A DNA stretch of 64,000 nt from Utricularia gibba. Its lineage: Eukaryota > Plantae > Magnoliophyta. Below, one piece after another: positions 1 to 64,000 of this stretch. How positions within the stretch are numbered: position 1 is the first letter of the stretch; each line of letters begins with the position of its first letter. The stretch lies in assembly GCA_002189035.1 (NCBI GenBank), contig CM007991.1, positions 4,836,001 to 4,900,000 of the forward strand. Direction: 5' to 3'. A program made the position numbers and the translations under genes. Under the pieces are notes generated by a model that worked only from the letters and a program-made list of their open reading frames with translations, was not told the origin of the DNA and did no database searches.

Positions 1-369
1 AAAAAATAAAATATATTTTAGAACTTTTCCAGAATATTTCTTATGACTGAAAAAAATAATTAGCAATGGAAAAAAGTAAAAATTAAAATAAATTGTTTGA
101 TATATGTATCACATAATATTGATTATCTACGAATAAGTTTATTTACTTGATATTTCTAGATATTATAAAAATGCAATATTGATTTGTTACTAACAGACCC
201 TATTTTTTGCATCTATCATTGCAAATTGATATCCCATGCTCAATAAGCTTGAGAGATCTAGTTCTTTAGACCTCCAAAGAGGAGCTAATAAGTCAGTACG
301 GGAGAGTAAGGTAAAATACAAACAACAAATAAAAGTAAGGTAAATAACAAATAAGGACGTCAGAGAAGC

Positions 370-1150
370 ATCGCAAATGCACATTCTAGTGCTTGATATT
401 TTAAATTTTTTATAAAAAAATGTAAGCATTGAAATGCCACATTTGAAATATATAATGAAATCTGTGCAATCCCACATTGGAGAGAATAGGGTTCTGCAGT
501 TAAGTGCAATCTGTGCAATCCTAGCTTATATATATATATATATATATTAATAAATGTATATTTGCAGTACTTGTGATATTTTTAATGTTTTATATAAAAA
601 AAGTAAGTACCTAAATGCACATTTGTGGTGCTTATAATTTTTTTATAAATGGTGAAGCACTGCCAACACACATTTGCAATCCTTGTGATATTACTAAATT
701 GAGAGAATCGCGCCGTGCTACTTATTTTTTTTAAATAATTATTTCTTTTATAAATGAGCATCGAAAATACAAATTTGTACTATTTGTTAAATTTTTATTT
801 TTTTTAGAGAAAAATATTACCACCCCAATGCATATTTGCAGTACTTGCAATACTTTTTTATAAATGGGGCTCGCAATTTTTTAAAAGAAAATGGGAAAAG
901 CATCGCCAATGCACATTTATTGTGATAATTTTAATTTTAGAGAATGGGTCGCCAGTTTAGTGCAATCCACGGCCCCAATTTATTTTTTTTAAATTTTTTT
1001 TCATTTTTAAATTACCATGTTGCTTTAAAAGAAAAAACATTTGAAAAACCTTCAATGAAGTCTTTGAAGTTTCCCATTTAATTACAAGGAAAAAGAATGA
1101 ATACAATTGTTTGGATTTGATCATTCCATTCGCCAACATGGTGCATTAGG
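370..1150. repeat. Degenerate AT-rich repeat array (~55-65 bp period)
   Basis: Recurring aatgcacattt / ttgcagtacttgtgatatttt / gagaat-gggtcgc motifs separated by T/A runs. Period estimated by eye. Confidence 0.35.
527..546. repeat. (TA)10 microsatellite
   Basis: Direct reading of the sequence. Confidence 0.9.
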
Positions 1151-1419
1151 GGCCAATGAATTACTAATTTTAGAAAATGAGATCATGCGGTTTAATGCAA
1201 TCTGTACTAACCTTTTTTTATTAAAAATAGTTTTTAAAAATAAATGAACACGTTGATTTATAAAAAAAACATTTGAAAGATCTATAATGAAATCTTTCAA
1301 CTTTATATTTAATTATTAGAGAAAACAATAAGCATATCGAATTTTTTATTTGAGTAGTGAGTTGGCTTTTGAAGGAACTATAGAAGCAAATGAAGATCGA
1401 TAACTTGCTAAATGATCTT

Positions 1420-1800
1420 TCAATCATCTGATACGACTTGCATCATGTTTGAGAGACAAAAATAATTCATGATGAACTGATTTTATGAACAAACAAAGAG
1501 CAACATACCATAAGGGATCTCCTTTCTCCATACCATCTATTGATTCCAAAACTTGGACACATTTCTCCATTGTGAATTTTCCTTTAAAGTAATATGATAA
1601 ACATTAAAATATCATCATTTCCTGTATAAATTTGGCAACTGAATCACTATTGATGGAGCATGCTTTCTGTTTTTTTTTTTTGGAAGATGTGAACTGCTGT
1701 TGCTCTCGTTGTTCAAATGTATGAAGAACTTCTTCATTGTAGGAGTATAGAAATCATCAAGACAAGGTATTAGTTAGGCATTCAAACCTGTTTATTCACT
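1420..1800 (-). pseudogene. C-terminal remnant of a PIF/Harbinger Myb/SANT-type gene
   Basis: Minus strand reads ...EVLHTFEQREQQ...KFTMEKCVQVLESIDGMEKGDPLWYVAL..., resembling the C-terminus of plant Harbinger Myb proteins. Contains stops. Confidence 0.5.
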
Positions 1801-2559
1801 GATTTCTACATCTCCATCATCAATTTCATGTGGCAGAATTCTTGAACTTGCAATGTACATCATTACTTATTCACTTTAAGGGAATGAAACATGTCAACAT
1901 CGACATAATATTTAACGAAAAACACAATTGACAGCAAGCTTCAAAGAAAAACAGAATTCATTTAATATAAATGAATATATTAAATAAGATCTTAGTAAGC
2001 GATTTCACTTAACGAGAACTCTGTTTTTGTTTTAGATTTTTCTTTTTTTATTATCAGCATTTGAAAATATTTTATTTAATTTTTAGGTGATTTTTAGTTG
2101 TTATAGTTAATGTTTTAATGTTCTTTTAGAGGAATTTTCTCCCTTTGGATTCTAAGATTCATAAGACTACAAGAAAAAATATTTGTGAGATGATTGTCCA
2201 CTATAAATAATGCGAAAAGATTTCTAGACACGTGACAGCGACACAAATTTATGTCTATTAAATGACAGTTTGCCAATGAGCTACGTGATTTTTTGTTGTT
2301 ATAGTTAATGTGTTTATGTTCTTTTAGAGGAGAACCTCTTTTCCCGTTCGATTCGAAAATATGTTCTTTTAGAGGAGGAGCTCATCTCCCCTTGGATTCA
2401 AAAATTAAGAGGAGTACGAGAAAACAACATTACGATAGGGAAAAAAAGACCAAAAAGTAAGCTGCTAACTCAATCATGGGCCATCAAAGTCAAATTCCCG
2501 ATGAACTATTTGAAAATACAGCGGAAGATTTGGAGAAAGATGGTGGTGATGGACACTTG

Positions 2560-2834
2560 AAATAAACATTACTAAACCCCCATTTCCAGGAAAATTATAG
2601 AGCAATGAAAAAAGGACTGAAGCTTAAAGAATAATTTTGAATTTAAATTCAGCAATGGTAATAATGAAAGTTGTTGATTATTTGAATCAAGTTCCAAAGG
2701 GGTTGAAAATTTTTAAGGAACTATGGTGTGATTCAAAAATTTTTTCAAGGAGAAGGATGATGTGATGATTAATGCAAGTATTGATACCCTTATTGATAGG
2801 ACTCCTTCCTAAATGTGATGATATAGGTATACAT
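2560..2834 (+). mobile_element. Old Ty3/gypsy gag-protease linker remnant, host of later insertions; continues at 9001-9076 and 17167-~17300
   Basis: Reads KVVDYLNQVPKGLKIFKELW, like VEYLRQVPKGMKVLKDL at 31644-32207. Rejoined empty sites read GIHLSTKIGGFSV and PMKVYEL. Confidence 0.6.
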
Positions 2835-4183
2835 TGTTAAGTGTCATTTTCTTATTATTTCTTAGGTTGTTTTTATGTTTAAATATGATTAGAAGTGCCT
2901 AATTAGGAGTCTATAATGTGAGATTTGGGTTTTTATCTAGTTTAGAGTAATTATCCTAAATCTTGTATTATATCTATTAATTTTACTAGTTTTAATTGAG
3001 TTTTTCTAGAGGCGCACACGTGGCAGGAAGTGAGAGAAAGAGGGTATCAGATGGCGATAAATTGGATCTTCCCGAGCTGACATTCCCTTGATTTCCGGAA
3101 GACTGCAGATGCCTAATCATGAGCCTTGACGTGCGGAACACGGGAGTCTCTGATAGGCAACATCATTAGCGTACCAGTGTCAGACGTTGCTTGCAAGTCA
3201 TCCCAAGTGCAGCAGAATCATAGGGACATGAAAGCTCAGACTCTCAATGAAGTTCAGTTCTGTTCAAACAAGTTTAGTTTTACTTTCAGTTTAGTTTTCC
3301 CTTTTTCTTTCTCTCTCTAGAGGATTTTTCCTCTAGCTTCTCTCTTGAACCTTGTTTGCGTTTCCTTTAGTTTGTATGGCCGTTCGCGGCTAAAAGCTTC
3401 CATTTCTGGGTTGGAACACCCCCAGATCTATGTATCGTTAGCTTATCTTCACATTTTCTCTGAATCCGAACGGGTTTTGTTGTCTTCGCGCGACTATGTT
3501 GCAGTCTTTCTGTAACAGTCCCCTTGTTCAAGGTTCATGGTTAGCTAATCACTACCCGCAGATTTTGGAGAGGAGCAAGGTGGAAAGCACCAACTCGAGC
3601 CCTTTTGACAGGAGGAAGACAATGTTTTGTCTGTGGCCGTACCTTAGGATCAATGGACAGGTAGTGACCTCGTATCTGGACTCATTGGGTCATTGGCAAC
3701 ACTCGGGCACACGCGCGCAATTCGGCCGTGAGGGTACACTGGCAGGACCTCTTATTCTCACGTTCGTCCAAGGCGGAGAAATATTGGGCTATTCCCGTGC
3801 CTTCTTGCAAGAGAGTGTAAGGGGGGGTAGGCAATTCCTTACTCCTATAACCGAGTACTCGAGAGGACCAGAGAAGAGTGAAGACGCAACGAACATAGCT
3901 GGACAGGATTCCAAACCCAGAAACATTTACTTTATTTAAGGTTCATCGCTTACGTTCATTTTAGTTGTTTGCTCAAAACCCCTCTCATTCCCTTACTCAA
4001 GCTTCATCATCAACGTTTCTCGCACCTTTTACCTTCAAAACCGTTTACAAATCGTGACAGTTGTATTCGGGGTGCCTCACCTTTCACTCAAAAACAACTC
4101 CCTGTGTTCGACACCCGTACTACGCTTTTGTGTTTTACGAGTTTTAAAAGTATTAAAATTTTTTGTGGAAATGACACGCATCA
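2835..4183 (+). repeat. 5' LTR of family A element (~1.35 kb)
   Basis: TG...CA ends. 3728-4183 is repeated at 8545-9000. PBS follows directly. Confidence 0.85.
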
Positions 4184-4189
4184 AATTTT

Positions 4190-4207
4190 TGGCGCTGTTG
4201 CCGGGGA
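4190..4207 (+). other. Primer-binding site (tRNA-Asp type, Athila)
   Basis: tggcgctgttgccgggga, one mismatch to TGGCGCCGTTGCCGGGGA, 6 nt after the LTR end. Confidence 0.9.
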
Positions 4208-4497
4208 GTTGAATTTTTTTGTGTTTGGTGTTGTGTGTGTGATTTTTGTTTTATCTTCCTTTTTGTTTTCTTGTCTTTTTCCTTTTTCTTTCTGTTTTTC
4301 TTCCCTTTCCTTGTTGTTTCTTTCCCTTGTTTCCGTTTCTGCTTTGTTTTTCTCTTTTTATGCAGCCAGGTCCACCAAGGGCTCGTCCAAGCCTGAGATC
4401 TTACAGAGAAGTTTTATATCCTTTGGACCAAGAGGTGGAACGAAACTTTCTTGCCAAAAAGAGAGAGTAGACGTCCTGTTCAACCACTAGAGACATC

Positions 4498-5820
4498 ATG
4501 GCAACACATGTACTCGTTGGAGTACCAATAGTGCCCGAGACCCAGGGAGAACAACCTGACGGAAACTTTCCAGTACTAGTTCCCACTAACTATGGACCAT
4601 CAAGGAGGAAATCACTGCAAATCATTTAGACCGTCCCTTATGCATCATCTTCGATGGAGAAGAAGACTATGAGCTACGTCCTTACTTATTCCAGATGCTT
4701 CGAAAGTTTGCTGGAAGGGAAAATGACGACCCCAATCGTCATCTACGTGAGTTGCACATGGCTTGTGCATCCATGCGCCCCAAGGGAGCTACGGAGAATC
4801 AAGTCAAGCTTAGAGTATTTCCCTTCAGTCTTACCGAATGAGCTTTGGAGTGGCTCTATGGACTTCCCCCTTCATCTATCGCCACATGGAAGAAGATGGT
4901 TCAAAAGTTTTTGGATCGCTATGCACCACTAGGAAGAGCTTCTGCCAGAAGGAGAGCTTTAACAACCATGATGCAGAGTGAAGGAGAAAACTTGCAAGAG
5001 TATTATGATCGTTTCAACCGAATCTGCAACTTCTACCCTCAGCATGGACTCACTGAAGGCCAGATCTTACAGCACTTCTATGAAGGATTGACTCCTATGA
5101 TCCGAGGACAGATGGATGCCGCTTGTAATGGATCATTATTAGCGAACCGTCACAGTGTTGATGCCCACAGACTCATTGAGCAAATGACTGCTAATTCCTA
5201 TTCCACAGCCAATTGTTATGACAACTCCTATAGACCACCTGGTGGAAACATTGGAATAGCGAAAGCGGTCTATGGAGTGGACAACTCAGAAGTACTGGCT
5301 CAACTTGCAGCAATGAGCGACACATTGAAGTTTGGTCTTCAAGCCTTGCTTCAACAAAAGGAAGGATATCAAGGAACCTCAAGTTCTATGCCATCTCACT
5401 TTGACTCTGGATCAAGAATTCCTGAAATGCCGGTGGAAGAAGTCAATGCCTTTTATCAGAACCAAGGTGGGACATACAACTATGGAAATTATCAGATGCC
5501 TCGAAGAGACCATCCTGGTTTTTGCTGGAGACAGCCAGCACCCCTAGTCAAGCACCATCATTAGGGAACCCACCTGGTATTACTCATCAGACTATCACTG
5601 GACCACCTCAAACATTGCAGATAACTTGACCTCCAGAACAACACATGGTTCCATATCAACTGAATCACAGTTTAGAGGCCATGGTCAAATCTCTCGCTGA
5701 AAGCACCTCCAAGATGCATGTGGAGCAGAAGGACATGAAGGGCCAAATCACAAGTATACAAGGCCAAATTACTCAGCTTGCGCAGGCAATGAACCGCTTG
5801 GAAACAAAATGAGGACTGCC
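4498..5820 (+). pseudogene. Athila gag (Retrotrans_gag), with stops and frameshifts
   Basis: KFAGRENDDPNRHLRELH...KLRVFPFSLTE*ALEWLYGLPPSSIATWKKMVQKFL...QSEGENLQEYYDRF; ORF 4845-5564. Confidence 0.85.
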
Positions 5821-5830
5821 ATCACAACCA

Positions 5831-6918
5831 GTGCAGAATCCAGAGCACATCAATGCCATCTTGCTGAGAAGTGGAACTGACCTACCAGACCCTTACCCAT
5901 GGTTCACGAACAAGGTAGACAGATCCGAAGAAAAGGAGATGGAGGTCATAGACAGTGATTTTGATGTCGATGAAGTAATCATTGGTGACGATCTAGATGA
6001 CTCACCACTGCAAAACAATGATGTTCCTAAGCCACTCGAAAATGTTCAGGAGAAGGAGGCAATTGAAATTCCTCAGGCCAAGCCTTTGGTCATACCGCCA
6101 CCCTCCCCGATGAGGCTTCGAAGAAGGAACAAGGACAAGAAAGGATTGAAAACTTTTATGGAAATGATGAAAAAGGTTAATGTTTCTATTCCTCTTCTTG
6201 ACATGATTGAACAGGTCCCCAAGTATGCCAAGTTGCTGAAGGACCTATGTGACCCAAAGAAGAAAGCAAAGGTGGAACAAGAAGTGATCCCTCTGACCGA
6301 AAACATTTCAACTATCATTCAAAGGAGAATGCCACATAAGTGTAAGGATCCCGGTATGTTTTCAATTCCCGTTACCATTGGAAATACAAAGATTTCAGTA
6401 GCTATGTGTGATCTTGGTGCCTCGGTTAATGTTATGCCTATATCTCTTTATTTGTCTCTTGCATCTAAGTTAGGCAAACTTGAACCGACGAATATTGTAT
6501 GCTACCTAGTAGATAGATCACAAGTTATACCGGATGGTAGAATTGAAGATGTATTGTTCATGTTGATGATTTAGTTTTCCCAACTGATTTTTTGGTTATC
6601 CCCATGGAAAGTGACAATCCTAAGGTTTCGGAGTCCATTATTTTGGGACGACCATTCTTGGCTACTGCAGGTACAAAGATTGATGTTAAAGCAGGCACCA
6701 TCAGTCTCCAATTCGATGGACAGGTGCTGGACTTCAATCTTGACCAAGCCATGAAGCATCCTGACCAGATCAGTGAGATATACACGATTTCCACATGTGA
6801 AACTGATACTGAGCACTATGAGATGATGCATGAGCAAGATCCTGAATACGAACGTGACACCAAAGTTTCTCAATCTGAAAGTTTTTCTCTTGCTACTCTT
6901 GAAGTTTTCCATCATTAA
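5831..6918 (+). pseudogene. Athila gag-pol linker and aspartic protease
   Basis: KCKDPGMFSIPVTIG...AMCDLGASVNVMP (catalytic D-[ST]-G-like motif); ILGRPFLATAGTKIDV. Confidence 0.85.
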
Positions 6919-6966
6919 GATGATCTGCCCAAAGAACCTGAAGTTCCAGATGGTTATTTTCTTTGC

Positions 6967-7473
6967 ATGGAAACACCTAGCGAACCGCTGGTGCCTTCTA
7001 CTATTCGTGATCCATCATTAGAGTTCAAAACATCACTCAAACATTTGAAACATCTATCCATTGATGGTTGTGATAGTTTTCTTGTGTTTATTGCGTGCTC
7101 ACTAATCATGGAACAGGAAGAGAAACTAAAGACGATGTTCCAGGAGCATGAATTGACAATTGGATGGATGTTAGTTGACATCAAGGAAGTAAGGCCTGCC
7201 ATTTCAACTCACCTCATTGGCTGGGAGCATGAGCTGGAACAAATTTCACTCACTGCCAACTCCAACCCATTCATCTACAAGGATTTGGTAAAACATCTCC
7301 AGGGTAACAGGTTGCCTGACCAAAACTTTATGGTTGTTCCGTCAGTTTTCCTATTTGGTACGAACTTGCAATCTTTTCTAGGAAAGCTAAGATGGAAATG
7401 GCTAGGAGCTTATAAAGTTATGCATGTTTTTCCATTTGATGCATGTTTGCTCTTAATCGAGGATCATCAGTAG
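6967..7473 (+). pseudogene. Residual pol: pre-RT segment fused in frame to the integrase C-terminal tail (RT, RNase H and integrase core absent)
   Basis: EQEEKLKTMFQEHELTIGWMLVDIKEV is followed within ~60 aa by FLGKLRWKWLGAYKVMHVFPF. Confidence 0.75.
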
Positions 7474-7817
7474 CGTACCAAGTCGGCCAACGACTTTAAA
7501 TTGGTGCTGCACGGGAGGCAACCCGTGAGTTAATTCTCTCTTTCCTCTTTTACTTTTGTCTGACGTCGCAGGTTCCCCAAGATTCTGTTGGGATTACACA
7601 CTATCCCACACATCATTACCGAGAGACGTTAAAATTTTGCTTTCCTTTCCCCTCATGATTATCCTCCTTGGGACCCTTCTCTCACCATAACTACCCATTT
7701 CCCCATTCACACCACTACTTCTATCACATTCCCCACTTTTCCGTAAGACATTCCCCACTTCTGCCAATTTCCAGTTTACCTTCTTCCTCACCTTGTGGCC
7801 CATCGTAACCCACAGCC

Positions 7818-8544
7818 ATGAAGGGAACATCCTCTGCTTCATCTCTTCGTACCTCTGTTAGGAAACCCCGCACAGCCAGGCAACGCCAGGCCATCACTGA
7901 AGGTCCATCACGGAGGAACCAACAGCGTTTTGCTTCACCCTCACCCAGACCTCACAAACGCCAGTTTGTGCCTCCACCGGAAACTTCACCCTGGGAGATT
8001 TCTCCGTTGTTTTCCCCAGTCCCTTTAGCCGTACTCCCTCCTATTTTGTACCTTCCATGGAAAGACGAGGATTCTTCGGCAGCCCAAGAGATGCACGCTG
8101 CAACCCCGGAGAGAGAAGCCATATCAGAACCTGTTGAAGAGGAGACACCAGAGCAAGACCCCGTTGCAACCTAGACTCATACCGATAGCTCTGATGAAGA
8201 TTTTCGACTGGACAACTTGGAGGAAGAAGACGAAGAAACTGAAGTGGAAGAGGCGTCTAGCCCACCAACTGCTGCAAACAGACGCTCACCCCATGAGGAA
8301 GGGGAAGGTAAAGATGATAATATTGATTCTGAAGTGGATTTGTGGATTGCAGAAATGCAGGGAGCTGCTAACGAAGGACCACCACTAACATTCCAAGACG
8401 GGGAGCAGGCCATCAACGAAGAACCTCTCATTTCCTTTCGTTTGGGTGGGAAAGACTTTGAACTTTATGTTAATGATTTTAATGTTGCTCTTGGCTTGGT
8501 GTCTGAGGATGAACTTACTTCTGCTCGATATTTGCAAGCTTGTT
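7818..8544 (+). pseudogene. Athila extra 3' ORF (ORF-1/env-like), one in-frame stop, truncated
   Basis: ORFs 7818-8174 and 8217-8756 share a frame. ISFRLGGKDFELYVNDFNVALGL motif. Lies downstream of the conserved post-pol ...gggaggcaaccc motif. Confidence 0.65.
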
Positions 8545-9000
8545 GTGAGGGTACGCTGGCAGGACCTCTTATTCTCACGTTCGTCCAAGGAGGAGCAACA
8601 TCGGGCTATTCCTGTGCCTTCTTGCAAGAGAGTGTAAGGGAGGGTAGGCAATTCCTTACTCCTATAACCGAGTACTCGAGAGGACCAGAGAAGAGTGAAG
8701 ACACAACGAACATAACTGGACATGATTCCAAACCCAGAAACATTTACTTTATTTAAGGTTCATCACTTACGTTCATTTTAGTTGTTTGCTCAAAACCCCT
8801 CTCATTCCCTTACTCAAGCTTCATCATCAATGTTTCTCGCACCTTTTACCTTCAAAACCATTTACAAATCGTGACAGTTGTATTCGGGGTGCCTCACCTT
8901 TCACTCAAAAAGAACTCCTTGTGTTCGACACCCGTACTACGCTTTTGTGTTTTATGAGTTTTAAAAGTATTAAATTTTTTTGTGGAAATGACACGCATCA
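8545..9000 (+). repeat. 5'-truncated 3' LTR of family A element
   Basis: Near-identical to 3728-4183. No PPT or U3 start. Confidence 0.85.
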
Positions 9001-9600
9001 ACATTTATCTACAAAAATTGGAGGATTTAGTGTTTAAGGTTAGACAAGGGATGTTTAAACATGGTGTTTCCAATGAGGGCGCGTTTGGTTGCAGGTTTTA
9101 GGTGGGTTACGGCGTGGGTTTAGTCATAAACCCACGTTTGGTTCGTGGGTTTCAGGTGGGTAAAAACAAACCCACTTGTTGACCATAAACCAGGTGGGAA
9201 CCCGTGGAGCTGGGTTTAGCTAAACCCAACTCGGCACTTCCAATTTTGCCCTCACGTGAACTACATTTGAATGCAGGTCTACAACCCAGAATTTGTTCGT
9301 GCTTTGCCAGTAGCGTCGCCTGTTCAAGCGTAAGAGGATGGTCTTTCGGTAAGTATGCTTTCTGCTCTTGGTGGGTTGGTCCACGGTAGCACCACGAGGG
9401 GCCGACTACGCCAGCACCGCATAGTGGATTTTTATCTGTGAATTTCCAATTTCAGAATCTGTGGTGCTGTTTCCGTGAACCAATTTTGCTCAATTTTTGT
9501 GACTGTTGAGGGGACATGGATTTTGAAACGGAGGGTCATGTTATCTTGAGTGCGGCAGCGGTAGTTTTGACTGAATACTTGGTGCAGATGAATGTGTTAG

Positions 9601-11101
9601 TGTTGGGTTTCTCGTATACATCGTATGTCTCAAAAGCAGCGGAATTTTAAAATTTTGAGAAACCCCCAACGCAGATCTTGGAATACAGTATACATCAGAC
9701 TAAGGGATGCTGAAATACCTTTCAGATGACTCTGTTGTTCACCAACCGCCAATAGGAGACAGCCTCTATGGTATCCACACGTGGAGCACTCCGTCGATAA
9801 CCTTCTCAAGGCTCTTGAATGCTGGTCGAATTCCTCAGGTGCTGGGTAGAGAAAAAACGCCTCCTTGTGGATTAGTCTCAGAGAGCACGAAAACCCATGG
9901 AGCAGATCTCAAGATCTAAATCTTTTGATAGATATATGGTAACATATCAAATCATATCTCCGTAAAGATCTTATCTTGTGGAGATATGTATATGTTCCAA
10001 ATCTTATCTATATATGATCTTTCATTTTGAGTTTAATCAATATTAATCTCAAAATAACTCTCAATGTAATTTATCCACTTTACCAATTACATCTCATGTA
10101 ATTGTGTCATTCTATTTTATATCGTTGAGTGACTCCACTATTGTGTGTGACCCTATAGGCTTCTTCAATCAAAGCCGTAATATTGGATTTATTAATTAAC
10201 TCTTAATTAATCAAATCCATCATTATCGATCATGAGTGATGTCTAGCAACACATCATGATCCCAAGATGTAAGAATAATCAGGTGAACTTATTGAGCCTT
10301 TCCATGACTAGCCACCATGCAATGAACAGCTTTCATCATACTTATATCTCATTCGATACTAGAACATGGGTGTGTGTCTTTCTGAGGTATGGAACTTATA
10401 ATTGCATTCAAGCACTAACACTCAATGACCTACTCAAACAATTCGAGTGTCATTACCCTAGGCCCAGGACTTACTGTTAGGCTTTGATGCAATTACTTGA
10501 GATATGATCTCATCGCTAACATGAGTGATGAATCCTTTATTGATCAATCAACTATCTCCAGCCTTAAGGAGTCACATCCCTACTCATCCATACTAGGCAA
10601 GCCATGGTTAGGCTCTCATTAGTAATGAGCGAAAATGCGAGATTAAGATCAAGATAACTTTGTTGACCTCAAGTCTAAGTTTAATTGCACGGCTGTCATA
10701 TTCGAGATCTTGCTATTGACACTTGGTTAGCTTCCCATAGTAGCATCTCGAAGATGAGTCATCCAGTGAATCGATTCTCTAATTGACACCCACACATAGG
10801 TTCTAGTAATCTCATTACATCAATTGTGAGAACCATTGCCTAAACAATTTAGGGAACTCAATGTGTGCCAGCTTATCCGTATTTGTGATATCCTCATTTC
10901 AAAAATACTCTAGCTAGGGAGTTTTTAACTTGATCATGAGTGCTTGAAGAATCTCACATTATGATCTCATCATAATTTCTATAGCACATAGATCAACTAG
11001 AGGATTTTATCAATGATATAAATTTGATCACAATTCAAAGTAAATATCATAAGATAAGATTTACCAATGAGTTGATTGTCTCTAGAACACATACACTAAC
11101 A
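9601..11101 (-). mobile_element. Solo LTR of the Angela-like copia family
   Basis: tgttggg...cactaaca ends; GTTAG TSD at 9596-9600 and 11102-11106; homologous to 56794-58292. Confidence 0.93.
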
Positions 11102-11884
11102 GTTAGTATACTTACATTGGAGGAAATACCGTAGGGGACATAGGCTAAGACGCAAGTATTCACTTACACACAAGATTCCTAGAGAAGTTGAGTTTATTAG
11201 TAGGTTGGTGAGTGATGTGAACAGCGTATCCATTGAGAATTTGAGAATCAGCCGAGATGCATTGGGTGTTTTATGCATTGGTTATTGTTGTTGTTAATGC
11301 AAAGAACTGTATGTGTGCTATATCCAAGATTCATGCATTTTTAAGGAATTTATCGATGGTATGTGTTCCACATAAGAAAAAGGTATTTGACCTACATTCA
11401 ATCAAAATCTAAGGGCACATTTGGTTGCTGGGTTTAGGTGGGTTGCGGCGTGGGTTTAGTCATAAACCCACGTTTGGTTTGTGGGTTTCAGGTGGGTAAA
11501 AATAAACCCACCTGTTGACCATAAACCAGGCAGGAACCCGTGGAGCTGGGTTTCGCTAAACCCAGGGGGGGGGGGGGTCGGTTTAGCTAAACCCTTCTCG
11601 GCACTTCCACTTTTGCCCTCGTGTGAACTGCATTTGAACGCAAGTCTACAACCCAGAATTCGTTCGTGCTTTTACAGTGGCGTCGCCTGTTCGAGCGCAA
11701 GAGGGTGGGTCTTTCGGTAACTATGCTTTCTGTTCTTGGTGGGTTGGTCCACGATAGCACCGCGAGGGGCCAACCACGGCAGCACCGCGCTTGTGGATTT
11801 TTATCTGTGAATTTCCAATTTCAGAATCTGTGGTGCTGTTTCAGTGAACCTATTTTGCTCAATTTTGGTGACTGTTGAAGGGAC

Positions 11885-13166
11885 ATGGATTTTTTCACGG
11901 AGGGTCATGTCATCTTGAGTGCGGCAGCGGCAATTTTGACTGAATACTTGGTGCAGATGAATGTGTTAGTATACTTACATTCAAGGAAATACCGTAGGGG
12001 ATATAGGCTGAGACGCAAGTATTCACTTACACACAAGATTCCTAGACAAGTTGAGTTTATTAGTAGGTTGGTGAGTGATGTGAACAACGCATCAATTGAG
12101 AATTTGAGAATCAGCCGAGATGCGTTGGGTGTTTTATGTAGTCTATTAGAAAATCGTTCTAATATTAGGTTTGCATGTTTTTAGGAATATTAGGTCATCA
12201 TAAAAAAATGCGGGTGCAGAAGCATACCTACGGGAGGAGCACCGAGACTGTGTCTGTGAAAATGCGGTGCTCTGCCTCCATGAGGTGCTGTTAGAGACCC
12301 CGGTAGTCGCTACAAAATGTGCATCCGAAGGAAAGTTTAAACACTTCCAGGTTGACACATCTTTCATGCTTATTTTTACGAATGTGTATCCTAAAATTGA
12401 TTATGCATTTGTAGGGTTGTGTTGGAGCCCTAGATCGCACATACATCGGTATAGAAATCGAAAGGGGGTGATATCCACCAACGTGTTGGGTGTATGTGAT
12501 GAACAAATGAAATTTATATATGTGCTTGCCGGGTGGGAGGGGTCTGCTGCAGATAGTCGGGTGCTCAACGATGCACTATCACGATCCAACGGTTTCCGTG
12601 TACGCGCAGGTATTTAACTTGTTTAGCCCTTGCGCATGTGATTCCAATGATTTTTTGCACCTGGTATACGTGATGACACAGGAACATATTATCTATGTGA
12701 CAATGGATACGCCAATAGAGAGGGCTTTTTGGCACCATACCGTGGAGTCCGTTACCACTTGAAGGAGTGGGGCCAGGGAAATGGAGCACCCCAGAATGCG
12801 AAGGAGTTATTCAACATGCGGCATGCATCAGCCAGAAATGTTATTGAACGAGCTTGGGGCATGATGAAGATGCGGTGGGGTATACTACGGACGGCTAGCT
12901 ACTATTCTGTAGACACACAGACCCGCATTGTATTGACATGTGCTTTACTTCATAACCACATTCGAAAGGAGATGGTGGTCGATCCCCTGGAGGATCAAGT
13001 CCCATTGGACTTCCAAGATGAAGCTGGGGACACGAGCTATCCAGAAGATGTCACGACATCTACCGGAGGGAATCAAGCATGGAATAGCTGGCGTGATCAG
13101 AAGCCGAGGGGATGTACACAGAGTGGCTGGCATCCCGCAGGCGCCACTAGTGTAACACTGTTTTAG
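11885..13166 (+). pseudogene. PIF/Harbinger DDE transposase (DDE_Tnp_4/HARBI1-like), multi-exon, with deletions
   Basis: GCVGALDRT, RYRNRKG..TNVLGVCD, AGWEGSAADSRVL, YYLCDNGY, YHLKEW, FNMRHASARNVIERAWG, ALLHNHIR. GT-AG introns near 12350-12413 and 12610-12680. Confidence 0.92.
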
Positions 13167-13842
13167 ACATTGTCATGGTAGTGGTTATCCTTAATTCCCG
13201 TATCGAACCTACCGTGTCGTTTGCACTCCAACTTGAACTTGAAATTGCAAAGTATTTGGTAGTTGATGCACAAATTGTTGGCATTGTACCATAGTATCGT
13301 GTGTTACCATGGTAACACACAGTGGATCATTGGAGCCAACACCGCGATCCTCATTTGAGGTGCTATAGAGGCTTGTACGACACCAACGTTGTGGGCAGCA
13401 CCATGTGTTTCATTGTATCCAGTGCTCATAAAAATTAAAGATGAAATACGTGTGAAGCTGATGCATAGTAGTGAGGGTATTTGGTATTTGACCGAACACC
13501 GCAAACCGTAATATGCGGTGCTTCTGTACGCTTGGGCTATGCCGCGTTCAGTGCTGCACCGAATGTTTCCTCGTATCTGGTGCTGTCAAAATTTAGAAGT
13601 ATATGTGTATGTAGCTGGTACATGTTAGCATGGGTGATTGGTAGTACAATAATACTCCATTTGACGCAACACCGCGCTCCGTAATATGCTGTGTTTCTAA
13701 ATGCCTGAGGTACGCTATGCATTCCACAGCACCGCGAAAACATAATCCGCTGTTCTGAGTTCCAAAAACAAAATGCCATAAAATATTGCAGTTATCCAGC
13801 ATTAAATGAAACACCAACGTTAAATGAAACATAAAATGCGCA

Positions 13843-15271
13843 TATGATGATTGGTGACTAGTTTTGTATGGGTATGCCCACTCACCGCTGCAGAATGGCC
13901 AACAACGTTGACATTGTCAGAGAATGTGGGACACCCATAAGGTAATCATAAACAATTACTTCGGATATTCACACGTATTGTTGAACAGTACTCATGTTTT
14001 TTTTTTGTTTGCGTTGTAGGCATAGAGGTATTGCCAAAACGTGCGGCAAGGAGGTTTGTGAATTTATTCTCTTGCAGAACAAAGTCCTTGGTGGACGTCT
14101 TGCCCCCCTTCATCAATGCCCTTAGGACACATCATTTGTGGTGCGGAACCCCTCGACACCGTAGACAACGTGGGAGTACAAATGATGATCTTGAGGAGGT
14201 GACCCATGAAGAGGATGAAGATGTGCAGCTAGAAGTCGGGGGCAACACGGAGGGGCCAACACCGATTTCGACACACGACGACGGGTGCGGTGCTGCCACT
14301 ACACAGTATATCCAAATGGACAGACTGTATGCAGAGAATCTTGATCTCTATGGTCGGCTTGCATGATATGAAGCAAGGTGGCCATACGGTGGACCATCGA
14401 GTGATAACACGGCCCACCACGGAAGTTGCTTATATTTGACGTGAATGGCGTACTTGCGGACATTATGTATCCTCGCGAAGTCAGATGGGGAGCGCTGAAG
14501 CTGGATGCCGTCATTTACAGGCGAAACAGTAATGCAATGTCATTGATATGCATTTAATATTTGGTGCATGTGTCAGTACTATTTCTTGTGCTTGTAGTGT
14601 ATCTTCGACCAAGTGCACGTGAGTTGATACAGTTTTGCATGGAACACTTTGACGTCACCATCTGGTCTTCAAGAGGGCGGTAAGACTGACCACCTAGCAG
14701 ACAAGGGGGTCCGCATTCCTGCTGACATTTTTTTTTCTGACGACATGTGGCAGTGAACAATTGCATGATGTGATTCAGTGGTTACTAGAGACTGCAGCAG
14801 CCAGCAAGCTCGTCTTCCAATGGGATGGATCCAGGTGTGTGGACACCGGCTATCCGGTGCACGACAACAGGAATAACACAGTTAAGCTTAAGCTTTTGAA
14901 TCATGTATGGGGCGCCAACCAAGAGTTCAAGGGCAAATATCACCGTCTTAATATGCTTCTCATCAATGATGCGCCGTACAAATCACTACACAATCCGGTG
15001 AGTTTCTGGTTGTGCTCATTCTCCACCATCTTGCATCCTATTTCACTTGTTTAGTTTCATTCGACACCTCGAAAATGCCATATTTCCAACCACCTTCAAG
15101 TACACCGCGGTCAATGATTGTTCGCTTGTTCGAGGGGGAGATATTAGGACGTTCCTGGAAGCTCTGATTGACCAAATGGATGTACCCACGCACGTCGATC
15201 GCCATCGGGTAGGTCAACTTCCAATAGATGAGGAACACCCATTGTGGAAGCAATACAAGACTCTTGTGTAA
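13843..15271 (+). pseudogene. Third Harbinger gene: FCP1/NIF-type HAD phosphatase-like protein with remnant N-terminal domain, multi-exon
   Basis: KLLIFDVNGVLAD (14423-14461), VYLRPSARELIQFCMEHFDVTIWSSRG, KLVFQWDGSRCVDTG, MLLINDAPYKSLHNP, AIFP...GGDIRTFLEAL...GQLPIDEEHPLW. gtaat/gtaag/gtgag intron donors. Stop at 14364-14366 and a 1-nt frameshift. Confidence 0.85.
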
Positions 15272-15345
15272 TCGATGGTGCACCTTTGAAATTGCATGGA
15301 TCTTGCGTGAACTATCCTATGTTGACCTTGTTAGTTTTTTATCGA

Positions 15346-15590
15346 CCACTTATCGTAATGGCACCGGATGTTCAGCATCCGGTGCCGTCTCTGGATTTGA
15401 AACCTTGTGTGTAGACGTGGTGCTTCGTAATATGCAACACCAACGCGGTGCTAGTCCACTTATCGCGATACCACCGGATGTTATAACATCCGTTGCGTTC
15501 ACTGGATATGCTTCTTTGTGTCTAGACGTGGTGCTTCGTAATATGCAGCACCAACGCGGTGCTAGTCCATCACTTCTCGATAGCACCGCT
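15346..15590. repeat. ~110-bp tandem repeat (2+ copies) with an 11-bp-stem hairpin
   Basis: ccact unit starts at 15346, 15456 and 15567. ggcaccggatg-ttcag-catccggtgcc at 15360-15386. Confidence 0.85.
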
Positions 15591-15797
15591 ATGAATGGGG
15601 CGGTAGTTGCAGTACAATGTTTGCGGAAAAGTGATCAAGAAGGAAACACCGCGCTCGTTCATACGCGGTTCTTCTAGCTCATGAAGTCAGAACACTGTCT
15701 ACCCTTTGCAATGCTCATGCCAGTTGAAAGGATGAATAGAAGATGAAATACATCTAGTCCATGAGTCTAACATAAGGCGGAGCACCACACAACAGAT

Positions 15798-16850
15798 TTA
15801 AGATCTACGTTCTGATGCTAAACCACGCACAATAAGCTCTCTTTCACAGTCACTGGAGGCAAGGAAGTAGCGCAACCTCGCAGGGTTGGAACTAATTGTC
15901 TCTGCTATGGTAAAACGTTCAATGGCAGTTAATTTCACCGACATACCTCTAATGAACTCCCTGCCTGACGCTGATTATCCACCAACTCCCGCGCTTGCTG
16001 CACCACTGTTAATCCCAAGTGACGTAGCTCTTCGCATGTGCGCACATTAAGCTCCTTCATTTCTTTGATGAACTGCACATCATCGTCGATTCCCCTCGGT
16101 CCCTGCCGCTTCGTCCATTCCGCTGCGACGAGTCGGTGCTGTTGTGTGACTCGGAGTCCCTACTAGGCGTGACGTTCACACCCTCCATAGTGCAACCAAT
16201 TGGGTCACAAGGTGTGTCAGTATACGAGAAGTTCATATCGTGTCCAGTGCTATCCGGGTCCAGAGGGCAATCCGAAGATACTTCCAGATTCTCCCCAACA
16301 TCTTTTATGAATTTCCTCTTCCTGGTCGCATGAACATAGCTCATCGTTTTTTCTCCTGTAGCTCGATCCTTCCCAAAGATTTCCTGCCACTCCATGTAAT
16401 ACGGCCACGCTTTGTGTCTTAGGGTGCGCAGTCTGGGTGCATGCTAACATAATAACACGGTCAGCACCGAATATAACAACGCGACAACAAGGCATACGTA
16501 CCGGATCAATCTCCTTCCAAACCTCATCGTCTGTGTCTACGGTGTAGGTCAGCTCACTGAAACCGGTGCCCGACCTAGATAAAAAATCTACAAGGAGGTA
16601 GTAGTCTTTTTTCTAGGTATGCACCTTGCTAGATATATGCGGGTGTGCGCGAATGTCGGTTCTAGGGCGAAGTTTCAAGAACTCTGTCTCTAACGCTCGG
16701 TGATACCCACCCTAAAACCATTCTCAATTTTCCAGCCTTCTTTCACTATCGGTTTCAAAGCGTGCAACAAGTCTTTCTCCTCATCTGGCTTCCAGGCGCG
16801 TTTCGTTCTCTTGTGAGAGTGTTCCACCACGATTGGGCTGTGCATACCTG
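15798..16850 (-). pseudogene. PIF/Harbinger Myb/SANT-like DNA-binding gene (Myb_DNA-bind_3 type)
   Basis: KRAWKPDEEKDLLHALKPIVKEGWKIENGFRVG, SGTGF..., WQEIFGKDRATG; C-terminus MKELNVRTCEELRHLG...ERRS*. Confidence 0.85.
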
Positions 16851-17389
16851 CAATCTGTGCTGGAGGAAAGAAAACAGCAAGAAAAAAGCACCTACACCGA
16901 GCACTTACCACAAGTAAACCGTAAAATTCACTCAAAATTCAACGGATTTCGAACGACAAACTCTCCGCAACTAAGGGAGTATACAAACTGGACATAACCC
17001 ATGGCTGTTCACTCTCAATTACTGGTGAAATCGAGAGTTCATTTAAATCCAAATAATGTAAACCATCAACCAAACACGATTCCTAAATAAACCAACAAAA
17101 CCGGGTTTCCTAAACCCAAATAAACTAAACCTGGGTTTAGTCCAAACCCAGCAACCAAACATGCCCTGAAGGTTTATGAATTGATTCTGCAAAGGTTGAT
17201 ATAATCACTAATATTACACCACAATGGAATGTAAAAGATGATCCATCTTTGGTCCATGTGGGCTTACTTGAGCACCTACAAATATCCTGCCAAACCCTAA
17301 TTGATTTAGCTTCTACACAAAACTTACAATTGAAAACTAACTGTTTTTATGAATGGACATATACTTATTACTACTATATTTACATTCTA

Positions 17390-19170
17390 GTAAAATATTT
17401 TATGAGATACTTCATCCTGTGAATTTTTGGAATGACAGGAGAAAAGTAGTATACAAAAATCATTTGAAAAAAGACCTGAAATCAGAGGAGCATTGATGAA
17501 TCCCACCAAGATGATGATGAGTATTTGAGAGAATGTTAAGGATGTGACACACGTGGATACTTTTGACATCAAAATTATTTTACTTAGACCAATCACAACG
17601 AGTAAGAGTAAGAAAATTGAAACTACACTCAATAATCTACTCAACCATAGGAGCTCAACTACTTTAAAATGGATTTATCTTAAACCCCAAAACATGCCAT
17701 TATCATTGATGTATTCTATTGGACTCGGTAGGCTTTCTTTTAATTTGGTTTGGGCTTTGTAATGTGATAGCTCAACTCTAGAATATAAAGACTCTATAGA
17801 TGTACTCTTTGAAGGGATCTTTAGCTTATTTCATGAATTTTGTGAGGAATTTCATTTTCTTTGAGTACTTGAACAATCTTAATTTATTAAGCTCTTGAGC
17901 TTGTGGTGTCCAAGGATTATCAGTTCCAATCTCTCTTCAATCTAAATTGTGGCTTTTAATTTACCTTTCCTTCATAGTCTAGATGCAAAAGATTCATTCT
18001 CTTATGGATAGATTTGGGTGGGTTCCTTTCTAATTATCAAAATCACCTCATGTTTATGGGTTGCTAATCTCTTTAAATTAGAGGATTACATCATTTGATA
18101 TCAGAGCTTTGGGATTACTTCTCCTTATGAATATCTTGTTCTCCTTTTAGTTTTTCACTTCCTGTTTATTCCAAAACAAAAAAAGAGAGTCACAGCCTTC
18201 TCGATATTTTAGCCTTTGGCAAAACAAAAAAAAAAAGAAGAAAAAAAAAGGTGCAAAGGAAGTTCATTGAAAAAGAGCTCGTAATTCACACCCAATTTAA
18301 GTAGCAAGAACACCTTAAAGATCAATTTCAAATGTGTAAAAGAGGAGTGTGAAGGCACCCATCACTTGTTATTAAATTGTCACTATCATCCCATTATAAA
18401 ATTCCATTTGTTTCTTGCTCATCTCTCTATTTTATCCTTTTCAACAAGTAATCTATTTCTTGTTTTTCTTTTATCTCAATGATCCATTCCTTGTCATTTA
18501 CTTGTTATTATCATCCCATTTTAAAACCCTCTTTATTTATTACCTTTTCCTCTATCTCATCAACTTTGACAAGCAACATATTTCGGGTTTAGTGTCCATT
18601 CCTCTGATTCATATCCTCTTCTGTTTATTTTTCATCCCTTTTTTTTCATCTAATCCAATAAGCAGCCAGCCATTGACCTTATTTTAATTCAGCCACTCTA
18701 CTTGTCCCTATCTTAACTTAATTATCATTCCTAGCCTCACTTAATCTCATCATAACACCATGACCATTACCACTATGGAAGTGATTTCATTATTGGAATG
18801 CCATGAGATCTAGAATGATGATAGTAAAGAGTGCATAAAGGACTTGAAGCTTGAGGATTAAGTGGTAATAACCGTGAACCTTGAACAGGGTGAAAATGAC
18901 AATGTACATGGTGATATTAATAGTATCAAGATGAAGATACTCAAATTTCAAGGAAATAATGATTCGGATGTGTATCTCCAATAGGAAACTAGAGTAGAAC
19001 ATGTCTTTGATTGTAATAACTTTTTGAAAAAAAAGAAAATCAGAATGGGTTCCATGGAATTCAATAATTATCTTATAATTTGGTGGGATTAATTAGTGAC
19101 TAAAAGAAGGATTGATTCTAAAGAACCAATTCATACTTGGGCTTAGATGAAAAGAATCCTAAGGAAACTA
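17390..19170 (+). mobile_element. CRM-like chromovirus gypsy fragment: LTR end, PBS and gag start
   Basis: catca at 18089-18093 then ttgatatcagagc (tRNA-Met PBS, one mismatch). IKMKILKFQGNNDSDVYLQ*ETRVEHVFDC...IIWWD gag motif. Left boundary approximate. Confidence 0.65.
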
Positions 19171-19249
19171 TCATCATAATGTTATTATGCTTCCCGAGTC
19201 ATATTGGGCTACATGTGTGTGTTGGTTTTATCATGGGTTGAGTATTAAC

Positions 19250-20860
19250 ATGTTGCAGCAATGGTTGGAGCGGACGTGCCAACAGTGAAATGCAGGAGAA
19301 GTGATGATAATATTAAGACCAAAAGATACTGGAAACCTAATGAAGAATGCTTTCTGATCCACGCTCTTAAGGATATCAATTAAATTGGGTGAAAAGCAGA
19401 GAATGCATAAAATAGTTATTTTCTAAATGATTATTATGCATTATTACGTGTTAATTTAGAATTAAGTCATCCAATTAAGAGTAATATTAATAACTATTTT
19501 ATTTTATTAGAAAAATCTAATTATTGTCATTTATATATATTTTTGAATAGTTTTTCATGTGCTTTCACCCAAATTGGCAAGAATCAATCTTGGAGTGTTG
19601 CAACAGACAAGATACTGATATTTCATGATTGATACGTGACTTGGATCCATTGTAGGCAGAAGGGTGACATTGTTCAAGGCTCATGGCTTACGACATGCCA
19701 AAGTCTGCAATAATAATTAAAACTAGTTATTCGGAAAAGACCAATGACAATTGAGGCGAGAAAAATAAAAGAGGAAATGGAATCTCTTTATTAAGAATTG
19801 CATCTCTTAGTTAATATTCATTACTTACGTTGCATTTTGTATTCTAGTATTTCGAAACCCCTTTTTCAAATGCATGATAATTTGTGATAGGTTAACATAA
19901 AACACTTTTCACAAAACTCAATTTCTATTGACACTCGTATTATGCTTTATTTGTTTTCTAAGTTTTTCATAACTAAAATTTGTTGAGAAAATGACACGCA
20001 ATACCCAGTTTAAACATCAGATGCACGCCAAATATGCAATCAAAGATTCATAACTAGAAAAAAAATTACGACACCCTATTTGACTTTCTCAAAGAGTCAA
20101 GTAATAGCTTTAATAACTCTACAAACATGGTAGACCCTAGTGAGGATTTATAGGCGGAGTTCAAATAGGTATTGTTATTCTAATGTGTATGAGTAGATCG
20201 TTCATACAAGATTGTTTAACTGTACAATGAGAAGGTGTAGAACTTGTTGGGGTTTAAGTGCTAGCCCTACTAGCCACATTGGTGCATTATCATTGGGATA
20301 GAACTACTTGAGATTTTGCGGAGTGTGTCCCTAATGCTGCTAATGCAACACACCAAGTTGATAACTCTATGGTTGGATTGCAACAACCAATGCATCTTCT
20401 TGAGTACCCTGAAGTGGAGGCCAACTCGAATAAAAATGGTGACCAGTGATTGCATGATGCATCCTTTGTATATGAAGAGTATCCCTCATCAGGGGAACTT
20501 TTGGAAATCACACAAGTAATTTCTCTACACCGATCTATGGTGACAAGCCTAAGAAGAAAAGGAGGCATGGTCTAGAACTTAATACCTTGATGGAGGAGTT
20601 GAAGGAAATGAGTAACCGAACAAACGATGACATCACACAACTAGGAGAAACTCTTACTACTGAAACCAATGACCTATGGGAGCATAGAAATGCAGCTGTT
20701 GACATCATTAGAGGAATTCCTTTGCAATTAACTACATGCAGTGTTTAGGAATAACTGAGGTCATTTTTAATAAGCCCATAAAACTACAACTTTTTTTGGA
20801 CAGCAAAAGTGTAGAATGCGAGCTTATGGTGGATAGGATTGCAAAAGGCCTATAATATGT
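19250..20860 (+). pseudogene. Harbinger-2 Myb/SANT gene remnant
   Basis: TKRYWKPNEECFLIHALKDI. C-terminus LKEMSNRTNDDITQLG...IIRGIPLQLT matches Harbinger-1 MKELNVRTCEELRHLG...FIRGMSVKLT. Confidence 0.75.
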
Positions 20861-21039
20861 GTTACAACTTCAATTTGACTTTGTGTTTTTCTTTTTTTTA
20901 ATCATATCCACCTATGATATCCATGTATCGTGACGATCATGTTGCTTTCATTGATAATATTACGTTTTGTATTTTTGGTATGAGTAGCATATCTTTGCTT
21001 TTAATTTGCATAACCATACACCTTTATCAAGTGGTGTAA

Positions 21040-21600
21040 TGTGTAGAAGGCACAGTGGCAAGCATCGTCCCTTCTAGGCACCAGAAATATGCAGAGCATT
21101 GCCTGGAAGAGGTGCACCAATTTAGACTGTGTGCATATCACCTGACCTTACCTCCCACATGCATTTTGGAATATTGACTGCACTACATTGCCCTTTAGAG
21201 GCATGTGTCATAGTCTTCTCAACATTGAAAATATGTGGATGCGATGCCTGTAAGAGGTGCACCAATTGAGACCATATGCATAGAACCTAGCCCTATCTCC
21301 CATATGCACTTTGGAATTCACTGCACTACGTTGTCCTTGAAATGTATTTGTCCTAGTCCTCAAGGCACCGGAATTATATAGATTAGGTGTCTAGAAGAGG
21401 TGCACCAACCTACACCATGTGCATAGCAACTGGCCCTGCCTCCCACCTACACTCTTGAGTATTGACCATTGCCCATTAGAGGCATGTGTCCTACTCTTCT
21501 AGGCACCCAAAATATGCAGATGTGATGCCTGGAAGAGGTGCACCAACTAAGACCATGTGTGTAGCACCTGGCCTTGCTTCCCACATGCACTCCGGAATAT
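21040..21600. repeat. ~140-bp tandem repeat, 4 copies
   Basis: ggtgcacc core at 21111, 21256, 21399 and 21537. Confidence 0.85.
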
Positions 21601-21681
21601 TGTTTGGTTTCCATGATTGAAATAGAGTGAATAAAATAGTAGTGTTTAGAAACCCAAACCACTATTACATGTTATGAATGT

Positions 21682-23415
21682 TTATGCAACCTTTTTGCAA
21701 TAATTCCATAAAGGGTGTTCAATATCCAGCGGAGGCTGTCCAATTCGTGCATGCTTCACAAAGTTGGGTACATCATCTACTTCTAGTAGACCTTGAAGGA
21801 ATGTGTGTATTTCTTCACACTCACCTAGCGTAGCCTCCCTTACATCCATGTACTAGTATGGCATCAAGAAGACAACGTTTTCATGTTGTCTCACAAGAGA
21901 CGTATATAAGCATGAGCACCTAACATATATATTAGAACATATGAATGCAACTTACTTAACTGAGATTCTAATGAACTTGAATGAAGAGTTGTCATATATA
22001 TTAGAACATGAACTATTTGGATCAAGCCCGAACACTCACTTGATTATCTCATGTAGTTGTCGCTATAGAAAAGTGCACATGTTAGAGAAATAGATAGTAG
22101 TGCAGGAACTATTGTTTTCATAGAGTGGGACTTATGTGCCCCTCGAAGACCATATGCTAACATCGAAGTTCATTAGACATCATTGGATGAACTCACATGC
22201 GAAGGGCCTGAGGAAGACTCTATACGCAGGAAAAAACTAGAAGACCACTTGAACATCACACAATCATGTGGCGATCTAAACATGTCTTACTATTTTGCTC
22301 TTATATGACAGCGTCTGGTTTCTGATGCAGCCTTTTGTACTTGGCATTAAAGAAAATGTCTGCAAGCATTCCATTGACATCAAACACAAGCAGCTTGTGC
22401 ACATGTCACTTGATCGAAGAAGTGAGGCCAATGTATGCCCACCTCCTTTCATACCAATCAAGCCTTGCACATAGTTGGGCATTCTCTTCCAAAATTCCAT
22501 CCACATCCACACCAGCAGTTAGTTGCAGATATTCTTCCTCCATGTTGCTCTCAGCATCCCTCTGTGGGTTAGAAATAAATGTTAGTGACATCTCTTCCTC
22601 AATGATCACATTGTCAGGTTTTGGGCACTCACCTATCACTCAGCCCTAACCGCACAAGAAGTGTCGAGTACTAACGATGTCCATCACAGGGGGTACTATG
22701 TCGCTCAAAGGCTTGCTCTTTTAACTAAACATAGTCAACTAGGCATCCTCCCCTTACGTCAATAGTCTATAAAATCCTACAACATGATTAACCAAATAAC
22801 ATAAATCAAAATATGCTAGCCATGCAAGTGTACTAGATCACATGTTACCCTTTGTCTTTCCGATTGTCTTGGAGAAGCCGAGAGTAGTTGAAATTCGTAG
22901 GTCGTTAGGAAAACACACCCAAATGAAGCTTGTCTACCAAGGATCATATCCACGTAGAATAGAATTGACAACTGCAATACCTGGCTTGCCCTTCAACGAG
23001 AAATGTTTAGTTTTCCAGTTTTCAATACACACACTTACAGCAAAAATATTGGTATGACTATTGTAATTTTTTACTCCATGCACACACTCATAAAAGCTAG
23101 CACATGAGCTATTGAGTGAGGAGTTAGGTGAGGCAATGGGACCTCCAAATATGTCAGCAACTTGCACACAAAGGGTGGTGGTGGCAATCGAAGTCCACAT
23201 CGAAAGTGTTTAGTGGACACAAAAAAATCCTGTTACTCCAACTCTAAACGTAACCTCACCATCAATGGTCTCATCCCTTGTGCCATAGATATTAGGTCTC
23301 TAGAATCATAAACTGAATTTGTTGTTTCTTGGAAGTAAGCATTTCTTCGGATAGACAAATTACAAGAAGCAAAAAATGAAGCAGACGATGCAGCTAAGGC
23401 AGAGACAATATGCAC
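21682..23415 (-). pseudogene. Harbinger-2 third gene: Transposase_28/TRP28-like domain plus FCP1/NIF HAD phosphatase-like domain
   Basis: HFRCGLRLPPPPFVCKLLTYLEVPLPHLTPHSIAHVLAFMSVC; FSLKGKPG...YDPW*TSFIWV; ENAQLCARLDWYERRW; KLLVFDVNGMLAD (22358-22396); VFLRPFACEFIQ*CLMNFDVSIWSSRG; RIGQPPLDIEHPLW. Many stops. Confidence 0.8.
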
Positions 23416-23519
23416 TGGTTTGTAGTGTGCAACGATGAATGCATGGTGAAAGGATGTGGTGATTGGGTTTGAAGGTTTTTTTTGAGGCCAAGATATGCAA
23501 GGCTGTCTAGATCAGTCCG

Positions 23520-24602
23520 TGATGTGTGTTATTTCCACAACAAATTTGAAGGATTTTTAAAATTTGTAAAACACAAAATGCATAGTATGGGTATCAAATA
23601 TAGGGAGTTGTTTTTCCAATCAAGGGTAAAGTAAATGTAAAATTTGTAAAGTAAAGAGTGCGAGAAATGTAAATGATGAAGCTTGAGTAAGGGGATTGTA
23701 GACAAACAACAAATAGAACGTAAGCAATAAACCTTAAATAAAGACAATGCTCTTGGGATTGCAATCTTGCACAGCTACGTTCCTTGCATCTCCACTTGGT
23801 TATAGGAGTAAACAATTTTCTACCTTCTCTTACACTCTCTTGCATAGAGTCAAGTAAATAGTATGATGTTGCTCCCCCTTGGACGAACGGGAAGATACGA
23901 GGTCTCGCCTTCATACCCACATGGTCAAATTGTGAACATGTATCTCCTAATCTAGCCACTCACAATGAATCCCATAAGCAAGCTCTTATAAACATAAATT
24001 GAGAATGTCATCATATCCAATGCTAGAAAAATAGCAATTATGGTAAAATATTCGTGAAATGATAACAAAGATAAAATGAGTTTCTACTTCTGTTTGTTAC
24101 TATTCACAGTTGGGAATAGTTACGCTGAACTGTGTTCTTGAGCTTGTTCTTCACATTGAGGCTTTTCCTCAAGAAGATTCTTCTTCTTCACCCCTTTCGT
24201 TTGTTATGGAGCTTCTTCGTGTGTGTTCTTTTCTGTTGAAGCTCTCTTTTCAATTCTCTCATTCCAAAGATATCTCCCCTTCTTTACTCTAATGTGTTGT
24301 TTCTGACACTAGTACTATTACTGGCCTAAACCTACAAAACTGTAAACCTTTGGATATTGTGGCTCCTTTAGCTTGATCCATACATCTTTTAGTTTGGTTT
24401 TTATGCTACTCCTCCTACTTAACTTAATTAAGCATTAGTAAAAAAAGATAGACTAAATCAAAGGAATTTGTGCACTTTCCAACATAAACACAAAATAAAA
24501 ATAAACATCACATAAAATATGAAAAACCGCACAAACCTAACCTAAACCACAACAAAACATCATAATTTTGTATTATAAAATTTTAACAAAATATGTGCAT
24601 CA
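23520..24602 (-). mobile_element. Athila-type solo-like LTR (related to family A) without TSD
   Basis: On minus it starts tgatgcacatattttg and ends ggaaataacacacatca. 23630-23900 resembles the family A LTR. Flanks are gtccg and atacc. Confidence 0.65.
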
Positions 24603-24609
24603 ATACCTT

Positions 24610-26330
24610 ATACCCTTCTTCGTGTGATATCTCTCCATTGCGTGAACATTGTCTCAACCATTGAATCTCGCCACTGTGTCCATTTCTTAAGTTTGCTATG
24701 GAGGAAATATGTTGATCATCTTCATAGTCCCATGAATTCGAATTCCAATACTCTTCCAGGATGACTTCTTCACATGGATTGGTTAGCACTTCTTGCTAGA
24801 TAAAATTGTGAAGTAGGGCACATGTGAGTATGATGCAAGCCTATGTTTTAATGGGGTAAAAATTGTAACTTCATAAAATATCCCACCTCATTTTCATTAG
24901 ACTCCATGCCACCTCAATAACGTTCTTCGCAGAAGCATGCTGTAGTTTGAAATATTCCTTTGCATTTTGTGGAGCATTGGACCTGGCACCCCACTCTTTC
25001 AGATGGTACTGAACATCCATATAGGGTGCTAGAAATCCCTGTGGGTTTGTTTATCCATTAGCATACAAGTAATAGTGCCATAGGAAAAATGAAATACATG
25101 AAAGTCACTTGAGACAATGAACTTCCACACATGTTAAGGACTTACCTTTGCATATAAGAAATGCCCTCTGCCGACAAACTACATCTCCTAGCAGCCTACT
25201 ATCAGTGGTTGATCCCTCTCAACCAAAACACAAATAGAAGAACATCAGCATATCATCACACACTCCTAACACGTTAGTGGACTCTATTCCTTTGCGATTC
25301 CTCCACTTTGGTTTATCCTAGTTCTTGACTTTCACCTAGAAATATGAACCATCCAATATGGCCAAGAAACTCTGAAAACTAACTAAGAAAATTACCTCAT
25401 GTAAAATACACATCGCATATCCACAACTACAATGTAACGTCTACATGCATATTTCGAAAATCTGAAGCTAGATTTAGGATCAGAAACATCGATTGGCACA
25501 GGTTTCTTAAGTAAATGTCATGTGATGACAGCATCAAGGAGAATACCACATTGAAATATTTATACACTGTCCAACTGCTTCGCATGAATTCAAATTTTTG
25601 ATGCCTTCTTTCCTATGATGACCTGAAATATCCAAAAACAATACACCGTGCTCTGGAACATTGACATACCTTGAAGTAGTTAATCTACTATTACTTTAGA
25701 GAACATAGCATAAGTTGTTGAAGATATCTACACTTAAGCGTAAGTTTTGAGACAAGCATTTCTTTAGTCAGATAAAAGTGCAGTCGAATGCTCTATTTCC
25801 CAAGGTATTTTTTTGTAGTACAAGAACCAAATACTCCTATCAGTTGGTGTAGAGCAGTAATGCAATATTATCACAATAGTAATTCGCATAATACATAGGT
25901 GCTTACCAACATAATGCGTCGCAACAAGTGCGGCCAAAATAATTTCATTGGAAATGCATCGCAACAAGTGCGGCCAAAATAATTTCATTGGAAATGCATC
26001 GCAACAAGGTCAGCCAAAATAATTTCATTGGAAATGATTGCAACAGCCTCAATAAGCAACGTACAATCTATTGAAATTTTTGCAAAAAAAAAAAAAAAAC
26101 CGCCCAACCCCATCATATACAAAAGAGACAATAGGAACCCTCAGTGTAATTTGAAGCATGGGTTTTATTAGAATATCAAAATTCACTTACTCACCGTCTA
26201 CCTACAGAAACTCAACTGATATGTGATGAAGAGGATGAAAAAAATACACATATATTTGCTGCAGATTTGTTTATGGAGGAAAGGTATTATTGTCAATGGT
26301 ATATTAGCTATCGATGGGTTTCAGAAAACC
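24610..26330 (-). pseudogene. Harbinger-2 DDE transposase remnant
   Basis: HYYLYANG*TNPQGFLAPY, QYHLKEWGARSNAPQNAKEYFKLQHASAKNVIEVAWS, TCALLHNF. 5' boundary approximate. Confidence 0.8.
25919..26047. repeat. 40-bp tandem repeat, 3+ copies
   Basis: tcgcaacaagtgcggccaaaataatttcattggaaatgca twice exactly, then a degenerate third copy. Confidence 0.9.
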
Positions 26331-27429
26331 CATCTCATACATGAGTTTGCGAAACTAGCAGCGACATGTTTGGAATGAGATAACATAAACCCATGTATTT
26401 CACTAAATCACTATAATTAATGCATATAACAACTTTTACCAAAGGGATTAGGGGGTTAAACCCACCTAAAAAATTTGGCCTAAGTGCTTTTATGTAAAGG
26501 ATGGTATGAGTTTGGCTTTAAATAAACCCACATTTATATGATTAAAAAAACCCATGTAGACCCAAGTTTATTTAAACCTAGGTGATTTTTGAGCTGAACT
26601 AAAAGGAATGTGATATTCCATTCTTCAAATGGTTTAAAATAATAAATATCTTTTTTATATTCTTGATTAGTGGAATCTCTAATGTAACATGGGTTCCTTG
26701 AACAATGTGATATCTAACATGGGTAAATCCTTAACCCTTCCTCTCTACTAACACTGAAAACATTCTTGTGTATTATGACAAATACTGGGTGGCTATACAA
26801 GCAATGATTTCAAATCCACAAGTTAATCATACTCTTGCAACTTTATCTAGGGCAGAGTTGGTTTGTTGGGGTGATGGTGTAAAAGTTGACAAATAAGTTA
26901 CTCTTAGTGCCACCTCTCTGAACAATACATGAGACTCTGAACTCTTGTGCCTTTTGAATTCTTTCGAATTTATTGGATCCTTGATGTGCTCAAGAATACC
27001 CTCCCTTCTTCCACTAAGTCTCAAGGAGGAACTAGGAATATTGTAGTCACATTTTCATGTTCTAATTGAACACTTTGTTTTCTTGTTATTTCTAAGTAAG
27101 GAATTTAAATAAAATAAAGTAGGCTAATAGACTTGAAGGAAGATCCCAGCCAAGCTAGCCGATAAAGCTTGATATCAGATATATCCCATGCAATAAGCAT
27201 CAAAGCAAACTAGATGGATTGGTCAAAATGAATTCTTATTTTAACTGCTTGACTAATTTGGTGCAAAATCTTCAACTTTTGATTGGTTACACAATTCAAT
27301 CGTAGATTACAAAAAAAAAATTCATTCTTTTTTTTAATTTTATTCTTGAGTTCTAATCAGCTAATTACTTCTTTGTTTGCTAGAAACTATTTTTCTTAGT
27401 CTATGTGTGATCGGTTGCATTGAATAACT

Positions 27430-27610
27430 CATTCAAAATGTGTGTATGCATTGTTGAACATTGTTGGACCAAACCTGAGAATGCGTGTATGCATTGTGGA
27501 AGAAGGTATCACAATGCTAATACTTGCTGGTGGCGTCTTGAACCTTGGTGCACCATCTTCAAGTCAAAAGGACACAAGGATAAAGAGTGCCCAAGAAAAA
27601 ATAGTTGTTA
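27430..27610 (+). mobile_element. Ty1/copia gag zinc-knuckle remnant
   Basis: CMHCGRRYHNANTCWWRLEPWCTIFKSKGHKDKEC (tandem CX2CX4HX4C-like). Confidence 0.5.
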
Positions 27611-27884
27611 AGTGTCATTTTCTAGTTTATTATTAGTTATTATTATGTATTAATTTAGTATTAAGTTGCCAAATTAGGAATTATATGGATAAGTAATTGA
27701 TTTTCCTAGAAAATTTCTATTTTCCTATTTTGTATATATTTTCCTTTTCTTTTTTGTACACTTTGATTGAAGTGTGGCAGGAGACAATCGTGGAATGTTG
27801 CAGGAGGATTGCAGGAGGTCAGACCTTGACTTTTCATGCCTTGCACGCGACTTGGAATGATTGTGGGCGGAAGACTAATATTGG

Positions 27885-29096
27885 TCAAGCACTCATGATC
27901 AAGTTAAAAACTCCCTAGCTAGAGTATTTGTGAAATGATGATATCACAAATACGGATAAGCTGGCACACATTGAGTTCCCTAAATTGTTTAGGCAATGGT
28001 TCTCACAATTGATGTAATGAGATTACTAGAACCTATGTGTGGGTGTCGATTAGAGAATCGATTCACTGGATGACTCATCTTCGAGATGCTACTATGGGAA
28101 GCTAACCAAGTGTCAATAGCAAGATCTCGAATATGACAGCCGTGCAATTAAGCTTAGACTTGAGGTCAACAAAGTTATCTTGATCTTAAGCTCACATTTT
28201 CGCTCATTACTAATGGGAGCCTAACCATGGCTTGCCTAGTATGGATGAGTAGGGATGTGACTCCTTAAGGCTGGAGATAGTTGATTGATCAATAAAGGAT
28301 TCATCACTCATGTTAGCGATGAGATCATATCTCAAGTAATTGCATCAAAGCCTAACAGTAAGTCCTGGTCCCAGGGTAATGACAGTCGAATTGTTTGAGT
28401 AGGTCATTGAGTGTTAGTGCTTGAATGCAATTATAAGTTCGATACCTCAGAAAGACACACACCCATGTTCTAGTATCGAATGAGATATAAGTATGATGAA
28501 AGCTGTTCATTGCATGTTCACTTGATTATTCTTACATCTTGGGGATCATGATATGTTGCTAGACATCACTCATGATCGATAATGATGGATTTGATTAATT
28601 AAGAGTTAATTAATAAATCCAATATTACGGCTTTGATTGAAGAAGCCTATAGGATCACACACAATAGTGGAGTCACTCAACGATATAAAATAGAATAACA
28701 CAATTACATGAGATGTAATTGGTAAAGTGGATAAATTAAATTGAGAGTTATTTGGAGATTAATATTGATTAAACTCAAAATAAAAGATCATATATAGATA
28801 AGATTTGGAACATATACATATCTCCACAAGATAAGATCTTTACGGAGATATGATTTGATATGTTACCATATATCTATCAAAAAGATTTAAATCTTGAGAT
28901 CTGCTCCAAGGGGTCTTCATGCTCTTAGAGACTAATCCACAAGGGGCGATTTTCTCTACTAGCACCTGAGGAATTCGACCAGCATTGAAAGAGCCTTGAG
29001 AAGGTTATCGACGGAGTGCTCCACATGTGGATACCATAGAGGCCGTCTCCTATTGGCGGTTGGTGAACAATGTAGTCATCTGAAAGGTATTTCAGC
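27885..29096 (+). mobile_element. Doubly truncated Angela-like LTR
   Basis: Collinear with ~50730-51955; both termini missing. Confidence 0.9.
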
Positions 29097-29119
29097 CATA
29101 AGCCTTAGTTTTTCTCCTA

Positions 29120-32100
29120 TAGCAAGACTTGGCATCCTTGAAAACTGTTGGCCAATAATAACCACAATCCAGCACCTTCTTGGCAATACAGTTGGGACCA
29201 TGGTGCACTCCACAAGGAGATGCATGACAGAAAGCCAACACTTGCTGAATATCATCTTCGGCCAAGTAGCGTCGCGCAACACATTAGCACAATTTTTCCA
29301 CAGATAGAGGTCATCCCAGAAATAGTGCTTACTCTCACTCTTCAACTTTAGCTTCTCATAACTCTTTAAGTCTAATGCCATCTCTCCAGTGCACAGATAA
29401 TTGGCTATGCCAGCGTACCATGGTTCCTTAGTCTTCCCTGCATCAGTCTTAATCACACAGAGTTGTTCATCTGGAAATTCTTCAACAATTGGAACACCAT
29501 CCCTGGGTTGCTCAATTCTGCTAAGGTGATCTGCAACTTCATTGAGCTTCCCAGGCTTATCCCTCATTTCCACATTGAACTCTTTCAGCAACAAGACCCA
29601 CCTCATAAGCCTCGGTTTGGTCTCCTTCTTAGACATGTGGTGTTTATTGGTGGCATGGTTTGTGTGCACAATCACCTTATTGCCCAACAAATAGCTTATG
29701 AACTTTTCCAAGGCAAATACCACAGCTAGCATCTCCTTCTCGGTTGTAGTGTAATTTGCTTGGGCATTATCCAAGCTTTTTGAGGCATAGCTGATAACAA
29801 TGTCTTTTCCCTCAAGTGTCTGGCCTAACACAACTCCTACTGCATAGTTGGATGCATTAGTCATCACATGGAAGGCTCACTCCAATTGGGTGCTTGTATG
29901 ATAGGAGCTGATGTCATGGCTGCCATGAGAGTGTCAAAAGCATGCTTACATTCATCTGAAAAATAAAACTCAACGTCTTTCTGCAAAAGATTGGTTAGTG
30001 ATCAAGCAATTTGAGTAAAATCCAACATGGCCTAAAAATGCACGAACTACTCTTTCATCGCGTGGATATGGTAAACTAGAAATAGTAATGACCTTAGCAG
30101 GATCTATCGTAAGACCTGCTTCAGAAACAACATGCCCAAGTACAATTCCTTGGCATACCATGAAACAGCATTTTTCAGAGGTCAAAACTAAATCCTTCTC
30201 AACACAACGTTTCAACACAAGTTCCAAATGATTCAAACAATCATCAAAACTAGTCCCATGCACAGTAAAGTCATCCATGAATACTTCAATGAAATCATCA
30301 ATATAATCCGAAAAAATGCTGGTGACACACCTTTGAAACGTTGCTGGGGCGTTGCAGAGACCAAATGGCATCTTCTTGTACGCATAGGTGCCAAATGGAC
30401 AGGTAAAGGTCGTCTTTTCTTGATCATCCAGTGCCACAGCGACATGGCTATACCCTCAGTACCCATCAACAAAGCATTAAAAACTCTTACCACTTAACCT
30501 GTCCAGCATTTGGTCAACGAAGGGTAGAGGGTAGTGATCCTTCCTTGTTACTTCGTTCAGCTTTCTGTAGTCAATACATACCCTCCAGCCATTTTTATCT
30601 CGCATCGCCACCTTCTTTTCATCAGCATCTTCGACAACTGTAATTCCTGTCTTTTTAGGGACTATGTGGATAGGACTTACCCACGTGCAATCGGAAATCG
30701 AATAAATCACTCCAGCTTTCAACAACTTCTAGATTTCCTTCTTCACTACCTCCATGAGGGTAGGATTAAGCCTTCTCTGAGGTTGTCTAACAGGTTTTGC
30801 TCCGTCTTCAAGATAAATCCTATGCATTGTGACAGAAGAGCTAATTCCGGTTATATCATCCAATGTCCAACCGATAGCCTTGCTGTTAGCTTTGAGAACG
30901 TCCATCAACTTCATCTCTTCTTCACAAGAAAGATCAGCACTAATGATCACCGGCTTCGAATTGTCACCAATAAATGCATACTTGAGATGTGAAGGCAAGG
31001 GTTTCAATTCTGGTGGTGCAACACTAGTCACCTCTCCAAGCTTCACCAAGTCTTTATCTTCAATGAAACATTCCAGAATTACATGCTCAGCTTCCTCCTC
31101 TTCGAGCTCAATGTCTTGTCTGAGGATTTCAAGAATATCATGCTGCTCTTCATCAAAAATTTCCTCCACAAGTTCATCGACGACATCAACTCCAGTCACA
31201 TGTGCAAAATCATCAAGGAACTTTTCAGCTTCATTGGTCTTAAAAATAGAAATATCGTTAGCATAATCGATAGTGTTTGCTTTTTTCCTACAATCAATTT
31301 GAGCATTTGCAGTAGCTCGGAAAGGGCGTCCCAGAATCAAAGTATTGTCATTTACCCTAGCTGGAGGCATTTTCACAACAACAAAATCGCAAGGGTAGCA
31401 GGTATTAGAAACTCGATCTAAAACATCTTCAGCAATACCCTCTGGAATGGCCACGGATCTGGTTGCAAGTTGTAATTTCAAGTTTTTTGGCCTGAGAGGT
31501 TCCATGTCTAGTGCTAAATAAACTTCATAAGGCATCATGTTGATTGAAGCGCCTTGATCTGCCATTGCCCTGCTGATAAATTTAGTTCCTACCTGAATAG
31601 GAACAAAAAATGTTCCAGGGTCTGAACATTTTTCCGGCATTTGCTATGTCAGGTAGGCTGAGACTTGAGCACTGACTTTGATCACTTCTTTATCCTTGCT
31701 CTCTCTCTTAGAACTACATAGATCTTTCAGTACTTTCATCCCTTTCGGCACTTGCCTCAAATATTCTACAGCCTTCATGGTAGTCATAGAAAAATCTAAG
31801 GCTGTAATTATGGAGTTCTTCTCTTCTTGCCTTGCTCTAGCTTGTAATCTTCTAGGAAAAGGAGGCGTCTTCTTGATCTCAACAACACGTTCCCCTGCTG
31901 CTTTTCCTTGCTGTCTCGTAACCTCAGAATTAATTTCAGAACCTTCAAACATTTTATTATGACTTGCAGGGGCCTTTCGGTCAGGTAGTTGCTTGCCCCC
32001 TCGAAGTTCAATAGCAAAAATGTTTGCTTTCGGATTGGCATTTGGCTGAGATGGTAGTTTCCCTGAATTTTCTTTCAGTTCAGCGAGCTCTATAGCAAGT

Positions 32101-33170
32101 TGGCCAATTTGCCTCTCAAGACTCTTCGTCATCTTCTCTGATTCAGCATCTCTCTTTGCTTGTTTAGCATCACGTTTGGCCATATTTTCCAGCATCATCT
32201 TCATCATTTCTTCAATTGAAGGAGGTGGTTTAACACCCGAAGTGCTTGGCTGGTCGACTCTCTGATGTGGGGTTGATAAGGCCTTCTTTGATACCTATTC
32301 CCCTGCTAAACACTCTGTCCTTGCTGAAACGAAATTGGTGTGCTGCTTGCTGCTGCGATTGAGTGAATCCCAAGTGTTGTGGATTTTCAACGTTGGTACT
32401 TCTCCAATTGAAATTGGGATGACTCCTCATAGGCTCAAATCGTTGGTCATTCTTGGGCCTGAAATAATCAGCTCTGTTATTCATGTACCTCATTGCATTC
32501 ACTCCTTCAAGTGGTTCTTCCAGATTTCCTTTCATGGAGCAATGGTCAGGAGTATGCCCAGAATGCCACAGACTTCACAAGGCACAGATTTTGCATGAAC
32601 AAGAAATAATCCTTTCACCATATTTCTTCAATTCATCAATTCATCAATATCCTTGTCCTGCCTTGCTTCTTCATCTTCTCTTAACACTCCCATCTCATTC
32701 ACTTGTCGCTTGGCTCGAGATCGAAACAGAGAATGTCTTGAATGTCCAACCATTTCTTTAATCTTCTCCCAGCCTTCAGATGGGGTCAGAGTCCTCATAT
32801 TACTATGTGCAGCAGAATCCAATTTATCCCGTTGGGTAGCAGTCAATCCCTCCAAAAAACACTTCAACTGCTTCAATTTATCAAATCCATGATGTGGGCA
32901 GCTCGAAAGAAGACTTGTAAACCTGTCCCAATACTCATGTAAAGGCTCATCATAATCCTGAAAAATATTTTCAATTTTGCTTCGAATTTCATCAGCTCTA
33001 GAGGTTGCAAAAAATTGATTTAAGAATGCCTTCTTCATTTCCATCCAACTTCTAATACTTCAAGGTTCAAGTGTGTTGAACCAGGTCTTGGCATGTCCTT
33101 AAAGAGTGAATTAGAAGACTCTGAGTAGTAAATTGTCCTCAGTCATGTCCTTGGGTCGCAGCACAGCTCC
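29120..33170 (-). mobile_element. Athila-type gag-pol internal fragment (family C): gag, protease, RT, RNase H, integrase zinc finger
   Basis: [91 protein letters not shown]. Frameshifted. Confidence 0.9.
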
Positions 33171-33179
33171 AACAACAAT

Positions 33180-35255
33180 TCAATCATCAATATGCATGAT
33201 TCAGATCAAGAGCAAGTGGAATACTCTTTGAAAATACTCGGGTTGCTATAGAGGATTGACCAAAATGACTTGGATAGGCTGGGATGATGATGGTTGGACT
33301 ATCAAGATGGATGCTGAGTGGTGGTATCTTCATATTCAGGTTATTATGATTTTTTTTTAATCATTACTATCATTATTTTTATGAGTTTTGTTTTTAATAG
33401 CACACGGTTTCTTTGAGTGTTGCTGGTGGTAGGATGGGATATGACACTCTTAGCTTTTATGATGATTCACTTTTTCATTAATGAGACTTTGTAGCAATGT
33501 AATAGTAATGCAGCTTTTCCTTTATCACTTTGTGTCATTTTCATGTCAGAGTGATGTACTCGTTACTTGTGTTACACATCACTTGCTTCACATGACTCTC
33601 TAAAGAGTTCTATTTCCCTCTATTTAAATGGAAGTCTTGGCTTCAATTGAAGTGAGCAAGCATGATGAATCAATCATCATTGTCAACAAGCCACTCGTCA
33701 TCCTCCATAAAAGAAGATAGTGATGAGGAATTATCTTAGTTGCAGATGTCAATCCTTGCTAGTGGAAGGGAATTATTGTGGGTAACTACCATCAACAATA
33801 TCTGGTACGACAACCTGTCCATGATTGTTCAATATCGGGTTGGGCATTATTATTGTCAATGTTAAATGGGGCAGACATCAGAGCATACCAAGACTTACGC
33901 ATGAAGCCTTCAGTCTTTCTTAAATTTTGCAGCGTGTTAGTTGATGAGTACGGCTTGAAAAAGTAACGTCATGTTACTGTAGAAGAAGAAGTTGCTATAA
34001 TTTTTAAGATTGTTGGAACTCGAATGGTGAATCGAAGTTTACAGGAGTTTTTTCAATGTGGTGCAGACACTATTAGCACTTCACTACATAATGTTTTAAA
34101 AGCTTGTTGCCGAATGGCAGATACATGGATTAAGCCTACGAGGGATTATACACAGGTATCACCTTATATTAGAAACATAACTCAATATTATCCTTATTTT
34201 GAGGGCTGTGTTGGTGCAAACGATGGTACCCATATAAAAGCTTGTGTGCCTGCGAATGAAAGAGTTCGTTACATTGGACGAAAAGGTGTTCCTACACAAA
34301 ATATTCTAGCAGCATGTTATTTCAATTTATCATTCACTTTTGTTGCTGCTGGGTGTGAAGGTACTTGGAATGATAGAAGAATGTTGATGGAGTGTTTGCG
34401 AAATGTCGACGACAAATTTCCCAAACCGCTTCATGTTTGTTTGATTGTCTAATTTATTTTGTCTATAGATACATTTATCAATTATTTCTTTTTTAAATTT
34501 GAATATATGCAGGGAAGTATTATTTGGTTGACGCTGGCTTTGCCAATACTAATGGTTATATGGCTCCATATCCCCGTACACGATATCACCTCCCTGAATG
34601 GAAACGTGGCAAGGCATAGCTATAATAGACTAGAAGAGTTATTCAACCATAGGCATTCAGCATTACGTTCTATTATTGAAAGAGTATTCACAATTTGGAA
34701 AAAGCATTTTTGTATGGTCAATGACATGCCATGATATTTGAAATTATATCATCAAGTTCGATTAGTTGTAGAAACTGTGGCTATTCATAATTTTCTTCGC
34801 CAAGTTAGTGCCGAAGATGATGGATCTGAGTTGAGTGTCTATGAAGATCTTAATCCATTGCTTGCGGGTGATGATGATGATCCTATTGAAGACAATGCTA
34901 CTGAATTAGAAGAATCTGGTTCAATGATGACAATTAGAGGCAACATTCATGATCAACTCTAGAGAAATCATACTAGGATTATTTAGTTGAGCTTGGTTTG
35001 TGTTTTATTATATTGAGTTTTGTTATTTAATTATGTATGTTTATCTCATTATGAACTTTATTATTAATTACTATTTTTACTCTTCAAAAGTATTTTTTCC
35101 AAAACACTATCACATTTGAAAAATATTTCTCTATCTATTTTTGCAATTTTTCACGAATACATCATTTCTATTTCTAATTCTTCAAAAAATTTCTATTTCT
35201 ATTTTTTATTTTTCCAAAAGTAAAAACAACATTCAAAAATTTTCAAGAACACACC
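33180..35255 (+). mobile_element. PIF/Harbinger element (Harbinger-3), different clade, Myb fragment then transposase in tandem
   Basis: IGWDDDGWTIKMDAEW Myb fragment (~33270-33330). Right end aagaacacacc near 35255. Left end not resolved. Confidence 0.7.
33720..34962 (+). pseudogene. Harbinger-3 DDE transposase
   Basis: LRMKPSVFLKFC, FEGCVGANDGTHI, RYIGRKGVPTQNILAAC, GKYYLVDAGF, FNHRHSALRSIIERVF, AIHNFLR. Confidence 0.9.
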
Positions 35256-35259
35256 TATA

Positions 35260-35520
35260 GTGACCTTGTATCTGGACTCATTGTCTCATTCGCTACACTT
35301 GGGCACATGTACGTAATTCTTCCATTAGGGTACGGTGACAGGATCTCTTATCTTTACATTCGTCCAAGGAAGAGCATCATCGGGCTATTCATGTGCCTTC
35401 TTGCAAGAGAGTGTAAGGGAGGGTAGGCAATTTTTTACTCCTATAACCGAGTACCCTAGAAGATCAAAGAAGAATGGAGACGTGATGAATGTAGTTGGGC
35501 TGGATACCAATCCCAAGAAT
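35260..35520 (+). mobile_element. Internal fragment of a family A Athila LTR
   Basis: Matches 3663-3925 (gtgacct..tatctggactcatt...cttgcaagagagtgtaagggagggtaggcaatt). Confidence 0.85.
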
Positions 35521-35586
35521 CCGTGATCCCACCATCCCCGCAAACTTTTAGCAGATTCACCTAGTAGGTAAATTTTATAAGTATTG

Positions 35587-36697
35587 TGATGGTAATTTTG
35601 CAAGTGCACATAAATCGTCGAAGTAATAAAATAAGATCTTATCCATAGAGATTTTTTATTGGAATTTTCTTTTCAAACAAAGACTTAAAAAGACTGAAAA
35701 TAAAAGAAAAATTTGGTTTTAAGACAATGAAGAAAAAGTGACCTTGGATATAAGATCCACCTTGCTCAAAACGCGTCCAAACTTGTGAGTGCAAACGTTG
35801 AGGATTGACCTGCTTGCACAAGTTTTGGGGTGATTTTAAAATAGTGCAACTCGTTATAGCACCTTCCCTTGTTTAGTGGGATTATAGAATCAACCATGCC
35901 ACCAGAGCCATTTCACCTTTTATGATAACCCATGTTTTCCACACACCCAAATCTAGCCCTTACACATCACACCTCATAGACAGATCAGAAAGAATGTGTC
36001 TAACCAACAATCTTCTCCTTAGGTGATTAGACAGATTAGATTCTCTCACACTCCCTTTGGGTTATGTGATATTAAAGAACACATTGGTAAAGAAAATGTT
36101 ACAAAAATAGAATCAAACCTCAAATTAAATGTTGAAAAATATAGTAAAAAGTTCACACACGCAGGACTTGCGAGAGCAACGCTTCACCCCAAGAGCTCAA
36201 ACACATGAGCTTGAGTCTAACATGAAAATAGACACACAAATAAAAAAAACACAAAGGAATAGTGGTCAAAAGACATCTCTAATGATTGAGAGAGTGAGGT
36301 ATTTATAGGAGAGCATATCTAAGTCTTCGTATTGGGCTTGCTTGATGGGCTTGGATAAGATTTTCTATCCAAATATTTTATTCTAATTTTCCAAGATCAT
36401 CTTCAAATTTTTATTTTATCAACGAATCTTGGATCAAATCTTTGTCATTTGACCGAGTCTTGGGCTAAGATTCGTGGCCCATCAAGTCCATAATTTGGTG
36501 AGTCTTGATTTCTCCTCAAGTTGATCCAAAAATACCCTAAAATCAACAAAATACAATTTCTCTCCAAAAAGATCAAAGTAGTGTGAAAGATGAAAAATTA
36601 ATTGAAAATAATGAGAAAGTGAAGTCTAAGATAAGTGAAAAAAACATTCAAGAGTAATGGAAAAACATTTTTTGAAACAACACAAAATCACTTATCA
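35587..36697 (-). mobile_element. Athila-type solo LTR (1111 bp)
   Basis: On minus it starts tgataagtg and ends gtgcacttgcaaaattaccatca. TATTG TSD at 35582-35586 and 36698-36702. Confidence 0.88.
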
Positions 36698-38323
36698 TAT
36701 TGTCATTGATTTTCTCAATGACTTGAAAGGGTTCGTCTCCTTCTGGTGGAAGCTTTGAATGTCTCTTGATTGGAAATGTACCCAAGCTCAATCTCTTAGC
36801 TATAGGATTACTTACTTTCTATTCTTGTTTGCCTTTGCTACATACTCCTTACTTTTGGTATCTAGTTGGTTTCAAACTTTTTCATGAAGTGCTCTGATGG
36901 CATTTGGTCTCTTAACACTGTCAAAGCTATGAAATTAATTAGATGACAATGGCAACAAGTCTATTGGAGCACGAAGATTAAATCCATACACAATGTCAAA
37001 AGGAGAGTAATGGGTAGAAAACTGTACCGCTCTACTGTATGCATACTCAATATGAGGCAAGCAACAATGTTTTCCATAACTTTCTTATATTTGATGGCAT
37101 ATGGAAATGCATCAATAAGTTCCACCCATTCTGTATGTTTTCTATTGAGGTTTCTTTGACACTTAACATGCTTCAAACTCTTGTGGTATGTATGGATCAC
37201 AAATTCGTTGTACCAAATATAATGTTTCTGAATTTCTAGTGGTCTTACCAATGAGTATAGCTCTGTAATTGTAAGTTGGGAAATTGAGCATGACTCCACC
37301 TGGCTTTTCATTGAAGTATTCAATGAGTCACCCTCCTTGCCTTAGATTTACAACTATTCTAACTCCAGAAGTATCACATTCAATTTCAAATATTTTAGAA
37401 AAATCAAGTAATGCAAATAAAAAAGCTTTGCTGAACTTATCCTTAATCTTCTGGAATGCAAGCTCTCGTGCTATTCCAACTCCAGAAGTATCACATTTTT
37501 CTTGATAACCTTATTCAATGGTGCAACGAGTATGCTGAAATCCTTAATAAAATGATGGTAGAATTTACCAATTCATTGAAACTACTTACTTCTCCAATTG
37601 TAATAGGAGTGGACCATTCCCTAATATCTTTTACCTTTTTCTCATCAACTGAAATTCCTGCATTACTCACAATGTAGCCAAGAAAAAAGATTTTATTTGT
37701 GCAAAAGTCACACTTCTTGATATTAGCATAGAGACACTCTTTTCCCAAGACAAGTAGCACATCACGTAAATGACATATATGTTCTTCCAATGTTTTACTA
37801 TACACAAGAATAGAAACAAAGTAAACAACAAAAAATTTATCAAGAAAGGGATGCAACACAGGATTCATCAATCTCATGAAAGTATTAGATGCATTAATCA
37901 ATCCAAGATGCATAACCAACCATTCATATAAACCAAACTTAGTTTTGAAAGCACCCTTCCATTCATCTCTCTTCCTTATCCTAATTTGATGATATCTACT
38001 ACACAAATCAATCTTAGAGAACATGCATGACTCACGTAATTCATTTAGCATATCATCAAGCCTAGGTATAGGATGGATGTACTTGACTGTTATTTGGTTG
38101 ACGACTCGACAATGTGCGCACATTCTTCATGTTTCATTAAATTGTGGCAACAATAACACTAGAAGAGAGCATGAATTATCACTTTCTCTCGGCACGAGTT
38201 CCTCTACTTGGCATTGAATCTCCTCAATTTCTTTTGGGTTGGCCATATAATCAGCACGATTTGGGATTTGAGAACCTGGAAAAAAGTCAATTTGATATAT
38301 GTTCCTTGGTATGGCAGAAATCA
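36698..38323 (-). mobile_element. CRM-like gypsy pol remnant (RT, partial RNase H and integrase)
   Basis: [12 protein letters not shown]...FSKIDL..YHQIRI...[14 protein letters not shown]; GDEPFQVIEKINDN continues as TYKIYLLGE left of the solo LTR. Confidence 0.85.
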
Positions 38324-39573
38324 TGATGACACACATTTTCTTTGCACTTTATAATGCAAAACTATAATGTTTTACTATGGTTTAAGTTAGGTTTGTGTGG
38401 TTTTTCATGTTTTATGTTTTGTTTATGTTAATTTATGTTAATTACAAATGTTTAATTAAGTTCAGCAGGAGGATTAGCAGCAAAATCAGATTGAGAGATA
38501 TGTGGATCAAGTTAAAGGGCACAACATCCGAAGGGAGACAAAGAGCACTGTTCTGCCACCAAAAGGATGCAAGTTCAGGTCGATCAAAAAAGTGCAATGA
38601 AGTAAAGGAGGGGACATCTTTTTGGAGGAGAGAGAGACCCCAAGAGGGTGAGTAGTAGGAATCACACACAAAGAAGCTCCAACAACATGAACACCGACCA
38701 AAAAAGGGGAAGAAGGAGATTCTCATGAAGAAGACTTCCATCCTCAAGAACACCACCATAAACCAATTCAACGCTAATGTTTTGGGCCGTGAACAGTAGC
38801 AAACAGAAATTAGAAAAATCTTTTACTTTCTTTTCGTTTGCTGAATGTTTTTAGTTTCTATGACTGACTTCCTCACAATGTTTCTGTTACTTTGGCTATT
38901 TCATCTTAATGATATTATGTTCCATTTTCCAAGTATGAGTGGCTAGATCTTAGGGATGCCTTAAAGGTATAGCATTGTGATGTGGGGCTAGGGTTCATAA
39001 GAGATTTGATCAATCTATCTTAGCTTTCATTTCTATCATTCCATGGGTACACCTAAAGGGGGAAATAAATAGCTTTGCAACTCAAATGCTTGATTTAGAG
39101 GTAGACTAAAAAATCAAGGGGAGAATAATAGGTATTAGTCCTGGGTAGACATAGTAGAACCGGGTAGATTTTGCATGAGGGTAGACCTAATTGTGAAATT
39201 GGTGATGATATTGAGGATTATCTTAGCCGAAAACATAATAAATTATCTGGGTAGACTTAGATTGTTTAGAGTTGTGAGTATAGGAATATTGTCAATTGAA
39301 TTAAGGACCTTAGTACCACATCACCTGCATACCCATAAGGCATCTTACTGTTACTTTGTACTAGAAATCATATTGTTACTTTCAATGTTGAGACTTGATA
39401 TTGTTTGCTGAACTTGACTACTACTGTTAGTTTGAGCTTAGACTAAGAACAATGCTTATTCTGAATTCTGTATTTTCTAAAACACTTTGCAAGCACCAGC
39501 TCCTTGTGATCGACCTCGAAATCCACTATACAAGTTTTCTAAATTCGTATTTTGTGTAGATTAAGGCTTATCA
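38324..39573 (+). mobile_element. Athila-type LTR (solo-like)
   Basis: tgatgacacacattttc...ggcttatca ends; atgagtggctag motif. Flanks belong to two different elements. Confidence 0.55.
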
Positions 39574-42500
39574 AATGAGGTTCCAATAGGACTCTTGTAT
39601 GCTGTTCGTATGGCCCAAAGTGCATCCTTCAACCTCATGCTCCAATCTTTCCTATTTGGATTAACAACTTTCTCTAGGATTTGTTTGATTTCCCTATTGG
39701 AGACTTCAGTTTGTCCGTTAGTTTGTGGATGGTATGCTGTAAAAGGCTTGAAAAAAACATTAAAATGTTTCAAAACACTTCTTAAGGCCTAGTTGTAAAA
39801 ATGGGTTCCCCTATCACTGATCATAGCATTAGAAGTTCCATATCACGTGAAGGTATTGTTGCACGAGAAGTTAATCATAGGCTTTGCATCATCAGTCCAT
39901 GTAGGGATTGCCTCAATCCAATTGGAAACATAATCAACCGCAACCAAAATATAATTCTAACCTGCTGATGTAGGAAATGGTCCAATAAAATCTATACTGC
40001 ATACATCAAATAACTCACATACTAGAATTCCTTATAGAGGCATTTCATTTCTATTTGATAAATTTCCCACCATTTTCCATGGTTCACAACCTTTGCCATA
40101 ATCATAACAATCTCTGAAAAAATGAGTCCAATAGAATCAACAATCTAGAATTTTTCTAGTTGTTCTATTTGGTTCATGATGACCACCAAAAGGTCCTGCA
40201 TGAAAAGAATCAATGATTTTTGTATCTCTTCCATAAATATGGATCATCCTATATATAGTATTTGGCATCACTCTTTAACTTGTTCCTCGTATGATAGTCT
40301 ATTCCAGGTGGCATCACCACTATTGAGACGAAGTTTGCAAGATCAGCAAACCAGGATTCGCGTATAGTAGTCCGAACTGAGAATAGTTGTTCATCCGGAA
40401 ACGTCTCAGTGATGATTCCATCTCCTTCACTTCCTTCAATTCTGCTAAGATGATCAGCCATAAGGTTCTTTCTTCTAGGCCTGTACTTTATCTTGACATC
40501 AAACTCTTAAACTAGAAGGACCCATTTGATAAGTCTTGGTTTGGAATCCTTTTTCTACATCAAGTGCTTCATCGTTGAATGATTAGTTTATACCACCACT
40601 TTGCTACCTAAAAGATAAGAATGAAATTTTTCCAAGGTTAAAATAACGACAAGAAATTCCCTTTCAGTGACGATATAATTTTTCTAGACTTCGTCCAAGG
40701 TTTTTGAAGCATAAGAGATAACATAGTGCTTCCCTTCAATTTTCTGTCCCAAAAAAGCACCCACACCATGATTACTTGCATCACATATGATCTCAAAATC
40801 ATACCTCCAATCAGGTGGTTCCATCACAGGTTCATTAGTAACAGCTTTTTTCAAAGAATTAAAAGTATGCTTACATGAATCATCAAAATTAAAGGCAATA
40901 TCATTATGCAAATGCCTACTAAGAGGCAAAATAATTTTCAAAAATTTTTTAATGAACCTTCTATAAAAACCAACATATGCTATAAAAACCAAAAATTTTT
41001 TCACATCAATAGGGTAAGGAAGTTCAGTCATAATCTCTATTTTCGCCTTATCTACTTCAATTCCCTTTTTCGAAATCACATGCCCTAAAACAATTCCATG
41101 ATCCACCATAAAATGACATTTTTCAGAATTCAAAACTCAGCTCTTTTCCACACATTTTTCAGAATCCAAATGATCTAAACATGACTCAGAATTTTCTCCA
41201 TCTACCGCAGTCATCCATATATATTTCAGTAAAATCCTCACCAAAATTGAAAAAAATACTAGTCATGCACCTCTGAAATGTGGTTGGGACATTACACAAC
41301 CCAAAAGGCGTTCTCCTATAAGCATAAGTTCCAATGGGCATGTGAAGGTTGTCTTATCTTGGTCCTACCCTAAAATAGGAACCTGATTATATCTAGAATA
41401 TTCATCCAAAAACGAATAAAACGATTTTCCTCCCAATTTTTCCAATATGTGATCAAAAAAGGCAAAGAATAATGATCTTTCTTTGTAACTTCATTTAATT
41501 TTCAGTAATCTATGTAAACACGCCATCCATTTTGCACATTTTGTGGAACAAGCTCGCCTTTCTCATTTTCCATCACAGTTATCTCAGACTTCTTTGGCAC
41601 AACATGATTGGGGTTCACCCACTCACTATCTGTGATAGAGTAAATAATCTCTGCATCATGAAGTTTAACAATTTCTTTTCTTACCACTTCCATCATATTT
41701 GGGTTGAGGCGTCTCTGAGGTTTACGAACTGGTTTGTCTCCATCCTCCATGAAAATTCTGTGCATGCATATCCCTTCAATGGCATCAAGCGTCCAACCTA
41801 TTGCCTTTTTGTTTCTGTTCAATCTTGGTTTGAGCTCAGAACAGAGGAGATGATAATGGGGTTTCTAAGCTCTGCGTCAAGAAAAAATATATTTTAAATG
41901 ATTAGGCAATAGTTTCAATTCAGCTAACCTTTCTTCCTGAGTCTTGGCTTGCAGCACATTTAATTTCTAGAATTTTTCATCAACTTTCAGTTTCGCAAGT
42001 AGAGATTCTTCATGAGCCTCTTGTTTTTCTTGAATTTATTTCTCCAAGTGCTCCTCAATGAGTCCACTCATCACATCTACTGCAAAAATGCTCTCTAAAT
42101 CATTGGGATAATTCTTCACATTTTCAATTTCGAGTGTAATTCTATCTTCATCAAAAGAGAGCTCAATAGTCCCCACCATCACATTGATGATATCGTTTGA
42201 TGTACTCAAAAATGGTCTCTCCAAAATAATAGTAGTGACTTTAGATCCTTCAGTAGGTATGTTCACAACATAGAAATCGGCTTGGAACACCAAGTGCTCT
42301 ATTTTCACCAAAACATCCTCCACCAAGCAATTGGGAGAAATCACTCTCCTATCCTAGCTCAATTTGAACACCCAATACTTGAAAAGGTCCCAACCTAAGT
42401 GTCTCAAAAACAGAATTTGATTTGACACTTATAGAAGCTCCCAAGTCTGTCATAGCTCTCCTGATGCACAAATCTCTTATTTTGCATGGGATAAAAAAAG

Positions 42501-43935
42501 TACCTAGATCCTTGCATTTTTCGAGTAGTTTCCATGTGAGAAGTGCTGAGCAACTTTCACTTAATTTCACCTTACTTTTCTTTTTTTGGGTTTAGACATA
42601 CATAGCTGCTTTAAATATTTGACACTCTTTAGCACAAGATTAATATACTCCAAGAGAGTTAAATTTACTCTCCTGCAAATTCTATTGAAACAATCATAAT
42701 ACTCTTGCAAGTTTTCTCCTTCGCTCTGCATCATGGTAGTCAAAGCTCTCCTTCTGGCGAAGCTCCTCCTAGTGGTGCTCTCATGTGGCGATAGATGAAG
42801 GTGGAAGTCCATAGAGCCACTCCAAAGCTCGTTCAGTAAGACTGAAGGGAAATACTCAAAGTTTAACTGGATTCTCCGTAGCTCCCTTGGGGTGCATGGA
42901 TGCACAAGCCATGTGCAACTCACATAGATGATGGTTACGGTCGTCATTTTCCCTTCCAGCAAACTTTGGAAGTGTCTGGAATAAGTAAAGACGTAGCTCA
43001 TAGTCTTCTTCTCCATCAAAGATGATGCATAAGGGACGGTCTGAGTGATTTGCAATGATTTCCTCCTTGGTGGTCCGTAGTGCTGGTTCACGGTTAGCGG
43101 GAAGTAATACTAGAAAGTTTCCATGAGGTTGTTCTCCCTAAGTCTTAGGCACTATTGGTACTCTAACGGGTAAACGTGCTGCCATGATGTCTCCAGTGAT
43201 TGAACAAGAGGTATGCTCTCTCTTTTTAGAAAGAAAGGTTCTAAAAAGGATATAGAACTTCTCGGTATGATTTCCTCCTTGGTGGACCTGGCTGCATAAA
43301 AAGAGAAAAATAGAGTAGAAACGGAAACAAGGAAAAGGAAGAAAAAGAGTAAAAGAAAGAAAAAGAAAAGGAAACACACAAAAAAGAAAAAGAAAAACGA
43401 AACTCACACACACAACACCAAACACAAAAAAAAATTCAACTCCCCGGCAACGGCGCCAAAAACTTGATGTGTGTCGTCTCCACAACAAATTTTAATATTT
43501 TTAAAACTCGTAAAATACAAAAGTGTAGTACGAGTTTCGAAGACAGCGAGTTGTTTTTCAGTGAAAGGTGAGGTACCCCGAATACAACTATCACGATTTA
43601 TAAACGGTTTTGAAAGTAAAAGGTGCGAGAAACGTTGATGATGAAGCTTGAGTAAGGGAATAAGAGGGGTTTTGAACAAACAACTAAAATAAACGTCAAC
43701 AATGAACCTTAAATAAACTGAATGTTCCTAGGTTTGGAATCTTGAACTTTGTTCGTTGTGTCTTCACTCTTCTATGGTCTTCTCGAGTACTCGGTTATAG
43801 GAGTAAGAAATTTCCTACTCTCCCTGGCAAGAAGGCACGGGAATAGCCCAATGTTGCTCCTCCTTGGACGAACGTGAGAATAAGAGATCTTGCCAGCGTA
43901 CCCTCACGGCCGAATTGCGCACGTGTGTCTGAGTG
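39574..43935 (-). mobile_element. Chimeric Athila element: family A partial LTR, PBS and gag start joined to family B protease-RT-RNase H-integrase
   Basis: LTR 43465-43935; PBS 43441-43458; junction near 42674. [56 protein letters not shown]. Confidence 0.85.
43441..43458 (-). other. Primer-binding site (tRNA-Asp type)
   Basis: Plus strand tccccggcaacggcgcca, the 18-nt 3' end of plant tRNA-Asp. Confidence 0.92.
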
Positions 43936-45415
43936 TATTGGGGTTCTCATAGACATCGTATGTCATAAAAGCAGCGGAATTTAAAAATTTTGAGAAACCC
44001 CCAACGCAGATCTTGGAATACGGTATACATCAGACTAAGGGATGCTGAAATACCTTTCAGATGACTCCGCTGTTTACCAACCATCAATAGGAGACGGCCT
44101 CTATGGTATCCACACGTGGAGCACCCCGTCGATAACCTTCTCAAGGCTTTTGAATGCTGGTCGAATTCCTCAGAAGCTAGTAGAGAAAAACGCCCCCTTG
44201 TCGATCATTCTCAGAGAGCACGAAGACTTGGAAGCAGATCTGTAGATTTAAATCTTTTGATAGATATATGGTAACATATTGAATCATATCTCCGTAAAGA
44301 TCTTACATGTGGAAATATGTATATGTTCCAATTCTTATCTATACAAAATCCTTTATTTTGAGTTTAATCAATATTAATCTCAAAATGACTCTCTATTTAA
44401 TTTAGCCACGTTACGAATTACATCTCATGTAATTGTGTCTTTTCATTTTATATCGATGAGTGACTCCACTATTGTGTGTGACCCTATAGGCTTCTTCAAT
44501 CAAAGCCGTAATAATAGATTTATTAATTAACTCTTAACTAATCAAATCCATCATTATCAATCATGAGTGATGTCTAGCAACATATCATGATCCCCAAGAT
44601 GTAAGAATAATCTGTTGAACTGATTGAGCCTTTCCATGACTAGTCACCATGCAATGAACAGTTTTCATCGTACTTATATCTCATTCGACACGAGAACATG
44701 GGTGTGTGTCTTTTTCTGATGTATCGAACTTATAATTACATCCAAGCACTAACACTCAATGACCTACTCAAACATTTCGAGTGTCATTACTCTGGGCCCA
44801 GGACTTACTACTAGGCTTTGATGTAATTATTTGAGATATGATCTCATCGCTAACATGAGTGATGAATCCTTTATTAATCAATCAACTATCTCCAACCTTA
44901 AAGAGTCACATCCCTACTCATCCATACTAGGCAAGCCATGGTTAGGCACCCATTAGTAATATCAATATAACTTTTGTTGACCTCAAGTTTAAGCTTAATT
45001 GCACGGCTGTCATATTCGAGATCTTGCTACTGACGCTTGGTTTGCTTCCCATAGTAGCATCTCGAAGATGAGTCATCCAGTGAATCGATTCTCTAATCGA
45101 CACCCACACATAGGTTCTAGTAATCTTATTAAATCAATTGTGAGAACGATTGCCTAAACAACTTAGGGAACTCAATGTGTGCCAGCTTATCCGTATTTGT
45201 GATATCATCATTTCACAAATACTCTAGTGAGGGAGTTTTTAACTTGATCATGAGTGCTTGAAGAATCTCACATTATGATCTCATCATAATTTCTATAGCA
45301 CATAGATCAAGTAGAGGATTTTATCAATGATATAAATTTGATCACAATTCAAAGTAAATATCATAAGATAAGATTTGCCAATGAGTTGATTGTCTCTAGA
45401 ACACATATACTAACA
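43936..45415 (-). mobile_element. Angela-like LTR, full length, no TSD
   Basis: tattgggg...actaaca; homologous to 56794-58292; flanks gagtg and aaaat. Confidence 0.9.
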
Positions 45416-47735
45416 AAAATATGGCTTGCAGGAACTTCCACATGATGGGACACATTGCTGATAAATGTTCCGATTTAATGGAGGAAGAACATGTGAAGGC
45501 GATGGGATATCTAGAGCCACAAAGGAAGAAATATGATCCCTATTCGAACAACTACAATCCTTGATGGAGGGATCATCCAAATTTCAGATGGAGTAACAAT
45601 GAAAATTCTTACAACCGTGAGAGTTCATCTGTTGGGTAGCAAGGATTTCAGCAAAATTTCCAGGAGCAGCAACAATGTTCTTATCAAGCTCCGCCATTTC
45701 GCAAGTCAAACCAGCAGATTCAACAGCAATTTCAGCCTCCAAACAAGAATAATATAGGAGGAAATTCTGGAAATTCATTGGAGGATATTTTGAAGACTTT
45801 TATGACCCTATCCATCACAAACCAAGCTAAGAACCAACAAGCTATAAGGAACTTGGAGATTCAAGTAACTCAGTTGGCATCTGATGTTGCGGAATGGAAG
45901 CAATAAGGAAGCTTACCGTTGCAAACCAAATGGAATCCCAACTTCGAGGGAGGACAAAATATCTGCGCAATGACAGTAAGAAGTGGGAAAGAAAAACTTT
46001 GAAGAGAATTAGTCCAAACTGAGAGTAATTTAGAGATGGGAGAAGAGTATGAAGTTGTGGTGGAAGGAGATGCTGAAAAACAAGAGGTGGAGATTGCAAT
46101 AGAGTCTCTTGTGGTAAAAGTAACCCCACCACTATATCCAGGAAGGCTTAGGCGAGAGAGGAACAAAATGAGAGAAAAAATGTTGAGAGCTTTGGATAAT
46201 ACTCAATTAAATTTGACATTGCTAGAGTATATTGACTTGGTGCCCAAAAGCATTAAGTACCTGAAGCAGCTCTGTATATCAAAGCCAAAACTGAAGGAAA
46301 AAGGCAAGGTGAAGCTGAGTGAAAGTTGTTTAGCCCTTTTGACTTGGAAGCTACCTGAAAAACGCAAGTACCCTGGAACTTTTCTTATTCCTTGCAAAAT
46401 AGGTGACTTGAACATCAGGAGGGCAATGGCTGACCTGGGAGCCCTTATCAATGTGATATCATTCTCTGTGTATAAAACTCTCAGGTTAGGACCTTTAAAA
46501 GCCTCAAGAGTGCAAATTGAGCTTGCTGATCGAAGAGTTATTTCTCCAAAGGGGTTGGTTGAAGATGTTCTGGTGAAGATTGAGCAGCTAGTGTTTCCAG
46601 CAGACTTCTATGTGGTGAATATGCCTGCTGGATGTTCAAGAGATACGACGATCATCCTCAGAAGGCCATTCTTGAGCACTTCCAATGCCATAATTAATGT
46701 GAAGATAGGCATAATAGAATTATTTTTTGATGAAGAGAAGATAGTGCTGGACATGAAGGAGGTGAACAATTATCCTAGTGATTTTGAGAGTGTGTGCTTA
46801 GTGGATGTGATGATAAGTTGGTTGAGGAGCACCTTGAGAAGCCTATCCAAGAGAAGGAAGAAGAGAATGAGAAATCATTTTTTGCAAGAGTGGAAGCCGA
46901 AAAAGAGTTAGAACAGGTAAATGCTATGCAAATCAAGACACTGGAAGAGAGAACCACTGAGTTGAAGCTACTACCCACATACCTGAAGTATGCATTCTTG
47001 GATGAAGAAATGAACAACCCTATAATCATCTCTAATAGTCTGAGCTTAGACCAAGAATCGCGTCTGCTGGAGGTGCTGATCAGGAACAAGAAAGCAATTG
47101 GCTGGACCCTTCAGATATTGAAGGCATCTCTCCTTCTATATGTATGCATAGAATCCTATTAGAAGATGGAGCCAAACCTGTTCGCTAGCCACAAAGACAC
47201 CTCAACCCAAATATGATGGAAGTGGTAAAAAAGGAAATTGTCAAACTTCATGATGCAGGTATTATCTATTCCATCATAGACAGCAAATGGGTGAGTCCAA
47301 TCCATGTGGCACCCAAGAAGACTCGCATGACGGTGGTGGAGAATGAGAAGGGGGAGCTGGTGCCACAAAGAATCCAAAATGGGTGACGCATGTACATAGA
47401 CTATAGGAAATTAAATGAAGTGATTAAGAAGGATCATAAGCCTTTACCTTTCATTGATCATATGCAAGAAAAATTAGTAGGAAAATCTTTTTATTACTTT
47501 TTAGATGGTTATTCTAGATATAACCAAGTTGCAATTTCAGGTTCGGATCAAGACAAGATCAATTTTACCTATTCATTTGAGACTTACGCCAATAGAAGGA
47601 TGTCTTTTGGGTTGTGCAATGCCCCTACTACCTTCCAGAGGTATATGACCAGCATCTTCTCCAATTTTGGTGAGGATTTCATTGAAATTTTTATGGACGA
47701 TTTTATAGTGTATGGAGAGGATTATGAGTCGCGTT
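45416..47735 (+). mobile_element. Athila family B gag C-terminus, protease and RT fragment
   Basis: KYDPYSNNYNP*WRDHPNFRW, AMADLGALINV, YIDYRKLN, MSFGLCNAPTTFQR, FMDDF. Confidence 0.9.
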
Positions 47736-48910
47736 TAGGGGTGTAATTGAGCCGAGCTTTTATCAAGCGGCCTGAAACTCGGCTCGATAAAAGCTCGACC
47801 CGCATTCCATTTACAAGAGCCCGAGCCCAAGCTCGATCCATCAATCGGGCTTGATACATCTAATCGAGCCGAGCCTGATCAAGTATGGGCTCGGCTCGAT
47901 GGCTCAAGTCCCAGCTCGAGTACACTTTTGCTCTTGGGCTGCTTTGACCAATCAAGGGTTTTTGCTTTGCCAAGAATACATCAAAGCAGCGTATTACGAT
48001 TCTCGAAATCCTTGTCAAGCGATTTTTCAATTTTCGAATTACATGTAAGTTTTCTGATATGTTAAAAATCATTTTGTGGATTTTGGAATTATTTAAGTTT
48101 CTAAAATATTTTATTATGTTTTTTTATGTATCTATTAACTATTACATTGTGATTTCTTCTCTAAGATTTAGATGGAAGAAAATTCAGAATTTATGGAAGA
48201 ATGTGGATAAGGAAATCTTAATTTAGAGGAAATATTAAGTGCTGATGTTGAACAAGAAAACATTTACAAAGATGATGATGTTATTGTAGAGGAAGAAAAT
48301 GACAATGATGAAGATGATGAAAAACTTCCATGGTGTGGAAGGAGTTTGAGGAGATTACTTTGGCTAATGGTGAGAAAAAGGCCAAGTGTATGCATTGTGA
48401 GCAAAAGTTGAGTATATCTAAAAGTTAGTCAACTACTCATTTGAAGAGGCATTTAGAAAAAACATGTTCATCTAGAGCTCTTTTTTTGAAGAATCAAAGG
48501 AAACTAAATCTTCAAACGATGGAATCTAAAGTGGAAGGGCCTATTATTTCGAGTGGTATATATGATCATGGAAGACAACGTGAAGGTGTGGCATATTGGA
48601 TACTTATGCATGAGAAGGCCTTTAGTGTGGTTGAAGAAGAAGGATTTACATTTTTGATGAAACTTCACACACCTGATTATACAAAGATATCTCGAGATAG
48701 AGTTAAAAATGATTGTGTAGCTGTGTAAGAGAAGGAGAAGAAAAAATTGAAGACACTTTTACAGAAGGTAAGAAATATTTCTCTTACCACTGATATATGG
48801 AAATGCTCATCACAAGGGATCTCTTATATGTGTGTTACTGGTCATTTTATGCTTGATTGGAAGCTTGAAAAATGTTTACTCAATTTTATTGTTATTCCTC
48901 CTCCACATTC
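47736..48910 (+). mobile_element. 5' part of a hAT transposon (TIR, subterminal repeats, BED finger, transposase N-terminal half)
   Basis: taggggtgtaattgagccgagc terminus; gagccgagc/gctcggctc repeats to ~47920; KAKCMHCEQKL...TTHLKRHL; ISLTTDIW...YMCVTGHF. Confidence 0.88.
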
Positions 48911-50538
48911 AATCGCTGAATGGAATGTAGCTATAGGTTTTTGTATAGAACAGCATGTTAAGTCCCATGAATATGCTACCTCATTGTTTGCTTATTCTGA
49001 TGATTTTGATGCTGAAGAGGTGTATGAAATTTTAACTTATCAACATGTGATTGAATTTAAATCCAAAGGGACGATAGCTGATTTATTCACAGACCCTGCT
49101 ATGCAATATGTTCACTTGCTTGTTTCTATTGTGCTGTTTGGTAGGGCCTTAGGATTTAATTCTCTGTATAAACGTGATTTGTTTGACATGTGGTGCTTGC
49201 GGCACAAAAAACCCTTGAATTTACGGACGATTTTAGTAGAACAAATGAACAGGGAATATCAGAGGAATACCATAAACCATCTTGGGTTCGGTAATGTTGT
49301 TACTTTTCTTGCTCAAAGGTTATGCTCTAATAAAATTTCTGAGTTGGAATTTTCGCATGTAGAAGCGAAAGCCCCTCTTAATGCTAATTTTCTTAAAACT
49401 ACTGGACTAATTCAGGCACAAGGGGTTAGATTTGTTTCTAAGTCTCTTGGAGGACTTTGTGGGGAGGCACCTCCACTAAAGGGACAGGGAGAAACCTTTG
49501 ATCAGATAGCCACGACCCGAAGGAATGAGGAAGATTGCTGCTAGAAGGAGAGGATTGACATGATATATGATAGGCTTGGGAATCTGTTGCGGGAGGTAAA
49601 AGAACTTAAATAGGGAGTGAAGGACTCCTCCCTGATCAAATAACATTGCTGCCATTGCTCTGATTTTATTTTTATTTTTATTTTTATAGCGTTGATCTAA
49701 GTTATGAATAATTTAGTAGTTGGGTATTAGGATCAGAAGAATTTCGCAAGCTATTTGAGGAATTTACATATGCATGTGTGATGCTTTTCATGAAGTACAA
49801 GATGCATTAATTTTGCTTTAACCATTTCGACACCTATGAGCATGACTTTATCCTGCTTATCTTCGTGAGGTAGCAACATGTGTGATGGATTCTGATTTGT
49901 GCATTCGAGATTTTTTTTGTGCAAACTGACATAGTTGGTTCTTTCATGGAAACTGGTGGTCGAAAAGCTTATAGAGGGATGAAAAAAAAGAGGAGGTCAG
50001 AAAAGCATCATCATAAGAAAAGCGATGAGACCCCATGTCTTGAAAAGTAATACACAATTAAAAAGCGTGTGTAGACAATAGAGTAAAGAGAAAAGGAAGG
50101 TTATTGGAATGACTCAGAGGAGTAGAAAACCCTAGGAGGAATAAGGAGAGGAGTGCTTACCCCACACTCCATATACAAAGGAGGGGAGTGACAATTGTCT
50201 GAGTTGAGCTTGGAACCTTCCCTAAACTCGATATCTATACAAAATAAAGAAAAAAAAAAGGTGGAAAAGAAGAAGAAATGAAAAGTGACCACTAGTATCC
50301 CTTTGAAAGTCTAAATGTGTCATGTGAGCTTATTTAATCTTTTAAGGCACTTATTTTGATGAAATTCATATGTATTTTGAGTGATTACCCGTCTTGCACA
50401 CAAGCACTCTTTAAATTCTTGCATTCTAGACTTAAATGTTAAGTGTCTATATGGTTGTTTGGAAATCCCTCAATTGCTCAGCTCCTGTTAGTCTTAGTTA
50501 GGACTTAAAGACAAGTCTAGTGTCGTTGTAGCATAATG
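48910..50538 (+). mobile_element. Athila env-like/ORF-1 3' part and 3' UTR
   Basis: DPAMQYVHLLVSIVLFGR...DLFDMWCL...LNL...GFGNVVTFLA motif; A-rich 3' UTR leading to an LTR start at 50539. Confidence 0.6.
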
Positions 50539-52050
50539 TGATAACACATATTTTTGAGTATTTAGAAGTAGGAAAATGTTAGTGTATGTGTTCTAGAGAC
50601 AATCAACTCATTGGCAAATCTTATCTAATGATATTTACTTTGAATTGTGATCAAATTTATATCATTGATAAAATCCTCTACTTGATCTATGTGCTATAGA
50701 AATTATGATGAGATCATAATGTAAGATTCTTCAAGCACTCATGATCAAGTTAAAAACTCCCTAGCTAGAGTATTTGTGAAATGAGGATATCACAAATACG
50801 GATAAGCTGGCACACATTGAGTTCCCTAAGTTGTTTAGGCAATGGTTCTTACAATTGATGTAATGAGATTACTAGAACCTATGTGTGGGTGTCGATTAGA
50901 GAATCGATTCACTGGATGACTCATCTTCGAGATGCTACTATGGGAAGCTAACCAAGTATCAGTAGCAAGATCTCGAATATGACAGCCGTGCAATTAAGCT
51001 TAAACTTGAGGTCAACAAAGTTATCTTGATCTTAAGCTCACATTTTCGCTCATTGCTAATGGGAGCCTAACCATGGCTCACCTAGTATGGATGAGTAGGG
51101 ATGTGACTCCTTAAGGTTGGAGATAGTTGATTGATCAATAAAGGATTCATCACTCATGTTAGCGATGAGATCATATCTCAAGTAATTGCATCAAAGCCTA
51201 ACAGTAAGTCCTGGGCCCAGGGTAATGACACTCGAATTGTTTGAGTAGGTCATTGAGTGTTAGTGCTTGAATGCATATGTTGCTAGACACACATCCATGT
51301 TCTAGTATCGAATGAGATATAAGTATGATGAAAGTTGTTCATTGCATGGTGGCTGGTCATGGAAAGGCTCAATCATTTCACCTGATTATTCTTACATCTT
51401 GGGGATCATGATATGTTGCTAGACATCATTCATGATCGATAATGATGGATTTGATTAATTAAGAGTTAATTAATAAATCCATTATTATGGCCTTGATTGA
51501 AGAAGCCTATAGGGTCACACACAATAGTGGAGTCACTCAACGATATAATATAGAATGACACAATTACATGAGATGTAATTGGTAAAGTGGATAAATTAAA
51601 TTGAGAGTTATTTTGAGATTAATATTGATTAAACTCAAAATAAAAGATCATATATAGATAAGATTTGGAACATATACATATCTCCACAAGATAAGATCTT
51701 TACGGAGATATGATTTGATATGTTACCATATATCTATCAAAAAATTTAGATCTTGAGAGATGCTCCAAGGGTCTTCGTGCTCTCTAAGACTAATCCACAA
51801 GGAGGCGCTTTTCTCTACTAGCACCTGAGGAATTCGACCAGCATTCAAGAGCCATGAGAAGGTTATTGACGGAGTGCTCCACGTGTGGATACCATAGAGG
51901 CCGTCTCCTATTGGCGGTTGGTGAACAACGGAGTCATCTGAAAGATATTTCAGCATCCCTTAGTCTGATGTATACTGTATTCCAAGATCTGCGTTGGGGG
52001 TTTCTCAAAATTTTAAAATTCTGCTTACAGGTTGCGGAATACGTGTATAC

Positions 52051-52290
52051 GTTAGAATCTTTGTTGATTTTGCGAGACGTTCTTGTATGTTGCCTTGCCG
52101 GTGACGTTAGAATCTTTTCTGATTTTGCGAGATGTTCTCGTATGTCACCTTGTCGGTGAAAAGTTAAAATCTTTGCTGATCTGTGAGATGTTCTCGTATG
52201 TTGCCTTGCCGGCGATTATTGTGATAGCATGTGATTGCGAGATGTTCTCATATGTAGCCTTGCTTGCGATCATTATAATAGCATGTGATG
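52051..52290. repeat. ~55-bp degenerate tandem repeats in the copia 5' UTR
   Basis: gttagaatcttt...gcgagatgttctcgtatgttgccttgccgg recurs about 4 times. Confidence 0.75.
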
Positions 52291-53170
52291 CACGAAATCT
52301 GATTATTTTGGATTGCTTTGCTGCCTTAGGATGCACGAAATTTGATTCATGATTGATGCTTTCGAGAATCATATCTTACGTGTATATGCGCATCATGATG
52401 ATGCTTTATATGTGTGTAGTCGTGGGGCATGATGGACTTTGTGCGAATTTTGATCATGTTGATCATATTGGTGAATTATCGATGCATATGATGTTTGATA
52501 ATTTATTTGTGACCAAGGCATCTAGGGTCAATTAGGATTTTCGAGCTTTTTGTGTGAAAATCCAGGGATATGATGCATTATGAACGAAAGGGCAAGGGTT
52601 GTCAAGATGCCTATTTGATAGGATATTGATATCCATAATGCAAGAGTTGCATATGGAAAAATCCCCTTCTAAATAATTAAGCTTATTCCTTCCACTAACA
52701 TAAGGAGAACGAGAGTCATTTTTAGTGCATAGAGTTGTTGGCTACCGTCAAGCTCTCCACTACACATGACATGTTCGAATTATGGAATTAGATTCACGGT
52801 GGGTTGGCTTAACTGATTTTATCAACTTGTTGACTAAAGCCAAGGTTGGTAAAATTGTAGGAAAGGTTGAGGCAAATAGTTTTTACATCAAGAGTCGATG
52901 ACTCAATGATGCAGTGGTTATATGAGAGATACAATTGGCATGAGATGACTACTTGTTTCATTCATTAAAACTTGTTGGCTACAGTCAAGGTGGAGATGAA
53001 TGAAATGGGACACTATCCCACTAAGAAAATCTGATTTTCTCGTTTTGTCAGTAAGGGGCTGCCATCTCGAAAAACATAGTGGGAGTATATCACATCTAAT
53101 AAAGGCCAGTTAGATGTGATTTAAGGAACACTACATGATGTGTTTGCTTTCTCTTCTTCAGGTTGAAGAT

Positions 53171-56100
53171 ATGTCTTCCAGCGTGAATTTGAGATCCATT
53201 CTAGAGTCCAACAAGTTGGTTGGCTCGAATTTTACTGATTGGCACCGCAATTTGAGAATTGTTCTCCAGGCAGAGAAGATTGCTTACATCCTTGAGCAAG
53301 ATGTTCCTGCACAACCCAGGGCTAATGCAGCTGAAGATGTTCGGCGTGCATATCAGAAGTATGTAGATGATGCTGAGCTTGTCTCCTGTATTATGCTTGC
53401 TTCGATGGCCCCTGATCTCCAAAAACAACATGAGGCGATGACTTGCCAACAGATGATAACACACCTCAAGGATCTGTTTGGTGAGCACTCACGACTTGAA
53501 AGGTTCAAGACATTAAAGCTGTTGTTCAATTGTCGCTTGGCAGAAGGAAGTTCTTCTGCTGATCATGCGACATTGATGTTGAGTTACATTGAGAAGTTGT
53601 CCACTCTTTGTTTTGTGTTGGATAAGGACTTGAGTATTGACTTAATCCTTACCTCACTACCTGATAGCTACTCACAGTTTGTGATGAACTATCAGATGAA
53701 CAAGATGGATCAAACTGTTCCTGAATTGATTCAGTTACTCAAGTATGTTGAGACAACTATCACAAAGGAACAAAAGAGTGTCATGCTTTTGTCTTCAAGG
53801 AAAAAGGTTTCCAAGAAGAAGAGTCAAGACAAGAAACTCAAAGCTAAAAGTGAGATCAAGAAGAAGAAGCCTGTTGAAAAACCGCCTAAGGGTGAATGCT
53901 TTCATTGTGGGAAATCTGGTCATTGGAAGAGATACTACAAAGCCTATCTAGAGTCAATCAAGGGCAAGAAGCAGAATGAGAATTCAGCTTCAGGTATACA
54001 CATGATTGAGATTAATACTACTATAGAGAATGGTTCTTGGGTGTTAGATTCTGGTTGTGGTGCTCACATTTGCACTAACATGCAGGACCTAATGAGTAGT
54101 AGAATCTTGAAGAAAGGCGATGTTGACCTAAGAGTTGGGAATGGTGCATGAGTTGCTACCATGGCAGTTGGGACTTGCCACATCGCCCTACCTTCTGGAT
54201 TATCTCTTGAATTAGATTCTGTTTATTGTGTTCCCTCATTGTCTAAGAACATCGTCTCTATTTCTTGTTTGGACAAGATTGGTTTCGAGTTTTATATAAA
54301 GAACAATTGTTGTTCCATACGAAGAGGGAGTGTGCATTATGGTACTGCCACAATAGTAAACGGAATATATGTTTTGGATCAGCATGATTCAGAACAGATT
54401 AACATGTGCATAAAAAGGCCAAGGATTGACAACATCTTGAATTCTTACCTCTGGCATTGTCGTTTAGGCCATATAAACAAGAAGCGTGTTGAGTACTTAC
54501 ATCGATTGGGATATTTGGACTCAGAAGATTTTGAATCTTATGAAACATGCGAATCTTGTTTATTGGGAAAAATGACAAAGCAACCTTTTCTAGGAAAAGG
54601 AGCAAGAGCTGAAAACTTATTGGATTTAATACATTCTAATGTATGCAGTCCAATGAGCATCACTGCTAGAGGGGGTTTCTCGTATTTCATCACTTTTACC
54701 GATGACCATTCAAGATATGGACGCATCTACTTGATGAAACGAAAATCTGAAGCCTTTGAAAACTTCAAAGAGTTTCGGATGGAGGTCGAGAACCAGCTTG
54801 AGCGTTCCATCAAGAAACTTCGATCAGATTGTGGTGGGGAATACTTGAGTAATGAATTCAAGAATCATTTGAACGACAATGGTATTGCCTCAAAAAGAAC
54901 TCCTCCTGATACACCTGAGCACAATGGTGTTTCTGAGAGGAGAAATCGAACTTTGCTTGACATGGTTCGATCCATGATGAGTTTTGCAGAACTATCAAAG
55001 TCCATGGGATATGCTTTAGAGGCAGCGGCTCATGTTTTGAACAAAGCCCATCGAAATCGGTTGAAACGACTCCTTATGAGATTTGGACTGGTAGAAAACC
55101 GAGTTTCTCCTATCTCAAAGCGTGGGGATGCCCTGCTTATGTAAGAAGGTTGAAGTCAGATAAGTTGGAGAACAAATCTGACAAGTGTTTCTTTCTGAGA
55201 TATCCACAAGAAACCATGGGATACTACTTCTATAATCCTCAAGAGGGAAAGGTTTTCTGAGATGTTTGAGAACGAGCCAGTGACACCTATAGAGACGCCA
55301 GTGGGTGACTCAAAAGGTAATCTAGGCTCACTATCTCGAAATTGTGTCCCAGAAGCTGGTAATGTACCAGTGAGCAGTCAACTTGAGCAATATGACTTGC
55401 CAAATGTACCAAGCGCGTTTTCTGCCAGAAGATCAGTCCGACAACGTAACCCTATTGTGAGATATGATTTCATTGTTGATGCCGAAGGCATGGGAGACCT
55501 CATATTAGATGAGGAACCTCGGACTTATGACGAAGCAATCAATAGTGCTGAGTCAAGTAAATGGCTTGTTGCCATGAGGGCAGAAATGGATTCCATGCAT
55601 GAGAACAATGTTTGGACATTGGTCGATGCTCCAGAGGGAGTAAATCCTATTGGATGCAAATGGGTATTCAAAAGGAAAACTGACATGGATGGAAATATAT
55701 CTACCTATAAGGCACGACTTGTGGCATAAGGGTATCGTCAAAAACAAGGTGTTGATTATGACGAAACCTTCTCGCCTGTTGCTATGCTGAAGTCCATTCG
55801 AATTTTACTTGCCATTGCTGCTCATTTTGATTATGAGATATGGCAGATGGATGTGAAAACAGTCTTCTTAAATGGAAATTTGGCTGGGGAAGTGTACATG
55901 ACACAACCTGAAGGTTTCACACAAGATCCTAGTAAAGTGTGTAAACTGAACAAATCCATCTATGGGCTAAAGCAAGCTTCAAGAAGTTGGAACATCAACT
56001 TTGATGAGACAATCAAAGAGTTTGGTTTCTCTCAAAATGAAGATGAACCTTGTGTATACAAGAAGGTAGATGGCTTGGCAATCGTATTTCTCATACTATA

Positions 56101-56626
56101 TGTGGATGACATATTAGTAATGAGAAATGATGTTGCAACAATGCAATCAGTAAAAATCTGGTTATCCTAGACCTTTTCAATGAAAGATCTTGGAGATGCG
56201 GCTTATATATTGGGCATAAAGATCTATAGAGATAGATCAAAGAAACTGAGTGGACTATCACAATCGACCTACATCGATAAAGTGTTAAAGAGGTTTAACA
56301 TGGCTGATTCCAAGAGAGGTTTAACGCCCATGACACATAGAGCACTATTAAGAGTGATGTGCCCCAAAATAGAAGAAGATAGGGATTAGATGGCTCGAAT
56401 CCCACATGCTTCTCCTATTAGGTCAACAATGTATACCACGCTGTGTACTAGACCAGATGTGTCATATGCTTTAAGTGTTGCAAGCAGATATCAGTCGAAC
56501 TCTAGAATGGATCATTGGACTGTATTCAAGAGCATTCTTAAGTACTTAAGAAGGACTAAATACATGTTCCTGATTTATGGTGGTCAAGATCTCGAAATGG
56601 GAGAATATGTTTCCAATCTCATTTGA
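53171..56626 (+). pseudogene. copia gag-protease-integrase-RT (RNase H largely deleted)
   Basis: CFHCGKSGHWKR, WVLDSGCGAH, LWHCRLGH, FITFTDDHSRYG, NGVSERRNRTL, QMDVKTVFLNG, LYVDDIL, TRPDVSYA. Stops at 54149-54151, 55727-55729 and 56168-56170, plus frameshifts. Confidence 0.93.
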
Positions 56627-59600
56627 CTTGACGTCTCAATCAATATACATATTCACCCTAAATGGAGGTGCAGTCACTTAGAAAAGTTCTAAGCAAGATT
56701 GCTCATTCACAATGGACCTAGGACGTCCATGGAGTACATAGAGTCCATTGGTATAAGATACATGATTGATTGGCTCTAGTTCAAGTAGGAGATTGTTAGT
56801 GTATGTGTTCTAGAGATAATCAACTCATTAGCAAATCTTATCTTTTGATATTTACTTTGAATTATGATCAAATTTATATCATTGATAAAATCCTCTAACT
56901 GATCTATGTGCTATAGAAATTATGATGAGATCATAATGTGAGATTCTTCAAGCACTCATGATCAAGTTAAAAACTTCCTAGCTAGAATATTTGTGAAATG
57001 AGGATATCACAAATACGGATAAGCTGGCACACATTGAGTTCCCTAAGTTGTTTAGGCAATCGTTCTCACAATTGATTTAATAAGATTACTAGAACCTATG
57101 TGTGGGTGTCGATTAGAGAATCGATTCACTGGATGACTCATCTTCGAGATGCTACTATGGGAAGCAAACCAAGTGTCAGTAGCAAGATCTCGAATATGAC
57201 AGCCGTGCAATTAAGCTTAGACTTGAGGTCAACAAAGTTATCTTGATCTTAAGCTCACATTTTCGCTCATTACTAATGGGAGCCTAACCATGGCTCGCCT
57301 AGTATGGATGAGTAGGGATGTGACTCCTTAAGGCTGGAGATAGTTGATTGATCAATAAAGGATTCATCACTCATGTTAGCGATGAGATCATATCTCAAGT
57401 AATTGCATCAAAGCCTAATAGTAAGTCCTGGGCCCAGGGTAATGACACTTGAATTGTTTGAGTAGGTCATTGAGTGTTAGTGCTTGAATGAAATTATAAG
57501 TTCGATACATCAGAAAGACACACACCCATGTTCTAGTATCGAATGAGATATAAGTATGATGAAAGTTGTTCATTGCATGGTGGCTGGTCATGGAAAGGCT
57601 CAATCATTTCACCTGATTATTCTTACATCTTGGGGATCATGATATGTTGCTAGACATCACTCATGATCGATAATGATGGATTTGATTAATTAATAGTTAA
57701 TTAATAAATCCATTATTACGGCCTTGATTGAAGAAGCCTATAGGGTCACACACAATAGTGGAGTCACTCAACGATATAAAATAGAATGACATAATTACAT
57801 GAGATGTAATTGGTAAAGTGGATAAATTAAATTGAGAGTTATTTTGATATGAATATTGATTAAACTCAAAATAAAAGATCATATATAGATAAGATTTGGA
57901 ACATATACATATCTCCACAAGATAAGATCTTTATGGAGATATGATTTGATATGTTACCATATATCTAACAAAAGATTTAGATCTTGAGAGATGCTCCAAG
58001 GTCTTAGTGCTCTCTGAGACTAATCCACAAGGGGGCGTTTTTCTCTACTAGCACCTGAGGAATTCGACCATCATTCAAGAGCCTTGAGAAGGTTATCGAC
58101 GGAGTGCTCCACGTGTGGATACCATAGAGGCCATCTCCTATTGGCGGTTGGTGAACATCGGAGTCATCTTAATGGTATTTTAGCATCCCTATGTCTGATG
58201 TATACCGTATTCCAAGATCTGAGTTGGGGGTTTCTCAAAATTTTAAAATTCTGCTGCTTTTGAGACATACGATATCTACAGGAAACCCAACAGAAAATGT
58301 CTAATATTTTGCCACAAAACTCGAGTTCTAACATGAATTTTTATGTTTTTATGACTAACACGACAGTCGCGTGTTTTATTTCTAGCTAGGACTAAATCTA
58401 TGATATAGTCTTAACCTTGTTTCTAATAGTTACTTTGAGCAATGCAGCTATTGACAGCCACCCCAAATCTCGAGGAGCCGGAAAAAAACAGTGCAGTCAC
58501 AGAAAGTATGAGCAAAAAGATGGATGAAGTACAAACAAATCCCAAGGAAGAGTAAAAGGAGATTTTTGGAAATAATGGGAGAGAGAGAAGAAGGGGAGGA
58601 CCATTTTTTAACAATGAGAGGGACTTATGGAAAAATATCTCTTAATGGCAACAACACCCAGAAGGGAGGGGGGTGACGATCCAAAAAGAAAAAGTTTCCC
58701 TTTTAAGGTTTTCTTCCATTCTTAATGAACACTGTTCCTAGCTGAGATTAGTTTTAGTTTTCCCTACATGAACAATTTACTGTTTATGTTTTGTTATACA
58801 TCTTATGTTGTTGTTTAACCTTGAGAACAGAATGCTGCTTAGTATGTGTTATGAAGATGCTTTCCTTTCCTTTATTATGAGTAGCTAAGTACTTAGGGGT
58901 TCCTTGGAGTGAAAAGGGGATAAATGTGCTAATCAATCTTTAGACTTTATTACCCATAAGCCACGCCACTTCCTCAGCAAACTAGGATAGATCCACAAGG
59001 GAAAAGTAGTGAAACTTATCTCAACAACCTTAATTAGAGGTAGACCAAAGATTAGGGGGAAAACAAGAGTCCGAGGAGACCTAGACTTTGTTTGTTAGTT
59101 GTTTGAGTTATGGTTTGTGTGAGTATGTTTAATGATAAGCATACATCCCCTAGGAGTCCCAAGGCATCACCCATTTCATCTTAGAAACAACCCAGTTCCA
59201 AAGCATGTTACTTTTGTTTATTGTATTCCATCGTGGTTCTGCCTTAGTTTTAATTAAGACCAAATCTATCAACGTGACACTGATTGCGTGCATTGATAAT
59301 CACATAACAAGCACATGCTCTTCGTGTTCGACCCTAATCACTATGCTCATAATTGTATTATGTTTGAATGTATATTAGGTTATAAATTTTATTTAATAAG
59401 AAAATTCATAATTCAACGACATTGCAATATTTTTTGTTTATCAACGCCACCTATTTTGAATGTAGACTTTGATACTATCTTGATAAAAAAAACCATGCTT
59501 TAACATTTCCTCCTAGTTTCTTTTATGTTTTCTACTTTAATATTCACCTTGTTTAAATGTCTTTCTCAACTGAACTTGTTTACTTCGTCATTTTTGTTAC

Positions 59601-60099
59601 TGTTTTCATATGCGAATGGGAACAATAACTTGAGGATGTTGTAGCCTTTTCAATTATGGTTCTCATGGATTAAGTGAAATATTTTATGTTAATTTCCCGA
59701 GGTACTAATTTACATATTCTATTCGATGCTTCATGATCAAGGTGAGTAGATGTATTTTATAAATTTAGTTAGAGTAGACAGCCTTTTTGCAAACAATACC
59801 CCTATTTAATCTTGTTTATGCATAGGACTAATAACTGAAAATCATGTACTTTCTATGTATCGACCTGAACTTACTACTACTACACTATTTTTTTTTGTGT
59901 GAATGAAATGTTATTATTTGTTCAGTTTACAAATATCTTTTGATGGGGAAGATCTTTATAGCAACAACACATTTAGAATTTTCCATCCATTAGTTTGAAG
60001 AGATGCTTTGGTGTTTCAACTCCTCTTCACTCTTATACCAAGGCTTTGGGCCTAATTACCTAAGACAATCCCATCATTCATCAAGCACTTGTTACGTCA

Positions 60100-60730
60100 A
60101 TTGGCTGCTTAATGTTTTTGAAAAAGTTACACATCTGATCTTGTTCATATAGTAAGCCTAGTCTCATGTTATATGCATTGTCTAATTGCTAAGCTATTGA
60201 CTTGTTTCAAGAGGATCTTATGCTATGTGGGACGAACAAATGAACATGGGTTATTTAATTAGAAAGAGACTATCATTATATTCAAAGACTGTGAATGCTA
60301 ACTTTGCTAGAGATATTGATATCAAGCACCAATGGGTAATATTTTTCCATCTTGGCACTACCATGATCAACCGACTTCAAAAAAAAAATAAAACAAAGGA
60401 TGATTTCTCCATCCATCATAGAGGTTGAATTTGTAGTTGCACTCGTAGCTAAATACAAGTTCAAGCAACTCACACCCATTGTATTACATTGTGACTCCTC
60501 AAGTACCATAGCCATGATCAAAGTCTCAATTTTTCATCGTGGCAAAAAGCACATTGTAATCAAATACCATGTGATTCAACATTTATTAAAATATTCATAG
60601 ATTCACACTCAATATTGCCCCATAAGTAGCAAATAGCTAATGTAATGACTAACTCTTTGTCTGCATGATTATTTCAGCATTTGGAGAATAGATTGGAACT
60701 TAGAGTTGCCTTCAAGGGAGAGTTTGTTTG
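60100..60730 (+). mobile_element. Highly decayed Ty1/copia RT/RNase H 3' remnant
   Basis: EVEFVVA, PIVLHCDSSSTIAMIK..IFHRGKKHIVIKYHVI; purine tract caagggagag before tgtt. Confidence 0.65.
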
Positions 60731-61821
60731 ATGTTAAAGTCAACTAGCAAAGTTGAGTGGCCTAGCAAGTGTGCCAAGTCAAAGAGGAGAACCTTGCGCT
60801 ATCATCCATGCCACGTTTATGAGTGTACTTTCTTAATCAAGATCATGGCATTGCATGATCCCCATGATCATATTCTCAGTTGTAATTTTGTTGAAACTAA
60901 TGAGAATCAAAAGATTTATGTTATGGAATCATCTGTGTATGTTGTTTTGATATTTTTGATTAATTCAATAATTGATTTCCTTGTTATTGCAATTTACAAT
61001 TCTCATTTACACTAGTCTCATACATTATGGTAAGTGCAAACATTGATAGCCATGGATTGGTTCCAACACCAACAGCAGGTGACTTGATTTCCAATAGGAA
61101 CTACATGTTTGACAAATGCAACAAACACAGCTTTGTGGATTATGGTCATCGGTATCTTTGCGCCGTGTGGTGAGAGAGATGAGGAGGATGCATCGTATCG
61201 TACATATATCTGCACCTGAAATCAACAGTTTGCGTGGGGGTGTGGAAAGCTAAACCCGCTTTGGTGAGTAAAAATAAGCCATAAAAACTGTATCCATGCA
61301 TAGACGCGCATGTATCGTATCATCAAATCAATGCCTCTGCTTTATTTATTTATGTGGGTGATGACTGCCCTGCCCTGCCCTGCCCTGCAGCACCCATGTG
61401 GGGGTGGGGGTGGGGGGGTGCCCAGACAGGGGTGGACTGTGGAGTGGAAATCGCTCAAACTTTGGCGGAAACCGAAGAAAGAAAAGCGAAAGGCTGAAAA
61501 AGCTACCAAGAGCAATTTCATTTCTCAAGTATAAATAAATACATGTATACAGTAGGGTGCATGCGAGCGAGGGTACAGCCCCGCGGCCCACCCAGGGCCA
61601 GGGCCATGGGTCTTCTGATCCTTAAGTCCAAGCATCACACACCACCCTATTCCAAGAATCAATGATCCCGCAAACCAAATCAACCTCACCCGCCCCGCCA
61701 TCCATCATTTTCTACACTTTGTTTTTCTTTTTTGGTTTCCGCTGCCCTCCACCCCCCAACTTTCCCTTCCCTTCCCCTCCCCTCCCCTGCCTGGGTAAGC
61801 AAACCAATTGCAGTGGGCGCC

Positions 61822-64000
61822 ATGGGTTCTTTGCCCGATCCTGGCGAGGTCAGCGACCCTCTCCCCAGTTTCGACGACTTTCAGCGCCAAACATCCCTTA
61901 TGACCAGCTGCACTCTTCTTTGGAAGGAACTCTCCGATCACTTGTTCTCTCTCGAGCAGGACCTCATCAACAAATCAGATGCTCTCAAGGCCAAGCTCCA
62001 AACCCTAAGCACCGACACCCAGCAAGCGCTTAAGGCCCTCGATTCCCGCGAGTCCTCCATTTCTAAATCCATGTCTATCACTTTTCAGAAGTTGGATGAC
62101 AACGCCAAAATGTCCATGGCTTCCGCCCTTCTTCCTGCTTTTGCGCACACGGACGACCCTGAAGTTGATGACTCCCAAGGTTTGTTGCTGAAACTTCAAA
62201 GCTTTTGCCGCAGGATGGCCGCCAAAGAGCTCTGGATCTTCGTTACCTCTCGGAAGAAGGAATTTGAATCTTTGAGATTGGAACTGCCAAAAGCTCTAGC
62301 CGACTGTGTTGATCCCCCAAAATTTGTCCTAGAAGCTATATCCGAGGTTTTCCCGTTTGCCCCTCCCAACAACACTACTAATTGCTCGGATCTGGGATGG
62401 GCGTGCGTGTTGTTTCTTGAGTCACTCATTCCGGTAATGATGGATCCAGTATTGGGGAAGGAGAGGATGTTGGTCACTCCCTTCATTAAGTTGAAGGCGG
62501 AGGAGATAGCTGAGGCGTGGAAGCAGAGCTTGGAGGACAGGGGAGGAGTTGAGAATATCAAGACCCCAGATGTGCATTCTTTCTTGCAGCATTTGGTTAC
62601 TTTTGACATCGTCAAGCGCGAGGATTTGAATTTGTATAGGAAGCTTGTGGTAGCTTCTGCTTGGAGGAGGCAGATGCCCAAGCTTGCGCTTTCACTGGGC
62701 CTGAGGGATAAGATGCCTGGTATTCTAGTTCTTGGCTAGTTGTTATTTTTCATAGGATTGCTAACGTCGCTGTGTCTTTCTCACACTAAACTTTGGGGGT
62801 TCGATGTGGAAATACTGCATCCTACTTTGATCTCCATGACATTTGTATCTCTCTTGCAGCTGATGGTTGATGATCACTGATGTTTCGTTTTTTTATCATA
62901 GAATATGACGTTACTTCCCTAGCTAATCCTTCACTACAGCACTTGTTGTAAAATTGGTCTTCAATAGCATCTTATTCCACCTAGAAGTCTGGCTCTGCGT
63001 AGCGCTTCTTTCAGAGCGTGCTATCGTCTTATTTGTTCAGGGATGTTATGTGCACTTTAAAAATATTTATTCGTGGTTCCTTTGTCTCACATGCTATATT
63101 TCTCATAATGTCACACGCGAATTTCACTCTGTGACGTATTAGACATTTAATTTTTTTATTGTTCCCTCATTTTTTTCTTTTACTGATCTTAATTACTCAC
63201 TGAACAGATATGATTGAAGAGCTGATTGGAAAGGGGCAACAGCTGGATGCTGTGCATTTTGCACATGAAGTTGGCCTTGCTGATAAATTCCCTCCGGTTC
63301 CTTTGCTGAAAGCTTTCTTGAAGGATTCAAGAAACGCTTCTGCATTCATACTAGCAGATCCAAACAATTCAGGCCGTGCCTTGGTGAGCTTCTTGCATTT
63401 GATATATGAATGTTTTCTTTGAAGCTCGCTTGGTGCCCTCTTCCAAATAGTTTGAATGTTCAGTATGACGCCTTTCCTTTTTCTAGTTTAGATTTTCTTC
63501 CTTTCTGGAAATTGGATTCCTCACGTCACTACCACCCTGATTTCAAATAAATACCTGTTTACTTGTAATACTCATGTGCCTGAGATCAAATTGGTTGTGT
63601 TGTTGACGCCTTAGCAACATTTTGTGTATTTTGCAGCACATGGCTGCAAAAAAAGAGCTATCAGGTATTCGTGCTGTGCTCAAATGCATTGAAGAATACA
63701 GGCTGGAGGCAGAATTCCCGCCTGAAAGTCTCAAGAAACGCCTTGAGCAACTGGAGAAAGGGAAAACAGAGAAGAGAAATCCTTCCAGCCCAACAGCTAA
63801 AAGAACTCGCGGCAGCGGTGGACCGATGCCCCGGCCAAGGCAGGCCGCTCAACAAATGCTTATGTTTCATCCTTCCCATCACCACCTCCGTATATTCGGT
63901 CTCCTTCCCACGCCCAATACTCTGTTTCGCCGGCATATCCCGCACCCCCGGCAATGTATGGTCATGGAGGCAGGAGCCCGCCATATGCCTATTCACACGA
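61822..64000 (+). CDS. FRL4: FRIGIDA-like protein 4 (FRL4 clade). Exons 61822-62719, 63208-63383 and 63637 to window end; apparent 1-nt frameshift at 63829-63832
   Basis: MGSLPDPGE...SFDDFQRQTSLMTSCTLLWKELSDH, DPPKFVLEAISEVFP, SAWRRQMPKLALSLGL, LKCIEEYRLEAEFPPESLKKRLEQLEK. GT-AG introns are phase-consistent (898+176 nt). Confidence 0.9.

What the first reader, a model, noticed from the sequence alone, without database searches (positions are those of the whole stretch)
13843..23415. The third gene is conserved in a second, divergent Harbinger: candidate three-gene Harbinger lineage
Seen: Harbinger-2 has the same gene in the same slot and orientation (transposase > third gene > tandem repeats < Myb) with matching intron positions. 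Last exons align ungapped at 26/66 identical residues (hand count). N-terminal parts are also collinear: YDDW-TSFVWVC vs YDPW*TSFIWVC, RTKSLVDVLPP..HLWCG vs KSKPLSDIVPP..HFLCG, ENLDLYGRLA*YEARW vs ENAQLCARLDWYERRW. Inference: motif conservation across this divergence implies long selection as a resident element gene, not a recent Pack-type capture. I know of no described three-gene plant PIF clade with this cargo, but could not search.
Basis: partly seen in the sequence, partly recalled or inferred. Interest (0 to 1): 0.92.

Follow-up and report, generated by a model that had tools for sequence, protein, structure and literature searches.

The report
Three-gene Harbinger transposon lineage
Two very different, dead copies of a plant cut-and-paste transposon both carry the same extra spliced gene, a retrotransposon-type domain joined to a phosphatase-like domain, which they inherited from one ancestor and kept under selection, an arrangement I did not find described.

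Summary
Harbinger-1 (H1, + strand, TIRs at 11412 and 17167) and Harbinger-2 (H2, - strand, about 19315-25308) share one layout: DDE_Tnp_4 transposase > third gene > tandem repeats < Myb-like gene.

Evidence that the third gene was acquired once:
- The two copies are collinear at protein level (46% over 166 aa) with no DNA-level similarity.
- They share three intron positions and phases.
- Both lack the same two introns found in host NIF genes, and both have the same insertion of about 5 aa.
- Both share an N-terminal region that was absent from all 260 host NIF proteins compared.
- Their NIF domains form one clade (100/98) outside 70 host representatives.

Divergence matches the transposase (46% against 49% identity). 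Codon positions differ 0.36/0.31/0.65, which indicates long purifying selection. The transposases fall in one starred sub-clade together with Genlisea elements. Ten related loci outside that sub-clade carry only two genes.

Caveats:
- Both copies are pseudogenes.
- No RNA run was listed as holding the gene.
- The arrangement was seen only in this genome.
- The NIF motif is DxN, not DxD, as it also is in the host family.

The scan has already noted the abundant H1 family about 21 times on other DNA of this genome. What is new here is the second, divergent family and the tests for single origin and selection. I found no description in the papers I could search.

The parts
11412..11435 (.). H1 left terminal inverted repeat (AGGGCACATTTGGTTGC...)
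   Evidence: 24 nt, 92% complementary to 17144-17167. Flanks are TAA and TGA. Contigs of other copies diverge exactly at this point (table 7).
11885..13166 (+). H1 transposase gene (pieces 11885-12184, 12204-12614, 12651-13166)
   Evidence: Pfam DDE_Tnp_4, E 1.4e-13 and 4.9e-6. 57-69% identical to Lamiales Harbinger transposases.
13845..15271 (+). H1 third gene. Exons: 13845-13941, 14020-14528, 14598-14679, 14754-14997, about 15054-15271. Lesions: -1 nt at 13855, TAA at 13938, TGA at 14364, -1 nt at 14412, and a frame problem at the exon 4/5 junction.
   Evidence: Exons 2-4 splice in frame with GT-AG. The spliced NIF part scores 199 bits (E 3e-58) end to end against a profile of 70 host NIF domains. 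The family majority restores 13855, and about half of the copies restore 14412.
15346..15569 (.). H1 tandem repeat, 111 bp x 2
   Evidence: TRF. No homology to the H2 array.
15801..16938 (-). H1 Myb-like ORF1 gene (several exons)
   Evidence: Its pieces match genes annotated as PF12776 Myb_DNA-bind_3 in related loci L004 and L006. Pfam does not call the pieces themselves.
17144..17167 (.). H1 right terminal inverted repeat
   Evidence: Loose ends of other copies begin at 17167.
19315..20850 (+). H2 Myb-like gene remnants
   Evidence: Six collinear tblastn matches to H1 Myb pieces. The best is 58% over 31 aa, E 1.4e-7.
21071..21602 (.). H2 tandem repeat, 138 bp x 3.8
   Evidence: TRF.
21682..23232 (-). 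H2 third gene. The Transposase_28 part is 23232-23074. The first exon runs to about 22849, followed by exons 22776-22291, 22217-22138, 22062-21955 (truncated exon 4) and 21900-21682. It has many stop codons.
   Evidence: Pfam PF04195, E 9.9e-9, 35.8 bits. The NIF part scores 108 bits against the host profile. Gene structure.
23490..23990 (.). High-copy repeat nested in H2 between the transposase and the third gene (approximate limits)
   Evidence: Similar to 3718-4183, 8546-9000 and 43465-43930. Depth peaks here.
24586..25308 (-). H2 transposase remnants (C-terminal two thirds, 5 stops)
   Evidence: 49% over 146 aa and 51% over 55 aa to the H1 transposase.

Best explanation
An ancestral autonomous PIF/Harbinger element acquired, once and as genomic DNA, the NIF/FCP1-like C-terminal part of a host gene. 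That host gene belongs to the angiosperm family annotated as 'FCP1 homology domain-containing'. The captured part was joined to a Transposase_28 (TRP28) domain, which is otherwise known from the antisense ORF of Retand LTR retrotransposons.

The chimeric spliced gene sat between the transposase and the Myb-like gene. It was then inherited vertically and kept under purifying selection while the element lineage split into at least two families. H1 is abundant and younger. H2 has fewer copies and is older. Both window copies are now dead.

Shown here: single origin, co-divergence with the transposase, past constraint, and mobilisation of the whole three-gene unit.

Inferred: the protein was an accessory factor useful to the element. 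Its motif I is D-x-N-G rather than D-x-D-x-T, so it more likely binds phosphoproteins or acts as a weak or atypical phosphatase. A role in transcription or silencing control is a guess.
For: - Collinear protein similarity without DNA similarity.
- H1 and H2 NIF domains form a clade at 100/98* apart from 70 host domains.
- The N-terminal region is shared by H1 and H2 and absent from all 260 host NIF proteins compared, that is 150.
- Host genes in Rhodiola and Fraxinus have 5 introns in the NIF region. H1 and H2 keep introns 1, 2 and 4 at the same position and phase, and both lack introns 3 and 5.
- Both share an insertion after ..NP.
- NIF divergence is 46% identity, pN 0.34, pS 0.82. Transposase divergence is 49%, pN 0.33, pS 0.91.
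- Exons are better conserved than introns.
- H1, H2, two Genlisea proteins and one Logan protein form a starred transposase clade at 97/95*. An AU test does not reject H1 and H2 as sisters (p 0.39).
- Ten related loci outside that clade have no third gene.
- In DNA runs of the organism, 1000-4500 contigs at 85% identity or more cover the H1 third gene about as deeply as the transposase and Myb genes, and they end at the TIRs.
- The H2 family is also multi-copy.
Against: - Every copy examined is broken. H1 has at least 5 lesions and H2 has many stops and a deletion.
- No RNA run was listed as holding the gene.
- The arrangement was not found outside this genome. The Genlisea contigs are too short to tell.
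- H2 is a long branch in both trees, so some pull between long branches cannot be excluded.
- The alignments used for codon statistics were chosen by amino-acid similarity, which exaggerates the asymmetry between codon positions somewhat.
- The catalytic second Asp is missing in both the element and the host family, so enzymatic function is doubtful.
- The Transposase_28 part is not detectable in this H1 copy.
Confidence: 0.75

Rival explanations
1. H1 and H2 captured NIF exons from host genes independently (two Pack-type transduplications). The resemblance then reflects constraint on the host gene, not on an element gene.
For: The element NIF part keeps host intron positions, so it did come from genomic DNA. 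H1-H2 identity (46%) is about the same as H1-host identity (40-45%).
Against: H1 and H2 form a 100/98* clade on a long common stem. The non-NIF N-terminal region and its intron are shared by both but absent from the 260 host proteins compared. The same two host introns are missing in both. Both share the same insertion. The gene sits in the same slot and orientation in both.
Confidence: 0.04
2. The gene was acquired once but moved later between co-resident Harbinger families by recombination or template switching. It would then not mark a vertically inherited three-gene lineage.
For: Both families live in one genome. The transposase tree puts H2 nearer to Genlisea proteins than to H1, although without rejecting H1+H2 as sisters.
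Against: The third gene is as diverged as the transposase (46% against 49% identity, both with saturated pS). No DNA-level similarity remains. The Myb-like gene and the overall layout are also collinear.
Confidence: 0.08
3. The third gene is passive cargo with no use to the element. It was carried along because it lies inside the TIRs, and the apparent constraint is an artefact of choosing alignments by amino-acid similarity and of a short real divergence time.
For: All copies seen are pseudogenes. No expression evidence was found. Motif I lacks the second Asp. DNA transposon proteins act in trans, so selection on any one copy is weak.
Against: Third codon positions are near saturation (0.65) while positions 1 and 2 differ by 0.31-0.36, the same pattern as the transposase. 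Splice sites, phases and intron lengths are retained across that divergence. The sense frame scores about twice the other frames. The family majority repairs lesions private to this copy.
Confidence: 0.13

Closest known systems
Canonical two-gene PIF/Harbinger elements (PIF, Pong, plant ALP1/HARBI1-like transposase plus Myb-like ORF1)
   Same: DDE_Tnp_4 transposase, Myb_DNA-bind_3-type second gene, GGGC...GTTTGG TIRs, and a 3-bp TWA-like target duplication. The transposase is 57-69% identical to Lamiales elements.
   Different: A third gene of about 1.5 kb with several exons lies between the two usual genes. Ten related loci have the Myb gene directly after the transposase. A survey of the superfamily lists two ORFs only (PMC4482050).
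Retand (Tat-lineage) LTR retrotransposons with an antisense ORF encoding TRP28 / Transposase_28 (PMC11963269)
   Same: The PF04195 domain is present at the N-terminus of the H2 third gene. That paper reports the domain's role as unknown and the domain as confined to flowering plants.
   Different: Here the domain sits in a class II DNA transposon and is fused to a NIF-like domain. The paper does not mention Harbinger.
Angiosperm host family 'FCP1 homology domain-containing protein' (auto-named TIM50-like). The nearest solved structure by sequence is UBLCP1 (3SHQ).
   Same: Full-length NIF domain (PF03031 in the homologues). The same D-x-N-G motif I. Three shared intron positions. The protein ends at the same place.
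   Different: The element copies have a different N-terminal half. They lack host introns 3 and 5, carry an insertion after ..NP, sit on a long separate branch, and are multi-copy inside TIRs.
DNA transposons that keep an extra gene (VANDAL/Mutator VANC; KI-MULEs with a ULP1 protease domain). This comparison is from my own knowledge and was not tested here.
   Same: An autonomous class II element retains an additional gene across family divergence.
   Different: Different superfamily and different cargo. An anti-silencing role is demonstrated for VANC. It is only conjecture here.

Membership tests
PIF/Harbinger superfamily | DDE_Tnp_4-type transposase | tested here: met
   PF13359, E 1.4e-13 and 4.9e-6 on H1 pieces. 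H2 is 49-51% identical to H1. Both fall among plant Harbinger transposases in the trees.
PIF/Harbinger superfamily | Second gene encoding a Myb/SANT-like DNA-binding protein | tested here: met
   Supported by homology only. H1 pieces match genes annotated PF12776 in L004 and L006. The H2 gene is collinear with the H1 gene. Pfam itself does not call the fragmented pieces.
PIF/Harbinger superfamily | Terminal inverted repeats and a 3-bp TWA target-site duplication | tested here: inconclusive
   H1 has 24-nt TIRs at 92%, flanked by TAA and TGA, which is one mismatch. Other copies end at the same bases. No TIRs were found for H2.
NIF / FCP1-SCP-type HAD phosphatases (PF03031) | NIF domain fold and sequence over its full length | tested here: met
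   Single pieces score only E 0.0065 in Pfam. The spliced H1 domain scores 199 bits over positions 4-214 of a 218-position profile built from 70 host domains that carry PF03031. H2 scores 108 bits.
NIF / FCP1-SCP-type HAD phosphatases (PF03031) | Catalytic motif I, D-x-D-x-(T/V) | tested here: not met
   H1 reads F-D-V-N-G-V and H2 reads F-D-V-N-G-M. The host family also has D-x-N-G, whereas UBLCP1 has D-I-D-Y-T. Activity was not tested.
Transposase_28 / TRP28 (PF04195) | Match to the Pfam model above its cut-off | tested here: met
   H2 23232-23074: 35.8 bits against a cut-off of 26.2, E 9.9e-9. Atlas feature search: 0.96 to PF04195 clusters. Not detectable in this H1 copy.
Pack-type transduplicate (non-autonomous element carrying host gene fragments) | No transposase of its own; recent, fragmentary, usually unconstrained cargo | tested here: not met
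   Both elements carry transposase and Myb genes. The cargo is a complete domain with retained splice sites. It is diverged to 46% identity with pN much lower than pS.

The most novel reading that the evidence does not exclude
A whole sub-clade of PIF/Harbinger transposons, possibly spread across Lamiales-type eudicots including the Genlisea elements, depends on a third protein of its own. That protein is a TRP28 domain joined to a phosphatase-like domain. TRP28 would then be a module useful to transposons, for example against host silencing or for hijacking the transcription machinery, that has passed between LTR retrotransposons and DNA transposons.
Probability: 0.2. Interest if true: 0.8.

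Novelty: new variant of a known kind. Interest (0 to 1): 0.6.

Why it matters
PIF/Harbinger elements are defined by two genes. A third gene held under constraint across deep family divergence would be a new kind of accessory function in this superfamily.

It would also give the first functional lead for two uncharacterised things. One is the TRP28 domain of Retand retrotransposons. The other is a conserved angiosperm family of D-x-N 'phosphatase-like' proteins.

It is directly testable in the established yeast or Arabidopsis Harbinger transposition assays, by adding or leaving out the third gene.

Tried and rejected
- Searching for close protein relatives of the third gene. An exhaustive HMMER search with exon 4 gave only host NIF proteins at 47% identity or less. 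A profile search seeded with all window pieces on a host scaffold gave 819 NIF proteins, and none of the 120 listed carries PF04195. The length filter of the word-based search prevents short exon pieces from finding full-length proteins.
- Rhodiola multi-copy NIF genes as possible element copies. There is no transposase or Myb gene within 10 kb, so they are host genes.
- Two proteins (Mucuna, Cynara) that ranked oddly high. They simply have two NIF domains.
- Transposase_28 remnants in H1 13163-13843. None were found, even with word size 2 and E up to 50.
- TIRs of H2. Only low-complexity or weak pairs were found.
- Homology of the two tandem-repeat arrays. The score equals that of shuffled sequence.
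- Genlisea contigs of the same transposase clade. Only 460-570 bp lie downstream, which is uninformative.
- Expression. No RNA run was listed as holding the stretch.
- The guess that a Harbinger family named 'Kerberos' is a three-gene element. No paper was found.
Full report
**What is there.** The window is plant DNA, rich in nested repeats.

Harbinger-1 (H1) is bounded by 24-nt inverted repeats at 11412-11435 and 17144-17167 (92% complementary), flanked by TAA and TGA. Between them lie:
- a DDE_Tnp_4 transposase (Pfam E 1.4e-13);
- a third gene on the same strand (13845-15271);
- a 111-bp x2 tandem repeat;
- a convergent Myb-like gene. Its pieces match PF12776-annotated genes in related loci.

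Harbinger-2 (H2) is the mirror image on the minus strand:
- transposase remnants 25308-24586;
- third gene 23232-21682;
- a 138-bp x3.8 repeat 21602-21071;
- a Myb-like gene on the + strand at 19315-20850, collinear with the H1 gene.

I found no TIRs for H2. A high-copy repeat is nested at about 23490-23990.

**Checking the observation.** The two elements share no DNA-level similarity, but tblastn links them gene by gene:

| Region | Identity |
|---|---|
| Transposase | 47% over 148 aa, 51% over 55 aa |
| Third gene, exon 2 | 53% over 36 aa |
| Third gene, exon 3 | 67% over 27 aa |
| Third gene, last exon | 39% over 71 aa, ungapped, E 1e-14 |
| Third gene, N-terminal parts | 31% over 51 aa, 44% over 25 aa |

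H1 exons 2-4 splice in frame with canonical GT-AG sites. H2 has the same three introns at the same codons and phases, with nearly the same lengths.

Both copies are pseudogenes. H1 has a 1-nt deletion at 13855, TAA at 13938, TGA at 14364, a 1-nt deletion at 14412, and a frame problem at the exon 4/5 junction. H2 has many stops and has lost most of exon 4.

**What the gene is.** Single exons barely register in Pfam (NIF E 0.0065). An exhaustive search with exon 4 found 179 proteins. The ten that I scanned against Pfam all carry a NIF domain. Exons 2-5 are collinear with them.

The spliced H1 domain scores 199 bits, end to end, against a profile of 70 such host domains. H2 scores 108 bits.

The hosts form a conserved, uncharacterised angiosperm family found in eudicots and monocots. 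It is named 'FCP1 homology domain-containing' or, automatically, 'TIM50'. Its nearest solved relative by sequence is UBLCP1. The host family and the element genes both have D-x-N-G where FCP1/SCP/UBLCP1 phosphatases have D-x-D-x-T.

The N-terminus of the H2 gene carries a Transposase_28 domain (PF04195, 35.8 bits, E 1e-8; Atlas 0.96). This domain is known from the antisense ORF of Retand LTR retrotransposons, and its function is unknown (PMC11963269). It is not detectable in this H1 copy. Earlier notes of the scan report it in other copies of the family, which I did not check.

**One capture or two.** Four independent lines point to one acquisition before H1 and H2 split.
1. In an IQ-TREE PMSF tree of 72 NIF domains, H1 and H2 form a clade with 100/98 support on a long stem outside all host representatives.
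2. The region upstream of the NIF domain is shared by H1 and H2, including its intron. It covers YD[DP]WW-TSF[VI]WVC, KS/PL.D[VI].PP...H..CG and EN..L..RL.WYE.RW. It has no match in any of the 260 host NIF proteins compared.
3. Host genes in Rhodiola and Fraxinus have five introns in the NIF region at identical positions. H1 and H2 keep introns 1, 2 and 4 and both lack introns 3 and 5.
4. Both have an extra five or so residues after ..NP.

The retained host introns show that the NIF part was captured as genomic DNA.

**Selection and co-divergence.** Over 166 aligned codons of the NIF part, H1 and H2 differ at 36%, 31% and 65% of first, second and third positions (pN 0.34, pS 0.82). The transposase gives 43%, 30% and 62% (pN 0.33, pS 0.91). 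Synonymous sites are saturated, so no ratio can be quoted. Even so, the third gene was constrained about as strongly, and for about as long, as the transposase.

Exons align far better than introns (z about 7-10 against 2.5-3). One caution applies: alignments picked by amino-acid similarity inflate this asymmetry somewhat.

**The transposase lineage.** The nearest transposases come overwhelmingly from Lamiales. In an 84-row tree, H1, H2, two Genlisea aurea proteins and one Logan protein form a starred clade (97/95). An AU test does not reject H1 and H2 as exclusive sisters (p 0.39).

Ten related loci outside this clade have the Myb gene directly after the transposase and no NIF or Transposase_28 sequence. 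They come from Salvia, Sesamum, Buddleja and several Logan contigs. The Genlisea contigs end 460-570 bp after the transposase and cannot decide the question.

**Copy number and state of the family.** In four DNA runs of the same organism, 1000-4500 contigs at 85% identity or more lie on H1. They cover the third gene about as deeply as the transposase and Myb genes, and they diverge exactly at the two TIR ends. The three-gene unit is therefore what was amplified.

Most copies have the G that this copy lacks at 13855, which reads YDDWWTSF. About half have the C missing at 14412. Those two lesions are therefore private or recent. C>T and G>A changes dominate.

H2 has fewer and more distant relatives: 139-652 contigs at 80% identity or more, mostly under 90%. 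These also cover its third gene.

No RNA run was listed as holding the gene.

**Interpretation.** The best reading is a single old acquisition of a chimeric gene, Transposase_28 plus NIF-like, by an autonomous Harbinger. The gene was then inherited vertically under purifying selection through the split into at least two families, and all sampled copies have since decayed.

That the protein served the element as an accessory factor is inference. Because the second Asp of motif I is missing, phosphoprotein binding or atypical activity is more likely than ordinary phosphatase activity. A role in transcription or silencing is a guess.

Three rivals are weighed in the report sections and are each unlikely: independent captures, later exchange between families, and passive cargo.

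**Novelty and context.** Seven full-text searches found no Harbinger with this cargo. A survey of the superfamily lists two ORFs (PMC4482050). Repbase could not be searched.

The scan itself has noted the abundant family about 21 times in this genome, and two earlier follow-ups reached similar conclusions for single copies.

This finding adds the second, divergent family. With it come the evidence for single origin, co-divergence with the transposase, and long constraint. It also gives a concrete prediction: elements of the same transposase clade in Genlisea and its relatives should carry the gene.

Noticed in passing
window 9076-9601 and 11102-11275: A second H1-like left end, with its TIR at 9076-9099 and 86-95% identity to 11412-12138, lies just upstream of H1. 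It is split by a 1.5-kb repeat (9600-11101) that occurs at least five times in the window (also 27885-29096, 43935-45415, 50574-52025, 56794-58292).
   Followed up: partly
window 23490-23990 (also 3718-4183, 8546-9000, 35305-35515, 43465-43930): A high-copy repeat is nested in H2 between the transposase and the third gene. Depth peaks here in all four DNA runs, and the region holds a 121-aa ORF (23959-23597, - strand) of unknown nature.
   Followed up: no
host proteins P0012, P0142, P0008 and about 800 others: A conserved angiosperm NIF-domain family has D-x-N-G instead of the catalytic D-x-D-x-T. It is uncharacterised and is auto-annotated as TIM50. It may be a family of pseudo-phosphatases.
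   Followed up: partly
proteins P0001-P0006, P0162, P0163: Several eudicot members of that host family have two tandem NIF domains, and some are fused to DUF724 (Asteraceae, Mucuna, Cynara).
   Followed up: no
window 15276-15285 and four sites in 21071-21602: The 10-mer TGGTGCACCT occurs once just after the stop of the H1 third gene and once in each H2 tandem-repeat unit. The overall alignment score is no better than shuffled sequence, so it may be chance.
   Followed up: partly
loci L004, L005 against L003, L006, L013: Among related two-gene Harbingers, the Myb-like gene lies on the same strand as the transposase in some (Sesamum, Buddleja) and convergent in others (Salvia, Logan contigs).
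   Followed up: no
window 25913-26045: A 40-bp tandem repeat (3.3 copies, 93% matches) lies in the region where the 5' part of the H2 transposase is expected.
   Followed up: no
locus L011 1282-1656: In one related Logan contig, the ORF just downstream of the transposase has a weak Zn_ribbon_GRF hit rather than a Myb-like match.
   Followed up: no
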